64,000 nt of DNA, from NCBI GenBank assembly GCA_030431975.1, contig JAUIHP010000007.1, positions 66,554 through 130,553 on the forward strand, in the 5' to 3' direction. Shown here piece by piece: positions 1 through 64,000 of this stretch. Source of the DNA: a bacterium. GTDB taxonomy: Bacteria; Eisenbacteria; RBG-16-71-46; CAIMUX01. Numbering within the stretch: position 1 is the first letter of the stretch; every line of letters starts with the position of its first letter. Below the pieces are notes generated by a model. It made no database searches. It was not told the origin of the DNA and saw only the letters and a program-made list of their open reading frames with translations. The translations under genes and the position numbers were made by a program.

Positions 1-291
1 TCTGCGGCGAAATGCAAAATCGAGTGTTCACGACGAGCCTCCGACCTCGCCACCTTGGCGATGGAGATTTGCGGCGGCGTCGCCTGCCTCGATGAGTTTG
101 GTTTGATACGTCATTTTCGAGACCTTTTCGTTTGCCGGGTCGGCGAAGGGAGCAACTTCGCTCTCAAGTCGATGTCGACGCGCCCTCTTGTCCCGGAGAT
201 CGCGGACATACTCGAGTAATCGTCCTCGAGTTGCCGAAGCCGGTTCCTCTCCCGGCGTGCAGCGAAGAAAAACAGCATAAGGCGGGGCCGT

Positions 292-1020
292 GTGAACGAT
301 CCTGTGTCGAGAGAAAGCCTGGAACCGCTCGGCGACCAGATCGCCGGGTTCGAGGTTGCCTTCAGCTCGCCGCATGAACTCGTGCTCGTGAAGCCCGCCG
401 GTATTGCCTCGGAACTGACCACCGATCGCCAAGGCGTCTCGCTCATTTCGCGCGTCCGCGCCGCCGGCTTTCCCCAGGCTCGACTCCCACATCGGCTCGA
501 CCGCATGACGAGCGGCCTTCTTCTCGTCTCGCTGTCGAAGGAAGCGGCGGCTCACCACAGCGCCCAGATTCAGGAAGGGAACTGGAAGAAGTTCTATGTC
601 GCTCGCATCGTGGCGCCGCGACATGAGGAACTCCTTTTGGGAGAGCAGAAGGCGTACCTCAAGCGGAGGCGCGACAAGATGTCGGTCGTGCGCGCGGGGG
701 GGAAGCCTTCTTTCATGGAGATCCTGAACGTCGCGCCGGTACCGCATGAGCCACGGCAAAGTCATGTCGCGATCCGGCTCATGACCGGGCGTTACCATCA
801 GATCCGCGTCATGATGTCGGAACTCGGTTGTCCGTTGATCGGCGACTCGTCTTACGACGGGCCGACCGGTGACCCGTTCCTGGAGCACGTCGCGCTGTCA
901 TTCTTGCCCATGGATGCGGCGGAGCCGGTGAGGATCTTTCGGCGGGATGATGAGCGTCGGGAGGCGGTGGCGGGGTCGGTGATGGATGCGGTGGGGGCGG
1001 CGTTGTTGGGAGAGGAGTGA
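292..1020 (+). CDS. RluA-family 23S rRNA/tRNA pseudouridine synthase
   Basis: Translation carries the catalytic motif 'HRLDRMTSGLLLV' (HRLD..TSG) and 'GRYHQIRV', typical of the RluA/RsuA superfamily. The minus-strand ORF 28..888 that overlaps it is judged spurious. Confidence 0.8.
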   Translation: MNDPVSRESLEPLGDQIAGFEVAFSSPHELVLVKPAGIASELTTDRQGVSLISRVRAAGFPQARLPHRLDRMTSGLLLVSLSKEAAAHHSAQIQEGNWKKFYVARIVAPRHEELLLGEQKAYLKRRRDKMSVVRAGGKPSFMEILNVAPVPHEPRQSHVAIRLMTGRYHQIRVMMSELGCPLIGDSSYDGPTGDPFLEHVALSFLPMDAAEPVRIFRRDDERREAVAGSVMDAVGAALLGEE

Positions 1021-1544
1021 TTAGTGTGATGGTTCACGGAGTCAAGGCGGTCGCCGCGCTCGTCGCAGGGTGCTGCTGTCTCACAGACTCAGCCGGCGCC
1101 CAGATCATCGCTCAATACCTCGCAGACCTTTCCAGCGATCAAGTCGTACCGCCTGTCGAGTCCTCCGGTGTCGCCGGCGTCGCGATGGTATGGGATCATG
1201 GTGGTCCCTGCGACGATACTTCCAGGACGCTTGAGTTCTGCCTCAACTTTGGATTCCTCATAGGAACTCCGATCGCTGTCGACCTGTTTGTTGGAGTTCC
1301 AGAAGCCAACGGTCAGTTCTATGCAACAGTTCTCAGCGACATTCCGGACGACCTCTGCGTTGAGATAACGGCAGACTGGCCGCCGTGTAGCCTCTGGCAG
1401 AGCGACAGCCTGTACTTGGTGCTCAGGACAGATCGCTTTCCCGAAGGTGAAGTCCGTGGGCAGCTCATCTATGAGGAACCGCGGCCAACCATTCGACAAT
1501 CATGGGGAACAACCAAAGCGATCTGGCGGCCCCTGGATAAGTGA
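1017..1544 (+). CDS. CHRD domain-containing protein
   Basis: The C-terminus reads '...FPEGEVRGQLI', matching the CHRD signature G-E-[IV]-R-G-Q. Its start overlaps the upstream stop (GTGA). Confidence 0.5.
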   Translation: MISVMVHGVKAVAALVAGCCCLTDSAGAQIIAQYLADLSSDQVVPPVESSGVAGVAMVWDHGGPCDDTSRTLEFCLNFGFLIGTPIAVDLFVGVPEANGQFYATVLSDIPDDLCVEITADWPPCSLWQSDSLYLVLRTDRFPEGEVRGQLIYEEPRPTIRQSWGTTKAIWRPLDK

Positions 1545-1697
1545 GGGGTACATCGTGGCCAAAGGACGGTAGCTGGCGAGCCCGCGCGAACTACCGCGCC
1601 CGAACCGCGCCACCGAAAGGAAGTACGACAACTGAGACTGAAGAGAAGAACATCTTGTTCCGTCTCCAGGCTCTTTCTCCGCGTCGTTTTCCTCGGC

Positions 1698-2087
1698 GTG
1701 GCCACCTTGTCCCTTCCCTCATGCACCGTCATCGGGAATCAGATCGGAAGATCGATGGAGGATCCGGCCGCAGGGATTGTCCGAGAGCAGTCGATTCGCA
1801 ATCTGGATTCCGGCTGGAACGTCAAGGTCTTCACCGACAATCGTACCTACACTGGCGAGGTTCAGCGCGTCGTGCCGCGAGGGAACGGCGACCTCCTGGT
1901 ACTCCGATCGGACGATAACGGCGAGATCTATCATCTACCGGAGGCGAGCATCCATTTCGTCGAGCGGCCGCGAAAGTCGGCAACTACGTCCCTCCTGACC
2001 GCGCTTGGGCTTGGGATCGATTCGTTTCTGCTCTACCAGGTCGCGGTGATTGTCAGAGACCACTCGGCAACCTTCGAACCCGATTGA
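1698..2087 (+). CDS. hypothetical small protein (possible lipoprotein, 'LSLPSC' near N-terminus)
   Basis: An ORF in GC-typical codon usage lying between two confident genes on the same strand. It has a GTG start and no recognisable domain. Confidence 0.3.
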   Translation: MATLSLPSCTVIGNQIGRSMEDPAAGIVREQSIRNLDSGWNVKVFTDNRTYTGEVQRVVPRGNGDLLVLRSDDNGEIYHLPEASIHFVERPRKSATTSLLTALGLGIDSFLLYQVAVIVRDHSATFEPD

Positions 2088-2189
2088 CCGGGACGGATCA
2101 GGCAGACCGAACAGGCTGGACTAGACCATGCCAGAGTCCTGGCTAGCTCGCGCTCGAATCACGGTCCGACTTCCTCTACCCTCCACAAG

Positions 2190-3266
2190 ATGACGCTACC
2201 CAGAATCGTTCCGGACGAACTCCGCGTCCGCGGCCGCACCCGCGAAGTCCCGGAAGACTTCGAAGTCACCGAGATTCCAGCCTACGAGCCCGTCGGACAT
2301 GGCGAGCATCTTTTTCTTTGGGTCGAAAAGCGGGGGCGAAACACGGAGGACGTCATCCGTGCCCTGACTCGGCTTCTTCGAGTTCCGCCGACGGAGGTCG
2401 GGACGGCGGGGATGAAGGACCGTCACGCGGTGACGCGGCAGTTCGTTTCCGTGCCGTTTGCCAGCCTACCTGAAGAGAGTCAGACGGCGGTGCGCGCGGG
2501 TGGGCTTCCGGAGCTCGATCTTGGCAACGACATTCGCGTGCTAAAGGCGGGCCTTCACGAGAACAAGCTCCGCACCGGACATCTCTACGGGAATCGGTTT
2601 CGCATTCGTGTACGTGGCGTCTCCGACGGAGCGGAACAACATGCTTGCGAATCTGCTGAGATCCTTCGAACCAAGGGGTTGCTCAACGCCTATGGGAGCC
2701 AGCGCTTTGGCCGTGACGGCGAAACGCTTCGTCTTGGTGAAGAGCTGATTCGGAAAGGACGTTCGTCGCGAAAGCTCTCCCGCAGTCTCAAGCGTCTGGC
2801 CCTTTCTGCGGTGCAGTCGCATCTCTTCAACCAGGTCCTAAACCATCGACACGCAGAGTCGACGCTCTTCACGGTCTTGGCGGGCGATGTGATGCAGAAG
2901 GCTCCGGCGGGCGGAAAGTTCGTCGCGGAGGACGTTGACGCGGAGCAGAAGCGTCTGGATGCGGGGGAGACCTTGATCACGGGGCCGATGTTTGGCCGCA
3001 AGATGCAGGATCCGAAGGGGCGACCGCTCGAGATCGAGGAATCGGTACTGGCCGGGAACGACTTCACGCGCGATTCGTTCTCCGGGCACGGCAAGCTGTT
3101 GCTGGGTGCCCGGAGGCCGCTGGTTGTCCCTCTGCCGACCCTGACCGTGACGACGGACACGGATGGGTTGATCCTCGAGTTCGAACTCCCGGCTGGATCC
3201 TATGCGACGCGCGTCCTCGACGAGATGGTGGACGAAGCGGTCCCTGGAGTGGGCAGCCGTCACTGA
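2190..3266 (+). CDS. truD: tRNA pseudouridine(13) synthase TruD
   Basis: 'GMKDRHAVTRQF' matches the TruD catalytic Asp motif (GxKDxxAxTxQ). N-terminal 'EDFEVTEI...GEHLFLWVEKRG' matches the TruD N-terminal block. Confidence 0.85.
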   Translation: MTLPRIVPDELRVRGRTREVPEDFEVTEIPAYEPVGHGEHLFLWVEKRGRNTEDVIRALTRLLRVPPTEVGTAGMKDRHAVTRQFVSVPFASLPEESQTAVRAGGLPELDLGNDIRVLKAGLHENKLRTGHLYGNRFRIRVRGVSDGAEQHACESAEILRTKGLLNAYGSQRFGRDGETLRLGEELIRKGRSSRKLSRSLKRLALSAVQSHLFNQVLNHRHAESTLFTVLAGDVMQKAPAGGKFVAEDVDAEQKRLDAGETLITGPMFGRKMQDPKGRPLEIEESVLAGNDFTRDSFSGHGKLLLGARRPLVVPLPTLTVTTDTDGLILEFELPAGSYATRVLDEMVDEAVPGVGSRH

Positions 3267-4492
3267 AATGTGAGAGTCGCGGCCGCCATCCGGATGCCGG
3301 GTGTCCACTGATAGCGTTCCCACTCCGGCCGGTCGTCTCGCAGAACGAGATACAAGCGAACGGAGCTTGCCGTCTCCGGCGGCGGATCGAGTCGCACGAC
3401 GTCGTCCAACTCCTCCATGTCTACCTTCTCGCCGTCGTCGGAAACCAGAAACGCATACTCGCTGTCGACCGAACCCTCGGCCTGCCAAAGCCACCGGTAG
3501 TCGATCCTTTCTTCGAACCCGCTTGTTCCGGTGAATGGAGATGCGTAGAACTCTGTGCTCCCACTGGCCCGTAGGTAGTAGGTCCACCCGGACTGGACGT
3601 CGACGACCGTTTCCATCGGGGCCTCTCCGGAGTTCTCCGGCGAGTAGGCGATGGGAATGGTCACGATGTCATCCGCGAATTCGTCGAGGTCCTTCCACTC
3701 CGCGTTCTCGCGGGGGATCGCGGCGATCTCCCACTGTGTGACGGTCGGGTTGGTGTTGACGTTCTCACTGCCGAGATTCGAGCTGTAGCGGACGGTCAGT
3801 CCTTTGGTCACGTCGACCGTGGCGTGCGAGTTTTCGAGCCGCACTCGCAGCCGGACCTGACAGGCAAAGAGGTCTGCGATCCCTCGGATGTAGGCCTGCT
3901 CTTCCGGGTCCATCGCCTCAATGTCTTCTCTCTGTAAACTCGAGAGGAGTTGCGCGACCTCGTCACGGCCCGCCGGCGGTTCCCCCTGCTCGGGGAAGAG
4001 TTCCGCGATCAGCTCGGCGATCTCTTCGTCCTCTTCCATGCCTTCGAGGCTTGGGGACCAGTAGAGAGCGGAGTCGGGCACGACGAAGGAAACGACTTGC
4101 CGGACGTACCCTCGTGAGTCGGCTACGGGTGGTAGAACATCGGCTTCGGCGTCGAGATCGAGAAACCGGCGCTCTACCGGATCGACTCCGTAGAGACCGG
4201 CGTCGTACTCCTGAGCAAGTCGCCAACGAACGTCCGTGCCTGACGGGTTGTTGTCGAACCAGGTCAACGTTGCGGTCACCGTTTCACCGGGAGCGGCCTC
4301 CGGAGGATCGACTTCCAGCGTCAAAGGACGCGGTTTGTCGTCCGGTCCCAAGTGCATTTCCTGTCCGACAAAGTCGTCGGAACAGCCGGAGAGCAGGACC
4401 AACGATGTGAGCAACAGCGCTGCCCACTTGGGGCGATGGGCGTTGCCTACTTCTGCATTGAGAGACGGACGGACAGAGAGTCGAGTCAGCAT
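3260..4492 (-). CDS. acidic surface/periplasmic lipoprotein encoded immediately downstream of the TonB-dependent receptor
   Basis: A signal peptide is followed by the lipobox 'LLSGC'. The 410-aa protein is acidic, has no recognisable domain, and is separated from the receptor stop by 13 nt. Confidence 0.6.
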   Translation of the reverse strand: MLTRLSVRPSLNAEVGNAHRPKWAALLLTSLVLLSGCSDDFVGQEMHLGPDDKPRPLTLEVDPPEAAPGETVTATLTWFDNNPSGTDVRWRLAQEYDAGLYGVDPVERRFLDLDAEADVLPPVADSRGYVRQVVSFVVPDSALYWSPSLEGMEEDEEIAELIAELFPEQGEPPAGRDEVAQLLSSLQREDIEAMDPEEQAYIRGIADLFACQVRLRVRLENSHATVDVTKGLTVRYSSNLGSENVNTNPTVTQWEIAAIPRENAEWKDLDEFADDIVTIPIAYSPENSGEAPMETVVDVQSGWTYYLRASGSTEFYASPFTGTSGFEERIDYRWLWQAEGSVDSEYAFLVSDDGEKVDMEELDDVVRLDPPPETASSVRLYLVLRDDRPEWERYQWTPGIRMAAATLTFQ

Positions 4493-4505
4493 CGTTCATG
4501 TCTCC

Positions 4506-7199
4506 TTAGAACTCGACGCGAACGCCGAGGGACGGGGTCGGAATCCAGCCGTAGGACTCGCGTTCCGTGTAGTCATAGTTGTAGGTGTAGCCTTCGGGTG
4601 CGTTGTAGATCGGGTAGTTCACGGTCTGCAGATCGGCGTAGACCGACCAGATGGAGTTCCGGCGAATGAACTTCCGGTCGATGCGGAAGTCGACACGGAA
4701 GAACGGATCGAATCGCTGCGAGAGATAGGTTCCGCCGACCGCGACATACTCACCCGTGTCGGCGTCGTATTGCAGCTGCCCGTCGGTGTAGTTGAGGTAC
4801 GGGGTTTGCGGATTTCCGGTCACGTACTGCACGCGGAGTCCGGTCGATATGTTGTTGCCCCAGTTGTAGGAACCGACTGCCTCGAAGTGATGGGTCTGGT
4901 CAAAGGTGTGCGGTACCCACTGCCCGGAGTCCCAGGTGGCATCGGGATCCGTTCCAATGTCGTCGAAGCCGCCGAGAGACTCTTCGGGACGTCGTTGGAA
5001 TCGACGCTCGGCCTTGCTGAGGCTGTAGGACAGCCAACCGAAGAACCGGTCGCCGGCTTCTCGGCGAAGCATGAACTCGATCCCGTACATGCGGCCGTCG
5101 GCGTCGGCGGCAAAGTTGAGATCGAGACTGTCGGTGACGACGGGAATCTTCGACTGCTGGTTGAAGTAGCCCTCTATTTTGAGCGACGTGCGATCGTTGA
5201 TTCGCCACTCATCGCCCAACGTGGTGTGGAGCGCTTCTGTCGGAGGCAGGTCGGGATTGCCGAAGACGGGATCGGTGGCCTGTCCAGCGGGCTGTGGGTC
5301 CTGGTTGTAAGTTCCGACCGAACCCGTCAGCGTGTGGCTGTCGTTGAGACGGAACCGTGAGGACAGGCGGTAGCTCATGGCTCCGTCGGCCAGGTGATCG
5401 TAGTAGTCGTAACGGACGCCCGGGCTCAGCAGCCAACGTTCCATCGGTCGGTAGTCGAGAAACGCGTAGTAGCCCAGGTCGGAGAAGTCCTTCTTCTGGT
5501 CAGTCGTCGGTTGTCCGGCGACTTGAACTTTGTAGTCGAACGGACTCAAGGCGAGGTCGACTCCGACGTGGGTCGTCAGCATCGGGTTCCACTCGACCGA
5601 CGTTTGGTTGCGAAGCTGGTAGTAAGGCCCTTTGTTGTCGAAGTCGAACTCTCCGAAGATATGACCCTGTTCCCGGTTGTGACCCGCGGCCAGGCGCAGG
5701 CTGTTCGAAAGCTTGGATCCCCAGCGGTCGTCCCAACCGACGATGAAGCGACTGAAGACGAGATCGGTTTCGATCGAGTTGGTGGCGGCGTTGACCTCGG
5801 CGGATCCTTCCTTTTCTTCCGGAAAGACGATCTCCGTCCGGTCACCGGTGACGAAGGCCGTGGCGAAGAAGCGTCCTCCGCGATCCAGGCGCCGGTCAAC
5901 ACGCAGGATGCCGTCCCAGTAGTAGGGAGCGACGGCGAGGTTGAGAACGTCGTTGCTTTCGAAGACGGCGCTGGCGAGTTCTCCAACGAAGCTGCGCCGA
6001 GCCGTGAACATCAAAGACCAGTCCTTATTGAGCGGCCCTTCCGCGTGAATGGAGGAGTCGAGCAGGCTGACGTCGACGACCCGCTTCCAACGGTCGAGCC
6101 GGGCCGGCTTTCCTTTCAGTTCGACGATGCCGCCGATGGCGCCGCCGTAGCGCGTCCCGAAGCCGCCTGGATACAGATCGACGCTCTCCAAAGACAAAGA
6201 GTTGTAGGTGGACTTCAGACCCCCGAAGTGGAAGAGCAGCGGGATGTCGATCCCATCGAGATAGAAGCGAGTGTCGTCGTTCCCGCTTCCGCGAACGATG
6301 ACTGCGCCGGAGTTGGCCAGGGACGGGCGAGCGACACCGGGTAGCGCTTGCACGCTCTTGATGACATCACCACCGAAGCCGGCCAATCGCTCGATCTCTT
6401 GCACGGAGAGGCTTTGACGGGTGACTTCCGTCTCTTCTTCTTCGCCGTAGACGACGATCTCGTAGGCGTCGTAGTTCGTTCGAGTCAGCCAGAGCGTGGT
6501 TTCCAGCTTCTCCTCGCGGGCCAGGTCTTCGGCCACTTCGACCGGGAGATAACCGCTGTTCGGCGCGGTCACGCGAATCCGACCCGGCGGCAAAGACTGG
6601 AAAGAGAAACGGCCTTCTTCGTCGGTGAAGGTGACGAGGCGTCCTTCTTCCAGAAACTGTCCGGTGAAGTCTCCGATGCGAGCGAGGTAGGTATCCAGGG
6701 GAACGGGAAGTTCCAGGGGGTTGACGGGTTCGACCACGACCATGGCGTCGCGAATCGGATCCCGCGTGCCTCGCTCCTTGAGTACGCCTTCCAGATTGAT
6801 CACGGCTTCCACATCGCGGACCGCGTCCTCCAGCGAGAACTCGTAAGCGAACTGCACGAAGACGGGAACCGGCGCGCCTTCTGCTGTGGCCGGTTCGAAA
6901 GTGAAGTGTCGAGCGGCCTCGGCGGCGGCTTCGTTGAGTGCCGGGCTGGGCCCTTCCACGATGGATACGGAGTCCACCCGGCCCTGCTCGGTGATCAGGA
7001 GTTCGAGGAGGACGACGCCCTGGCGACCGGCCTGCATCTCTTCCGGCGGATAGACGGCATCGACGAAGTTGATGAGGACCGGATCGCTGTCGGGTGCGAG
7101 GACTTGGGTGTCCGAAGTCCCGGCATGTACCGACGGGCAGAGAAACAGCTGCAACAAGAACGATGCGATGGTCGTGGTCGCGACGATGAACGTTTTCAT
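4506..7199 (-). CDS. TonB-dependent outer-membrane receptor with N-terminal TonB_C-like and carboxypeptidase-regulatory-like domains
   Basis: After the signal peptide, 'AVYPPEEMQAGRQGVVLLELLITEQGRVDSVSIVEGPSP...ARHFTFEPA' resembles a TonB C-terminal domain. A plug region follows ('DTRFYLDGIDIP...GGAIGGIVEL'), then a long beta-barrel ending in a C-terminal Phe ('GVRVEF'). Confidence 0.85.
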   Translation of the reverse strand: MKTFIVATTTIASFLLQLFLCPSVHAGTSDTQVLAPDSDPVLINFVDAVYPPEEMQAGRQGVVLLELLITEQGRVDSVSIVEGPSPALNEAAAEAARHFTFEPATAEGAPVPVFVQFAYEFSLEDAVRDVEAVINLEGVLKERGTRDPIRDAMVVVEPVNPLELPVPLDTYLARIGDFTGQFLEEGRLVTFTDEEGRFSFQSLPPGRIRVTAPNSGYLPVEVAEDLAREEKLETTLWLTRTNYDAYEIVVYGEEEETEVTRQSLSVQEIERLAGFGGDVIKSVQALPGVARPSLANSGAVIVRGSGNDDTRFYLDGIDIPLLFHFGGLKSTYNSLSLESVDLYPGGFGTRYGGAIGGIVELKGKPARLDRWKRVVDVSLLDSSIHAEGPLNKDWSLMFTARRSFVGELASAVFESNDVLNLAVAPYYWDGILRVDRRLDRGGRFFATAFVTGDRTEIVFPEEKEGSAEVNAATNSIETDLVFSRFIVGWDDRWGSKLSNSLRLAAGHNREQGHIFGEFDFDNKGPYYQLRNQTSVEWNPMLTTHVGVDLALSPFDYKVQVAGQPTTDQKKDFSDLGYYAFLDYRPMERWLLSPGVRYDYYDHLADGAMSYRLSSRFRLNDSHTLTGSVGTYNQDPQPAGQATDPVFGNPDLPPTEALHTTLGDEWRINDRTSLKIEGYFNQQSKIPVVTDSLDLNFAADADGRMYGIEFMLRREAGDRFFGWLSYSLSKAERRFQRRPEESLGGFDDIGTDPDATWDSGQWVPHTFDQTHHFEAVGSYNWGNNISTGLRVQYVTGNPQTPYLNYTDGQLQYDADTGEYVAVGGTYLSQRFDPFFRVDFRIDRKFIRRNSIWSVYADLQTVNYPIYNAPEGYTYNYDYTERESYGWIPTPSLGVRVEF

Positions 7200-7202
7200 T
7201 GA

Positions 7203-8045
7203 TTACTCCTCGAACTCGAATCGAATCTTGTGCGTGATCCAGACGGCGACGGGTTCGCCGTCCCGAATCGCTGGGCGAAAGGTGAAACTGAGAAAGGCTC
7301 GTCGGGCGACTTCGGGCGAGTCGTGGCCGAAGTCCGAAAGGATCTCGACGTCTTTGACACGTCCATCGACATCGATGAGAAGGCGCGCGGTGACGGTGCC
7401 TTCGGCCCGGTGCTCTTTCATGAGTTCCGAGTACTCCGGCTTGGTGCGTCGTACGGGAACGGGGGCCTGGTCGACGGATGAAGTGGCGACGAGGGTTCCG
7501 GTGAGGTCACTCTCGGTCGCGACCAGGTCGTCCATGCGACCGTCGATCGTGTTGCCGAGTTTGCTGACCAGACCCGGTCCATCCCCACCGGCACCCAGTC
7601 CCTGAGCCATGATCTTGCGAACACCGTAAACGCGGCGTGGCGGCGCTTCCGGCTTCGGGGGCTCGGCTTCGGTCGTGGGTGAAGTTTCTTCCTTTGGCTT
7701 CGCAGGCTCCGGCGGCTTGGGCTTCTTCACCGGCTCGGGAACGACGGGGTTTTTCCGAACCGGGGCAGCCGGCTCGACGACCGGTGGCGCCGGCTTCTCT
7801 TCCGGAAGAGGTAGGGGTTGAAAGCGGACGGCAACGTCGTCGATTCCGCTCACCGTGGAATCGATATCGACCGGAGGCGCAGTCGCGATCAGGGCCCAAC
7901 TGAGCGCCACGGCTGCGATCGTCGAAAGGTTCAGGGCCCAGTTGAATCCGCTGTTTCCGCGAGGAGTTGTCCTTCGTGCGTGTTCGTTCGTCATCGTGCT
8001 CAGGGGGCCGAGAGTGGCGACGTTGTTTGCGGATGTGGACGTCAT
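7203..8045 (-). CDS. tonB: energy transducer TonB
   Basis: An N-terminal TM helix is followed by a Pro/Lys/Glu-rich spacer ('PEPVKKPKPPEPAKPKEE') and a C-terminal TonB_C domain ('EGTVTARLLIDVDGRVKDVEIL...FRPAIRDGEPVAVW'). The start was chosen at M35 of the track ORF, where ATGA overlaps the exbD stop. Confidence 0.75.
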   Translation of the reverse strand: MTSTSANNVATLGPLSTMTNEHARRTTPRGNSGFNWALNLSTIAAVALSWALIATAPPVDIDSTVSGIDDVAVRFQPLPLPEEKPAPPVVEPAAPVRKNPVVPEPVKKPKPPEPAKPKEETSPTTEAEPPKPEAPPRRVYGVRKIMAQGLGAGGDGPGLVSKLGNTIDGRMDDLVATESDLTGTLVATSSVDQAPVPVRRTKPEYSELMKEHRAEGTVTARLLIDVDGRVKDVEILSDFGHDSPEVARRAFLSFTFRPAIRDGEPVAVWITHKIRFEFEE

Positions 8046-8539
8046 GACCCCTCCGTTTGGGTGACCAGGGAAAGGTCCGTGAATCCTGCCGCGCTGCAGG
8101 CGCGGAGGACCTGCCCCAGGACTTGGAAGTCGTGATTCCGGTCGCACTGAATGAGCAACGCATCGCCGCCAGGTGAATTGTTTTCTTGAAGCGAAGCATC
8201 ACCCGCGAGCTGGCCTGTCATCTCCTGTCGCTTCGATGTCAGGGCTGCCGTGAGTACTTCGCCCTCGTCGCTTCTGTCAGACAGCACTGCGACAGGGCTG
8301 CCGTTGAAGAGGACCTCGTCCGGAGTGATCTGCAACGTCGGCAGGGATCGGCCTCGGTCGGCCTTGTCCGAAGTCGGAAGATGGATCTCGTCGTTGACCT
8401 GAGTAAAATTCCCGTCGACGGAGAAACTCTTCAGAAGGAAGACCAGAAGAATCGTGATGAGGTCGACGAGCGCGGTCAGCTCTGGCCGGGCGATCTTCTC
8501 TGTGATTCGCGCGGAACGTGCAATGCGTGTCGGTGTCAT
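8042..8539 (-). CDS. exbD: biopolymer transport protein ExbD/TolR (copy 2)
   Basis: A single N-terminal TM helix ('LTALVDLITILLVFLL') with ExbD/TolR-like topology. Its start overlaps the upstream stop by 4 nt. Confidence 0.8.
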   Translation of the reverse strand: MTPTRIARSARITEKIARPELTALVDLITILLVFLLKSFSVDGNFTQVNDEIHLPTSDKADRGRSLPTLQITPDEVLFNGSPVAVLSDRSDEGEVLTAALTSKRQEMTGQLAGDASLQENNSPGGDALLIQCDRNHDFQVLGQVLRACSAAGFTDLSLVTQTEGS

Positions 8540-9138
8540 TTGGAATCTCCCGTGCTTTCGGCCAAACCGAGGTTCGTCCAACCGGCGGAGCGGCAGAGGT
8601 CGAGACAACGGACGACGTCCTGGACAGGAACTCGAGCGCCGGTGGCGATGACGACTCTTGGCTCGGGGGGAGTCGTTGCGCCCGAACCCGGCTCCTCTGC
8701 GTCCGGGTCGGAGAGCGTTTCCGAAGCGGCGGTCGAACCCGGTCGCGCGCCCGAACTCGCATCCGCACCATTACTTGTTCCTGACGTTTGCCCGCGTTCG
8801 GCTCGGACTTGAGCTCGGGCCGCCAGCAGTACGTCGTTCAACTGCCGAAAGCGATCTTCCAGAGTTTCATCCGGTCCGGCTTCCATCAGAGTGACGTCGC
8901 CTACGCTGGCCATGATCCGGTTCGTGTCGAGATTCACGATCAAGGGCAGGTCCTCGAGCTTCTGTGCGATATCGCTGCCGTCATTTCCCGGAAGAAAGAA
9001 GCGGTGTGTTCCGAGCTGCGTGAAGACCGCCATGCTGATGAGAAACGGAATCAGAATGACGAACATGTTCATGACCGGCGTGACGTCGATCGTGCTCTCG
9101 GTCACATCCGAGACTCTGCGCAAGACGCGCGAATTCAC
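8536..9138 (-). CDS. exbD: biopolymer transport protein ExbD/TolR (copy 1)
   Basis: 'DVTPVMNMFVILIPFLI' TM segment followed by an ExbD-like periplasmic domain. An ATGA overlap couples it to exbB. Confidence 0.8.
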   Translation of the reverse strand: MNSRVLRRVSDVTESTIDVTPVMNMFVILIPFLISMAVFTQLGTHRFFLPGNDGSDIAQKLEDLPLIVNLDTNRIMASVGDVTLMEAGPDETLEDRFRQLNDVLLAARAQVRAERGQTSGTSNGADASSGARPGSTAASETLSDPDAEEPGSGATTPPEPRVVIATGARVPVQDVVRCLDLCRSAGWTNLGLAESTGDSK

Positions 9139-9824
9139 GACTGGCCTCCCATCGCGGAAACGGCGGCCGGAGTGGCGCCGACCTCACCTCGTGGCGAACG
9201 GCGAGCCCGAAGGAAATTGAGAAACGCGAGGGCGCCGGTGTCGAGATCATCGATGAGTTCGCGCCGACGGCTGTTGAGCTTTGCGTGCGCGACCATGCAG
9301 GGGATGGCCACCATGAGGCCGGCTGCGGTCGTGTTCATCGCTTGCGAGATACCGCTGGCCAGAAGCGAAGCCTTCGTCGCGGCGTCGGCCACGGCCAGAG
9401 AAGCGAACGCGTCCTGCAGTCCGAAGATCGTTCCGAGGAGCCCGGCCAGGGTTGCGACGTTGGCGATGACCGCCAGGTAGTCGACACGCTGCTGCAGGCG
9501 CGGTACTTGTCGCAGCGCTTCCTCTTCGACGGCTCCGTGAACCTGTTCGACCGTGCGTCCCGAAAGGTGTCGATCCAGTGCGGTCCGAAGAAGCGATGCC
9601 GCCGGTGCGGTGGAGAGACGAAGTCCGTTCTTGTTTTCCGAAGGGCGTCCGCTCTCGAGCTGCGTCTCGACCTCTGAGATCAGCGACTCGGACTGGCCGC
9701 GACAGGTGACGAAGTAGAAATACGTGCGTTCGATGATGATGACGATTGCCGCGGCAAAGAGTGCGGCGAGGACGGCCATGAACGGGCCGCCGTCTCCGAA
9801 GAAGCGTTGAACGGTTTCAAACAT
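9135..9824 (-). CDS. exbB: MotA/TolQ/ExbB proton-channel protein
   Basis: Three TM segments and the conserved C-terminal block 'GLLGTIFG...TTAAGLMVAIP'. The start was chosen at the ATG with a GGAGG Shine-Dalgarno sequence 8 nt upstream. Confidence 0.85.
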   Translation of the reverse strand: MFETVQRFFGDGGPFMAVLAALFAAAIVIIIERTYFYFVTCRGQSESLISEVETQLESGRPSENKNGLRLSTAPAASLLRTALDRHLSGRTVEQVHGAVEEEALRQVPRLQQRVDYLAVIANVATLAGLLGTIFGLQDAFASLAVADAATKASLLASGISQAMNTTAAGLMVAIPCMVAHAKLNSRRRELIDDLDTGALAFLNFLRARRSPRGEVGATPAAVSAMGGQS

Positions 9825-10359
9825 GATTTCCTCCGCATCGTGAGCGTCCAAGAACTGCGTTCAGAGCGGGAGGAGGGCAACGGCCGTGCCCACGTTACGA
9901 ATCAACCTTCCAGCTCCCGGCGGAGAGGCGGTGGAATTCACTGCGGCGGCTTGTCTTGGCGAGCTGCAAAAAACTCGGGCAGGCGCTCGATCGTGGCTCG
10001 GTCCCAAAGGAGATGGAGAGGGAGTGTGCCGCGGTGGCTCACCTGCCGTGCCGCTGGAGCGACAATGGCTCCTCGGCTACGACTGGTTTGTCTTCGCTGA
10101 GGCGGGGGTTGAAGAAGACGTGCTGCGGATCGCAGGGAGTCCTTCTAGCGAAGATCTTGTAAGGGTTGTGGTAGCAACAGTATAGGGCGTCGCTTCGTTT
10201 GGGGGAGCGGGCGGGCGACGGTCGTGTGCTCGTAGAAGCGGATCGCCCATCTGGTTGGAACAGCAGTTGCCTCGAAGGAAATGACGGTTACTCTTCCGTC
10301 CGACGAGGTGACGATCTGGTGTCTTCGTCACGGGAGATGGACGGATCTCAGCGCGAGGG

Positions 10360-11895
10360 GTGCTTCTGCCACGTCCCGAATCAAAAGTCGGTCGCTCTTT
10401 GCCAGGACCCTCTACGACCTGGGGGAGACGGAACTCGTTCCCTACTCGACGGTCGACCGCCGTGCCGGGGTTCCCGGATCGATCCCGTAAGCGTGTCGGT
10501 CATCTGCTCTTCGTGGCCGCACTTTCGTTGGTAGTGCTCATCGCCGGCCCCGGTCTGCCGTTGGGTCTGCCGGACGACGTTTCCTACGAGCTTCCTTCAT
10601 TCCTTCGCGTGATCTCTGACGCCCAAGCGCAGCCGTTGCTTTCCCCGATGACCGGGCGGCGCGACGTATTTCTCCTCGAAAAGATTCAGGTGCGGCCGGA
10701 CAACTGCGAGATGGAAAACCTGGTGGCAAAGGCACTCGGCCTTCGTCCAGGCGAGTACGTGGGGCTTTCGGTTCTCACCGAATCGAAGGCGCGGCTCGAG
10801 GCGTCGGGCGTCTTCAAAGACGTGCAGGTTCACACCGAGCGGGGTACCGAGCCGGGTTCGATCATCCTGGTCGTCGAGGCCACGGTCGGACCGCGCTTTC
10901 AAGTGGAGTCGGGGATCGGACACGAGGACCTGAGCGGTTGGTACCTCAACCTGATTGGATTCCGGTGGACAAGTCCTTTCCGCCAGGGCGGCACCCTTCG
11001 ACTGGGACTTCACGAAGGGCTCGAAACCTCGGGATTCATTCTGAACATGGAGCTGCCGAGCGTCATCGGCGATCAGTACTCCGCTCTGTTCGACCTCGCG
11101 TTGACCAATCGCACGTGGTTCTTCCACGACGACTTTCAGCAGTACTCCCAAGAGGTGCGAGGAGCCCGGGCCCGTTTCGGAATCGGTCGGAGTTTCGGCG
11201 CGTCCACAAACGGTGCGTTCTGGGTCGGCTACGTGGACGCCGAGCCGGACGAAGATGTGGATGGCGAAGACGAAGAGACCTACCCGGCCGAGAACTTCCT
11301 ACCGCGCCCGGAGACCGACCGCTATCTCGATCTGAGAACCGAATGGTTGTTTGAGCAAAAGGATCCACTTCGCGATTGGCAGCGCCGCCGTTGGGCCGGC
11401 TTGAGGTTGCGTCTGGCCGAGGGTTTCGACACCGCGTCGTTCTGGTCGGCGGAGGCGGACGCTCGGCTTTCCGTCCCGACACCCGGAGGAGGCGCCGGCG
11501 CATTTCGTTTGCGCGGCGCGTGGACCGGACCCGGCACCCCTTATCATCAGAGGTTTGCTCTCGGGGGAATCCGGAACCTGCGCGGGTACTCGCGGGCGCG
11601 GCTTTCTGGTCCCTTGGGAGCGCAGGCCTATTGGTTGGGATCGGCGGAGTATCGACATCCTTTGCTTGGCAAGGACGATCCCCGACCGCGGGTTCTCGGA
11701 ACGTTGTTCGTCGATGTCGGTGATCACTGGGATCCCGACCGCAATCGAGGTGGAGTGGCTGCGGGCGGGGGTTACGGACTCCAGATCCACATTCCGTGGG
11801 TCCAGGTGCTGACCGCAGAAGTCAGTTACCCGATCACGAACGATCGAACCTCTCAGCCGGTCGCCCTCTATGTTTCGCTGGGGCGGTCCTTCTGA
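10360..11895 (+). CDS. Omp85/BamA-family outer-membrane protein with a single POTRA domain
   Basis: A POTRA-like segment ('ENLVAKALGLRPGEYVGLSVLTESKARLEASGVFKDVQVHTE...ILVVEATVGPRF') is followed by a bacterial surface-antigen beta-barrel. The true start is uncertain, somewhere between 10360 and about 10520. Confidence 0.65.
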   Translation: MLLPRPESKVGRSLPGPSTTWGRRNSFPTRRSTAVPGFPDRSRKRVGHLLFVAALSLVVLIAGPGLPLGLPDDVSYELPSFLRVISDAQAQPLLSPMTGRRDVFLLEKIQVRPDNCEMENLVAKALGLRPGEYVGLSVLTESKARLEASGVFKDVQVHTERGTEPGSIILVVEATVGPRFQVESGIGHEDLSGWYLNLIGFRWTSPFRQGGTLRLGLHEGLETSGFILNMELPSVIGDQYSALFDLALTNRTWFFHDDFQQYSQEVRGARARFGIGRSFGASTNGAFWVGYVDAEPDEDVDGEDEETYPAENFLPRPETDRYLDLRTEWLFEQKDPLRDWQRRRWAGLRLRLAEGFDTASFWSAEADARLSVPTPGGGAGAFRLRGAWTGPGTPYHQRFALGGIRNLRGYSRARLSGPLGAQAYWLGSAEYRHPLLGKDDPRPRVLGTLFVDVGDHWDPDRNRGGVAAGGGYGLQIHIPWVQVLTAEVSYPITNDRTSQPVALYVSLGRSF

Positions 11896-12572
11896 TGTCG
11901 GAATCGCGACGACAGCACAGTTGGATCGTGATGATGGTCGAGAAGCCGGTCTTCGTACTCGGTTTCGTTTTCTTCGTCGTGGTTGCCACCTCGCTCGTCC
12001 ACGCAGAAGAAGATCGCGAACTGGAGCTCGACGTCTTCCGCCGCGAAGACGGTGTTTTCCTCGATCTGCTGGGTCGCAGTCTTCTCGACGAAAAGACCCG
12101 GCTCACCGTCGAAAGCGGACTGCCCGGAACCTGCCTCTTTTGGGTTCGCTTCGAGGAAGCGCCCAACGGCCTCATTCGTGAAGAGATCATCGAGCACACC
12201 CTGCGCTTCGATCTTTGGGAGGGCCTTTACGAAGTGAGTCGTCCCGGCGGATCGCGCTTCTTCGAAAGTCTTGCTGCCGCAGATTCGGCCTGGGCATCCC
12301 TTCGTTCCTACCCGCTGGCGTCGCCAACGGAAGTGCGGAACGGAGGACGCTACTCGGTGCAGGTCTCCGTCGACGTGCAACCTCTGGCTCCGGAAGACCG
12401 CGAACGGCTGGGTCGCTACGTAACGAGAAACAGCGGGTCGGAGAATGAGGAACTTGTCCTCAACCTGGGTGCGGTCGTCAATCGACTCTTCGGTCGTCCG
12501 GGCAATCCGCGTGAGTCGGTACTTCAGAGCTCGCAAGAGGTCGTCCTGGAAGAATTGGAGGTGAGGCCGTGA
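11895..12572 (+). CDS. DUF4390 domain protein
   Basis: A signal/TM segment precedes 'LELDVFRREDGVFLDL...LFWVRFEEAPNGLIREEIIEHTLRFDLWEGLYEV', which is recalled as DUF4390. That family characteristically sits beside NtrY/NtrX-type two-component genes. The start overlaps the upstream stop (TGATG). Confidence 0.6.
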   Translation: MSESRRQHSWIVMMVEKPVFVLGFVFFVVVATSLVHAEEDRELELDVFRREDGVFLDLLGRSLLDEKTRLTVESGLPGTCLFWVRFEEAPNGLIREEIIEHTLRFDLWEGLYEVSRPGGSRFFESLAAADSAWASLRSYPLASPTEVRNGGRYSVQVSVDVQPLAPEDRERLGRYVTRNSGSENEELVLNLGAVVNRLFGRPGNPRESVLQSSQEVVLEELEVRP

Positions 12573-14077
12573 CTCTGCGCAAGCGCCTCGCTCTACTCAT
12601 GGTCTTGTTGGTTCTGCTGCCCGCCATTCCGGCGATGTGGGTGACGCGGCAGCTCGTCGACCAAAGTCTGAACGTCGGTTTGAGTTCGGAAGTCGATCAG
12701 GCCCTGGAATCTGGTGTCGAGCGGGCTCGGGCCGAGTTCCAGTTGCAGCGGGAGATTTTCCGTGACGAGGTGGACGAGTGGTTGGAAGCACCGGAACGAC
12801 AGTCGCTTTCCGGCGCCGAGTTGGTCGCGACGGCTGGAACGCCTTCGTTTCCTGGAGTTGGCGCCAAGTGGACGGACTCGAATGGAGAGACAACGTGGAG
12901 CTCGGCGGACACGGAGTCTCTGATCGAGTCTCCAAGTGCGGAGCGCAGGCAGAAGAACCTCGATGAAGACTCGGTGTCCGGCGGGCAAGAGACGCCGAGC
13001 CACTTTTCCGCCCGACACTCTTTGAGCGATGGGTCGGTCTTCACCGCGTATCAGTTGGTTTCTCCCGAGTGGCGGGAGGATGCGGCCAATCTCGCGTCGA
13101 CTCTCCAGATGGTGCGAGGTCTTCAGGCCCGTCGGAGTGATCTCGAGCAGGGCTTCCTGCTTCCCTTCCTCGGCATCTACGGCGTTGCTCTGCTCCTGGC
13201 GCTGGCCGGAGCGGTTTGGTTGGGTCGTGGAATCACGGAGCCGACTTCCCGACTGTCCCGCGCGTTGCGCTCGGTGTCGCTCGGCAACTGGACCGAGCGT
13301 GTTCCTGTTCGCGGTCGCGATGAGTTCGCGCAACTCAGTCTTGGATTCAATCGCATGCTCGAAACCCTGGACGCGCAGTCACGGCAGCTGTTGGACCTCG
13401 AGAAGATGGCGAGTTGGCGTGAGATGGCCCGTGCGTTGGCGCATGAAGTGAAGAATCCGCTGACGCCGATCCAGCTCACGGTAGAGGAAATGAGCGGCCG
13501 CTACGACGGGGACGATCCGGAGTACAAGAAGCTGCTCTCCGACTGCTCGCGCATCGTGGTCAAGGAAGTGCAGAGTTTGCGGAACATCGTAACCAAGTTT
13601 CGCGAGTTCTCACGGCCGGTAGAGCCGAGCTTCGAAGAGTTCGATCTCAATGAGCTGATTGCAGAAGTCGGAAACCTGCAACGGGATCTTCAGGTCGAGC
13701 TGGACCTCGCTCCCGAAGTGGGACGAATCGAAGCGGATCCCGACCGGATTCGACAGGTCTTGATGAACCTTTGCCGTAACGCACAGGAAGCGACCCGCCA
13801 AACGGAGAGGCCGACGTTGCGTCTGGCTTCCCGTCGGAGCGACAACCGTATCCGGATTGTCGTCGAGGACAACGGTCCGGGGATTGCTCCCTCCGAAAGG
13901 GCTGCCGTCTTCGAGCCCTACCGGACAGGACGAGCGGAAGGACTGGGCCTCGGGCTGACGCTGGTCAAGGGCATCGTCATCGCGCACAACGGTTCCATCG
14001 AAGTCGACGAGGCCGAGGGTGGGGGAGCGGCATTCCGCATCGAACTGCCGACGCATCGGACGAGGAGTGAGTCATGA
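12569..14077 (+). CDS. sensor histidine kinase with periplasmic sensing domain (NtrY-like HAMP-HisKA-HATPase_c)
   Basis: TM1, a periplasmic domain of about 180 aa, TM2 and a HAMP domain. The H-box is 'HEVKNPLTPIQL', the G1 box 'VEDNGPGI' and the G2 box 'GLGLGLTLVKGIV'. Confidence 0.85.
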   Translation: MTLRKRLALLMVLLVLLPAIPAMWVTRQLVDQSLNVGLSSEVDQALESGVERARAEFQLQREIFRDEVDEWLEAPERQSLSGAELVATAGTPSFPGVGAKWTDSNGETTWSSADTESLIESPSAERRQKNLDEDSVSGGQETPSHFSARHSLSDGSVFTAYQLVSPEWREDAANLASTLQMVRGLQARRSDLEQGFLLPFLGIYGVALLLALAGAVWLGRGITEPTSRLSRALRSVSLGNWTERVPVRGRDEFAQLSLGFNRMLETLDAQSRQLLDLEKMASWREMARALAHEVKNPLTPIQLTVEEMSGRYDGDDPEYKKLLSDCSRIVVKEVQSLRNIVTKFREFSRPVEPSFEEFDLNELIAEVGNLQRDLQVELDLAPEVGRIEADPDRIRQVLMNLCRNAQEATRQTERPTLRLASRRSDNRIRIVVEDNGPGIAPSERAAVFEPYRTGRAEGLGLGLTLVKGIVIAHNGSIEVDEAEGGGAAFRIELPTHRTRSES

Positions 14078-15438
14078 GTGATCCCGGACACGTGTTGGTT
14101 GTCGACGACGAAGAGAGCATCCGCGAGAGCCTGGGGATGATTCTGGGTGGAGCCGGACATCGGGTCACCGCGGTTGGATCGGGAGAGGAAGGGCTGACGG
14201 CAGCCGCCGCCGATCGTCCCGACCTCGTATTCCTCGATCTGCAGTTGCCCGGAATCGATGGGCTCGAGACGCTGCGCAAGCTTCGCGAGAACGACAGCAC
14301 TCTGCGAATCGTCATGATCAGCGGTCATGCGACCATCGAAAGAGCGGTCGAAGCGACTCGGCTCGGCGCGTTCGACTTTCTCGAGAAGCCTTTTGGTCGC
14401 GACAAGGTGCTGGTCCTCGCGCGCAACGCGATGGAAGCCGCTGGGCTGGAGAAGGAAGTCGCACGCCTTCAGGCGGGAGAGGCCGGGGAGATTCTCGGCA
14501 AGAGCTCTACTCTCGACCAACTGCGTTCCGAGATCGAAAGCGTGGCTGGGACGGACGCGCGCGTGCTCATTCTCGGTGAGAGTGGAACGGGAAAGGAGCT
14601 GGTCGCCGCGGCGCTCCATTCCAACAGCACTCGCGCGAAAGGGCCGTTCATTCGGGTGAACTGCGCGGCCATTCCTGAGGACCTGATTGAAGCCGAACTC
14701 TTCGGGTCGGCCAAAGGAGCATTCACCGGCGCGGTCAAGGATCGTCGCGGACGGTTTGGTGCCGCCGACAAGGGGACGCTGTTCCTCGACGAGATCGGGG
14801 ACATGAGTTTGCAGGCGCAGGCCAAGGTCTTGCGCGTTCTTCAGGAAGGACAGTACGAACCCGTCGGTTCGACGGAAACCATCAGCGTCGACGTCCGCGT
14901 CATTGCCGCGACGCATCGCGATCTGGCCGAGTCCGTCGCCGCCGGAACGTTTCGTGAGGACCTTCTCTTCCGGCTCAACGTCATTCCCATCCAGGTGCCG
15001 GCGTTGCGTGAGCGGCGTGGAGACCCGCGCATCCTCGGGGAGCACTTCATCGACGCCTATGCCCGGAAGTACGAGAAGGCGCCACCACACTTGACGGAAG
15101 AAGCGTGGGCCGCGTTGGAAGGCTATGCGTGGCCCGGGAACGTGCGCGAGCTCAAGAATCTGATGGAGCGCTGGGTCATTCTGAAGAGCGGAAAGGACCT
15201 CGGTCCCCGTGACCTCGGAATCGACTTGTCGCCGGGAACGGCCGGGGATGGCGGTGACCTGGCGCGTGCGTACTCGAAGATGACTTTGAAGGATGCGCGC
15301 GAAGCCATCGAGCGGGACCTGATTCGTGCCGCTCTCGAAGAGAACGAAGGGAACGTGACCAAGGCTGCGGATCAGCTCGGAATCGAACGGACGCATTTGC
15401 ACAAGCGGATCCGGGCCCTGGGAGTGAAGGAGTCATGA
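14074..15438 (+). CDS. sigma-54-dependent two-component response regulator (NtrC/NtrX family)
   Basis: Receiver domain 'VLVVDDEESIRESL', sigma54 AAA+ core 'GESGTGKE', the GAFTGA contact motif 'KGAFTGAV', and a C-terminal Fis-type HTH 'VTKAADQLGIERTHLHKRI'. An ATGA overlap joins it to the kinase. Confidence 0.9.
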   Translation: MSDPGHVLVVDDEESIRESLGMILGGAGHRVTAVGSGEEGLTAAAADRPDLVFLDLQLPGIDGLETLRKLRENDSTLRIVMISGHATIERAVEATRLGAFDFLEKPFGRDKVLVLARNAMEAAGLEKEVARLQAGEAGEILGKSSTLDQLRSEIESVAGTDARVLILGESGTGKELVAAALHSNSTRAKGPFIRVNCAAIPEDLIEAELFGSAKGAFTGAVKDRRGRFGAADKGTLFLDEIGDMSLQAQAKVLRVLQEGQYEPVGSTETISVDVRVIAATHRDLAESVAAGTFREDLLFRLNVIPIQVPALRERRGDPRILGEHFIDAYARKYEKAPPHLTEEAWAALEGYAWPGNVRELKNLMERWVILKSGKDLGPRDLGIDLSPGTAGDGGDLARAYSKMTLKDAREAIERDLIRAALEENEGNVTKAADQLGIERTHLHKRIRALGVKES

Positions 15439-16130
15439 TGAAGATGAATCTCCGACTTCCACTGCTGGCGTGTTGTTTCTCCATGAACTTAGTTGTCCCG
15501 TCAGTCTCTCTCGCGGACGACGTCGACTTCGGACGAGACGCAGCGTTTTCCGCCGAGCCGAAGTCAGAAACGGCGCGGGAGTTTCACCGTCACCTCTACC
15601 TCGAGATCGGAACCAAGTACGTCGAGTTCGACATCGACTTCGACGACCGGATGACCGAGTTCTCCCCTGGATTCAGCTTCGAAGAGGAAGGCCGAGGTCT
15701 ACAGATTGCTCTCGGTTACGCTCCGGATCCGGACTTTTGTTTCCAGGTCGACTTCAGCGCCGGTGAGGTCGAGACGGTCCCGAGTGATGCGACCGGAGCG
15801 TTCGCCATGGCGGGATTGGGGGTTCAGGTGCCGCTGGTGAGGTGGAGCGTGACCGAACTCGCTCTCTTTGCCGGCTTCGGAGGCAACGTTCTCTTCTTCG
15901 ACCACGACACGTTCCAAAGTCGGGTGTACCTGGGTGGATACGGCGAGACCGGCCTGTCGCTTCGGCTGCATCTTTCCAGAAGGGTCGCGTTGCAGGCCCG
16001 GGCGACGCACGCGGTGAACTCGATTGCTCGAGAGGTTCTCAGCACGGACGGACAGGATGACGACCTGCGTGTGGTTGGTGGGTCGGCGTGGTATCGGATC
16101 TTCGGGACAGGGCTCGTCTTCACGTTCTGA
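15435..16130 (+). CDS. small outer-membrane beta-barrel protein (OmpA-like barrel/porin family)
   Basis: A signal peptide followed by alternating beta-strand-like segments, ending in an aromatic C-terminal residue ('GLVFTF'). An ATGA overlap couples it to the regulator gene. Confidence 0.55.
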   Translation: MMKMNLRLPLLACCFSMNLVVPSVSLADDVDFGRDAAFSAEPKSETAREFHRHLYLEIGTKYVEFDIDFDDRMTEFSPGFSFEEEGRGLQIALGYAPDPDFCFQVDFSAGEVETVPSDATGAFAMAGLGVQVPLVRWSVTELALFAGFGGNVLFFDHDTFQSRVYLGGYGETGLSLRLHLSRRVALQARATHAVNSIAREVLSTDGQDDDLRVVGGSAWYRIFGTGLVFTF

Positions 16131-16191
16131 TCCGAGTTTCTATCATGCCCCGCCGCCCTTCGCGTTTCTGGCGCGGGTGGGCTCGGATCGC

Positions 16192-17286
16192 CTACCGCAC
16201 CCGCTTCCGCCGATTCTGCATGAAGTCGACCAGCAGGTAGCTCCCTAACCGATCCGCCGACGTGAAGTAGGCTCGCCCCTTGTTCCGCTCCGTCAGCTGC
16301 TCTACGAAACGTTGCAGGTATGGATCCTCTGCAACCATGAAAGTCGTGATCGGGATTCGGCGTCGACGGCACATCACCGCTTCATCCAACGTCCGGTTGA
16401 CGATCACGGGATCGAGTCCGCCGACGTTGCGGTAGAGCTTGCCGTCTCCGAGACGGATGACAGTGGGCTTTCCATCCGTGACGAGAAAGATCTGCTTGTT
16501 GGCCTGGTGCCGTCGCTCGAGGATGCGCCGCGCGAAGCGGAGGCCTTCCTGCGTGTTCGTATGAAATGGACCGGCACCGATGTAAGGAAGGTCTTTGACC
16601 TCGACTCGCATGGCTTCGTCTCCGAAAAGAACGACGTCGAGCGAATCCTTCTGGAAGCGCGTCAGGATCAGCTCGGAAAGTGCCATCGCGACCTGCTTGG
16701 CCGGTGTGATGCGGTCTTCTCCATAGAGAATCATCGAATGGGAGACGTCGATGAGGATGACCGTGGCGCAGGACGTGTGATGGTCGGTTTCGGCCACGGT
16801 CAGGTCCTGTTCCAGGAGGTTGAACTCATCCATGCCGGTACGGCGGAGTGAGTTCATGATCGACTCCGGAAAGTCGATGTTGCGGAGCTCGTCTCCGAAT
16901 TCATAGGGACGGCGTTCCGGATGCTGCTCCGTACCGCCTGTGCCCTCGTGCGGAGTGGGGTGGCCGCCGACCGAGCCCATACGCAGCCCGCCGAAGATCT
17001 GTTCCAGGCTGGCCGATCGAAGCGTCTTCTCCGACTTCTTCGTCAAGGCCAGACCTTTGGGCGTCCGTTGGATGAACTCTTCATTCTCGAGCCGTTCGAC
17101 GAACTCGTCCAGGTCCCAGTCGTCCGGGATGTAACCCTGCTGCTGCATCGAACGGAGAAAGTCGATGGCGCGCTCGACATCTCCGTTCGTGCGTAGAACC
17201 AGAGCCTGAAACAGGTCGAGGAGATTCTTGAACTCCTGCAGAGCAGCGAGCAGATTCTCGTCGAACTTCTCGAAACGGTAGCGCAC
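16192..17286 (-). CDS. von Willebrand factor A (VWA) domain protein, partner of the upstream AAA+ ATPase
   Basis: The MIDAS-like block 'VILIDVSHSM' and the VWA fold 'IFLVTDGKPT' are present. The start is a GTG that overlaps the upstream TAG by 1 nt. Confidence 0.7.
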   Translation of the reverse strand: MRYRFEKFDENLLAALQEFKNLLDLFQALVLRTNGDVERAIDFLRSMQQQGYIPDDWDLDEFVERLENEEFIQRTPKGLALTKKSEKTLRSASLEQIFGGLRMGSVGGHPTPHEGTGGTEQHPERRPYEFGDELRNIDFPESIMNSLRRTGMDEFNLLEQDLTVAETDHHTSCATVILIDVSHSMILYGEDRITPAKQVAMALSELILTRFQKDSLDVVLFGDEAMRVEVKDLPYIGAGPFHTNTQEGLRFARRILERRHQANKQIFLVTDGKPTVIRLGDGKLYRNVGGLDPVIVNRTLDEAVMCRRRRIPITTFMVAEDPYLQRFVEQLTERNKGRAYFTSADRLGSYLLVDFMQNRRKRVR

Positions 17287-18854
17287 TAGAAGTCTTCCCC
17301 TCCGAACATGTTGGCGAGCATGTCGGCGAAGCGGACCGTCCCGTCGTGGGACTGCTTGGCGATCAGGCTGACCTGGTGGAGACACTCGAGGACCCACTCC
17401 ATGGCCAGGGCCTGAAGGTGCGGGTACTGCTCCGATGGCAGATCGGTCAGGCCTGCGGTCAGTTCATCCTTGCGGGTATCGACCAGCGCAGGCAGACCGG
17501 GTACCTGCGAGAGCACCTTCCAGTACTGCTCATACGCCATGTCGTCAGACAGTTCGACCTTGCCGCCGCCGGAAAAGAAGGAAAGAACTTCGCGGTAGTC
17601 ACTGGGGATCTCCTTGCGGGTCTCCCTCGGTTCCTCGTCGTCCTCCAGTCCGAAGGATGCGCGACGGCTGCGCTCATTCTTGGGTGGGTACACCGGCGGA
17701 AAGACGCGCTGGAACACTTTGAGAAGCGCACGCCCGAGCAGCTTGTTCGCGACGATCTGCGGGCCTTCCTGTTCTCCCTCGTAGACCAACTCGACGCGAC
17801 CGGTGATGGCCGGAACGATAGAGGCCAAGTCGGCGAGGCGGGGGACAGGGGGTTCACCTGCATCGACCAGTCGCCGGCGTTCCACGGAACTGTGGAGCAG
17901 CTCCATGGCACGAATGGGAAGTCGCTGGGAGACGCCCGAAGTCTGATCGACGTAGTCACTCTCGCGAGCGATGAACGCGACCTCTTCCACGATCTCTTCG
18001 ACGAACCTCGGAATGACCAGGTCATCGTCACGCATCGTCCAGGCTTCCTGCCGCGTGATGTGAATGGCGTCTTCGACGTTTCGCGGATAGTGCGTCAGGA
18101 TCTGACTGTCGATGCGGTCTTTGAGCGGAGTGATGATGTTGCCGCGGTTCGTGTAGTCCTCCGGATTCGCCGTGAACGAGAGGAGGATGTCCAACGGAAT
18201 CCGAATGGGGAACCCGCGGATCTGAATGTCCTTTTCCTCGAGAATGTTGAGCAGTCCGACCTGAATACGGGGTTGAAGGTCGGGCAACTCGTTCATGACG
18301 AAGATTCCGCGATTGGATCGCGGGATGATTCCGAAGTGAAGGACTCCTTCGTCCGAAAGGTCGATCTTTTCACGGGCCGCCTTGATCGGATCGATGTCGC
18401 CGATGATGTCCGCGATGGTGACGTCCGGCGTGGCCAGCTTCTCGTGATAGCGGTCGTCGCGATGGACCCACTCGATGGGTGTGTCGTCTCCGGCCTCTTC
18501 GATGATGCGGAGAGCGGCCGGACTGACCGGGGTCAGCGGATCGTCCCGCAGCGAAGTTCCCGCCACCGCCGGCATCCATTTGTCGAGAAGCCCGACGAGC
18601 TGCCGGACGATCCGGGTCTTGGCCTGTCCGCGAAGCCCGAGCAGGATGAAGTTGTGCTGGGAGAGGATGGCGTTTTCCAGCTGGGGCAGGACGGATTCTT
18701 CGTAGCCGACGATGCCGTCCAGCCAGGGGCGTCCCTGTGAGAGTCTTTCGCGCAGATTCTCCCGCAGTTCTTCGCGAACGGTACGAGAGCGCCAGCCGCT
18801 CTCTTTGAGGGCGCCGAGAGTCTGAATTCCGAGAACGTCGTCGTGGTTTGTCAT
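17286..18854 (-). CDS. Mg-chelatase ChlI/BchI-like AAA+ ATPase
   Basis: Walker A-like 'GLRGQAKT'. The sensor/arginine-finger region 'RSNRGIFVMNELPDLQPRIQVGLLNILEEKDIQIRGFPIRIPLDILLSFTANPEDY' aligns with the ChlI/BchI pattern (RANRGILYVDE...EREGISI...NPEEG). The start was chosen at M74 of the track ORF. Confidence 0.7.
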   Translation of the reverse strand: MTNHDDVLGIQTLGALKESGWRSRTVREELRENLRERLSQGRPWLDGIVGYEESVLPQLENAILSQHNFILLGLRGQAKTRIVRQLVGLLDKWMPAVAGTSLRDDPLTPVSPAALRIIEEAGDDTPIEWVHRDDRYHEKLATPDVTIADIIGDIDPIKAAREKIDLSDEGVLHFGIIPRSNRGIFVMNELPDLQPRIQVGLLNILEEKDIQIRGFPIRIPLDILLSFTANPEDYTNRGNIITPLKDRIDSQILTHYPRNVEDAIHITRQEAWTMRDDDLVIPRFVEEIVEEVAFIARESDYVDQTSGVSQRLPIRAMELLHSSVERRRLVDAGEPPVPRLADLASIVPAITGRVELVYEGEQEGPQIVANKLLGRALLKVFQRVFPPVYPPKNERSRRASFGLEDDEEPRETRKEIPSDYREVLSFFSGGGKVELSDDMAYEQYWKVLSQVPGLPALVDTRKDELTAGLTDLPSEQYPHLQALAMEWVLECLHQVSLIAKQSHDGTVRFADMLANMFGGEDF

Positions 18855-19057
18855 GAAAGTTTGGATGCCTCCGATCGGGATCCGTTGCGCCTGGATGCGA
18901 GAAAACGGCGGGCTGCCCACCCGCAACCCCACCTCGAACGGAAGTCTAACGGATCGGGCAGTCCTCGGGGTCGGATGTGCTGGGGTGCGGAGAATGTTAC
19001 TCTTCCTGAGGTGGAAGGTAACACCGTGGGCCAGCCTCCGTTGAAAGCTCTGCCGAC

Positions 19058-22000
19058 ATGACAAGCGACTCACAAAGTCCCGGCCAATCCCATGGGCCGA
19101 CGGAAGGCTTCGACCTCGAATCCAGTGACGGTTCTCGCCGTAGCTTCGTCGACGGTTCGGTCGTAGCCGGTCGGTACCGGATCGACGCCTACCTCGACGA
19201 AGGCGGAATGGGCCAGGTCTATCGGGCGCACGATCTGGACTTGGATGTGCCCCTGGCCCTGAAGACGATTCAACCTGCGGTCGCGGCGAACCCGGCCTCT
19301 CTCCGACGATTCAAGCAGGAGATCCTGCTCGCTCGTTCGGTCAGCCATCCCAACGTGTGCCGCATCTTCGATCTCTGGCGGGACGAAGCGAGCGGAGTCT
19401 CGTTCCTGACGATGGAGCTGCTTGCTGGTCAGTCCCTCGCATCCCGCATCCGCGAGGGAGGCGCGATGGTCCTCGGGGACTGCCTTCTGCTGGTCCGGCA
19501 GATGGCGAACGCGCTCGACGCCGCGCACCGGGCGGGAGTCGTACATCGGGACTTCAAGAGTGCGAACGTCATGTTGGTGCCGACGCAGTCCGGAGAGCGA
19601 GCCGTCATCACGGACTTCGGACTGGCTGTCACGGTTGGAAGAGGGGCTACTGTCCGGAGCGATCGCTCCGCGGGTTCCGATACCACAATCGAAGAAGCGA
19701 CCGACGAGATGTCGCCGCAGGAGTCGGACGCGACGATAGCTTTGTCCCAGGGCCGAGGCGCGATCGTCGGGACGCCGGCCTACATGTCTCCCGAACAGGT
19801 TGCGGGCGGCGTTGTCGGCCCGGCGAGTGATCTCTATGCGCTGGGGGTGGTCCTCTTCGAAATGACGACGGGACGTCTTCCGTTCTCCGGCTCGACACCG
19901 ATCGAAGTTGCACGAGCGCACGTGACGCACACACCTCCCAATCCCGCGGAACTCGGAGTCATAGAGCCGCACTGGGAAGAGGCGATCCTCCGTCTGCTCT
20001 CGAAGGATCCGGCTTTGCGTTACGCCAGCGCGGCCGACGTCGTGGGTGCTCTCGAGGGTCACATCGAGTCGACACCGATGGTCCGTCACTCGTTGCCGTC
20101 GGAACGCGACTCCTTCGTGGGCCGTAGTGCGGATATCGATGCCATCGCTGCCCGGCTGGAGACGGAGGATGGAACCGGCTGTCGTGTCCTTACGCTGCAG
20201 GGCACGGGAGGAACCGGGAAGACGCGGCTTTCTCTTCGCTACGGGTGGGAGAGCCTGTCGCGTTGGCCGGGAGGCGTCTGGTTCTGCGACCTCAGTGAAG
20301 TGCGCAGCGCAGACGGTATTGCTGCCGCGGTGGCATCGGCTCTGGAGGCTCGTCTCAGCGAACGAAACCCGATCGATCACGTCGGCAACATCATGGCCGG
20401 TCGGGGGAAGAGCCTTTTCATCCTGGACAACTTCGAGCAGGTGGTCGAACACGCCGGCGTCACACTCGCAAAGTGGCTGAAAGCGTCTGGAAATACGAGA
20501 TTCCTGGTCACCAGTCGTGAGCGTCTCAGACTCTCGGAAGAGGATGTGTACGCGCTCGAACCTTTGGAGCCGGGTACGCACGGCGTCGATCTTTTTGCCG
20601 CCCGCGCAGCGTCGCACCGTCCCGGTTTCGAGATCGACGACACGAACCGGGAGCTCGTCGCCGACATCGTCCGGCGGCTGGACGGACTACCTCTTGCCAT
20701 TGAGCTTGCTGCATCGCGACTTCGAATGCTGAGTCTCGAACAACTGAGGACACGCTTGGAGGACCGGTTCCGGATCCTGGCCGGTGGGAACCCGGGACGT
20801 CACCAGACGCTGCGAGCGACTCTGGACTGGTCCTGGGAGTTGCTTCGTCCATGGGAACAAGCTGCGGTGGCCCAGGCATCGATCTTTGAAGGCGGATTCA
20901 CTCTGGAGGCTGCTGAAGACGTGATCGATTTGTCGATGTACGACGAGGACCCCTTCGTCCTCGACGTCATCCAGTCCCTGGTGGACAAGAGTTGGCTTCA
21001 CACGAAGTCTGCCCTCGGAGCCTTTCGGTTCAACACGTACGCCTCGGTTCAGGAATACGCCCGCGAGCGCGCGAAGGAGAACGCCACCCGGGACGATGCG
21101 CAGTCGTCCGGGCTCGTCGAGTCGAGGCATGGTGACTTCTATGCCCGGATCGGAACCGAGTCTCTGGCGAGTGTTCAGGGTCCAATGCGGTCGACGGTTC
21201 GTACCGCATTGCTTGCAGAGCGAGACAACCTCGTCACGGCTTGTCGACGGGCAGTCGCCCGCCGCGATGCCAACACGGCGGAAGCTACGTTTCGCGCAGC
21301 GGAGAGTGTGGTTTCCGTGAAGGGGCCGTTCGGTCTGACGGTGGAGTTGGGCCGTCAGGTGATTGAGTTCCTGGACCGCGCGAAATCCGGACGCGCTCTT
21401 GTCTGTATCGGAAACGCGGAAAGGCGTTCCGGGAACGTGCAGAGTGCGCGGGAGTTCTACGAGACCGCGTTTGCCGTGGCTCGAGAGACCGGGGATCGCC
21501 ATCTCGAAGGAACACTGATCAGTCACATCGCTGTGCTCGACGCCAGTGAGGGTCGTGTCAAGGAAGCGGAGGAAGGAATGCTCGGGTCCCTGGCGATCGC
21601 CCGCGAGCTTGGCGACCGGGTCGTGGAGGGCAATGACCTCGGAAATCTCGGTGTCCTTTATGCGACACAGGGCCGATTGGACGATGCGCAAAGCCACTAC
21701 GAGGCGGCCCTTGCGGTACATCAAGCGTCCGGCCACCGCGAAGGTGAGGCCATGATCCTGAGCTCCCTCAGCAATCTGCTCGTCGATCAGAATCGGTTTC
21801 AGGAGGCCGGTAAGCGGTGCACGGATACGACGGAGATCGCCCGCGAACTCGGCAACCATGTACTGGAAGGATACGCGCTCAGCACGTTGGCGCTGATCGA
21901 TCGGCTGCAGGGACGAATCGACGTCGCATTGACGCACAGCATGGCGGCGCTGGAGATCGCGCGCCGGTCCGGCGACCGGCGTTTCGAAGGCTACCTGCTG

Positions 22001-22540
22001 GGAGACCTCGGCGCGCTTTACCACGTGGACGGGCGAATCGACCTGGCTCTCGAAAGCCTGAGGGAAGCACTGTCGATCACGCGCGAGGTTCGAAACCGGG
22101 CCGGAGAAGCCGTCGTCCACAGCAACCTGGCCCGCCTTCTGGCAGACCAGGGTCAGCTCGACGAAGCGCGAGAGCACGTCGAAGTCGCGCTGTCGGTCCA
22201 TCGCGATCTGGGCGACGGGACGGCCGAGGGGATCGCTCTTTCTACTCTTGGTCTGATCGAACGACATCAGGGCAGAATGGATGCCGCCGAGATCTGTTTC
22301 CGTGACAGCGAGTCCATTCTCAGGGAAAGCGACGACCGGATAGAACTCGGGTTGGTCCTTTGTGCCAAGGGGGAGTTCCTCGTTGAAACGTCGAAGCTAG
22401 GAAGTGCTCAGGACGCACTTGTCGAAGCCGAGTCCATTGTGGACGACCTGGCTTTGATGCCGCAGTCACAACTTGTTCGTCGGGTTGCGGCTCTTCGTGA
22501 GGCGATCACCGCCGCCGGCGGGCCGGCGGAAGCGGTTTGA
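19058..22540 (+). CDS. Ser/Thr protein kinase fused to STAND (NB-ARC/AAA) NTPase and TPR repeats
   Basis: Hanks kinase motifs 'GGMGQVYRA', 'HRDFKSANVM', 'DFGLA' and 'GTPAYMSPE'. A P-loop 'GTGGTGKTRL' follows, then an array of TPR-like repeats of the form 'GDR..EG..L..LG.LY...GR.D.A'. Confidence 0.85.
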   Translation: MTSDSQSPGQSHGPTEGFDLESSDGSRRSFVDGSVVAGRYRIDAYLDEGGMGQVYRAHDLDLDVPLALKTIQPAVAANPASLRRFKQEILLARSVSHPNVCRIFDLWRDEASGVSFLTMELLAGQSLASRIREGGAMVLGDCLLLVRQMANALDAAHRAGVVHRDFKSANVMLVPTQSGERAVITDFGLAVTVGRGATVRSDRSAGSDTTIEEATDEMSPQESDATIALSQGRGAIVGTPAYMSPEQVAGGVVGPASDLYALGVVLFEMTTGRLPFSGSTPIEVARAHVTHTPPNPAELGVIEPHWEEAILRLLSKDPALRYASAADVVGALEGHIESTPMVRHSLPSERDSFVGRSADIDAIAARLETEDGTGCRVLTLQGTGGTGKTRLSLRYGWESLSRWPGGVWFCDLSEVRSADGIAAAVASALEARLSERNPIDHVGNIMAGRGKSLFILDNFEQVVEHAGVTLAKWLKASGNTRFLVTSRERLRLSEEDVYALEPLEPGTHGVDLFAARAASHRPGFEIDDTNRELVADIVRRLDGLPLAIELAASRLRMLSLEQLRTRLEDRFRILAGGNPGRHQTLRATLDWSWELLRPWEQAAVAQASIFEGGFTLEAAEDVIDLSMYDEDPFVLDVIQSLVDKSWLHTKSALGAFRFNTYASVQEYARERAKENATRDDAQSSGLVESRHGDFYARIGTESLASVQGPMRSTVRTALLAERDNLVTACRRAVARRDANTAEATFRAAESVVSVKGPFGLTVELGRQVIEFLDRAKSGRALVCIGNAERRSGNVQSAREFYETAFAVARETGDRHLEGTLISHIAVLDASEGRVKEAEEGMLGSLAIARELGDRVVEGNDLGNLGVLYATQGRLDDAQSHYEAALAVHQASGHREGEAMILSSLSNLLVDQNRFQEAGKRCTDTTEIARELGNHVLEGYALSTLALIDRLQGRIDVALTHSMAALEIARRSGDRRFEGYLLGDLGALYHVDGRIDLALESLREALSITREVRNRAGEAVVHSNLARLLADQGQLDEAREHVEVALSVHRDLGDGTAEGIALSTLGLIERHQGRMDAAEICFRDSESILRESDDRIELGLVLCAKGEFLVETSKLGSAQDALVEAESIVDDLALMPQSQLVRRVAALREAITAAGGPAEAV

Positions 22541-22542
22541 TC

Positions 22543-22613
22543 AGCAAAGCAGCAAAGCAGCAAAGCGGTAGAGCAGCAGAGCGGTAGAGCTGCACAGCGG
22601 TAGAGCAGCAGCT
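22543..22613. repeat. compound simple tandem repeat in convergent intergenic region
   Basis: 'cagcaaag' occurs three times, then three copies of a 15-16-nt unit 'gcggtagagc(a/t)gca(g/c)ag'. It lies between the kinase stop and the DUF2147 stop. Confidence 0.7.
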
Positions 22614-22660
22614 GGCTCGTCCTCCCCACTGGCAGTTGCGCACTTCTTCCGTCTTCCGAC

Positions 22661-23179
22661 TCAGTCCGGCTCGCGGCCGAGGAGCGGGTCGAGTGAATCT
22701 TCGTCGATGCGTGTCCACCGGACCGTCTTGCCGAAGACCAGTGCGACCCGGATGTTGACGTCCAGTTCGTCGGGCGAGACCAGCTCCAGCGTGGTGCTGT
22801 AGGTCTTGTCCCGCGCTTCGACGTAGAACTTGCCGGACTTCCACTCGTTACCGCCGGCGTGGGTGAAGTTGCGAAGGACTTCGGAGCCGATGGCGTTCTT
22901 TGTGTCGAAGGATTCGCCGTCCTCCTCGTACTTGGCCTTCTCCTCTTCGGTGAAGGGGCGTGCCCAGACGATGGTTCCGCAGTACTCCGTGGCTTGATCG
23001 GAGTCATCGCTGGCGTTTCCGGACCGGGGCGCCGCGTCCTCATTGCAGGGCGCGATGACGACTTTGAAAGTGCCTTCGTTGGTGAGCCAGAGACCTTCGA
23101 TGTCGTCCGGGGAGTACGTCGCGTTGGCCGGCATGACAAAGCTGCAAAGAGTGAGAACTGTGATCGAGAGTATGGACAT
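22661..23179 (-). CDS. DUF2147 domain protein (periplasmic)
   Basis: A signal peptide followed by 'GLWLTNEGTFKVVIAPC...YCGTIVWARP...GSEVLRNFTHAGGNEWKSGKFY', which matches the DUF2147 pattern. The start was chosen at M28. Confidence 0.6.
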   Translation of the reverse strand: MSILSITVLTLCSFVMPANATYSPDDIEGLWLTNEGTFKVVIAPCNEDAAPRSGNASDDSDQATEYCGTIVWARPFTEEEKAKYEEDGESFDTKNAIGSEVLRNFTHAGGNEWKSGKFYVEARDKTYSTTLELVSPDELDVNIRVALVFGKTVRWTRIDEDSLDPLLGREPD

Positions 23180-23420
23180 TCCGGTGCGTCCGAGCATGCC
23201 GGCGAGCGAGTGTTGGGATCGAACGCAAACGCTAGGGGAATCGTCAGGAAGTACGCGCATCTGAGTGACCTCGAGTTGATAGACAGCATCCGAAAGGAGG
23301 GATCTTTCGAAGCCTCTCGAAACGGTCTCAATCCACCGGTTGTTGTCTTGGAATTCGATCGCGGACCAAGGATGGATGCGTTCCCTTCACGGGAGCACTC
23401 TTCAAAAGAAGGAAGAATCA

Positions 23421-24188
23421 ATGCCGAGTCCGACACTCCTACGGAATCTTGTAGGCGGTTCTGCCATGGCGATCTGCGTTCTCGCTTCCGATGGCCTGGC
23501 AGAATCCAGGCTTCGAGCCGAGCTGGAACTCGGAGCGGTCTGGCAGAGCAAGAACGACGTTCAGATTCCGAACGAAGAAGAGGCCACGCGGTTCTCCCTG
23601 GTCGACCTGGTTGGCAATGCTCCGACGGGAGCCGCCCGTCTCAACCTGCGTTGGACGTTCGCCGAGAAGCAGCAGCTGCATGTTCTGCTGGCTCCTCTCC
23701 AGATTCGGAAGACGGGGACGCCGGACACCGAGATTGTTTTCGCGGGAGAGAGCTTTGAGGCGAACGAAGAAGTCGAGGCGACGTACCGTTTCAACTCTTG
23801 GCGGTTGGGGTATCGCTATCAGCTGATCGACCGGCCAAGTGGAGAGTTCTGGCTGGGGTTCACCGGGAAGCTGCGAGACGCCGAGGTTAGGATAGAGCAG
23901 AGGAACCTGTCGGCAAAGGACGACGACCTTGGCTTCGTCCCGTTGCTGCATCTGGGCGGACGCTACGAGTTGGCTCCTTCCTGGAACGCGATCGTCGAAG
24001 TGGAAGGATTGGCGGGAGGCCCGGGTCGTGCGATCGACGGGACGGTGCAACTTCGGTACGGCGACCCGGATGGGACCGGGATTCGCGTCGGGTACCGGAC
24101 GGTCGAAGGTGGAGCGGATGTGGATCAGGTCTACAACTTTGCCTGGCTCAACTATGCGCTCGTGGGACTGGACTTGAAGCTTCGGTAG
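23421..24188 (+). CDS. hypothetical outer-membrane beta-barrel protein
   Basis: An ATG with an AAGGAAG Shine-Dalgarno sequence, a signal peptide ('AMAICVLASDGLA') and amphipathic strand-like repeats. It ends in 'GLDLKLR' and has no recognised domain. Confidence 0.5.
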   Translation: MPSPTLLRNLVGGSAMAICVLASDGLAESRLRAELELGAVWQSKNDVQIPNEEEATRFSLVDLVGNAPTGAARLNLRWTFAEKQQLHVLLAPLQIRKTGTPDTEIVFAGESFEANEEVEATYRFNSWRLGYRYQLIDRPSGEFWLGFTGKLRDAEVRIEQRNLSAKDDDLGFVPLLHLGGRYELAPSWNAIVEVEGLAGGPGRAIDGTVQLRYGDPDGTGIRVGYRTVEGGADVDQVYNFAWLNYALVGLDLKLR

Positions 24189-24297
24189 TCGGACTGCGGG
24201 CACGCATCGAGGCTCTCCGTGCTCTTGGACGACCTGCAGCAGCAATTCAACCTAAGTGTGTGGTCACGGCTCGCACCCGCGAATTGCCGATCCGCGG

Positions 24298-25272
24298 CTA
24301 CGGACGAGCTGCCATGTATTCCATGATCACCCCTGCTGTGACCGCGTGACCTTTCTCATTCAAGTGCCACGGATCGTAGTACCGTTCGTTGTGGATCTTG
24401 ATCTCGTCCGGATCGAATTCGGACAGCCCCGGAAGCAGGTCGAGCGGCTCCATCCCCGCACGGCCGGCGACCTCCGCCAGTCTCGCGTGAAGATCCGCCA
24501 ATGAGTTTTCTCCCAAGCTGCGTCCCTCTTCGAAGATTGGATGAATGAGGAACACGACCGGGACTCCTTCCTGCTTTCCAGCTTCCCCGATGGCTTCCAC
24601 GTGCCTTACGACGTCGTCCCAGTAGATGCAGTGAAGCCGGGCATGAAACTCTCCGGGACAATTGCGTCCCTTCAGTCGTTCCCGAACCGAGAAGGCCGAA
24701 CGCCGCACGAAGTCGACCAGGTAACTGCGGGGACGGTGGTGAAACACGCCGAGGTTTCCGTTGGCGTTGTGCATGACCGGATCGGCGGGATCGTTTAGAC
24801 AGTAGCTCCACAGAATGACGTCGGGGTCATAGGTGAAGGCTTCTTCTTCCAGTAGCACTCGTTCCTGCACGGTGGAATAGCCGACGCGGGCGAGGACGAT
24901 GACTTCAACGGATTTCCCGGGAATCTGGAGTGAGTCTTCGATGACGGAGGCGAATCGTACCGAGGGGTCGACGTCGCGGCCGTCGGCCACAGAGTCGCCG
25001 ATGAGGACGATCCGGTAGACGCCGTCCGGTTTGGCCAGTGAATGCTCGTCGTCGATGTAACCCCGCGAGTTCACTTCCGGAAAGTCGGGGTCGTAGGTGT
25101 AGATGAGCCCTGGCGTCGCGGACGGGATTGCCCGCATTCCACCCTCGTCGAACTGGCCGGCAAGCTGCTCCCGCTTTGCGGATGCGACACCGCGGAGGCC
25201 GAACTCCGCAAGACCGAAGAGCAGCAGCAGAACAAAGAGCAACAGCAGCAGGGAAAGTTGACGCGCCTTCAT
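24298..25272 (-). CDS. SGNH/GDSL-family hydrolase
   Basis: Signal/TM segment, then 'YRIVLIGDSVADG' (a GDS block) and C-terminal 'DPWHLNEKGH' (a DxxH block). Confidence 0.65.
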   Translation of the reverse strand: MKARQLSLLLLLFVLLLLFGLAEFGLRGVASAKREQLAGQFDEGGMRAIPSATPGLIYTYDPDFPEVNSRGYIDDEHSLAKPDGVYRIVLIGDSVADGRDVDPSVRFASVIEDSLQIPGKSVEVIVLARVGYSTVQERVLLEEEAFTYDPDVILWSYCLNDPADPVMHNANGNLGVFHHRPRSYLVDFVRRSAFSVRERLKGRNCPGEFHARLHCIYWDDVVRHVEAIGEAGKQEGVPVVFLIHPIFEEGRSLGENSLADLHARLAEVAGRAGMEPLDLLPGLSEFDPDEIKIHNERYYDPWHLNEKGHAVTAGVIMEYMAARP

Positions 25273-25437
25273 GACGGTCTCATCGTGGCCACACAACTGG
25301 CCCGCCTCCGATGCGCGTCAGCAAGCTGATTCCGGCTTCGGTTCCCCGAGTTTGTGGTCATTGGAGAGACCCCACTTCCTTGTTCATCCCCCACGAATGT
25401 GCGACCATCCCGGGTTCCGAAACTCCGAGGGAGAGCC

Positions 25438-26226
25438 ATGGTCGGCCCATACAAAGTCGTCATCGAGAGCTTTGTCGCGGGAATCTTCGCGAGTATAGCC
25501 TGCGGCCTGGGCGCGCTCCCTGTCCTCTCCAAGAGATTCGATCCTTCCCGCCGCATTGGTCTGGCCTACGCGTTTGCGGGCGGCCTCATGTTCGCGGCGT
25601 CGACCTATAATCTACTCCTTCCGGCGCTGACGATGGGGGCCGAAGAGGGGGTCAGTCTCGGCCCCGTCGTGAAGACGCTCGTCGGATTGCTGCTGGGATG
25701 TGTCTTCATTTGGCAGGTGGAGAAACGGCTTCCGCACGAAGACGATGGAAGCGCGCTCATGAGGTCCGTCGGAGGCCGAACCGGCGCGTTGGTCTTCATT
25801 GCGATGACGTTTCACTCGATTCCGGAAGGCGTCGCTGTTGGTGTCGGATTTGCCTCCGAGGCTCACCAAGTCTCCTACCAGGACCTCGGCATCTACATCG
25901 CCATGGCCATTGCCATCCACAACATTCCGGAAGGGATGGCGGTGGCTCTGCCGGCGAGAGCGGCTGGCGCTTCCTTCCTGAAGTGCTTCTTTCTCGCCTT
26001 TCTGACCAGCTTGCCGCAACCGATTGCGTCGATTCCGGCCAGTCTCCTCGTATGGTTCTTCGAACCCTTGATGCTCCCGCTCTTCGGCTTTGCTGCCGGA
26101 GCCATGATGTACCTGGTCATCGTCGAACTGATCCCGGACAGCCTGGAGGAAGAGTCGCCGACCCAGGTCTCGTGGGGATTCATGTTGGGCTTTGCACTCA
26201 TGGTCCTGGTCCAGGTCGCCCTCTAA
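25438..26226 (+). CDS. zupT: ZIP-family divalent metal (zinc) transporter
   Basis: An eight-TM layout with 'HSIPEGVAVG' and 'IHNIPEGMAV' metal-binding TM motifs. The ATG has a GAGGGAGAG Shine-Dalgarno sequence upstream. Confidence 0.8.
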   Translation: MVGPYKVVIESFVAGIFASIACGLGALPVLSKRFDPSRRIGLAYAFAGGLMFAASTYNLLLPALTMGAEEGVSLGPVVKTLVGLLLGCVFIWQVEKRLPHEDDGSALMRSVGGRTGALVFIAMTFHSIPEGVAVGVGFASEAHQVSYQDLGIYIAMAIAIHNIPEGMAVALPARAAGASFLKCFFLAFLTSLPQPIASIPASLLVWFFEPLMLPLFGFAAGAMMYLVIVELIPDSLEEESPTQVSWGFMLGFALMVLVQVAL

Positions 26227-26387
26227 GAACGCGCCGAATCCGAAGTCAACCAAGCGGCCTCGTTCCAGGAGACTGTCGTCGGAGTCGGCGGAATCGTCCT
26301 CCACCATCGCCGCTGGCGCCGCTCGCGCCGCTGTAGTGCTGCGGATCGCTGCCGCCTCGCGCTTCCCGGACGAAGTCCTGGCTACAT

Positions 26388-29300
26388 CTACCGTGAACCG
26401 CTCGCACCTCCGTTCCTGAATCGCATCTCCGCGAACAGACTGTAGAGCACCGGCACCATGAAGGTGGTCAGGATGACGAAGACCATGCCTCCAAACGAGG
26501 GGATGGCCATCGGCACCATGACATCCGAGCCGCGACCGGTGGAACTGAGAACCGGGAGCAGTGCAAGTAGCGTCGTTGCGGTCGCCATCAGGCAGGGACG
26601 AATCCTCCTCCGCCCAGCTTCCAAAGCCGCTTTTCGAATCTCATCGACGGACTTCGGTCCCGCGCGGCGGAAGGTTTGATCGAGATAGGTCCCGATGATG
26701 ACTCCATTGTCGGTTGCGATCCCGAAGAGGGCGATGAAACCGACCCAGACCGCCACGCTTAGGTTGAGCGGACGAATGTCGAAGAGTTGGCGCAGGTCGA
26801 CTCCGAAGAAGGGAACATCCAGGAACCAGCCCTGACCGTAAAGCCAGAGAAGCAGGAACCCTCCCGCCCATGAGACGGCGATCCCGGAAAAGACGAGTCC
26901 GGTCAGAGTGACCGACTGGAACTGCAGGTACAGAATCAGAAAGACGAGAGCCAAGGCGAGCGGCAGGATAACGGCCAGCGTCTTCTGCGCCCGCACCTGG
27001 TTCTTGTAGCTTCCCGTGAACTCGTAGCTGACTCCGGCCGGAACGACGATATGACCGTCTTCGATGCGACTGGCCAGGTAGTCCCTCGCGTGCTCGACCA
27101 CATCGACCTCGGCGTAACCGTCCTTCTTGTCGAAGATGACGTAGCCGAGAAGGAACGTGTCCTCGCTCTTGATGACCTGAGGTCCGCGTACGTACCGGAT
27201 CTCGGCCAGCTGGCGAAGGGGAATCTGCGACCCGTCCGGCGCCGCGACGAGGACGCGCTCGATCGATCCGATGTCGTCGCGCAGTTCACGCGGATAGCGA
27301 ACCCGAACGTCATAGCGTGCGCGTCCTTCCACCGTTCGTGTGACGGTTTTGCCGCCGATGGCGGTTTCGATGACGTCCTGGACCTTGGCCAAATGAATGC
27401 CGTGACGGGCGATGGCCTGACGGTCGATGTGGATCTCGAGATAAGGCTTGCCGACGATGCGGTCCGCGACGACCGCGTTGGCTTGCACCGACGGCACCTT
27501 CTTCAGTTCACGTTCCAGTTCGAGCCCGAAGGCCTCGATCGTTTCCTGATTCGGCCCGCGCACCTGGATGCCGAGCGGCGCGCGCATTCCGCTTTGCAGC
27601 ATGACGATTCGTGCTGCGATCGGTTGCAGCCGGGGTGCACTGGTCGTACCGGGGATTCGTGTCACTTCCAGGATCTGGTCCCAGATGTCATCCGGATCTT
27701 GGATTCCCTCCCAGGCCGTCCGGTCCGGGTTGAGTTTCGGATCGAGCGGGGGCCGCCAAAGTCGGAACGGACGTCCCTTCGAATCCGGAATGAGTTCACC
27801 GTTTGCGTCCCGCTCGAAAGCGCCCCGCGCAAGGTACGGTTGTCCGTCGGGAGCCCAGACTTCGCGCCCGTTCAGATCTCGCACCGTCTCTTCGGCGTCA
27901 GCGTCGAAGCGAAACCGCAGACGCTTTCCGTGCGCGTCTTCCAGGTACTCGGGATGGTAGTTGATGACCGTTTCGATCATGGAGACCGGCGCCGGATCCA
28001 ACGCGGAGTCAACCCGACCGATCTTGCCGACGGCGGTACGGACTTCGGGGATCGACTCGATGGCCATGTCCTGCTTTCGAAGAACGTCATAGGCCTCGCC
28101 GATGGACGCGTGAGGCATCGTGGTCGGCATGAAAAGGAAGGAGCCTTCGTCGAGCGGAGGCATGAACTCCTTGCCGAGCCCGGGGAACGCATGAGCGACG
28201 GTAGAGACCAGCGGAGTTGTTCGGACAGAGGTCGGAAGCCAGCCGAAGAACGCGTCGAAACCGACCCAAACCCACGTACCCAGCGCCATGACCGCGATGG
28301 GGATGGCAAGAAACGCACCCTTGTTGCGGAGCGCCCATTCCAGAATCGGGCCATAGGCGCGCTGCAGTGCCATCAAAGCAAGCAGAAGGGAACCGATGAC
28401 GACCAGGACGAACGCGAAGTTGCCGATCAGGCCCCGCTCCGGTCCCAGCGGTTCCCAGAACCGACTGAGCAGGACGAGGACGATCACGGCGATCACCGCG
28501 TTTACCCAGCGTCCCGAGAACTTTCGCGACAGGTTACCTGGCAGGTCGCCTGACCAGCCAGCCGTCGCCGCTTGCGGCGCCGCGCTTCTCCGCCGAAAGA
28601 GAATCTGGGCGATCGCCGGGATGACGAAGAGCGCGATGAGAACCGCGGCTAACAGTGCGAACGTCTTTGTGAACGCCAGTGGACGAAAGAGCTTGCCCTC
28701 CGCTCCTGTCATCGTGAACACGGGGAGGAAGCTGACGATGGTCGTGGCTGTCGCCGTCAAGACGGCACTCGCCACTTCCCGTGTTGCCTTCGATACGACA
28801 TCGAACATGCGAGTCTTGGGACCGGCTCGGTCGAGGTGACGAAGAATGTTCTCCGTGACGACGATGCCCATGTCGACCATCGTCCCGATGGCTATGGCGA
28901 TCCCGGAGAGCGCAACGATGTTCGCCTCGACCCCGAACTGCTTCATTGCGATGAACGACATGAGAACAGCCAAAGGAAGCAGCGCGGAGACGAGGAGAGA
29001 GCTTCGAAGGTGCATGACCATGACCAGGACGACCACGATCGTGATCAGGATCTCGTTGGAAAGAGCGTGCGAGAGCGTTCCCAACGTTTCCTCGATGAGT
29101 TCCGTCCGGTCATAGAACGGGACGATCGTCACCTTGCTGGTCGTGCCGTCGTCCAGCGTCTTGCTGGGAAGTCCTGCCGCGATCTCCTCGATCTTGGCTT
29201 TGACCGACTGAATAGCGGCCAAAGGGTTCTCGCCGTGTCGAACGACGACGACGCCACCCACGGCTTCGGCCCCGCCTTTGTCGAGCACACCTCGCCGGAG

Positions 29301-30194
29301 GGCCGGTCCTCGCGTGACATGGGCGACGTGACGGACCAGGATCGGAACGTTGTCGCGTGACTGAATGACGGAGTCTTCGATGTCGCCGAGTTCACGAATG
29401 AAGCCGACGCCTCGAATGACGTACTCCGCCTGGTTCAGTTCGATCGTCCGTGCGCCGACGTCCAGGTTCGACATGCGAACCGCATTGAAGACGTCTTCCA
29501 GTCGCAGGTCGTAGGCGAGGAGCGCGTCCGGATCGACTTCGACCTGGTACTCCTGAACGAAACCACCGACCGAGGCCACTTCGCTGACTCCATCGGCGGC
29601 CATCAGCGCGTAGCGTACCTGCCAGTCCTGGATGCTCCGAAGTTCCTGCGGATCCCAACCGCCGGCGGGGCGACCGGATTCATCACGCCCTTCCAGTGTG
29701 TACCAGAAGACCTGGCCGAGCGCCGTTGCATCCGGACCGAGTGACGGCTGGACGCCGGGGGGAAGTGCATTCGGCGGCAGACTGTTCAACTTTTCGAGAA
29801 TGCGGGAGCGCGACCAGTAGAACTCGACATCTTCCTCGAAGATCACGTAGATGCTGGAGAAACCGAACATCGAGAAGCTGCGAACGGTCTTGACGCCTGG
29901 CATTCCGAGGAGAGACGCGGTCAGCGGATAGCTGATCTGATCTTCGACATCCTGCGGAGACCGGCCCGGCCAGCGCGTGAAGACGATCTGCTGGTTTTCT
30001 CCGATGTCCGGGATTGCATCGACAGCGACGGGATCACGCGGCAGTCCGCCCAGGTCCCAGTCGAAGGGGGCGACGCGAAGGCCCCAACCGACGAGAACCG
30101 CGACGAGGACGAGGACGACGACTCTCTGCCGGATGCAGGCATCGACCATGCGGTCGAGGAGTGAACTTGAAGTGTGGTTCGGTTCGGGTGTCAT
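26388..30194 (-). CDS. heavy-metal efflux RND permease (CzcA/CusA family, HME-RND), unusually long (1268 aa)
   Basis: Twelve-TM RND architecture with the ACR_tran blocks 'LVVVRHGENP', 'LSGIAIAIGTMVDMGIV' and 'ATATTLLALLPV'. An insertion of about 200 aa sits in the second periplasmic loop. Confidence 0.9.
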   Translation of the reverse strand: MTPEPNHTSSSLLDRMVDACIRQRVVVLVLVAVLVGWGLRVAPFDWDLGGLPRDPVAVDAIPDIGENQQIVFTRWPGRSPQDVEDQISYPLTASLLGMPGVKTVRSFSMFGFSSIYVIFEEDVEFYWSRSRILEKLNSLPPNALPPGVQPSLGPDATALGQVFWYTLEGRDESGRPAGGWDPQELRSIQDWQVRYALMAADGVSEVASVGGFVQEYQVEVDPDALLAYDLRLEDVFNAVRMSNLDVGARTIELNQAEYVIRGVGFIRELGDIEDSVIQSRDNVPILVRHVAHVTRGPALRRGVLDKGGAEAVGGVVVVRHGENPLAAIQSVKAKIEEIAAGLPSKTLDDGTTSKVTIVPFYDRTELIEETLGTLSHALSNEILITIVVVLVMVMHLRSSLLVSALLPLAVLMSFIAMKQFGVEANIVALSGIAIAIGTMVDMGIVVTENILRHLDRAGPKTRMFDVVSKATREVASAVLTATATTIVSFLPVFTMTGAEGKLFRPLAFTKTFALLAAVLIALFVIPAIAQILFRRRSAAPQAATAGWSGDLPGNLSRKFSGRWVNAVIAVIVLVLLSRFWEPLGPERGLIGNFAFVLVVIGSLLLALMALQRAYGPILEWALRNKGAFLAIPIAVMALGTWVWVGFDAFFGWLPTSVRTTPLVSTVAHAFPGLGKEFMPPLDEGSFLFMPTTMPHASIGEAYDVLRKQDMAIESIPEVRTAVGKIGRVDSALDPAPVSMIETVINYHPEYLEDAHGKRLRFRFDADAEETVRDLNGREVWAPDGQPYLARGAFERDANGELIPDSKGRPFRLWRPPLDPKLNPDRTAWEGIQDPDDIWDQILEVTRIPGTTSAPRLQPIAARIVMLQSGMRAPLGIQVRGPNQETIEAFGLELERELKKVPSVQANAVVADRIVGKPYLEIHIDRQAIARHGIHLAKVQDVIETAIGGKTVTRTVEGRARYDVRVRYPRELRDDIGSIERVLVAAPDGSQIPLRQLAEIRYVRGPQVIKSEDTFLLGYVIFDKKDGYAEVDVVEHARDYLASRIEDGHIVVPAGVSYEFTGSYKNQVRAQKTLAVILPLALALVFLILYLQFQSVTLTGLVFSGIAVSWAGGFLLLWLYGQGWFLDVPFFGVDLRQLFDIRPLNLSVAVWVGFIALFGIATDNGVIIGTYLDQTFRRAGPKSVDEIRKAALEAGRRRIRPCLMATATTLLALLPVLSSTGRGSDVMVPMAIPSFGGMVFVILTTFMVPVLYSLFAEMRFRNGGASGSR

Positions 30195-32089
30195 TTCGTA
30201 TCGCTCCGATCCCGGCTGTCGTCACCCATGGACTTGTCGGGAACGATGACGTCCGTCTCGGAACCGCATCGGTACATCTGAGAGCCCCAGTAGGGGTTCT
30301 CCGTGCCTTTTCGATTCTGCAACCAGTCCGCGCCGGCGCCGTCCCGGGCCATGGGGCAGTGGTAGACGAGAACCGGGCTTTCCGAGGAAGCACCGAAGGC
30401 ACGAACCGTCGAGATGACCAGATTCGACAGATCAAAGAACGCGTCGCGCGTCGAGACCAGATTGCCGCCTTTGGCGACGGCACGGCCCGCGTCTTCGATG
30501 GGCTTGCGGGCTTCCTCCCAGCGGCGGAGTCCGGCCGGATTCAGGGTGGATGGGTCGACTTTCCCGAGTGCCTCGGTGAAGCGGGTGGCCGCGGCTTGCG
30601 CTGTCTTTTCATCGTCGAGGCTCAAGGCCGTACTCACTTCGAAGTAGGAGTCGAGGATCGTTCCCAGTTGCGCACGAAACGCGTCGGTAACTTCAGCGAC
30701 CGGGACGACCTCCTCCGCAGCGGCCCCAGCCAAACCAACTCCGTTCGTTCCGGCCGAAGCGGTCTTGGTCCGTGGATTCTCGACGTCTGCCGAACCGTGC
30801 ATCGACGACGACTTGCCTCCACTTTGCCCGCCGGCGGTCGGGTTCATCATGCTGCGCTCGCCGCGGATCTGCAGCGCACTGTCGATCTTGAACGCACCGT
30901 TCGACACGACGCGCTCTCCCGGTTCCAGTCCGGATAGAACGACGAACTCGTCGCCGGTGCGCGGTCCGAGGACGACATCGCGTCCGTGGAATCGCCCGGG
31001 CTCGGTTGGGTCGGCAACGTAGACGACCGCGCGCTCACCTGTCAGCAGCGGTGCGGTCTTGGGAATCAACAAGGGGGCAGGGTCGGAATCCGTCGCTTCC
31101 AACCGGGCCAGTACCTGGCCTTGCGCCAACATTCCCGGCTTGAGCCGACCTTGCGGATTCGGCACGTCGATTCGAACCCGCGCCGTGCGCGTGCGGTCGT
31201 TCAGCACGGGGTCGATGAACGTGACCCGTCCCCGGAACGTTTCTCCGGGCAACGCCTGGGTGCGGAACTCGACTTCCTCACCCATTCGCAGCCAGGTCAG
31301 TTCCGATTCGTAGGCTTCGAGTTCGAGCCAAAGCCCCGAGAGGTCGGCGATCGTGTAGATGGGATCGCCCGTCTTGACGTAGCTGCCTTCGACAGCGGAA
31401 CGCTCCGTCACCGTTCCTGCGATCGGCGCGGCGATGCTTACCGTGTTGCGAGCCTGACCACTCTCCTCGACTCGCGCGATCTCGTTCTGCGGAAGGCCGA
31501 GGAGTCGAAGCCTTTCCCGCGCGGACTCGACGGCTCGTTCTCCTCCCAGAACACTGCGGGAACGCAGAGTCTGAAGAAACTCTTCCTGAGCGGAGTAGAG
31601 TTCCGGACTGAAAAGGTCGAAGAGCTTCTGTCCCTTGCGCACCTGCTGTCCGGTGTAGCTGACGTGAAGGCGCTCGATTCGTCCCGGGACCCATGCGGCG
31701 ACGCGCCGGATCGCGGTCTCGTCCGCTACGAGTTTTCCGAAGAGATCCAACTCCACCTCCGCGCGACCTTGTCGCACCGGTGTCGTCTCGATCTCGGCCA
31801 GTGCCTGGGCGGACGGCGAAAGCACCAGGCTGAAAGGGGCGCCGCCGTCATCGGCCCCTGTTTCCAGCGGTATCAGATCCATTCCGCAAAGCGGGCAACC
31901 GGTCGGTTCCGGCAGTTGAATCTGTGGGTGCATGGAGCAGGTCCAGGTCGTAACCGATGCCGCTTCGCCTTCGGTTGCCGTGGGAGCCTTGCCGCCGCCA
32001 CGCAGCGTGTATCCAAGTAGGAAGACGACGACGAGAGCGGCTGCCCATCCCATGCGCATCATCCAGGGATTGCGGTTGTTTTGGGTCAT
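30191..32089 (-). CDS. efflux RND periplasmic adaptor (CzcB/CusB family) with N- and C-terminal metal-binding motifs
   Basis: N-terminal 'WTCSMHPQIQLPEPTGCPLCGMDL' is an HMBD-type motif (Cys/His/Met). The biotinyl-lipoyl and beta-barrel adaptor core follows. The C-terminal 'YHCPMARDGAGADWLQ' resembles the DUF3347-like motif. Confidence 0.85.
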   Translation of the reverse strand: MTQNNRNPWMMRMGWAAALVVVFLLGYTLRGGGKAPTATEGEAASVTTWTCSMHPQIQLPEPTGCPLCGMDLIPLETGADDGGAPFSLVLSPSAQALAEIETTPVRQGRAEVELDLFGKLVADETAIRRVAAWVPGRIERLHVSYTGQQVRKGQKLFDLFSPELYSAQEEFLQTLRSRSVLGGERAVESARERLRLLGLPQNEIARVEESGQARNTVSIAAPIAGTVTERSAVEGSYVKTGDPIYTIADLSGLWLELEAYESELTWLRMGEEVEFRTQALPGETFRGRVTFIDPVLNDRTRTARVRIDVPNPQGRLKPGMLAQGQVLARLEATDSDPAPLLIPKTAPLLTGERAVVYVADPTEPGRFHGRDVVLGPRTGDEFVVLSGLEPGERVVSNGAFKIDSALQIRGERSMMNPTAGGQSGGKSSSMHGSADVENPRTKTASAGTNGVGLAGAAAEEVVPVAEVTDAFRAQLGTILDSYFEVSTALSLDDEKTAQAAATRFTEALGKVDPSTLNPAGLRRWEEARKPIEDAGRAVAKGGNLVSTRDAFFDLSNLVISTVRAFGASSESPVLVYHCPMARDGAGADWLQNRKGTENPYWGSQMYRCGSETDVIVPDKSMGDDSRDRSDTK

Positions 32090-33546
32090 CGTGATTCTCC
32101 TTCGCGACGCTCGTTGTCATTCGTCGCGCCTTCCGAAGTCCGCGCCGCCGCCGATGGGAGGTTCGAAGTCGGGTCACCTATGAGTTGATTCCATCGAGCG
32201 ATCGCGAGCCCCAGGTCGACGCGGGCCCGGTCGAGCGACAGTTCCAGATCCAGAAGACGGCGTTGTTCCTGGATGACGTCCGTGAACGAAGAACTCCCGG
32301 CAGCGAATTGTTGCGTGACGACCTCCAGGGACTGTCTGGCCAGGGGCAGAAGATCATCGTTATAAAGCTGCATTCGCCGGTCGGCATCCGAGAGCTCAAA
32401 GAGGACACGCTCCAATTCGGCTCGAAGTTCGTTTCGCGTTTCGACGAGATCGGATTCGGCGCCGGAGAGGCGGGCGTGCGCACGACCGCGATCCGCGTCA
32501 TTTCGGTCGAACCAGAGAGGCAGATCGATCATGGCCACGGCGACTGCGGCGTCCTTTCCCCGATCGGCAACGCCGGGCATTTCCGAGTCGGCGGTTTCGA
32601 TGTACTCGAAACCCAAGGTCAGGTCCGGGAAGGACATCTTCTCGGCCAAGGTTGACGCGGCTCGAGCTCGTTCACGGCGAGCCTCGGCGGCCTGGATCTT
32701 CGGATGACGATCGAGAAGTGCCTCGAAAGTGGGCGTTGTGCTGCCGGGAACAGCCGCCGCAGGGATGGTCTGCAGGGCCTTCGGCAGTGTGTCGGGCAAT
32801 CCGATAGGTGCGTCAGCGGGCCGGTCGAGTTTCGCATTGAGCGCGGCCGCGATCGGCTGCTGCTCCTGAGTCAGACGTGCGAGTCGGTCTTTCAGCGTGG
32901 CGAGTTCGAGCTGCGTTTGGATGAGGGACGAATGCTGCGCCGCTCCGGTTTCGTAGCGACGCTGGACCACTTCAGCCAGTGACCGCATGTACGTCGTGTT
33001 GTCCTCCACGGTTTGCAATGACCGTTGGAGATAGAAGAACTCCAGCCAAAGGCGAGTCGTGTCGTACAGCAGCTTGCGTCTCTCTGCCTCGTACTTCGCG
33101 CCCGACTCCTCCGCCACGGACGAAGCCATGCTTCCTCGAAGGCTCCGTTTCCCGAAGAGGGGGAAGCTCTGTGACAGAGAGAACTTCTGTCTTTGCGGTC
33201 CGACGCGAGTCTCGACCGACTCCAGGAAGTAGGCGTACCCGAGCTTCGGATTCGGGAGAGCCTTCGCGACGCCCACGCCCTCGAGATTGGCCGTCCACTG
33301 GTCGAACGCAGACTCGAGGGATGGATTCCTGGCCTCCGTCGATTGGAGAACGTCCTCGAGTTCCGGCGTCGTGGTGAGTGTCGCGCTCGATTCCGTGGCG
33401 CGAGTTCGCGCTTCCCGAACATTCTCCCAGTGAGCCGTGGCCCGTGTTTCGGCCGAGCCGGCGCAGCCGGATGCTACGGCGAACAGGACCGGCAGGAGGC
33501 ACACGTGCGCGTTGAGCCGTGAATCTTTCCACGTGAGTAGAGCCAT
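32086..33546 (-). CDS. TolC-family outer-membrane efflux lipoprotein (CzcC/CusC-like)
   Basis: The lipobox 'AVASGC' is followed by two OEP-type repeats rich in coiled coil. An ATGA overlap couples it to the adaptor gene. Confidence 0.85.
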   Translation of the reverse strand: MALLTWKDSRLNAHVCLLPVLFAVASGCAGSAETRATAHWENVREARTRATESSATLTTTPELEDVLQSTEARNPSLESAFDQWTANLEGVGVAKALPNPKLGYAYFLESVETRVGPQRQKFSLSQSFPLFGKRSLRGSMASSVAEESGAKYEAERRKLLYDTTRLWLEFFYLQRSLQTVEDNTTYMRSLAEVVQRRYETGAAQHSSLIQTQLELATLKDRLARLTQEQQPIAAALNAKLDRPADAPIGLPDTLPKALQTIPAAAVPGSTTPTFEALLDRHPKIQAAEARRERARAASTLAEKMSFPDLTLGFEYIETADSEMPGVADRGKDAAVAVAMIDLPLWFDRNDADRGRAHARLSGAESDLVETRNELRAELERVLFELSDADRRMQLYNDDLLPLARQSLEVVTQQFAAGSSSFTDVIQEQRRLLDLELSLDRARVDLGLAIARWNQLIGDPTSNLPSAAARTSEGATNDNERREGESR

Positions 33547-33561
33547 GAAACGGCACTCCCT

Positions 33562-33579
33562 GGACTCCCAGTGGAGTCC
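33562..33579. promoter_or_regulatory. perfect 7-bp inverted repeat (GGACTCC-cagt-GGAGTCC) followed by TTTTT, 16 nt upstream of the czcC-like start
   Basis: Read directly from the sequence. It could be an operator or a 5'-UTR hairpin for the minus-strand operon, or a terminator-like structure on the plus strand. Confidence 0.25.
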
Positions 33580-33781
33580 GGATTTTTCGTCCGAGCAGGG
33601 GTTAACCAGTTGCTCGTCGTTTCGCTGGAGCCGCGCCGTCAGCTACGCGAGAGGCCAAAAGCCCTCGAAGCGGTAGCACTCGTCAAAGTTGTAGTGTTTG
33701 TCGACGCGGAAACGGGGTCCGGGAAGTGCCTCGGCGATGACACCGTTGCACTACGACCCGATCGTCAGGGTAGGGAGGGGC

Positions 33782-34216
33782 TCAACAGAGGAAAGAGGAG
33801 TGCTGGACGTAGATCGGAGTGAGATCTATCGGAGGCGGCCGACTCGGCATTTGAAGAGGATGCCGACGAAGTTCGAGCTGGGGCTCGAAAGGTGCGATGC
33901 TTGTGACGACGGCGACGGGCGGATCGATCTGCTGAGTTCCCGCGGCCAGCCACTTCCCGGAAGCTTCTGCCGATTGTGAGCCGTGGTTGCAACAACACGG
34001 CATGCTCAGGGAGTTCTCGAGCTCGACCGTCGACAATGTGTTCTCTTTAGCCTGTTTGCAGCAGGACGGAACCTCTGGTTCGGGATCCTGGGAGCTACAG
34101 CAGGATTCCGCAGGCGCATGGGAGCACGAACATGCCTTGGCGAGCGGCACGGTCTGTGCGAAGAGCAGAAGGATCACGGTCAGGACCGCGAACGTTTGTC
34201 GGATTTGGCTTACCAT
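33782..34216 (-). CDS. secreted cysteine-rich small protein (10 Cys in ~116-aa mature chain), putative periplasmic metal-binding protein
   Basis: Signal peptide 'MVSQIRQTFAVLTVILLLFAQTVPLAKA' is followed by 'CSCSHAPAESCCSSQDPEPEVPSCCKQ...MPCCCNHGS'. The gene sits directly upstream of, and co-oriented with, the efflux operon. Confidence 0.5.
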   Translation of the reverse strand: MVSQIRQTFAVLTVILLLFAQTVPLAKACSCSHAPAESCCSSQDPEPEVPSCCKQAKENTLSTVELENSLSMPCCCNHGSQSAEASGKWLAAGTQQIDPPVAVVTSIAPFEPQLELRRHPLQMPSRPPPIDLTPIYVQHSSFLC

Positions 34217-34349
34217 GCTACCTAGAGTATCGGCAAACCGGGGCTGGTGGACAACACAAGTCTCAGAGCGCGGGCGGCAGCTACGCAGCTTCATGGAGAA
34301 CCTCGACCTGTTTGCAGATCAGGTGGGCCCACTGGAGGCGACTCGTCTT

Positions 34350-34652
34350 CTATTCACTCGGAAGGGGACCCCGCGCCGTATGGCGGACGCTCGTGACGAA
34401 GACTGCGTCGCCGCGGATCTCGTAGAGGATGCGGTAGTTCCGGCGGTAGAGAATCTCCCGGACCTCGTGGCCGAGCACGTTCGCATCCTGCATTGGCTTC
34501 CCCCGCGACGGATACTCAGCGAGTGACGCTATTGCGTCTCGCAGCCCAAGAGCCCACGGGATTGCGTGGACCTCGGTGCGCTCGGTCAGCCAGAGGAAGG
34601 CCTCTTCAATCTCGCGTTCCGCTTCGGCGGTCGTCTGAACTCTGAATCCCAT
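34350..34652 (-). CDS. type II toxin-antitoxin toxin, RelE/ParE family
   Basis: 'FRVQTTAEAEREIEEAFLWL...YRILYEIRGDAVFVTSVRHTAR' is a typical RelE/ParE fold signature. The start was chosen at M25. Confidence 0.7.
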   Translation of the reverse strand: MGFRVQTTAEAEREIEEAFLWLTERTEVHAIPWALGLRDAIASLAEYPSRGKPMQDANVLGHEVREILYRRNYRILYEIRGDAVFVTSVRHTARGPLPSE

Positions 34653-34926
34653 GCTTCTCGAATAGCTGGTCGAACGCCTCTTCGAATGGGCGCGTGCGTC
34701 CCGCTTCGACGTCATCGAGCCCACGGCGAACCGCGAGAAGCGTCTCCATGCGGTCAGCCAGGTCCCAGAGTCGCTGGAACTCGGCCGCTGTCAGGACCAC
34801 AAAGTCGGCCTTGCCGTTCTTCGTGAGCACGAGCGGCCGGCCGCTTTGCTGCATCCGTTCGAGGAAGCCTGGGATGTCCCGCTTGAACGCGGTCATCGAA
34901 TGAACGTCTTGAGTGAGATCTATCAT
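34606..34926 (-). CDS. type II toxin-antitoxin antitoxin, Phd/YefM family
   Basis: 'HSMTAFKRDIPGFLERMQQSGRPLVLTKNGKADFVVLTAAEFQRL' is Phd/YefM-like. It lies upstream of the toxin and overlaps it. Confidence 0.65.
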   Translation of the reverse strand: MIDLTQDVHSMTAFKRDIPGFLERMQQSGRPLVLTKNGKADFVVLTAAEFQRLWDLADRMETLLAVRRGLDDVEAGRTRPFEEAFDQLFEKHGIQSSDDRRSGTRD

Positions 34927-35176
34927 CGGTTTGCCCTTCGTCGGTACCCCTGAATCATCGGCACTCAACAGAGTCTCTTTAGGGACCTTATTAGAGCTTA
35001 TCACCGGAAATGCTGGTTCGGCAACAATCGCGACCCGGGGCCATCCCTACAACGCACGAACTGGCGAGGCTGGTTTGGGGAACGCGCTACGATTCGATTC
35101 CTTCAGAATCACGATGGCGTCGATCAGGTCGAGGCATTGGATGTCGAAGGGCGACGGGTCCACGCCCTTCGGCCCT

Positions 35177-36562
35177 CTACTCCTCCACCCTCGGCCGCGC
35201 ACTGTACTTCTCATACAGCCGCGTATGGCGACTCTCGAGCGAAATCTCCCGCCCCGCAATGAACGACCGCTTCACCTGCGTTTCAATCTCCAACGGATCT
35301 CCATCCGTCACGATGAGAGTCGCCTCTTTCCCGACGGAAAGGCTTCCCAGCCGGTCTCCCAATCCGAGAATCTCCGCCGGATACAGCGTGATCGATCGCA
35401 AGGCTTCGTCGTTCGGAAGTCCGTAGCTCCACGCCATCGCGGCGTGGTACGGAAGGTTCCTCTCATGCGCGGCCCCGCCTTCGGAGGCAATACAGAACTG
35501 CACTCCGGCCTCGTGCAGTCGTTGCGCGACGGTGTATTGATGGTCGTAGGGCTCGTAGTCCCGCCGCGGAAGTGCGAGCACGTCGGCGACGATGACGGCG
35601 ACGTCCTGTTCCACGAGTCGGTCGGCCAGTAGCGGAGCGTCGTGTCCTCCCAAGATGATGAGGTCGACGTCCTGATCGCGCGCCCAATCGAGCGCGCCCT
35701 GGATCTCGCGCACGCCTTGTGCGTGGACGATGACGGGGATGTCCTTTTCCAGCACGGGAATCATGGCTTCGAGATGTGCCTGTGGTTCAGCTCGCGGTAT
35801 GCCCCGGAGCCCGGCGGCGCCGCGGGCTCGGGCGTACGCGCGGGCATCGTCGAAGAGTTGCGTCAGCTCCGCCAATTCTTCGCGGCGAGCGGTTTCCTGC
35901 TCGGTGATCTTCTTTGACTCCGGCGATTGGCTGAGTCCGACGTTCGGCCAGTGAATGTGAAGACCGGCGGGCGCCTTGACCGTCATGTCTTCCCACGTCC
36001 AGCCGTCGAGACGAATGACCGCGGACAGACCGCTGACGCGACCGCCGCGGGGAACGGTCAGCGCAGTGTTGATTCCATTGGCGCGCGCGACGGGAATGAG
36101 TTCCGAGTCGGGATTGACCGCGATCTCCGCGCGAACGTTGGGATTTTACTTGCCGACTTCGGTGTGGTCGGTCGTCTGACGGATCGAACCGATCTCGACG
36201 AGTCCGAGAGCGGTGTAGGCCGAGAAGAGAGCCGGATAGAGGTGGTCTCCGCTCACATCGATGACCTCGGCCGCGCTCGGCACTCCGGTGTTCGCACCGC
36301 CGACGGCTTCGATGATCCCGTCGCGAACGATCAAGACTCCATCCTCGATGACCGATCCGTCCACGGGATGAATGGTCCCGCCGACGAAGGCTGTGACCGT
36401 TCCAGGGGGCTGCGGTGCGGCTGGAATCGGCACCTGAGCCTGGGCGTTCCCCACGAGTGCACACAATAGGCCGACCAAACCAGCCAAGCCCGGGCCGGAC
36501 AGAACGTTCATCGCCGACATGAAGAATCCCGCTTTGCAGGGTCGTTTCTGAATCGACTCCAT
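35177..36562 (-). pseudogene. periplasmic amidohydrolase-family gene interrupted by a single in-frame TAA (at 36146-36148)
   Basis: ORFs 36146..36562 (signal peptide plus amidohydrolase N-terminus) and 35177..~36145 are in the same frame. Translation through the stop reads '...[41 protein letters not shown]...'. Confidence 0.6.
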
Positions 36563-39500
36563 TACTTCCGTCCCCCCGAAAAGTCGTAGCCGTATCTCTC
36601 GCTGTGGATCGTTCCGCCGAGGCCGACGTCGGCGCCTGCACCCGCTTCGTCTCCGTGATCGTGACCGCAGGTGTACTGATGCGTGTGGCTGAGTGCGTAG
36701 CTGGATGCGGTGGGCGGTCCTTGGGCCTTGTCCCGGGACGGGACTCCCGTCTTGCGCGCCTTGGCGATCAGGGTCTTCCGCTCTTCGGCGAGAAGATCAC
36801 GACGCTCGAGGTCGACGTCCCGATCGAAGTAGAGATGGCCGTCGACCCAGGTTTGCACACAGATCGAACCGGTGGAGTGCGGGCTCCCGTTCCAAACGGC
36901 GAAGTCCGCATCCTTGCCGACCTCCAGGCTTCCCAACCGCTGGTCGAAGCCGAGCTGCGTCGCCACGTTCAGTGTGACCATCTTGAGCGCTTCCTCGGGA
37001 TCGACGCCTCCGTACTTGATGGCCTTCGTTCCTTCCAGATTCATGCGGCGCGCAAGCTCGGAACTGTCGGACTTCATCGTCACGTTGACGCCCCGGTCAT
37101 GCATGATGGCAGCGGCGTGCGGAATGGCGTCGTAGACTTCGGGCTTGTAGGCCCACCAGTCCGAGAAGGTCGATCCCATTGCGCCGTGCTCGGCCATCTC
37201 GTCGGCGACCTTGTAGCCTTCAAGGATGTGCTGGAACGTACGAATGCGGAATCCAAAGGACTCGGCCAGCCGCATGAGCATGAGGATCTCGTCCTGACGG
37301 TACGAGTGACAGTGGATGAAGCGCTCGCCGTTCAGAATTTCGACGAGCGCATCCAGCTCGAGGTCGCGACGCGGCGGAATGGTCTGCGCTTTGATCTTTC
37401 GGGAGAGCGCGCCGTACCGCTTCCACTCTTCCGCATAGTCGATGGCCGCGAGAAAGCGTTCGCGCATCCACTGCTCGACACCCATTCGACTTTTTGGATA
37501 GCGCGTCTTGTACGCATCGCCCCAGCTTCGTTGCGTCACGTTCTCTCCGAGGGCGAACTTGATGCCGGGAGGCGCTCCTTGAAGCTTCATCTGTTCAGGA
37601 GTGGCGCCCCATCGGAGCTTGACCACGGCGTTCTGTCCGCCGATGGGATTGGCGGATCCGTGAAGTAGGTTGGCCAGGGTCAGACCGCCGGCGAGTTGCC
37701 GGTAGATGTGCGTCGTGCGGCTGTTGACGACATCGCCGATCCGAACCATGGCGCTGGAGGAAAGAGTCCACTCGTTGACGCCGCCGACGATCATGGAGTG
37801 GCTGTGGCAATCCATCAGTCCGGGAGTGACGTGCAGGCCCGCGCCGTCGACGACTTGCGCAGACGAGGACGCGCTGAGTCCTGTGCCGACAGCTGCGATC
37901 TTCCCGTTCCGAACGAGTAGGTCCGCGTTCTCGATGATGCCGTCCGGTCCGCAGGTCCAGAGAGTCGCTCCCTGCACCAGAACTTCGGTCGGCGTTTCGA
38001 TGGGGCCTTCGGTGAAGGCAGCGGGAGTTTCCGGATCGAGCGGCTTTTCCTTCTTCTGCTCCTTCGCAGGAGGTGGCGGACCTTGAAGTCGGACTCCGCG
38101 AATCCGCTGGACCTGCCCGTTGACCGTGAAGAAGCCTTGGCGTCCATCGAGGTACGCGTCGCGTAGGAACAGCAGTTCGAGGCCGGCGTCGTTCTCGTTC
38201 CAGCGGATGTCGAGCGTGTCGGACGCTGCGATGACGGTGTCGACGAAGGTGGCGGCGACACGAGGTTGTACAGCGTCGCCCAGATCCTTCGACCAGGACA
38301 CCATGAGGGAGTCACCCTCGCCTTCGATCTGAAGCCAGGACGCCTCGGCCCCGGTATCGGCCCCGGTATCGGCCCCGGCAATCGACTCCAGACGCCAAAG
38401 CCCCTGCGGCTTCTTGCGGTCCGCTTCGGACATGCCGACTTCCTGCGGGTGTCCGTCGACCCAAACCGTCCGCACCCGCGTTCCCAACGCGAAGAGTTCG
38501 CCGTCGGTCACGGTCAGGTTGGCGATCTTGCCCTTTTCGATCGTACCCACCCGGTCGAGGACGCCGTGTGTCCTGGCCGCCTCCGTCGTGAAGGCGCGAA
38601 GAACGGTTTCGGCGTCCAGTCCCCGGCTTTGGGCAGCACGAATCATGCGAGGGAGAAAATCGGGCTTCCGCAGTCGATCCGTAGTCAGGGCGAACTTGAT
38701 TCCTGCGCGAGCGAGAGACGCGGGATTGGAAGGCGCGCGGTCCCAACTGCGGAGCGACTCGATCGAGACGTCATGCGCGGCGAGCTCGTCTTCGATCCAC
38801 GGCGCGTCGGGGAAAGCCACCGGTACGATGAGCGGGTAACCGAGGTCCTGCACTTCCTGAAGATATCGATACTCTTCACCACTACACCGAAGCACGGTCC
38901 GAAGACCGAACTCGCGAGAGACTTGCCCGGCCCGGAGGGTCGCAAGAACATCGTCCGTTTCCAGGAACACGTTCTCCAGCCCCTGAACCGTGCGAGCCAA
39001 CGCATCGAGAGATTCGTTCTGCTCGGGGCGCTCCTGTCCTCGCGGGTTGGAGTCATAGATGTTCGCGGCGTCGAGATGATGTTGCGCGTCGAGCAGCGTC
39101 TGCCGCATGAGTGCAACGACGCCCATCATCGACCGCGGATAGTCATCCGGTCCTGAGCCCATATCGAAGGCCAGACACTGACCGTTGGAAGGACGCAGCT
39201 CGACATCGGTCGCTCTTCCCTCACGCAAAGAGAGCAGCGTTCCGCGTCCTCGGAAAATGCCGTCGTCGGGAACGAGATAAGCGGTGGTGAACCCCAACTG
39301 GTGGAACGCCTCCCAATCCTTGGCAGTGAAGTCCCGACCCGTCGTCACGTTCGTTTCCGGGTGAACTCTCGGGTGCGGATGGCCCCGTCCGGGAACCGGT
39401 GGCTCTTCCGGCGGACCCTGGTGCGGCGGCTCCTTCTTGGCCTCTTTTTCGAGACGGGAGGCGCGAAGGTAGGGCTCGATCAGGCCCGGATAGACGGTCA

Positions 39501-39978
39501 GCCCTTCCATGGACCAGATGCGGGCGTCCGGCGGTACCGACACGTCGCGGCCGACCGCCTCGATGACGCCGTCGCGAAGGACGATCGTGCCGTCTTCGAT
39601 GAGTTGCCCGGGGGTGGGCACGATGCGTGCACCGACCAGAGCGTGAACCCTCGGCCCCTCGTTGAACGATAGGTATGGCGTCGGATCTGCGTCCGCCAAC
39701 GTCGTCCCGAGGCCGAGAGCCAGAAGAAGACACAAGGCCTGAAGACTCCACCGACGAATGGCTTCGGACTTTGAGCGTCTAGTTGTCCGTGCGAACGAGA
39801 ACGAATCGGATTCGTGTGCAGGATTCCACCGCATCGATGGACGACTCCTCTCCCAGTGAGAATCGTGGATGGACGGAACAAGCGCGGCGCGTCCATTCGG
39901 ATTGTTGATCGGGGGAGAGGCTAGCAGAAGGACGGGTGGCGAGCGAACTCGCCGTCCCGAAGGAGGAAATCCCCACAC
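36562..39978 (-). CDS. large secreted protein with two tandem amidohydrolase domains
   Basis: Two repeats of the amidohydrolase fold: 'GLTVYPGLIEPY...' and 'GLHVTPGLMDCHSHSMIVG...'. C-terminal 'DADFAVWNGSP'. The start is uncertain, around 39760-39978, and it is translationally coupled to the downstream amidohydrolase pseudogene. Confidence 0.8.
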   Translation of the reverse strand: MWGFPPSGRRVRSPPVLLLASPPINNPNGRAALVPSIHDSHWERSRPSMRWNPAHESDSFSFARTTRRSKSEAIRRWSLQALCLLLALGLGTTLADADPTPYLSFNEGPRVHALVGARIVPTPGQLIEDGTIVLRDGVIEAVGRDVSVPPDARIWSMEGLTVYPGLIEPYLRASRLEKEAKKEPPHQGPPEEPPVPGRGHPHPRVHPETNVTTGRDFTAKDWEAFHQLGFTTAYLVPDDGIFRGRGTLLSLREGRATDVELRPSNGQCLAFDMGSGPDDYPRSMMGVVALMRQTLLDAQHHLDAANIYDSNPRGQERPEQNESLDALARTVQGLENVFLETDDVLATLRAGQVSREFGLRTVLRCSGEEYRYLQEVQDLGYPLIVPVAFPDAPWIEDELAAHDVSIESLRSWDRAPSNPASLARAGIKFALTTDRLRKPDFLPRMIRAAQSRGLDAETVLRAFTTEAARTHGVLDRVGTIEKGKIANLTVTDGELFALGTRVRTVWVDGHPQEVGMSEADRKKPQGLWRLESIAGADTGADTGAEASWLQIEGEGDSLMVSWSKDLGDAVQPRVAATFVDTVIAASDTLDIRWNENDAGLELLFLRDAYLDGRQGFFTVNGQVQRIRGVRLQGPPPPAKEQKKEKPLDPETPAAFTEGPIETPTEVLVQGATLWTCGPDGIIENADLLVRNGKIAAVGTGLSASSSAQVVDGAGLHVTPGLMDCHSHSMIVGGVNEWTLSSSAMVRIGDVVNSRTTHIYRQLAGGLTLANLLHGSANPIGGQNAVVKLRWGATPEQMKLQGAPPGIKFALGENVTQRSWGDAYKTRYPKSRMGVEQWMRERFLAAIDYAEEWKRYGALSRKIKAQTIPPRRDLELDALVEILNGERFIHCHSYRQDEILMLMRLAESFGFRIRTFQHILEGYKVADEMAEHGAMGSTFSDWWAYKPEVYDAIPHAAAIMHDRGVNVTMKSDSSELARRMNLEGTKAIKYGGVDPEEALKMVTLNVATQLGFDQRLGSLEVGKDADFAVWNGSPHSTGSICVQTWVDGHLYFDRDVDLERRDLLAEERKTLIAKARKTGVPSRDKAQGPPTASSYALSHTHQYTCGHDHGDEAGAGADVGLGGTIHSERYGYDFSGGRK

Positions 39979-39992
39979 AACATACGTGTCTT

Positions 39993-40184
39993 AGCCCTAA
40001 TTGGGCAAAACTCGTCGGCGCAAACCGCCTTTGGCTCGCGCCAGAGCACACCATTCGCGGCCGTGCTCGCCTTCGCCAATGCTCACCTAGGCTGGGCTAG
40101 GCTCCGCTTGGCTCAGGCTGCGCGCGGCCCCGACTGGTGCACTCTGACGCGTTTTCGCTCGACGATTTTTGCCCAATCAGGGTT
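39993..40184. repeat. MITE-like element: ~23-bp terminal inverted repeats (ccctAattgggcaaaaCtcgtcg / rc ccctGattgggcaaaaAtcgtcg) flanking ~145 bp
   Basis: Read directly from the sequence, with 21 of 23 positions matching. It sits at the left edge of the lower-GC insertion. Confidence 0.45.
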
Positions 40185-40869
40185 AGAGACTAGGGTCAGA
40201 AATGACATTTCTAGAAGGTATCCAACTGAGCTACGGGAGCAGTGTGGCCGCCTGAAATCGCTTTCGGACCGCCCGAGTCGCCTCGGGGCTGTTGTGCCGC
40301 GAAGCCACACCTCGAACGCATCTCTATGCCGAGACACGTGGTGGCCGTAGAGCGCCGCCTCTAAGCATGCTCGGAGCAGCGCGTAGGATTCCATCACCTG
40401 TCCACTCAGGACCATCCGGAGCGCGCCGAGATAGCTGCTATGGGCTCGGAGTAGAAAGAGCCCCGCCAAAGATCGGTCAGAGTTGTCGAGGTGCGCCGCG
40501 AACTCATTCTGGCGCGTCAGATTCAGGAACTTGGTAACCCATCAGTTCCCCAACCTTTCGGCTCTTCCATTACCCGCCTTTAAGGTCGGCGTTCTCGGCG
40601 GCATCACACCTCCAGATGCGCACGAAGCGCGGCATCCGTCGCCAGGCAAAGCTGAAGGAGCTCTCCGATGGCGTAACGGGCTAGATGCAGAATGTTCGAG
40701 TAGGGATCGTTTCGAGCACACTCGCTCTTCCTTACCTGTCGGCCGGAGTCCGTCTTGGCCGATGAGTCCTTCGGTCACGACGAGAACGTCCGTTCCCACG
40801 GGGATCTCTCGTTGGCGTCGGTCACAGTTCATGATCTCACCTCCGTTCTGAGTCGTGCGGGGTCGGGTT

Positions 40870-41517
40870 CATGAGGTTTGAACTGGAACGCCTGGGACCC
40901 CGAAAACCTGGGCTCTTGGGCCCCGCCCGAGCTGCTCGGCGAAGCCCGGGCGAATCAGGGCAACGGTTAAGAACCCGCCGTGACCCCGTACAACCATGTC
41001 ACGCAGCGCAGAAGAAACGTATTGTCCTCGACGTCAATCGACGACCGAGCGACACCGTGCCAAGAACTGCAGCCGTACCGGGTGAGTGTCCGACTCGTGC
41101 GGGAGAGAACGGACGATCCGATCCTCTGCAATCAGCGGGAACCGATCAGACGACCCGAGCAGGTCCGCGACCTTTGACCCAGGCAGGTACACTGGACCGG
41201 GAGGTCTTCTATTGCCCTCCATCTCGACACGCGACACCGCCTCATCTCGTACGAAGCAGTCAGCACCGGATCGCTCAATGCTTCGATCGTCCACCCCCGT
41301 GAAAGTCTATAAAGCCGCGATCCTCAGCTCAGCAGCAGCGATCATCGTCGCACACAACCACCCCAGCGGCGACCCGACCCCGTCACAGGACGACATCGAA
41401 ATCACGGGGCGCCTGCACGAGGCAGGGGAGCTGCTCGGAGTCGAGCTACTCGACCACGTTGTAGTTGCTACAGGCGGCTATCGAAATCTTCAAGTGAACT
41501 CACTGAGCGGAGGGTGA
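40870..41517 (+). pseudogene. decayed RadC-like (JAB/MPN domain) gene remnant
   Basis: Frame 41086..41517 encodes 'VKVYKAAILSSAAAIIVAHNHPSGDPTPSQDDIEITGRLHEAGELLGVELLDHVVV', the RadC JAB motif HNHPSG. The upstream RadC-like segments lie in other frames, which indicates frameshifts. Confidence 0.55.
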
Positions 41518-41706
41518 CGAAGGTGCTTCGCCTAACGTACACGCTATCAGTCATTTAGGTGCTGTGGCGCCGTTTGCCGCACCTGTCCGGCGCGACCGGT
41601 GGCGGATTACCCGAACAACGCTCTTCCTTCCGAAGACCTGAAGTGGCAAGTTCTTTCGGTGATCTGCCGAATCCTTGTCTAAGCTGGGCTACACAACCAC
41701 CGGGCC

Positions 41707-43017
41707 TTGAGGCGAGGCGTCCGTGATGGCGTCGGCCGCACAGACACCCGGCCCATGGGACACGCCAACGAGATGGTTCCCAAGAACGTCAACAGCAAGA
41801 GCAAGCTGGGCCGCGGCGGCTCGAAGGATGCCGCGGGTTCCGATCTTGGATTCTCCCTCCAGCGAACTCGGTTCCTTGCTCGGCTCCTTGAGGCGGAGCC
41901 CGGTGATACTGTGTGCCTCGAGGTCTTCGATGATGTGCGCGTAGAGACGCACGACGGCCAAGTCCTGGCTGAGGAAGACAAGAGCTCGGTTTCTGGAAAC
42001 GCACTAACCGACCGCTCCGTGAATCTATGGAAGACCCTGGCGAACTGGGTAGTTGCTGCGCAAGAGATCGATATCTCTGCGACACGGTTTGAGATTTACC
42101 TCGGCCGTCCGGGTGGCGGGTCCTTTAGCAATCTGTTCAAGGCAGCCGGAACGACGGAAGAGGCTATTGCCGCGCTAGAGACTGTCCGCAGCGACCTCTG
42201 GGGACCAGGACCCCGCTACCCCACGCGCGGCGAGGTAGCCGACTCCATAGCTGGTTACGTGGAGACTGTGTTTGGGAGCATAACAGTCTCCGCGCAGATC
42301 ATAGCGCAACTAGACATCGAGGTTGGATCCGGGGACCAGCACGCAGATCTCAAGCCGATCTTTCTCTCCAAGCTGGTGAGTGATGACGCCCTAAGCGACG
42401 TTGCACAATGGTCCCACGGCTGGGTAAAGACCAGAATTGACCGCTTGAGCGAGAAGAAGCAACCAGCGAGGATCAGCCGGGATGAGTTCCACCGGGCGCT
42501 ATTGAACTTCGTCCGTGCCCACGACCGCCTCGACATACTTCATAGTTTCGCCGGTCGGCCCACCCCCGCGCAGGTTCACAGCGAACGACTGCGGAACTAC
42601 GTTGCGCAGCTCGAAATCGTGGACGAAGACGACGTTTCTATCCTTGGTGCTATCAATGACTACCTGATGGCCGCCGCCGACCGAACTGCATGGGCTGACC
42701 GTGGAGACATTGATCCTGCGGCTTTCGGGCGCCTCGAAGGGGACCTAGAGCGAACCTGGTCGAATCTCAAGAAACAGGTCTCGATCGAGCACAACAAGAA
42801 GTCCCCAATGGATCGAGGACGGCTTGTTTGCCTGAAATGCCTTCAACATCGGTTCGAACTGGGCGGGCTAGCACTTCCAACTCACTTTGTGCCCGGCAGC
42901 TTTCATGCTCTCTCCGACGATCTCCGGATCGGCTGGCATCCTGACTACCGCCATCTTCTCAAGACCCACAAGAGCCGATGGACTCCAGAAATGGTGACTG
43001 CTGATGGCGACGCTTGA
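41707..43017 (+). CDS. hypothetical protein, first gene of ABC-3C-like three-gene module (candidate effector/sensor component)
   Basis: A 436-aa ORF with no recognisable domain. Its codon usage is atypical for the window (cta, ata, aga and agt codons). A 14-nt overlap with the next gene indicates translational coupling. The start is uncertain: TTG 41707, ATG 41755 or ATG 41773. Confidence 0.55.
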   Translation: MRRGVRDGVGRTDTRPMGHANEMVPKNVNSKSKLGRGGSKDAAGSDLGFSLQRTRFLARLLEAEPGDTVCLEVFDDVRVETHDGQVLAEEDKSSVSGNALTDRSVNLWKTLANWVVAAQEIDISATRFEIYLGRPGGGSFSNLFKAAGTTEEAIAALETVRSDLWGPGPRYPTRGEVADSIAGYVETVFGSITVSAQIIAQLDIEVGSGDQHADLKPIFLSKLVSDDALSDVAQWSHGWVKTRIDRLSEKKQPARISRDEFHRALLNFVRAHDRLDILHSFAGRPTPAQVHSERLRNYVAQLEIVDEDDVSILGAINDYLMAAADRTAWADRGDIDPAAFGRLEGDLERTWSNLKKQVSIEHNKKSPMDRGRLVCLKCLQHRFELGGLALPTHFVPGSFHALSDDLRIGWHPDYRHLLKTHKSRWTPEMVTADGDA

Positions 43018-43507
43018 TCGCGAAACGCAGCTTGTGCAGAATCCCGCTCTTGGCGCGGGCATCGTCTGGAGACTATCTGTAGGGTATCGCGAGAATCATC
43101 GTACCCATGGTCACCTTCCTCTACCACTCGCGTTCTTGGCTATTCCACTCCTGTATCACTCCGAAACACATCGTATCATCCAATCCACCCAGCGGCGAAC
43201 CGGCCTGCGAGCGTTTGTGGATAAATGTAAAGCGCCGAAGGAGAACAGGAGTGATTTGATTTTCGGACTTCATGATCGGAGCAGGCACTTCCGTCCACTT
43301 ACGTGGAGTTCACTTCGTATTGCTGTCGAGACTTGCCTAGTGTCAGTCGACCCCGCAACCGCTATGATTGTACCGACCAGCACGACAGAGCCAAGAGGCC
43401 TTCCATCTGACACTCGATCGCACCTACGAAACGCAAGCAAGATCGGTGCCTGGTTCTCAGAGTTAACTGTGTATGAAGTGAGTACAATTCTGCGAGTTAG
43501 ATTCTGA
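43004..43507 (+). CDS. small 'middle component' protein of ABC-3C-like module
   Basis: A 167-aa ORF whose 3' end abuts the ATPase gene start (stop 43507, start 43508) and whose 5' end overlaps the upstream gene. Its size and position fit the MC component of ABC-three-component systems. Confidence 0.5.
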   Translation: MATLDRETQLVQNPALGAGIVWRLSVGYRENHRTHGHLPLPLAFLAIPLLYHSETHRIIQSTQRRTGLRAFVDKCKAPKENRSDLIFGLHDRSRHFRPLTWSSLRIAVETCLVSVDPATAMIVPTSTTEPRGLPSDTRSHLRNASKIGAWFSELTVYEVSTILRVRF

Positions 43508-45487
43508 ATGCTGTTTCAGCTGAAGAAAGTAGTGCTTTGGCCGCGGAAGCCCGGGCTAGAGCCCAGGGTCCTCAACTTCCTCTCGGCAGCGGTAAACGTG
43601 ATTAGCGGGGCGTCGAAGACGGGGAAATCCGCGATCATTCCGATTGTCGACTACTGTCTTTGTAGCAGCGAGTGCAAGATACCGGTTGATGTTATCCGCA
43701 ACACGTGTGGGTGGTTCGGAATCGTCATTCAGACCGCAGACGGCGAGAAGCTTCTCGCTCGTCGAGAACCGGGCGACCAACAATCAACTGGCGATATGTT
43801 CTTCGCAGAAGATCGTACCGAAGTTGAGATACCCTTCGAGATCGATGCCAAGAACGCCACGGCCGACCGACTGCGAAAGTACCTCGACGAGCTTTCGGGC
43901 CTCTCGAATCTGGATTTCGATCTCGCCGATACCCAGAGTGGGTTCCGCGGGCGTCCTAGCTTTGGCGATATGAAGGCGTTCTGCTTTCAACCGCAGAACA
44001 TCGTAGCGAATCCGGACGTGCTCTTCTTCAAGGCGGATACCTATGAACATCGCGAGAAGCTCAAGACAGTCTTCCCATATGTTCTCGGCGCGGTTACCCC
44101 AGCGATACTCGCGGCGCAGCACGAAGAACGCCTTCTGAAGCGCGAGCTTCAGAAGCGGGCAAGGGACCTCGCAGTCCTGCAGCAGGCCTCGACGCGCTGG
44201 CAGGCCCAGGTCCGATCCTGGGCGATGGAGGCTAGGGATCTGGGGCTCACCGAGCAAGTGTCAGACGATGCCTCTTCGGAGGCCCTGATTACATTGCTCC
44301 GCGAACTACCTGAAGTGCGCGGGACGACGAGCCCTACCTCCGAGGGAATCAACGACGTCATTCAGGAGGTCATCTCCCTTCGTGCGGAGGAGTCCGACGT
44401 TGCTGGGCGTCTGTCTGCACTTCGAAGGCGTCTCGAAGAGATGTCCAAACTGCGGGAGAGCTTGGCCGCCTTCCAGGCTGCACTAGAAACCCAACGCGAC
44501 AGACTCTCAATCTCTTCGTGGCTTCAGTCCTTGGTCTCGGAAGAAACCGGTTGTCCACTATGTCACAGCTCCGTGGCATCCGGGGGGACGGAGCTTGACG
44601 AACTCTGTCGATCGTTAGCCGGCGTTGAACGGGACGCGAATCTCATGCATCAAACGCCAGCGTCATTTGATCGAGAGCTTCTCCGTGTCAAGGAGGAGAT
44701 CCAGAATGCTACCGAAAGCCTGCGTGGCGTGCGGCTGAGATTGGCGAGTGCCGAGGAACGGACCGCGGCCGCGAGGACGAATCGGTACCAGGCAGGGCTC
44801 ATCGATCGCTTTCTTGGCCGCGTGGAACAAGCGCTGACAGCCTACGATGCTAGTGCGAGCGACAGCGAGTTGGCAGCCGAAGTGGATGAGCTTCGGTCAC
44901 GACTACATGCCGTGCAACGGCGCTTCTCGCAGAGCAGTATCGACCGGAATATCGAGAACGCAATCACGCGTTTGACGACCTTGGTTGCAGGAATCCTCCC
45001 CAACCTGGACGCTGAGCGGCCTCGCGATCCGGTCGTTCTCTCCATTAAAGATCTCACTGTCCAAGTTCTTGGCGGAAACCGCCGTGACTACCTCTGGGAG
45101 ATTGGCAGTGGCGCCAACTGGCTTTCGTACCACGTCGCCGTTCTGGTCGCACTTCACGAGTTCTTTTTGGGTCTTGATCACTCCGCGGTGCCCGGGCTCC
45201 TCGTTCTTGATCAACCAAGTCAGGTCTATTTCCCTCGCCGTCTCACTCCGGTAAGGGATGACGCCACAGAGGAGTCCGATCCAACTTTCTCTGATGAGGA
45301 CGTCGAAGCTGTGAGGATGGTGTTCGAAGCTCTTGATGCGGCCATCGAGAGCTCGCGTGAGCAACTGCAGTTTCTCGTTCTCGATCACGCTGGCGAAGAC
45401 GTGTGGCGCGGTCTTCCAAACGTGCACTGCGTGGAAGAGTGGCGGGACGGACGGGCCTTGATTCCAGAGGACTGGTTAACCTCATAG
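43508..45487 (+). CDS. SMC/Rad50-like ABC ATPase of DUF3732 type (ABC-three-component system ATPase)
   Basis: Walker A 'ISGASKTGKSA' at residues 32-42. A long coiled coil spans residues ~200-500, with 'CPLC' at residue ~349, the midpoint, resembling a Rad50 zinc hook. The signature-like block 'EIGSGANWLSYHVAVL' and Walker B/D-loop 'LLVLDQPSQVYFP' lie near the C-terminus. The 659-aa length fits the DUF3732 range. Confidence 0.75.
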   Translation: MLFQLKKVVLWPRKPGLEPRVLNFLSAAVNVISGASKTGKSAIIPIVDYCLCSSECKIPVDVIRNTCGWFGIVIQTADGEKLLARREPGDQQSTGDMFFAEDRTEVEIPFEIDAKNATADRLRKYLDELSGLSNLDFDLADTQSGFRGRPSFGDMKAFCFQPQNIVANPDVLFFKADTYEHREKLKTVFPYVLGAVTPAILAAQHEERLLKRELQKRARDLAVLQQASTRWQAQVRSWAMEARDLGLTEQVSDDASSEALITLLRELPEVRGTTSPTSEGINDVIQEVISLRAEESDVAGRLSALRRRLEEMSKLRESLAAFQAALETQRDRLSISSWLQSLVSEETGCPLCHSSVASGGTELDELCRSLAGVERDANLMHQTPASFDRELLRVKEEIQNATESLRGVRLRLASAEERTAAARTNRYQAGLIDRFLGRVEQALTAYDASASDSELAAEVDELRSRLHAVQRRFSQSSIDRNIENAITRLTTLVAGILPNLDAERPRDPVVLSIKDLTVQVLGGNRRDYLWEIGSGANWLSYHVAVLVALHEFFLGLDHSAVPGLLVLDQPSQVYFPRRLTPVRDDATEESDPTFSDEDVEAVRMVFEALDAAIESSREQLQFLVLDHAGEDVWRGLPNVHCVEEWRDGRALIPEDWLTS

Positions 45488-45574
45488 CAGGGCTCCGGCC
45501 CCACTCTCGACTGTTCAGGCCCCTCGTGCTCGCTCACTTGGTTCTAGTCGAGAACCCCATCTCCTGAGGGAATG

Positions 45575-45758
45575 CTAGCCCGAACTATTCATGAAGGTCT
45601 ACTGCGATGACGAATCTGCCCACAGCTACCGCGTTGCGCTTGCCCTCACTCCTCGACGTAGTGCATCGGCTACGCCTGCGTTGTTCGGGCTGCGCGCGCC
45701 TTGTATCTGCGGCCATCTTCGCCATCTCGCTACGACCTTGATGAATAGTTCGGGCTAG
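45575..45758. repeat. second MITE-like element: ~25-bp terminal inverted repeats (ctagcccgaactattcatGaaggtc / rc ...catCaaggtc) flanking ~135 bp
   Basis: Read directly from the sequence, with 24 of 25 positions matching. Its size and GC-rich internal blocks ('ggctgcgcgcg', 'tgcggcc..tcgcc') resemble those of the element at 39993-40184. Confidence 0.45.
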
Positions 45759-45930
45759 GCTGTGTGAAAAACATACGTTGGGACCGTCTACAGGTAGGTG
45801 CTACGGAGCAGCATCTCAGCATCTCATCCGCGAGCAGCCGGTCCGGATCTCCTTTGACTCAGGGCGATTCACGATGGATGTCGGCACGAGTTCGAACGTC
45901 AATGCACATCGAGGCGAGCCCGGATGCTTG

Positions 45931-48696
45931 TCACCGAAGAACGACGCTCTTCGTCTTTACCGTCGTTCCGTCCGAGACCCGAACGAAATAGACGCCGGCA
46001 GGAGCGCGTTCCCCCCGGTCCATCCGTAGATCCCAAAGCAGCTCGTGCCGCCCACCTTCGGCGGCATGAGTTCCGAGATGACGAATCCGCCGACCCGACG
46101 CGTCGTGCACGTCGGCCTGGACCTGGGCGCCGCTCTCCATCTGGAAGGCGATTCGCGTCGGGCCGTCCGCGGGGTTGGGCCATAGAGGCTCGAGGAGCAG
46201 GCCGGATCCGTCCGCGAGGGAAGACCCGATGCTGGAAGTCGGAGCCAAGGAGTTCGGGTCACCCGGGTCCGTTCCGTCGTCGAGTTCATCCCGATCGTAA
46301 CGGCCGTCCAGGTCGCGATCGACTCCGAGACGAAGTTCCGTTCCCGGATAAACGGCTGTGACCGTCATGGCCCGGTCGTCGTTGGCCAAGGCGAGAAGTT
46401 CTTCCGTAGTCAGACTGGGTTCATCGGCGCGATCGGAAATCCAGGATCCTGTCGCGAAGTACCATCCGCGATGGTCTCCCGCCAGATCCCGGCCCTTGGC
46501 GATGAGCCCGATCTCGTTGGACGAGGCCACCGTTTCGACGATGTCGACAAACTCGGCGATGTCCGATCCGCCGGGCTGACGCGTCGTCCACTGCGCACCG
46601 ACAGCGGCGTGGGTGCCGGTGTCGAAACACATCATGAACGCATCGACGTGCTCCCGATCGAAAGGAGTCTGAAAGTTGAAGCGCGGGCGTTCGAAGAACC
46701 GCACCAAGTCTCCGACAACTCCGTCGTGAAGAAAGCCGAAGCCGCGGACGTTGGTATCTGCGCTCGGATCGAAACCGGTTTTCTCGTAGATGTTCCGAAG
46801 CTGAGGGACATCGAGATCCTGCTCGCCGTTGAAAACTTCGCGAGGGATAACGATTCCGTTCTGCCCGAACGGCAACGTGTGGCAACCCGTGCACTCGATG
46901 CCGCCGAAGAGTCCGCCTTCTTCAAAGAGACGTCCACCGATCGTCGGATTCGGGCCGACCGCGGGGTTGGGGAGTGAGCCGTCGAGATTGCGGTTCGGAT
47001 TCGGCGGATAGGTCAGGGAAAAGATGAAGCTCTCCAGATCGGCAAACTCGGGGCTGATCAGGCTCTCGCTTCTTCCCATCAGGGAGACGAACGCGCCGTT
47101 GAATTCGCCCAGGATCTGGCGGTCTCCGCGCCAGTGGAACGGCTCGGTTCCAGGGAGTCCGCGAAGTGTCTGCGTGACCAGAGGGCCCTTCATCGGGTGG
47201 AACTCGGAGCCTCCGGGACCGCCGTCCAGAAAGCCCTGGGGGTCGCCCAGATCCCATGCCGTGTGATCGGTGCCGCCGTAGACATGGCAGCTCGCACAGG
47301 AGAGGTCGCCGTGTGACGAAGAGTTTCGTCCGTCGTAGAAGAGCCTGCGGCCGGAGTGAATTTCGGCGGGGACAGGATCGAAGCCGACACCGACGGAGGA
47401 TACGAGATCGTTCGAAAGGTCGACGACATCGACGGCGCCGGGGATGCGTCTCAGAACATACAAGCGGTCACGCGCCTCGTCCAAGGCGACGCCCATTGGC
47501 CCATACCCGACATCGATTCGGCGTTCGAGAACTCCGTCGCTTCCCAAGACACCGACCTTGGACGATCCGAAAGCCGCGACGTAAACCGTCTCTCCGTCTT
47601 CGGAAACCGTGAGGTGGGCAGGAAAGGACAGGCTCTGCTCCCGCTCGAGTTCGTTGCCTTCGGAGTTCGAGTAGTCGATGTGCGGATTGAGGTCGCGCGG
47701 CTCGATTGTTCCCAGGCTTGGATCGATCACCGTGACGCGATTGTGCGCAAAGGATCCGCTCAGATTGGGCTCGAAACGAATGTGATTGAGAGCTTCCTGA
47801 TTGGAGACGTAGAGCCGACCCGAAGGACCGACCGCCAGACCGAGCAGCGTCGTTCCGACGTCGGAGAAAACCTGCGGATAGGTGAAGTTGTTCGTGTCGA
47901 CCGCGAGCACGTCATAGTCAAGCAACGTGTAGGGCACATACGAGTCCCAGGAAGTTCCTGCTTCGTCCTTCCAGCCACTGCCGTCGTGGCGAACGATGAG
48001 ACTCGTCAACGGCGCCGGCGGCAGCTCGAAGTTCATCGGCGGATCCGGTGGCGGCGGACCACCGCCGTCGGCGACGTCCGTGTGCTTGACGATCGTCGTC
48101 TGGTTTCCGCTGTCCATCGCGGAAACGTAGACCTTGGAGCCATCGGGGGAGACGGCGAGGTTGAGCGGATTGCTCATCGGAAGGTCGACCTCGACCGGCG
48201 GCAGTTCCAGATTCTCCGGATCGAAAACTCGCAGTCGATCTTCTTCAGAGACACAGACGAAAGCCCGCTCCGGTGATCCGGCAAAGACGACGTCGGTCGG
48301 CTCGTCCCCGACCCGAAGCGTATGACGGATCGACCCTGTCTCGGTGTCGACGATCGAGATGGAGTCGGAAAGGTGGTTGACCACCCAAACCTCGCCGGGC
48401 TGCCGCTCCCGGACGGTCACGGGTTCGAGTCCAACGAAAACTTCGAGCCGGCGTGTCGGCAGATCGCCGGACGTCAGGTCAAAGACGACCAGGCGATGGT
48501 CCGCCGGATGCAGCGCGTAGAGAGAGCTTCCGTCGGAGGACATCTCGATGGGGTGGACGATCGGAGCTTCGAACTGCGGGCCGTCGACCGCATTGGCCGA
48601 CTCCGGGCAGAAAGCCATTCCGAGCACGAGAGATGCTGGGAAAGACAGTCGGAGTGCGGCGTTTGCAGCACGGGCAATCGCTTCGATGTTTCGCAT
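45931..48696 (-). CDS. secreted beta-propeller / di-heme cytochrome c peroxidase-like protein with T9SS-type C-terminal domain
   Basis: A signal peptide is followed by YVTN-like propeller repeats ('KVYVSAMDSGN', 'RLYVSNQEA', 'TVYVAAFGSSKV'). There are two CxxCH heme motifs, 'CASCH' and 'CTGCH'. The C-terminal 'GVYFVRVSDGTTVKTKSVVLR' is typical of Por/T9SS C-terminal domains (FlgD-Ig-like). Confidence 0.7.
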   Translation of the reverse strand: MRNIEAIARAANAALRLSFPASLVLGMAFCPESANAVDGPQFEAPIVHPIEMSSDGSSLYALHPADHRLVVFDLTSGDLPTRRLEVFVGLEPVTVRERQPGEVWVVNHLSDSISIVDTETGSIRHTLRVGDEPTDVVFAGSPERAFVCVSEEDRLRVFDPENLELPPVEVDLPMSNPLNLAVSPDGSKVYVSAMDSGNQTTIVKHTDVADGGGPPPPDPPMNFELPPAPLTSLIVRHDGSGWKDEAGTSWDSYVPYTLLDYDVLAVDTNNFTYPQVFSDVGTTLLGLAVGPSGRLYVSNQEALNHIRFEPNLSGSFAHNRVTVIDPSLGTIEPRDLNPHIDYSNSEGNELEREQSLSFPAHLTVSEDGETVYVAAFGSSKVGVLGSDGVLERRIDVGYGPMGVALDEARDRLYVLRRIPGAVDVVDLSNDLVSSVGVGFDPVPAEIHSGRRLFYDGRNSSSHGDLSCASCHVYGGTDHTAWDLGDPQGFLDGGPGGSEFHPMKGPLVTQTLRGLPGTEPFHWRGDRQILGEFNGAFVSLMGRSESLISPEFADLESFIFSLTYPPNPNRNLDGSLPNPAVGPNPTIGGRLFEEGGLFGGIECTGCHTLPFGQNGIVIPREVFNGEQDLDVPQLRNIYEKTGFDPSADTNVRGFGFLHDGVVGDLVRFFERPRFNFQTPFDREHVDAFMMCFDTGTHAAVGAQWTTRQPGGSDIAEFVDIVETVASSNEIGLIAKGRDLAGDHRGWYFATGSWISDRADEPSLTTEELLALANDDRAMTVTAVYPGTELRLGVDRDLDGRYDRDELDDGTDPGDPNSLAPTSSIGSSLADGSGLLLEPLWPNPADGPTRIAFQMESGAQVQADVHDASGRRIRHLGTHAAEGGRHELLWDLRMDRGERAPAGVYFVRVSDGTTVKTKSVVLR

Positions 48697-49053
48697 TTAC
48701 GAGTCCTGACTGCGGAGAAGTTCCTCGAGCTTCAAGAGGCCGACGAGGATCGCTTTGGCCTGGCCCTTCAGGGCATAGCTGCGCGACAAGCGCGTCCGAC
48801 GAGTATAGCTTATTCGGTGGTGTGCCCGCGTACCCGATCGGGTCCCTTCACGGGGTTCCCCCAAACGGCCGTCCCCAAACGGCACCCCCCGCGGCCGCGC
48901 CCAACTCGTGAAGCCGTCAGCCCGTCCGAAGCGGCGATCGGCCAGAATCAGCCATCTTCGCCGACTCCGCTAACCTCGCCGACGCCACTGAATTCGCAGT
49001 CTCCGCCAAACGCCGCAATCTCCGCCAACGCCCCCACCTCCGCCCCACCTCCG

Positions 49054-51057
49054 CTACATACGAAGCTCTTCCAAGGGCGCGAAGTCATCGGCCGGCTGAA
49101 ACCCGAACACCTTGGCATAGAATAGATACTCGGCCTCCAACGCCCGGTGGATGTTCGCCGCCTGACGGAATCCGTGTCGCTCTCCCTCGAAGACGACATA
49201 GGCATGCGGAAGCCCCTTGCTCTTCATGGCTTCGACCATGGCCTCGGCCTGCGAAGGTGGGACGACCTTGTCTTCCGAACCCTGCAGCAGAATGACCGGG
49301 CACGAAAGTCGATCGACGAAGTGGACCGGAGACCGCTCGTAGTAAAGATCCTTCCGTTCCGGGTACGGACCGATCAGTCCGTCCATGTAGCGCGCCTCGA
49401 ACTTGTGCGTGTCGCGGGCCAACGCTTCGAGTTCGGCGACCCCGTAGTGTGAGGCGCCGGCGGCAAAGACATCGTGAAAGACAAGCGCGCACAGGGTGGT
49501 AAAGCCTCCAGCGCTGCCGCCGCGAATCGCCATCCGCTTTCCGTCGACTTTGCCTTCCGCTTCCAGGTACTTGGCGGCGGCGATGCAGTCGTCGACGTCG
49601 ACGATGCCCCATGTTCCTTTCAGTCTCTCTCGGTAGGGCCGTCCGTAGCCGGTGCTGCCGCCGTAGTTGACGTCGACGAGGGCGAAACCGCGGCTGCTCC
49701 AGAACTGCGCGGCGTAGCTCAGTTCGGATGTCGAGTACGCCGTGGGGCCTCCGTGGCTCTTCACGATCAGCGGTGGCCGTTCGTTGTCGGGCCCTTTGTG
49801 GTCCCGTGACGCTGGCGGGTAGTAGAGAGCGTGGGCGGTGCGGTCACCTGTGGTGGGAAACTCGATGGGAACGGCTCGGCTCAAGAACTCGGAATCGATT
49901 TCCGGGCCGCCGCTGTTGCGGAGAATGTGGATCGATTCGGGAAGGCGCGCATGCGTACCCAGGGCATCCGGAACGTCGAAAACGGCGACGGCGGGAGCCT
50001 CGGTCGATGAGGCGACGACGAAGGCGAGTCGACTCTTTCCGTCCGAGACGATCGTCCCTCCCCGTCCGTAGTAGGTGTACGGGAAGGGAATCTCGGTCAT
50101 GACGTGGCCCGTCTGCGCGTCCGGCTTCGTCAAGTCGACGATGGCGAGATGGTCGAGACCGTTTCGCACCACGATGCATGCCATTCGGTCCTTCGAGAGA
50201 AATGCGTAGTGGGAGAGGCCGAAGACCCACTGCGGTGTTCCGATCTCTGCGTCGACCGCGGTGACTGGTTCGACCTTTCCGTCGACCCGACGATAGACAT
50301 TCCACCAGTCGGTCCGGTCCGAGACGAAGTAGAGGGTTCCGTCTTCATGCCACTGCGGTTGGAACACCGACTCTTCGGGCCCGCCCGCGACTCGTGTTAC
50401 TTCTTCGATCCCGTCGTCGGTGATTTCCGCGAGCCAAAGCTCGGTGCCGTCCCATGGCATTTGCGGATGATCCCAGGTCGTAAACGCGAGTGTCCGGCCG
50501 TCGGGGCTGACGCGCGGAAACGAGTAGAAGTCATGGCCGCCGGCGACTCGTTTGGGCGGTGCACTTCCGTCGGCGGGAATGCGAACGAGATCGTTGACCG
50601 GCTCCCCGCTCTCTCCGTGCGTTTCGCGTACCGCATAGATCCACGCGCCGTCAGGCGAGACATCCATGTCGGCGTAGCGAACGCCGGCCGGACGATCCGG
50701 CTCTGGTGTGATGGGCGTCGACTCGATCTTGCCTTGCGACGTTCGAGTCGACCGGTAGATCCGCTGGTCGGACTCCTCGACATAAAAGACCCGACCGTTG
50801 TTTGCGACATACGCTCCGGAGCCATATTCGTGCACGCGACTGGACGCGGATGCTTCCTCGGGAATCAGTTCCCGAATCTGATCTCCGCTTTCCGACGTGC
50901 AAATGACCTGGCGACCCTTTTCTTCCGGACGCCCTTCGGACCAGAGAATCCGATCCCCGTCGAAACGCACCATCGAGAACGACCGGCCGCCGGCTGTGAC
51001 GACCTGCGGCGTGATCGGGGAAGTCCAGGATCCGTAAGGTGTGGTTTGACGGGCCAT
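49054..51057 (-). CDS. S9-family serine peptidase (prolyl oligopeptidase/acylaminoacyl-peptidase type) with N-terminal beta-propeller
   Basis: The C-terminal alpha/beta hydrolase carries 'GGSAGG', the nucleophile elbow GxSxGG. The N-terminus has TolB-like propeller repeats. Confidence 0.8.
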   Translation of the reverse strand: MARQTTPYGSWTSPITPQVVTAGGRSFSMVRFDGDRILWSEGRPEEKGRQVICTSESGDQIRELIPEEASASSRVHEYGSGAYVANNGRVFYVEESDQRIYRSTRTSQGKIESTPITPEPDRPAGVRYADMDVSPDGAWIYAVRETHGESGEPVNDLVRIPADGSAPPKRVAGGHDFYSFPRVSPDGRTLAFTTWDHPQMPWDGTELWLAEITDDGIEEVTRVAGGPEESVFQPQWHEDGTLYFVSDRTDWWNVYRRVDGKVEPVTAVDAEIGTPQWVFGLSHYAFLSKDRMACIVVRNGLDHLAIVDLTKPDAQTGHVMTEIPFPYTYYGRGGTIVSDGKSRLAFVVASSTEAPAVAVFDVPDALGTHARLPESIHILRNSGGPEIDSEFLSRAVPIEFPTTGDRTAHALYYPPASRDHKGPDNERPPLIVKSHGGPTAYSTSELSYAAQFWSSRGFALVDVNYGGSTGYGRPYRERLKGTWGIVDVDDCIAAAKYLEAEGKVDGKRMAIRGGSAGGFTTLCALVFHDVFAAGASHYGVAELEALARDTHKFEARYMDGLIGPYPERKDLYYERSPVHFVDRLSCPVILLQGSEDKVVPPSQAEAMVEAMKSKGLPHAYVVFEGERHGFRQAANIHRALEAEYLFYAKVFGFQPADDFAPLEELRM

Positions 51058-51123
51058 CTCGTGACTCCTTCGCTCCGGTTTGCGGCGTCCATGACGACAT
51101 CCGCTGCGCCGCATGCTGAGGTG

Positions 51124-51945
51124 TTAGTGATAGTGGGTTGGGTCCTGCCGATAGAACTCTGCCAGCTCCTGATAGAGTTCCGGCTTGTTCTTCCGGAGCC
51201 GTTCCGGCTTCTCGAAGAAGAACTCGGTTGCGACGGCGAAGAACTCCGCCTCGTTGGTTGCGCCGTAGCTGTCCAACAACGTCTTCTTGCCGGCTTCAGA
51301 CCGGGAGCGAAGAGTCAGAAACTCCTCTCCCAGTACGCGGGCCCAGCTACGGTACCGATCCGCCGAAGGGCCAAGGTTCGGCGTTCCGTCGGAACGGCCG
51401 TCCGCCTGATCCAGTTGGTGGGCGAACTCGTGGAGGATGACGTTCTCTCCATCCTGGTCATTCACCGCTCCGGCCAGTGCATTGTCCCAGGAAAGGATGA
51501 CGGTCCCCTGATGCCAGGACTCACCGGATCGGACGGCATGCCCGGAATCCGAATCGCGATGCCCCTTGCCGGTGAATGCCGTGGGATAGACCAGCACCGT
51601 GCTCAGCTTCGGATACGGCTCTCCCACCTGACCGCGGCCCAGAAGAAGGACACAGGCCGAGGCCGAGAGGGTGAGGACGATCTCTTCGGTGATCTCGAGA
51701 CCACCGGCTCCCTCGAAATGCTTCGTTCCCCGAAACACCTGGGTGAGGCCCTCGAGCTCGTGCTGACGTTCGGGAGGCAGCGTTTCGTAGATGCCGACGT
51801 TCTTCCGAACGATCTCGCGCTCCGAAACGGTGAGCGGAGTCTGCCGAAGCAGGCGTAGGTGTTTCGTTTTGGCGGCGCGGCGGCGCAGCCAGAAGACGAG
51901 AATGAAAAAGGTTGTTCCGATGAGAATCCACAGAGGCTGAGACAT
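51124..51945 (-). CDS. M90-family zinc peptidase (MtfA-like)
   Basis: N-terminal TM segment and the 'HEFAHQLD' HExxH zinc site. Its length and context fit MtfA/DUF980. Confidence 0.65.
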   Translation of the reverse strand: MSQPLWILIGTTFFILVFWLRRRAAKTKHLRLLRQTPLTVSEREIVRKNVGIYETLPPERQHELEGLTQVFRGTKHFEGAGGLEITEEIVLTLSASACVLLLGRGQVGEPYPKLSTVLVYPTAFTGKGHRDSDSGHAVRSGESWHQGTVILSWDNALAGAVNDQDGENVILHEFAHQLDQADGRSDGTPNLGPSADRYRSWARVLGEEFLTLRSRSEAGKKTLLDSYGATNEAEFFAVATEFFFEKPERLRKNKPELYQELAEFYRQDPTHYH

Positions 51946-52316
51946 GGGCGCTATGGTAGTCGACGCGGTGCGGAATGGCGATGGCAGGAGTTGACTTAAG
52001 GAGCACTTCCAGTCTCTTCCTGTCCGTGCCGTCACGCTGGGCGACGACTGGGCGAGGAATCGTTCGGAGTGAGCGGTACGGGTTCGGCGCGCCGTCGACC
52101 TTGTGGAGATGGGTCGGTACGACTTGTGAGACTCATGGCCTTTCAGGCTGAGGTGCCTGGCAATCCCTTAGGTATACGATCATCGACTTGCCCGGAGTCA
52201 TCTTTCACTGCAAAGTAGATCACGAAGGGTATGGCGGTGCACAACGACGTTCGAGCCGCAGGTCGAAGAGTCGAGCCTGGGAAGTCGCGGGTGTGGCCTC
52301 CAAAGAGGGAGGGAGC

Positions 52317-53912
52317 GTGCGCAGAAAACTCTGGATCCTGGGTCTGGCGCTGCTGACGAGTTGTGGAGACGACGACCCCGACACCGTTCCTCCAGGTGCG
52401 ATCCAGGATCTCGCCGGAGCCCGAACCGGCGTCGCGGGAGAAGTGAAGCTTACTTGGACGGCTCCAGGTGATGACGGCTCGGACGGTACGGCATCCTCCT
52501 ACGATATCCGGTACTCGCCGACGCTCTTGAACGGTTCCTCGTGGGACAACTACAACATCGTTTCCACAACAACGGCTCCAAAGGCCGCAGGTAGCTCTGA
52601 GGAACTCCTGGTTCAGCTCGAGAAGGGATCATGGTTCTTCGCTGTCCGTGCCCGCGACGAAGCCGGGAATCTCGCAGACATTTCGAACAACACACGGGTG
52701 ACGACCCAGGACACGCTGGCTCCTCCTGCGATCACGGACCTCGCGATCGTGGATCGGACGACTAGATCGGTCTCTTTGACTTGGACTTCCCCCAAGGACA
52801 CCGGACCCGAGGCTGCGGTGGCCTCGTACGAGCTTCGGTACCACACGGAGGCTTTGGACGAGACGTCATGGCTGGAGGGGATGGTGGTGGAGGGGGTTGA
52901 TGCGCCCCAGAAACCTGGCTCTGAGGAGTCACAGTCGGTTGAAGGCCTGACTCCGGGCGTTCTGTATTGGTTCGGGGTTAGATCCACGGATGCGTTCGGA
53001 AACGAGTCCGCGCTTTCCAACGTCGTGCAGGTTGCCACGACTGTTCCGAGCCTGGAGCAACTGACGATGAGTCAAAGAACCATAGGTGCCGTTTACCCCG
53101 ACTGGTCGAAGGACGGAACAAGGATCGCGTTGTCCGCCGATTGGGCGACCCGGTTTGTTTCTCAGGTGTACGTAACGGATCCGCAGGGATCTAACTTCAA
53201 CCGTCTTACGACTCAGCCCGACGGCACGTTCTCTCTCCGCTGGTCGCCGGATGGAAAGCAGATTGCGTTTGTCGGTAGTCGTCCCGACGGTAGAGATACC
53301 TGGCTGGAGCTTTGGACCATCTCGTCGACACCGGGCGGCGGTCCTCCTGTGTTGGTTGCAGGGCATCCCCCCGACCGAGTTTCCGGTATGGCCTGGTCCC
53401 CCGACGGTTCCAGAATCGCATACGCTTCGATTTCCGGCGCGGGTCCTTTGGACCCTGCTTCCTCGAACATCTTCGTTGTCGACGCGGACGGAAACAACGA
53501 AGAGACGTTGCTGTCAGTGGCGGGAAGCGTTGGCTCTTTGGATTGGCACCCAGACGGAACCTCCATCATTTTCGATAATCGCCCCACTGGAGAGGAATCC
53601 GACATCTGGAGCTTGGCCATTGGGTCCTCAACGCCGACCAGACTTACAACCCATCCCGGGCTCGACTTTGGACCAAGATTCTCTCCCGACGGAACGCGAC
53701 TCGCATTCTCCTCGGATCGGGCAAGCGGAAACCCCGACATTTGGATTATGAATGTGAAGAGCGGTGAACTCGTACAGGTCTCGGTCAGTGAGAACTCTGA
53801 GAGTGCCTCGACATGGTCCCCTGACGGAAATCGGTTGGCTTATAACTCGTTCGATACGTCCCGACTTCTCTCAGACATCTTCATTCAGGACGTCGGTGAC
53901 CTGTTGCCTTAG
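52317..53912 (+). CDS. lipoprotein with two fibronectin-III-like domains and a TolB-like (PD40) beta-propeller
   Basis: GTG start with a GAGGGAGGGA Shine-Dalgarno sequence and the lipobox 'LLTSC'. FN3-like 'YDIRYS' and 'YELRYH' blocks are followed by PD40 repeats ('WSPDGKQIAF', 'WSPDGSRIAY', 'FSPDGTRLAF', 'WSPDGNRLAY'). Confidence 0.65.
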   Translation: MRRKLWILGLALLTSCGDDDPDTVPPGAIQDLAGARTGVAGEVKLTWTAPGDDGSDGTASSYDIRYSPTLLNGSSWDNYNIVSTTTAPKAAGSSEELLVQLEKGSWFFAVRARDEAGNLADISNNTRVTTQDTLAPPAITDLAIVDRTTRSVSLTWTSPKDTGPEAAVASYELRYHTEALDETSWLEGMVVEGVDAPQKPGSEESQSVEGLTPGVLYWFGVRSTDAFGNESALSNVVQVATTVPSLEQLTMSQRTIGAVYPDWSKDGTRIALSADWATRFVSQVYVTDPQGSNFNRLTTQPDGTFSLRWSPDGKQIAFVGSRPDGRDTWLELWTISSTPGGGPPVLVAGHPPDRVSGMAWSPDGSRIAYASISGAGPLDPASSNIFVVDADGNNEETLLSVAGSVGSLDWHPDGTSIIFDNRPTGEESDIWSLAIGSSTPTRLTTHPGLDFGPRFSPDGTRLAFSSDRASGNPDIWIMNVKSGELVQVSVSENSESASTWSPDGNRLAYNSFDTSRLLSDIFIQDVGDLLP

Positions 53913-53964
53913 TGTCGGGAGGTCGTACCGTTGCGCCGGGGTTGCGTTCTTGGAAAACGGTCGT

Positions 53965-56835
53965 TTACTTCACACGTACCAGACGTGCCGTGCGTGTGAA
54001 CCCGCTCGACGGTGCGACCGCACGGACGAAGTAGAGACCCGGCGCTACCGAGTTTCCCGAGTCGGCCCGTCCGTCCCACGCGATGACATCTCCGTCTTCC
54101 GCGGATCCTCGGAACAGTTCGCGAACACGCCGTCCACGCACGTCGAAGACCGAGACCTCGAGCGCCAGCCGTTCGCCGGCGGCGATGCGGAACGACGTCT
54201 GGTCGCGGAAGGGACGCGGCCCGACCCACTCCATTTCGAACGCGTGCCCGACGGAGAGTCCGTCGTTAGCGGTCGAAGCGGGAAGTTCGAAAGGTCCAAA
54301 CCATGAGGAATGTCCGCTAGTCGAGATTTCCTCCAACCAGTAGAAGGCGGATTCCAACGGAGCGTCGGCGTCCCAGAATTCGTAGCGTCCATCTGCCGAA
54401 CGAAGCATCTGTGAAGTGAGGAGTCCATCCGCGGAGGTGTCGCCTCGGTAGACGTGGAAGCCGGCGTGGTCGAGAGCGTCGGAGACCGTCCATTGCACCA
54501 GGCCACCGGTTGCGGGTCCGCTTCCATCCGCGGCTCGACTGCGTTCGATCCGGAGTTCAGCGAGTCGGACCGGCGTGACCTGGACATCATCCCATCGGGC
54601 GAGATAGGGGGAGGACTTGCCTCCCGCTGTGAAGAAGTCACCTCCGACGAAGAGTGCATCCTGATAGAGGGCGAAGGCCAAGGCTTCGCCATCCAGCCCG
54701 GAGCCGAGATTGTCGACGACGACAGTCTCAGTACCGTCTACGGAATAGGAGAGCAGAGAGAACGCAGTCCCTCCCTCGGTCGTCGCGGAGAACGTGCCTC
54801 CGACCATGAGTTCGACGCCGGTCGAATAGAGCGATTCGACATTGCCGAGGAACTCGGTTTCGAGGCCGACCCACCCTGCTCCGTCCCACCTTGCGAGGGG
54901 AGCGTTCACGATGAGTGTGTCCGCCGTCGGGAAGTCTCCTCCGACGACGAGATCACCGCGGTATCGAGCTGCTGTCTTCACGTCTCCCTGAATCCCACGT
55001 CCGAATCCGGACCAGACGGTGCCGTCGAAGCGCGCGATGCGCGTCACCAGTTGGTCTCCCGCGCGGCTGAAGAGTCCGGCGGCGACCAACTGATTCTGAT
55101 AGTTGGTCATCGTAAAGACCGTGGCGTTGACACCGTCCCCGACGTCACTCCAAGTGCTGCCGTCCCAGACTGCGATGTTGTCCGCTGTGTTTCCGTCCGC
55201 CTCCTGAAAATCTCCTCCGGCGTAGAGACGTCCATCCCACGAGAGGAGGTCGAAGACGGGTCCGTCAAAGCCGCCGCCGACTTTTTCCCAGACTTGGTCG
55301 CCGGCGTTCCACTTGGCCGCGTAGGCCAGTCCGACCCCGTTGGTATCGGGCACTCCGAACACACCGCCCGCGTAGAGTTCTCCCTCGTGAACCGCGAGAG
55401 CCTCGACGGGTCCGTCGAACCCGTCGGCATACGAAGACCAGCCGAACCCGTCCCAACCGGCGATGCGATTCGCGGGAAGGCCTCCCGCGTTAGTGAACGA
55501 ACCGCCAACGACCAGCCGGCCGTCGTGGACGACCAGTGAAGAGACCAGGCCGTCCAAGGTCGATCCGAGCGAGCCCCACGTGTCCTCTTGAAAGGAGGCT
55601 ACGAAGTCGATGTCGGAGCCTGCCGACTCGGTGAAGATTCCGGTGGCGATCAGTCGGTCACCGAAGGGAATGAGGTGGGTGACTCCGCCGTTCATTCCCG
55701 TTCCGACGGAGACCCAGTTTTTCGCCTCGTTCTTCTCACCCAGGTTCTCGATCTCCAGTCGAGCGACGGAGACGGCCGTCGTATCGCCGGCAATCCCGAA
55801 GAGTCCACCTGCGTAGATCTGATCCTGGAAGGACGTGATGGAAAGAACGGAGCTGTCCATTCCGATGTTGATCGCTTCCCAGGCTTTGCCGTCGTAGCGC
55901 GCCACCCTTCGCGCCGGTGTGCTTCCCGCTTCTGTGAAGAGGCCGCCGGCGTAAAGACTCGAACCGAGGAATTCGAGGGCAAAGACGCGATCGTTGGTTC
56001 CGCCGCCGACGTTCTGCCATTCGCTTCCGTTCCACAGCGCGAGGTTCGAGAGCGACCCTTGGGCGGAGTTGTTGAAGGAGCCCCCGACGACAAGTTGCCC
56101 CTGGTACTCGGCGATGGCCGAAACCTGTGCGCTCGCGCCTCCGCTGAGACCGCCGCCGACCGGTTCCCAGGTCGCTCCGGTCCATCGGGCGATGTGAAGA
56201 GCCTCCGTTTCATCGTCTCCCAGATTCTCAAACCATCCACCGGCGTAGAGTTCACCGTTCACGGACTCGAGGACGAGCACGGAGGCATCGAATCCGCTGC
56301 CCATCGGTTGCCAGTCGGATCCGTCCCAGATGGCCACACGCGAGAGTTCCGTATCGCCGGACTGTTCGAAGAATCCACCGGCGACAAGCTGGTCGTTCCA
56401 GACGGCGAGGGTGTAGACCGATTCGTCGAAGCCCATCCCCATCGGCTCCCAATTGGCGCCGTTCCAGCGCGCGACGTGTGCTGCGCCGGTATCGCTGGCC
56501 GTGACGAAGTCTCCGCCGACGATGAGGTCACCTTCGAAAAGCGTCGCCGCGAGAACCGCGTTGCCCACCCGTTGCGGGCCGAACCCACCCCACCATTGAA
56601 TGTCCTCGGGGTCTCCCAGTGCGGTCTGCGGAAAGATGGAGTGGAGCGGTTCGACATCGGTCAGCCCGGCGGCAAAGCGGCGGGCGAGCTCGCGTTCGGC
56701 TGGGGGAATGTGGTTCAGGTCGGCAAGGGTGGGGGAGGAGAACAGGGTCACGAAGAGTAGGGCGAAAGCGGCGGGAAAGACCGGAGTGAGAGGTCTGCGG
56801 TCGCGTGGATGTGTACAGCTGTTCGCCTGGGTCAC
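53965..56835 (-). CDS. large secreted repeat-propeller protein with T9SS-type C-terminal domain
   Basis: More than 15 degenerate repeats of roughly 50 aa of the form '..W(D/N)G..W...G.G.(D/N)..V.AL....LYAGG.F..AG'. The C-terminal 'GLYFVRAVAPSSGFTRTARLVRVK' looks like a T9SS/FlgD-Ig sorting domain. The start was chosen at a GTG that yields a plausible signal peptide; the longer track ORF would begin inside the tandem repeat. Confidence 0.6.
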   Translation of the reverse strand: MTQANSCTHPRDRRPLTPVFPAAFALLFVTLFSSPTLADLNHIPPAERELARRFAAGLTDVEPLHSIFPQTALGDPEDIQWWGGFGPQRVGNAVLAATLFEGDLIVGGDFVTASDTGAAHVARWNGANWEPMGMGFDESVYTLAVWNDQLVAGGFFEQSGDTELSRVAIWDGSDWQPMGSGFDASVLVLESVNGELYAGGWFENLGDDETEALHIARWTGATWEPVGGGLSGGASAQVSAIAEYQGQLVVGGSFNNSAQGSLSNLALWNGSEWQNVGGGTNDRVFALEFLGSSLYAGGLFTEAGSTPARRVARYDGKAWEAINIGMDSSVLSITSFQDQIYAGGLFGIAGDTTAVSVARLEIENLGEKNEAKNWVSVGTGMNGGVTHLIPFGDRLIATGIFTESAGSDIDFVASFQEDTWGSLGSTLDGLVSSLVVHDGRLVVGGSFTNAGGLPANRIAGWDGFGWSSYADGFDGPVEALAVHEGELYAGGVFGVPDTNGVGLAYAAKWNAGDQVWEKVGGGFDGPVFDLLSWDGRLYAGGDFQEADGNTADNIAVWDGSTWSDVGDGVNATVFTMTNYQNQLVAAGLFSRAGDQLVTRIARFDGTVWSGFGRGIQGDVKTAARYRGDLVVGGDFPTADTLIVNAPLARWDGAGWVGLETEFLGNVESLYSTGVELMVGGTFSATTEGGTAFSLLSYSVDGTETVVVDNLGSGLDGEALAFALYQDALFVGGDFFTAGGKSSPYLARWDDVQVTPVRLAELRIERSRAADGSGPATGGLVQWTVSDALDHAGFHVYRGDTSADGLLTSQMLRSADGRYEFWDADAPLESAFYWLEEISTSGHSSWFGPFELPASTANDGLSVGHAFEMEWVGPRPFRDQTSFRIAAGERLALEVSVFDVRGRRVRELFRGSAEDGDVIAWDGRADSGNSVAPGLYFVRAVAPSSGFTRTARLVRVK

Positions 56836-56850
56836 GTTTGGTCCTACATG

Positions 56851-57018
56851 GATGCGGCTCGCCGCGTTCGCGGCCTCGCCTCCGGAGGGCGTCGTGGCTT
56901 TGCCACGGCGCCTACGGTGCTTGTTTTGGGTCTGTTTTGATGCGGCTCGCCGCTTTCGCGGCCTCGCCTTCGGAGGCGTCGTTGCTTTGCAACGGCGCCT
57001 ACGGTGCTTGTTTGGGGA
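56851..57018. repeat. 88-bp tandem direct repeat x2 (~90% identical) in divergent promoter region
   Basis: Unit 1 is 56851-56938 and unit 2 starts at 56939: 'gatgcggctcgccgc(g/t)ttcgcggcctcgcct(c/t)cggag...cggcgcctacggtgcttgtttt'. A G/T-rich tract follows. Confidence 0.6.
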
Positions 57019-57334
57019 CATTGCCTTGGGGGCTTTGCACTCCGTGTTTGGTGTTGGGTTTCAGGGTTTGTGCTGGGGATATGAAGACACAACTCGGTTT
57101 GGGGCTCAAGTTGAAGGTTGTGGACGGAAGATTGCGGACGCCGGGTTCCTAACCTGCGACGAAACAGCGTCTTTTGGGGATCGAATCGGGGGCCAGAACG
57201 ACGACGGCGGATCGTCGCTGTAACGTCAACGACCCAGAAGCACTTATCCGGATCTCGTCCGCAATCTTCCGGCCACAACCTTCCACCCACGGGAAGGGGG
57301 CTGGGGTACACTCGCGGCTCGACTTCCGCGAAAG

Positions 57335-60300
57335 GTGAACGTGATGCGATCTTCTTTTATCAGTGCAGGTTCCACCGGCCCTCATCATCGGCGGATGAGG
57401 TCACGCCTCTCCCATCTTGTGCTCGGGACCGCGATGGTTGGGCTCCTGGGGGCACCCTCCAAGACCGAGGCTGCGGACGAATCTGTCGAGGCGTTCTACT
57501 CGGCAGCAAGGCGCGGGGACGAGGTCCTCATGGCGCGGCAGCCGGCGCCGAGCCCGGATGGTTCGCAGATCGCGTTTTCCTATCAGGGGGACCTTTGGAC
57601 GGTGTCGAGCTCCGGCGGTGATGCTCGTCGTCTTACGGCGCATCCGGGGCGTGAGGCCTATCCGATGTGGTCGCCGGACGGCTCGCGGATCGCGTTTTCG
57701 TCCGATCGCAACGGGAACGACGATGTCTTCGTTCTCTCTCTCGAGGAAGGCCGCGTCGAGCAGCTGACGTTCGACTCCGACGGGGAGTACGTCACCGACT
57801 GGACAGCGGACGGCCAGGCGCTACTCATCCAGAACCGGGGTCACGTTCGCGATGGTCGGAATGCCGGCATCTGGTTGCTGCCGCTTTCCGGCGGAAATCC
57901 GGGATTTGTCCAGCCGGTTGGGGGACGTTTGGGTGCGCTCTCGCCGGATGGGACAAGACTAGCGTTCGTGCGTGGCTCCACGGCTTGGTGGAGGCGTGGC
58001 TATGAAGGGCCCGGCCGCTACCGGTTGTATCTGCACGAGCTCGAAGCGCCGCTTACGAGTGCGGCGCCTCACACTCAGGTTCGAACCGCCTCCGTCAAGA
58101 ACGCGCACACGCAGATGGGGGACTATGCCGACCTCGCGCTGCGTCCCAACGGTCGGTACGTGGAACTCAGCGGCCTGGCGTCCGAGCGGGGCGAACCGCG
58201 CTCCCAGCATGATCGCAATCTGCGCCCGGACTTCGATCGCCCGTCGCAGGAGTCCGGAGCGAACGCGAATCCGTTCTGGTTCCCCGACGGAGAACACCTG
58301 CTCTATCTGAGCGAGATCCACGGTGTGACCAACCTGAAGCTGATGAATGCCACCACAGGGACGCGCGCATGGATTACTCGATTCGAGAACGGTGACGGCA
58401 GGCTTCGCCATCCGCAGCTTTCCGAAGACGGCTCTCTCGCGGTTTTCGAGTACGAAGACGGGATCTACGCGGTAGACGTTCCGGCGACGCTTCCTGCAGC
58501 GGGATCCACGACGTGGTCGCAGCCGCCGTCGGATCCGCGGCGGATCTCCATTCGTCTGCCGCTCGACGAACGTATGGCTACCGTCGGAACGGTCACCGTA
58601 AAGAGCGACGCCTCTGAGTCCGAGCCGTCCCCGGACGACGAGCAGATTGCATTTGTCCACGAGGGAGACATCTTTGCCATGAAGGCGAGCAAGGATGAGC
58701 CGTGGGCCTATGCCCTGACCTCGGATCCGTCGCGAGACCGGGACATCATGTGGTCACCGGACTCGAAGTCTTTGGTCTTCGTTTCGGATCGCACAGGGAA
58801 TCAGGACATCTTCGTCGTCACCTCCGGCGACCCCAACGAGTCGCGTCTTTGCCGGACGCTGCAGCCGCAGATCAAACAACTCACCGATTCTCCGGAGCCG
58901 GAAGAACAGCTTCAGTACTCGCCGGACGGAAAGCGCATTGCCTTCGTCCGCGGACCGGGCACGTTGATGACGATGAAGGCCGATGGAGGGGACGAGAAGG
59001 TCATCGTCGACGGATGGGCCGGCATCGATTATCAGTGGTCACCGGACGGCAAGTGGTTCGTCTTTGCCCGGCAGGACGACGACTTCAACACGGACATCCA
59101 CATCATCGCTTCCGACGGGTCCGGCGAGCCGTACAACTTGAGCCGCCACCCGGATGACGACTACTCACCCTACTGGTCTGCCGACGGGCGGGTCATCGCC
59201 TTCGTCTCGACTCGAAAGTTCCCCAACCAAACCGATATCTGGTACGCACGCCTCTCCAAGGAAGATTGGGAACTGACGAAGGAAGACCGTCTCGATGCCG
59301 AGGACGCCGAGAAGGCGAACAAAGGGAAAGGCGACGGCAAGGAAGACAAAGACGGCAAAGACAAGAAGGACGGCAAAAAAGACGACAAGAAAGGCGACAA
59401 AGACGGATCCGACGACGAGAAGGATCTGCCGGAGGTCGTCATCGACTTTGATGGTCTGCATGAGCGCATCGTTCGACTGACCTCGTTCCCCGGTTCGGAG
59501 TCCCGAGTTTGGGTCACGCCCGACGCAGAGGAGTTTCTCTTTCGTACTGACACGGATGGCAAGACGGATCTCTGGAAGATTCGTTGGGATGGCGAAGAGG
59601 AAGAGCGGGTGACCTCAGGCGGCACCAACCCCCGATCCGTGCGATTCGACAGCAAGGGCAAGAGGATCTTCTACCGCAAGGGAAGCGGCAGCATCCACTC
59701 TGTCTCGTTGAGCGGAAAGGACTCAGAAACCTACCGCTATGAAGCGGAAAAGGAACTGGATCGTTTCGGGCGCCGTCGGGCGGTCTTCGTTGAGGCTTGG
59801 CGCGAACTCCGGGACAACTTCTATGACCCGGAGATGCACGGAGCGGACTGGAACGAAGTCCGGGAGCGCTTTGACTCCTGGGCGGAGGCTGCGTCCACGT
59901 ATGCCGACTTCCGCGATGTCATCAAGATGATGCTGGGCGAGGTGGGAGCGTCGCACATGAACGTCTATGGCGGGCCGGGAGATGTCGGTGAATCGCTCAG
60001 CGCGGACCTTCGTCTCGACGGACCGGGGGACAACTCCGGTTTCGCGGTGTTTGACGATGATGTCGACGGCGAGCCGATTGATCCATCGACCTTGCGATCG
60101 GCTCTCGGAGACTTTGACGGTTGGATCGAGGATCTACTGCCGGAGGCTGATCTCGATCCTGTCGGTGAGGACTATGGGACGCTTTCGTCTTCGACCGCGG
60201 AACTGGGCGTCTTCTTCGATCCGTCCTTCCGGGGACCGGGAATGCGTGTGACCCACGTCGTTCCGAACGGTCCGGCCGATCGCGCCAGCAGCCGACTCGA

Positions 60301-61093
60301 GGTTGGCGACGTCGTTCGGAAGATCGACGGCCGAGAGACCGGTCCGAACGTCCACCTGTCCCAACTGCTCGACCGCAAGTCGGACAAGAAGGTGCGGCTG
60401 GAAGTCGAACGCAACGGCAAGACTCGCCAGGTCATCCTGCGTCCCGTTTCGCGGGGAACCTTGAGAAACCTCCTCTACGACGCCGAGGTGGCCATGCGGC
60501 AGCAGCACGTTGCGGACGTGTCTGAGGATCGCGTGGCCTACGTCCATATCCGCGGGATGAGTGTTCCGAGCCTCGAGGACTTCGAACGGGACCTTTTTGC
60601 ACAAGCTCACGGGAAGGATGCGCTCATCATCGATGTTCGGGACAACGGCGGAGGCTGGACGACCGATCTCATGATGACGAGTCTGGCCGCAGCGGATCAT
60701 GCCGTGACCATTCCCCGAGGGGGAGGGAAGGGCTATCCGGAAGACCGCCGGCTCATGTACGCGTGGTCGAAACCGATCGTGGTTCTTTGCAACGAGTTCA
60801 GTTTCTCGAACGCGGAGATTTTTTCCTGGGCGGTGCAAACCACCGATCGCGGACCTGTGGTCGGCACGACGACGTACGGCGGTGTGATTTCTACCGGCGG
60901 TACGACCCTCGCTGACGGAACGTGGCTGCGCCTGCCCTTCCGCGGTTGGTACACCAAGGGCGAAGAGGTCAACATGGAGCGAGTGGGTTGTACGCCGGAC
61001 TATCCTGTGTACAGTGATCCGAACGAACTCGTCATTGGAAACGATCCGCAGCTGGCCGCCGCCGTGCAGAAGGCGATCGAACAACTGCGGTAG
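57335..61093 (+). CDS. Tricorn-protease-like S41 peptidase with TolB-type beta-propellers, PDZ domain and a K/D-rich low-complexity insert
   Basis: Signal peptide, multiple PD40 repeats ('WSPDGSRIAF' and others), a PDZ domain ('GMRVTHVVPNGPADRA...GDVVRKIDG') and a C-terminal S41 core ('DVRDNGGGW', 'YGGVISTGG'). The insert 'KGKGDGKEDKDGKDKKDGKKDDKKGDKDGSDDEKD' lies at 59320-59430. The start may instead be M21 at 57395. Confidence 0.85.
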   Translation: MNVMRSSFISAGSTGPHHRRMRSRLSHLVLGTAMVGLLGAPSKTEAADESVEAFYSAARRGDEVLMARQPAPSPDGSQIAFSYQGDLWTVSSSGGDARRLTAHPGREAYPMWSPDGSRIAFSSDRNGNDDVFVLSLEEGRVEQLTFDSDGEYVTDWTADGQALLIQNRGHVRDGRNAGIWLLPLSGGNPGFVQPVGGRLGALSPDGTRLAFVRGSTAWWRRGYEGPGRYRLYLHELEAPLTSAAPHTQVRTASVKNAHTQMGDYADLALRPNGRYVELSGLASERGEPRSQHDRNLRPDFDRPSQESGANANPFWFPDGEHLLYLSEIHGVTNLKLMNATTGTRAWITRFENGDGRLRHPQLSEDGSLAVFEYEDGIYAVDVPATLPAAGSTTWSQPPSDPRRISIRLPLDERMATVGTVTVKSDASESEPSPDDEQIAFVHEGDIFAMKASKDEPWAYALTSDPSRDRDIMWSPDSKSLVFVSDRTGNQDIFVVTSGDPNESRLCRTLQPQIKQLTDSPEPEEQLQYSPDGKRIAFVRGPGTLMTMKADGGDEKVIVDGWAGIDYQWSPDGKWFVFARQDDDFNTDIHIIASDGSGEPYNLSRHPDDDYSPYWSADGRVIAFVSTRKFPNQTDIWYARLSKEDWELTKEDRLDAEDAEKANKGKGDGKEDKDGKDKKDGKKDDKKGDKDGSDDEKDLPEVVIDFDGLHERIVRLTSFPGSESRVWVTPDAEEFLFRTDTDGKTDLWKIRWDGEEEERVTSGGTNPRSVRFDSKGKRIFYRKGSGSIHSVSLSGKDSETYRYEAEKELDRFGRRRAVFVEAWRELRDNFYDPEMHGADWNEVRERFDSWAEAASTYADFRDVIKMMLGEVGASHMNVYGGPGDVGESLSADLRLDGPGDNSGFAVFDDDVDGEPIDPSTLRSALGDFDGWIEDLLPEADLDPVGEDYGTLSSSTAELGVFFDPSFRGPGMRVTHVVPNGPADRASSRLEVGDVVRKIDGRETGPNVHLSQLLDRKSDKKVRLEVERNGKTRQVILRPVSRGTLRNLLYDAEVAMRQQHVADVSEDRVAYVHIRGMSVPSLEDFERDLFAQAHGKDALIIDVRDNGGGWTTDLMMTSLAAADHAVTIPRGGGKGYPEDRRLMYAWSKPIVVLCNEFSFSNAEIFSWAVQTTDRGPVVGTTTYGGVISTGGTTLADGTWLRLPFRGWYTKGEEVNMERVGCTPDYPVYSDPNELVIGNDPQLAAAVQKAIEQLR

Positions 61094-61098
61094 TCCGT

Positions 61099-63939
61099 GT
61101 GATGGAGATGGCGATCGAACAACGGAAGTGGTCGCGTGGTGGAGATGGAATGAACTGGTTGCGTGAGCAGAAGTGCCGATGCCGCAGTGCGGGCGGTTGG
61201 ACGTTGAAGGAAGAGAGCGCCAAGTACGCGCCGGACCGAACCTGTGACGTCACCCACTTGAAGATCGAAGTCAAGCCGGACCTACCGAAGAAGCGAATCG
61301 AGGCGACGGCGACCCTCAGTTTGGAAGCGGCGTACGGACCGTTTCTCTCGATTGGCCTGGATGCGGTCGACCTCGAGATCGATTCCATTCGCGATTCCCG
61401 CGGCCGGGATCTCGACTACACCTACCTCCAGAACAAGCTCGTCGTCCGTTTTCCCAAGCCGGTGAAAGAGCGGGAAGACCTTGTCATCGAGTACCGGAAG
61501 GAAGGACCCCGCCGCGGGCTCTACTTCTGGGGGCCGACTTCGTGGGCCCCGAAGCGGGAATGGCAGATGTGGAGCCAGGGCGAAGACGAGGAAGCACGTC
61601 ACTGGATTCCCTGTCACGACGCCCCGAACGAGAAGATGACGACCGAGATGGTGGTGACGGTTCCGTCGAAGTACACGGCCATCTCCAACGGATCGCTCCA
61701 GAGTTCGACGAGAAAGGGACGGAACACCGTCTGGCACTACCTGGAATCCGTGCCGCACACGTCGTACCTCATCTCCCTTGTCATTGGAGTCTTCAACAAG
61801 ATCGAAGACGACCTGGACGGCCTTCCCGTCGAGTACTTTGTCGAGCCGGGCCGCGAGGAAGAGGCGGAGCGATCTTTCGGGAAGACTCCTGCGATGATCC
61901 AGTACTTCGCCGAGCTGCTGGAATGCCCGTTTCCCTACGAGAAGTACGCCCAGGTCGTCGTCCGCCACTTCATCTTTGGGGGAATGGAGAACACTTCGGC
62001 CACGACGCAAACGGATGGGACGCTCCACGACAAGAAGGCCGCCCTCGACGTTTCAAGCGACTCGCTGGTCTCCCACGAACTGGCTCATCAGTGGTTCGGC
62101 GACCTTCTTACGTGCAAGCACTGGGCTCACGCGTGGCTCAACGAAGGGTTCGCCACCTACTTCGAGTGCCTTTGGCGCGAACATGCCGAGTCTTTCGAGG
62201 AGTTCGAACAGAACCTCATCGAGGACGCGGACGACTACTTCGACGAAGGCTACCTTCGTGCCATCGTGAACCACAAGTTCGCGTATCCGATTCAGCTCTT
62301 CGACAATCATCTCTACCCCAAAGGTGGCTGGGTGCTGCACATGCTGCGGCGCCACGTCGGCGACGATCTCTTTTGGAAGGCGCTTCGTCTCTACGTTCGC
62401 CGACACGCGGCGTCCACGGTGGAGACGATCGATCTTATGCGCGCCTTCGAGGACGCCACCGGAAAGAACCTCGAGGCATTCTTCCATCAGTGGCTCTTCT
62501 CTCCCGGTCATCCGGAACTCGAAACGAGTTTCAGCTGGAAGAGCGAGGACTCGGTTCTCGAGATCAAGGTGAAGCAGACGCAATCGACGAAGGACGGAAC
62601 ACCTGTCTTCAAGATTCCGGTCGAAGTCGAGGCTCGCTTGAAGGACGCCGAGGGGAGGGCCCGTTCGGCCCGCGGAAAGAAGGCTTCGGGGCACAAGGCT
62701 GCGGATGCCAAGCTCGATGATGCCAAGACCACCGGGGCAAGAACCGCAGATGTGAAGGCCACAGATGCGAAGGCCGCAGATGCGAAGATCATTCGCCGTG
62801 TCTTTGACATGACGATGGCCGAGCAGACTTTCTATCTGGAGCTGCCCTCCGAACCGCAGCGGGCCCTGCTCGATCCCAATGCTCGGGTTCTCGCGACGCA
62901 CAAACTGGATATGCCCTCGGAGTGGGTCCGTGCTGCCCTGGTCGGCCCGGCGCGGGACACGCGGGTCTACGCGAGAACTCTTCTTGTCCGTCAGACAAAG
63001 AAGGAGCCGAGTCTGGCCACGGTTCGCCTTCTCGGTGAAGTCGTTCGTAAGGATCCCTTCTGGGGAGTGCAGGCTGAAGCGGCAGAGGCGCTTTCCAAGA
63101 TCCGAACTCCGGAGGCTCGGGACGAACTTCTCAAGTCGATGAAAGTTTCCTCGGCCAAGGCACGACGAGGCGTCATGACGGCGCTCGGTGAGTTCGTCGG
63201 CGACGAATCGGTCATTTCGGCTCTGAAGCAAAAGATCGGGCAGGGTGATACGGCCTATCACGCGATGACTCGTGCCTACGCCTCTTACGGGAAGGTGGCC
63301 GGTGCGAAAGGGGCTCCGCTTCTTCGTAAGGAAATGCAGAAAGCTCTGAAGCGTCGCGATTGGCATGACGTGGAAGCGCTCGGAATTGCGCGCGGACTCG
63401 TGGCGGCCCGTGACGAAGACGCGGTCGACGATGTGTTGGCGCTTGCCACCGACCCGTCGCGGTACTGGGCTTCTCGCCTTCACGCGTTCAAGGCGCTTGC
63501 CGAGCTGGGTTCCGTGCGGCCGGCCCTGGCTCCGCGAATCAGCGAAGCGATGGAGCCGCACTTGTGGGACGAGGAACTCCTGCTCGCATTCTCCCTTCCG
63601 TCCGCGTTCGGGACCTTGGGCTACAAGGGTGCGATTCCGGTTCTCGAACGTTGTGCCGAGTCTGCGGCCGTCGACGAATTGCGCGACGGATGTCTTCGCG
63701 CCATCGAGACGATCACGTCCAAGGATCAGACCGGCGGGAAAGTCGATCGACTGCAATCAGAGATTCGTCGGTTGGAAGAAGAGACACGGACTTTGCGAGA
63801 ACGTCTCGATCTTGCGGAAGAAAAGGGCGCGGCAGCAGAGGGTCGACGGCAGAACGGTCGCCCCTCCGGTTCGAAATCCAGCCCGAAGTCCGGTAAGAGC
63901 GGGAATCGTCGGTCCATGAAGGTCAAGGTGCGCCGGTAG
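61099..63939 (+). CDS. M1-family aminopeptidase (aminopeptidase N-like) with C-terminal HEAT/ARM repeats and coiled-coil basic tail
   Basis: The 'GGMEN' exopeptidase motif and the 'HELAHQWFGDLLTCKHWAHAWLNEG' HExxH-(18)-E zinc site. The C-terminus has HEAT-like repeats, then 'RLQSEIRRLEEETRTLRERL' and a Lys/Arg/Ser tail. Confidence 0.85.
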   Translation: MMEMAIEQRKWSRGGDGMNWLREQKCRCRSAGGWTLKEESAKYAPDRTCDVTHLKIEVKPDLPKKRIEATATLSLEAAYGPFLSIGLDAVDLEIDSIRDSRGRDLDYTYLQNKLVVRFPKPVKEREDLVIEYRKEGPRRGLYFWGPTSWAPKREWQMWSQGEDEEARHWIPCHDAPNEKMTTEMVVTVPSKYTAISNGSLQSSTRKGRNTVWHYLESVPHTSYLISLVIGVFNKIEDDLDGLPVEYFVEPGREEEAERSFGKTPAMIQYFAELLECPFPYEKYAQVVVRHFIFGGMENTSATTQTDGTLHDKKAALDVSSDSLVSHELAHQWFGDLLTCKHWAHAWLNEGFATYFECLWREHAESFEEFEQNLIEDADDYFDEGYLRAIVNHKFAYPIQLFDNHLYPKGGWVLHMLRRHVGDDLFWKALRLYVRRHAASTVETIDLMRAFEDATGKNLEAFFHQWLFSPGHPELETSFSWKSEDSVLEIKVKQTQSTKDGTPVFKIPVEVEARLKDAEGRARSARGKKASGHKAADAKLDDAKTTGARTADVKATDAKAADAKIIRRVFDMTMAEQTFYLELPSEPQRALLDPNARVLATHKLDMPSEWVRAALVGPARDTRVYARTLLVRQTKKEPSLATVRLLGEVVRKDPFWGVQAEAAEALSKIRTPEARDELLKSMKVSSAKARRGVMTALGEFVGDESVISALKQKIGQGDTAYHAMTRAYASYGKVAGAKGAPLLRKEMQKALKRRDWHDVEALGIARGLVAARDEDAVDDVLALATDPSRYWASRLHAFKALAELGSVRPALAPRISEAMEPHLWDEELLLAFSLPSAFGTLGYKGAIPVLERCAESAAVDELRDGCLRAIETITSKDQTGGKVDRLQSEIRRLEEETRTLRERLDLAEEKGAAAEGRRQNGRPSGSKSSPKSGKSGNRRSMKVKVRR

Positions 63940-64000
63940 ACAGTGGGGGCCGATGTCCGGCCCCTCATTCTCAACAAGAAGGAGTGGATTCACCCATGGC

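Follow-up and report, generated by a model that had tools for sequence, protein, structure and literature searches.

A highly probable short, DdmABC-like Lamassu operon with a predicted Cap4-type effector on an atypical segment of an uncultured bacterial genome

Systems of the Lamassu family are found in around 15% of prokaryotic genomes, and two of them are close enough to the locus described here to guide its interpretation. In the LmuACB system of Salmonella, the effector is sequestered at rest, DNA ends are bound and activation proceeds through a tetramer, with defence being lost in the K68A, K40I and S536R mutants (bioRxiv 10.1101/2025.03.14.643221). In the DdmABC system of Vibrio cholerae, DdmA consists of a Cap4-like domain and CTD7, DdmB is an MC3 protein, and palindromes act as triggers (PMC11707656). 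A 1:2:1 stoichiometry and the sensing of DNA ends have also been described in Lamassu, the short forms of which have a Walker B motif of the type hhhhD[Q/S/T/E] and variable zinc hooks (PMC12663957).

Three adjacent genes in the 64 kb window (the whole stretch of DNA that was analysed) very probably represent an intact Lamassu system (ABC-3C, short form, type II) of the DdmABC-like, Cap4-nuclease/CTD7/MC3 subtype, arranged in the order lmuA-lmuC-lmuB on a horizontally acquired segment of around 5.8 kb and presumably acting through abortive infection. They are as follows:

lmuA, 41755 to 43017, + strand: predicted effector, with a Cap4-like PD-(D/E)xK nuclease N-terminal domain and a CTD7 oligomerisation/docking domain
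lmuC, 43004 to 43507, + strand: ABC-3C middle component MC3
lmuB, 43508 to 45487, + strand: short SMC/Rad50-like ABC ATPase of 659 aa, the putative sensor

The corresponding open reading frames (41707-43017, 43004-43507 and 43508-45487) all lie on the + strand in one tight operon, with a 14-nt overlap between lmuA and lmuC and with lmuB starting (43508) directly after the stop codon of lmuC (43507), just as an earlier, sequence-only reading of this DNA had described them. The same reading had proposed an ABC-3C module with a DUF3732 ATPase in the order effector, middle component, ATPase, which is confirmed by the matches to the DUF3732 and LmuB profiles and by the order of the triad. All three proteins are matched by profiles from both Pfam (CTD7, MC3 and DUF3732) and PADLOC (LmuA, LmuC and LmuB); all three also align end to end with LmuACB of Salmonella enterica (9HQU/9HQX), at 38-45% identity, and over their full length with DdmABC of V. 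cholerae (9NY5/9UXH). The operon is therefore an already well-studied Lamassu system, correctly identified, and not a new one, the trigger specificity of which may differ from that of the characterised systems because its identity to them is only 38-45%.

The sequence-only reading had made a defensive role depend on conservation of the three genes as a unit, and the same gene order does recur in other phyla. It was found again in metagenome-assembled genomes of Pirellulaceae, Vicinamibacterales, Bryobacteraceae and Proteiniphilum, spanning Planctomycetota, Acidobacteriota and Bacteroidota, as well as in the two closest metagenomic relatives, in one of which the 14-nt overlap between lmuA and lmuC is identical. 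By locus, the A-C-B order is seen at L002, L003 (where the contig stops after lmuC), L004, L089 and L090, with A followed by B at L007. In the closest relatives a DUF4365 gene lies upstream of lmuA. A scan of genome contigs recovered relatives at no more than 40% identity. When the insert was compared with plasmid DNA, matches were confined to the conserved parts of lmuB that encode the head, at 66-71%, the genes matched being annotated as 'DUF3732 domain-containing protein' on Rhizobiaceae plasmids; the flanks had no match.

The composition of the segment departs from that of its surroundings, as had been predicted for both GC content and codon usage. The GC content is 58.4% for the insert and 52.4% for lmuC, against a background of 61.5% (and not the approximately 65% first supposed), while GC3 values of 0.654, 0.500 and 0.648 for lmuA, lmuC and lmuB compare with a host mean of 0.724 +/- 0.026. 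Among the five codons said to mark the shift, CTA (5.8-fold, p = 2e-7) and ATA (7.6-fold, p = 2.5e-4) are indeed enriched; no significant enrichment was detected for AGA, AGT or TTT. Two decayed features lie on the left-hand side of the operon:

radC pseudogene (RadC-like JAB domain), 41073 to 41517, + strand: three frameshifts
ORF remnants, 40113 to 40832, - strand: 118 aa and 96 aa in one frame, with a stop codon between them

The decay of radC, suspected from the outset, is evident from frame switches near 41174, 41216 and 41304: the fragment left in an intact frame covers only positions 51-114 of the RadC profile, and the frame-repaired translation matches positions 1-114 of 121 in the RadC JAB profile (5.4e-42). 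We take this pseudogene to be left over from the vehicle that brought in the cassette. The ORF remnants had no match in Pfam, PADLOC, NCBIfam or PHROGs, no gene is called there on the public contig, and a cargo gene that has decayed is their probable origin; their identification with the upstream DUF4365 gene of the relatives was rejected, the two being unrelated.

Around the cassette, over approximately 15 kb to the left and 11 kb to the right, none of ten large neighbouring ORFs matches a PADLOC profile. Their products have efflux, amidohydrolase and peptidase functions, and there was no sign of an integrase or transposase among the neighbours tested over the same distances. Given this lack of further defence genes, integrases and transposases in the neighbourhood, the system appears as a solitary cassette and not as part of a multi-system island, and the 'defence island' of the original description goes too far. 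No tRNA, tmRNA or Rfam family that might serve as an integration target or regulator was detected within the 64 kb window, and of 80 loci, all at 55% identity or less, to which the flanking 921-aa protein led in metagenome contigs, none adjoins the amidohydrolase, so that neither an empty insertion site nor a conserved adjacency emerged.

The decay of the neighbouring cargo, both radC and the ORF remnants, raises the question of whether the segment may have lost selection. The cassette might then be a silent or decaying relic of an eroded mobile element, its Lamassu genes unexpressed or unselected even though their frames are open. Besides the three frameshifts in the adjacent radC, the unrecognisable state of the upstream ORFs and the lack of a remaining integrase or transposase, this would fit with the failure of a consensus scan to find a sigma-70-like promoter upstream of lmuA; neither such promoters nor intrinsic terminators were found at the operon ends, and their counts did not exceed those in shuffled sequence. 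However, the scan was specific to the sigma-70 consensus, in a host that probably lies outside the proteobacteria. Furthermore, approximately 3.7 kb of three intact ORFs persists beside heavily frameshifted DNA, all of the catalytic and ATPase motifs are kept, and the geometry of translational coupling is that of the relatives. Relic status is consequently considered unlikely, and an intact Lamassu system remains the favoured interpretation.

The inverted-repeat elements said to bracket the module are present, together with a short direct repeat:

Left copy of the 9-nt direct repeat AACATACGT, 39979 to 39987, + strand: abuts E1
Left imperfect palindrome E1, 39988 to 40190, no strand assigned: approximately 200 bp, TAGCCC-type termini
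Right imperfect palindrome E2, 45575 to 45758, no strand assigned: 184 bp, 25-nt arms 96% complementary, CTAGCCC termini
Right copy of the 9-nt direct repeat AACATACGT, 45770 to 45778, + strand: 11 nt outside E2

E1 (inverted repeat I1) is about 69% self-reverse-complementary over 210 nt and folds as single-stranded DNA into a hairpin of -63.5 kcal/mol (z = -8.5); the corresponding values for E2 (inverted repeat I2) are 70.5% over 190 nt and -45.6 kcal/mol (z = -5.0). The two elements have similar TAGCCC termini but resemble each other only weakly in their interiors. From this arrangement it could be proposed that the segment from 39979 to 45778, around 5.8 kb, is a discrete mobile defence cassette with the palindromes as its ends and the direct repeat as its bounds, moved by a MITE-like or hairpin-ended vehicle with no transposase of its own. 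This model is judged improbable. As a cassette boundary the 9-nt repeat is only suggestive, repeats of at least 9 nt being common to approximately 3% of random pairs of stretches from the window; neither further copies of the palindromes nor a transposase were seen within the 64 kb window, and the palindromes are not conserved at the distant Lamassu loci L002, L004 and L007. Were the model true, a system with palindrome-triggered relatives would, notably, tolerate, and perhaps exploit, two long palindromes at its own borders. As to how such cassettes move, the palindrome-flanked context offers a minor lead.

The first gene had been read as encoding 436 aa, which holds for the maximal ORF from TTG 41707 and not for the likely protein: the start is more plausibly ATG 41755 (420 aa), as in public gene calls, or ATG 41773, homologues are around 400 aa long, and the first 29 or so residues of the 420-aa protein are predicted to be disordered. 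The product had also been said to match nothing recognisable, which is wrong. It is matched by Pfam CTD7 (PF20283; 1.4e-13, aa 298-417), by the PADLOC profile LmuA PDLC03848 (1.1e-42, spanning aa 41-415) and by Salmonella LmuA (PDB 9HQU_C; 5.8e-82, aa 30-422 against 8-401, 37.6% identity), its nearest database relative being 55% identical. A homologous C-terminal domain is present in all 39 LmuA homologues, and across 33 homologues D76 and K92 are invariant, with E or Q at position 90. By alignment D76 and K92 are the equivalents of Salmonella D52 and K68, hence the catalytic lysine is kept. The AlphaFold (AF2) model has a pLDDT of 89.2 and its best Foldseek match is the DNA-bound Salmonella LmuA nuclease tetramer (9HR5, E = 1.8e-35). 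Outside Lamassu, the fold search returned DUF4297-HerA and, more weakly, NucS/EndoMS, these being PD-(D/E)xK nucleases.

By sequence and model, gene 1 is thus predicted to be a standard Cap4-type DNA-cutting effector. The earlier suggestion that it might bear a new, unrecognised effector or sensor domain drew on a genuine blank, in that aa 1-297 contain no domain that Pfam detects at E<0.1, the Cap4 domain being missed, and NCBIfam finds no match anywhere in the protein. Nevertheless, this suggestion is refuted with near certainty, because the PADLOC profile extends over aa 41-415, the N-terminal half matches the Cap4 domain of Salmonella LmuA residue by residue, including the D..(E/Q)xK motif, as part of a full-length alignment at 38% identity, and the fold matches beyond Lamassu are to PD-(D/E)xK nucleases. 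The failure of Pfam to detect the Cap4 N-terminal domain means that readers relying on sequence or Pfam alone will mislabel such effectors as unknown.

The HMM search that had been proposed for the 659-aa protein gives strong matches to both expected profiles, Pfam DUF3732/LmuB_C (PF12532; 3e-49) and PADLOC LmuB PDLC03859 (1.2e-122, full length), and the protein aligns with 9HQU_A from aa 1-658 to 1-658 (4.7e-182, 44.9% identity). Its length falls within the 600-660 aa or so expected of a short LmuB. Lamassu ATPases of the short form are recognised by a Walker A motif Gx4GK[S/T] combined with the deviant Walker B (PMC12663957), and LmuB has both, as GASKTGKS at aa 34-41 (lysine K40) and LLVLDQ at aa 564-569. 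With the signature GSGANW at aa 533-538 (serine S534), these correspond to the Walker A, signature-like and Walker B blocks already picked out by eye; a zinc hook, CPLC, is found at aa 349-352. K40, S536, Y178 and K183 of Salmonella LmuB, which like LmuA K68 have been probed by experiment in the relatives, are all kept, as K40, S534, Y179 and K184, while the DNA-contact residue R152 is replaced by G153. That the ATPase is instead a housekeeping Rad50/SbcC/RecN-type repair protein is scarcely credible: there is weak likeness at the level of the coiled coil to Rad50/SMC (19.8 bits in NCBIfam) and, at E 0.005, to a phage SbcC-like family, and Lamassu is thought to descend from SbcCD (PMC12663957), but the scores for Rad50 (19.8 bits where the cutoff is 700) and SMC (14.5 where it is 567) are far too low, the matches to LmuB and 9HQU_A are full length, and the partners are an MC3 protein and a CTD7 nuclease, with no SbcD/Mre11 phosphoesterase alongside. 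Wadjet (JetABCD) was likewise rejected, as profiles of its MukB-like ATPase JetC reach only E 0.05-0.09 and JetA, JetB and JetD have no match. The middle component, LmuC, matches Pfam MC3 (PF20131; 1.1e-30), PADLOC LmuC (2.5e-6) and Salmonella LmuC (PDB 9HQU_D; 4.9e-36, 38.9% identity), with S61 in place of the DNA-contact residue R59.

By analogy with the solved relatives from Salmonella and Vibrio, the resting complex would consist of two LmuB, one LmuC and one LmuA, the nuclease being held monomeric and inactive because the CTD7 of LmuA is sequestered. LmuB and LmuC would bind double-stranded DNA ends, or structured replication intermediates of phages or plasmids, and ATP binding and hydrolysis by LmuB (K40, S534 and a presumably slow DQ Walker B) would release LmuA. 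The freed effector would tetramerise through CTD7, such that two PD-(D/E)xK domains (D76, E90, K92) could pair into one active site, cutting DNA with little sequence specificity and thereby killing or arresting the infected cell.

Among known machineries, SbcCD/Rad50-Mre11 resembles LmuB in its ABC ATPase head, coiled coil and zinc hook, and in recognising DNA ends and hairpins; here, by contrast, the Mre11/SbcD nuclease is lacking, the coiled coil is much shorter and Rad50/SMC scores are far below threshold. The N-terminal PD-(D/E)xK fold of LmuA is common to the CBASS effector Cap4 and DUF4297-HerA nucleases (9C1M, E 8e-6; 8ZIR, E 0.24, a weak match). However, neither a SAVED sensor domain nor a CD-NTase or HerA partner accompanies it, so CBASS Cap4 was rejected as an identity, and activation is predicted to depend on release from LmuBC and tetramerisation by CTD7, unlike the cyclic oligonucleotides of CBASS Cap4. 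V. cholerae DdmABC, or Lamassu Vc-Cap4 (9NXX, 9NY5, 9UXH; PMC12663957; PMC11707656), is of the same subtype, combining a Cap4-like domain and CTD7 with an MC3 protein and a short LmuB in which the Walker B is deviant; its genes run A, B, C, where B is the counterpart of LmuC and C that of LmuB. It is more distant than the Salmonella system (LmuA 3.8e-36, LmuC ~5e-10, LmuB 4.5e-139), and the zinc hook found here is absent from Vc LmuB (PMC12663957). In the system of S. enterica serovar Tennessee (9HQU, 9HQX, 9HR5; Li et al.), the three genes, their order and their domain architecture are all the same, with a Cap4 N-terminal domain and CTD7, MC3, and a short DUF3732 LmuB whose zinc hook is of the CxxC type and whose Walker B is of the DQ type; the catalytic and Walker A lysines, the signature serine and the equivalents of Y178 and K183 are common to both. 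The present locus matters little beyond annotation, adding to the family a divergent Lamassu of the Cap4 subtype from an uncultured, non-enteric bacterium of around 61% GC. Nevertheless, studies of trigger specificity could use it for comparison, given its zinc hook and its departures from the Salmonella proteins at the DNA contacts (glycine for LmuB R152, serine for LmuC R59) and in the catalytic motif (ExK for QxK).

Three co-directional open reading frames were found at exactly the positions proposed by a sequence-only reading, which had taken them for a candidate ABC-3C defence module with a DUF3732 ATPase and an unrecognisable first gene:

41707-43017, co-directional with lmuC and lmuB: lmuA (effector), maximal ORF from a TTG codon, 436 aa
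43004-43507, co-directional with lmuA and lmuB: lmuC (middle component), 167 aa
43508-45487, co-directional with lmuA and lmuC: lmuB (ATPase), 659 aa

The lmuA and lmuC reading frames overlap by 14 nt, and the lmuC stop at 43507 abuts the lmuB ATG at 43508. Public gene calls of identical sequence begin lmuA at ATG 41755, giving a 420 aa protein of which the first ~29 residues are predicted to be disordered; homologues of LmuA are ~400 aa in length.

The proposed family is borne out by Pfam, PADLOC and alignments with solved complexes. Searches of Pfam identify LmuB as DUF3732, since renamed LmuB_C (3e-49), LmuC as ABC-3C Middle Component 3 (1.1e-30) and residues 298-417 of LmuA as ABC-3C C-terminal domain 7 (1.4e-13), while PADLOC recognises the third protein as LmuB over its full length (1.2e-122), the second as LmuC (2.5e-6) and the first as LmuA (1.1e-42, aa 41-415). 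Along their whole length, the three proteins also align with chains from Lamassu complexes of solved structure. As judged from sequence, where every defining feature tested was found, the operon is a short type II Lamassu of the Cap4/CTD7/MC3 subtype. A coiled-coil similarity to Rad50/SMC in NCBIfam, at 19.8 bits, fell far below the cutoff of 700.

The suggestion that the first protein is a novel effector matching nothing recognisable is refuted, as CTD7, PADLOC LmuA and Salmonella LmuA all match it; it appeared unrecognisable because Pfam misses its N-terminal domain, for which no Pfam match is obtained at E<0.1. Over this N-terminal half, the alignment with Salmonella LmuA and its Cap4-like PD-(D/E)xK nuclease domain runs residue for residue. 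K68, the lysine in the Salmonella active site that Li et al. (bioRxiv 10.1101/2025.03.14.643221) mutated (K68A), corresponds to K92, D51/D52 to D75/D76, and Q66 to E90. Among 33 aligned LmuA homologues E72, D76 and K92 (436-aa numbering) are invariant. An AlphaFold2 model built from this 33-homologue alignment (mean pLDDT 89.2) has as its best PDB match in Foldseek the DNA-bound Salmonella LmuA tetramer (E 1.8e-35), followed by V. cholerae LmuA. Outside Lamassu, the model matches DUF4297-HerA (9C1M, E 8e-6), with non-significant fold matches to 8ZIR and NucS/EndoMS (E about 0.24-0.28); all of these are PD-(D/E)xK nucleases.

The A-C-B gene order recurs in MAGs from several phyla, namely those of Pirellulaceae (L002), Vicinamibacterales (L003, on a contig that stops after lmuC), Bryobacteraceae (L004) and, more distantly, Proteiniphilum (L007, seen there as A..B). 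It is also found in the two closest metagenomic relatives, with LmuA identities of 55% and 48%, one of which shares the 14-nt overlap. In both of these closest relatives, a gene for a DUF4365 (PF14280) protein lies divergently, immediately upstream of lmuA (L089 5355-6344, -; L090 391-1347, -); it may recur as an accessory gene or as a defence gene next door. The window lacks this gene and has a radC remnant in the equivalent place.

The composition of the segment supports its horizontal acquisition, although the shift is smaller than had been stated. The GC content of 39988-45770 is 58.4%, compared with 61.3% for the whole window and 61.5% outside the insert, rather than the background of ~65% originally assumed. 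The GC3 values of lmuA (0.654), lmuC (0.500) and lmuB (0.648) lie below that of 23 long host ORFs (0.724 +/- 0.026). The codons CTA (5.8x), ATA (7.6x) and TTA (12x) are enriched, which agrees with the earlier claim for cta and ata, but aga, agt and ttt show no significant enrichment. Profile matches, conservation as a unit and deviation in GC and codon usage, on which the sequence-only reading had staked its proposal, all speak for a defence module. Elsewhere in the window, a 299-aa ORF at 22859-23758 (+), with a GC3 of 0.513 against 0.72 for the host and without a Pfam match, is either spurious or another foreign gene.

The flanks of the operon contain decayed genes and, as had been noted, bracketing inverted repeats, which proved to be two imperfect palindromes of ~190 bp predicted to form long ssDNA hairpins:

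39979-39987: 9-nt direct repeat AACATACGT, abutting the outer side of E1
39988-40190: left palindrome E1, ~70% self-complementary over its whole length, ssDNA hairpin z -8.5
40113-40832 (-): two ORF remnants in one frame with a stop codon between them, farther upstream than radC
45575-45758: right palindrome E2, ~70% self-complementary over its whole length, ssDNA hairpin z -5.0
45770-45778: 9-nt direct repeat AACATACGT, 11 nt outside E2

The decayed radC reported previously is a pseudogene upstream of lmuA, with a JAB domain readable only across frame switches near 41174, 41216 and 41304; after frame repair it covers positions 1-114 of the 121 in the RadC profile (5.4e-42). The remnants at 40113-40832 include a protein-like part of 118 aa (…LLRAHSSYLGALRMVLSGQVMESYALLRACLEAALYG…), have no family match in Pfam, PADLOC, NCBIfam or PHROGs, and are probably a decayed cargo gene. 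E1 and E2 have TAGCCC-type termini and an 11-nt GGCTGCGCGCG core in common, and otherwise resemble each other weakly. The AACATACGT pair hints at a target-site duplication but falls short of proof, and ~3% of random stretch pairs from the window share such a 9-nt repeat. Further copies of E1 or E2 are absent from the 64 kb window, and a scan of metagenome contigs revealed neither an empty site nor any conserved adjacency between the flanking genes. It seems very improbable that the 5.8 kb segment between the palindromes forms a mobile unit in its own right. Public short-read contigs of the same sample (run ERR3428548), with identical genes, break off inside both palindromes (L001 spans window 40035-45604; L008 stops at window ~45710), a pattern that fits ambiguous assembly at hairpin or repeat sequences. 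For DdmABC the trigger is a hairpin-forming palindrome on a plasmid or phage (PMC11707656), and the palindromes here flank a system whose relatives reportedly respond to such structures. A scan of the operon ends found no promoter or terminator consensus, the promoter consensus being that of sigma-70 and the host probably non-proteobacterial.

The description of the locus as a defence island goes too far if a multi-system island is meant, since PADLOC matched none of 10 large neighbouring ORFs across ~15 kb of left and 11 kb of right flank. Within these limits, the Lamassu cassette stands alone, accompanied by eroded hitch-hiker genes. Its borders show no integrase, transposase, tRNA or Rfam element. 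By Pfam, the neighbours encode CusCBA-type efflux, amidohydrolases, S9, M90 and S41 peptidases, and beta-propeller proteins with T9SS-type C-terminal tails. The CusCBA-like heavy-metal RND efflux operon occupies 26388-33546 (-) and is made up of OEP, HlyD_D23 together with a heavy-metal-binding domain, and ACR_tran. Two large beta-propeller proteins (45931-48696, -, also with a weak di-haem cytochrome c peroxidase motif; 53965-57021, -) end in FlgD_ig/Por_Secre_tail sorting domains, which hint at a host in a T9SS-bearing, FCB-group-like lineage. At ~19 kb from the cassette, a 1160-aa protein (19058-22540, +) has a STAND-type signalling architecture, in which a Ser/Thr kinase domain is joined to an NB-ARC/STAND NTPase and to TPR repeats.

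Three mutually consistent studies on Lamassu from Salmonella and Vibrio (bioRxiv 10.1101/2025.03.14.643221, PMC12663957, bioRxiv 10.1101/2025.06.23.660979) describe a compact resting complex in which LmuA, LmuB and LmuC are present in a 1:2:1 ratio and the C-terminal domain of LmuA is kept sequestered. LmuB and LmuC bind dsDNA ends, LmuB is enriched in vivo at the phage replication origin, and defence requires ATP binding or hydrolysis by LmuB, being lost in K40 and signature-serine mutants. Freed LmuA forms a tetramer, with two nuclease domains paired per active site, that cuts DNA with weak sequence preference, resulting in abortive infection (same three studies). By analogy with these relatives, the Lamassu in the window would sequester LmuA, sense DNA ends, release LmuA in an ATP-dependent manner and cleave DNA through the LmuA tetramer.

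Every motif previously quoted for LmuB is present, namely Walker A (GASKTGKS, aa 34-41), the signature (GSGANW, aa 533-538) and Walker B (LLVLDQ, aa 564-569), alongside a CPLC zinc hook (aa 349-352) that had gone unmentioned. The DQ Walker B, associated with slow hydrolysis, is the defining mark of short Lamassu. Residues needed by the mechanism of the relatives are retained (LmuA K92; LmuB K40, S534, Y179 and K184; the zinc hook). Compared with Salmonella enterica LmuACB (9HQU, 9HQX, 9HR5), identities are 37.6% for LmuA (5.8e-82), 38.9% for LmuC (4.9e-36) and 44.9% for LmuB (4.7e-182); all three proteins also align with Vibrio cholerae DdmABC (9NXX, 9NY5, 9UXH), which is more distant. Two DNA-contact residues are replaced, LmuB R152 by G153 (mutated singly in Salmonella, impairing defence) and LmuC R59 by S61 (part of a triple mutant there, also impaired), and therefore the details of the substrate may depart from those of the Salmonella complex; the catalytic and ATPase residues are retained throughout. 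The locus adds a new, moderately divergent member to a known kind whose mechanism has been characterised.
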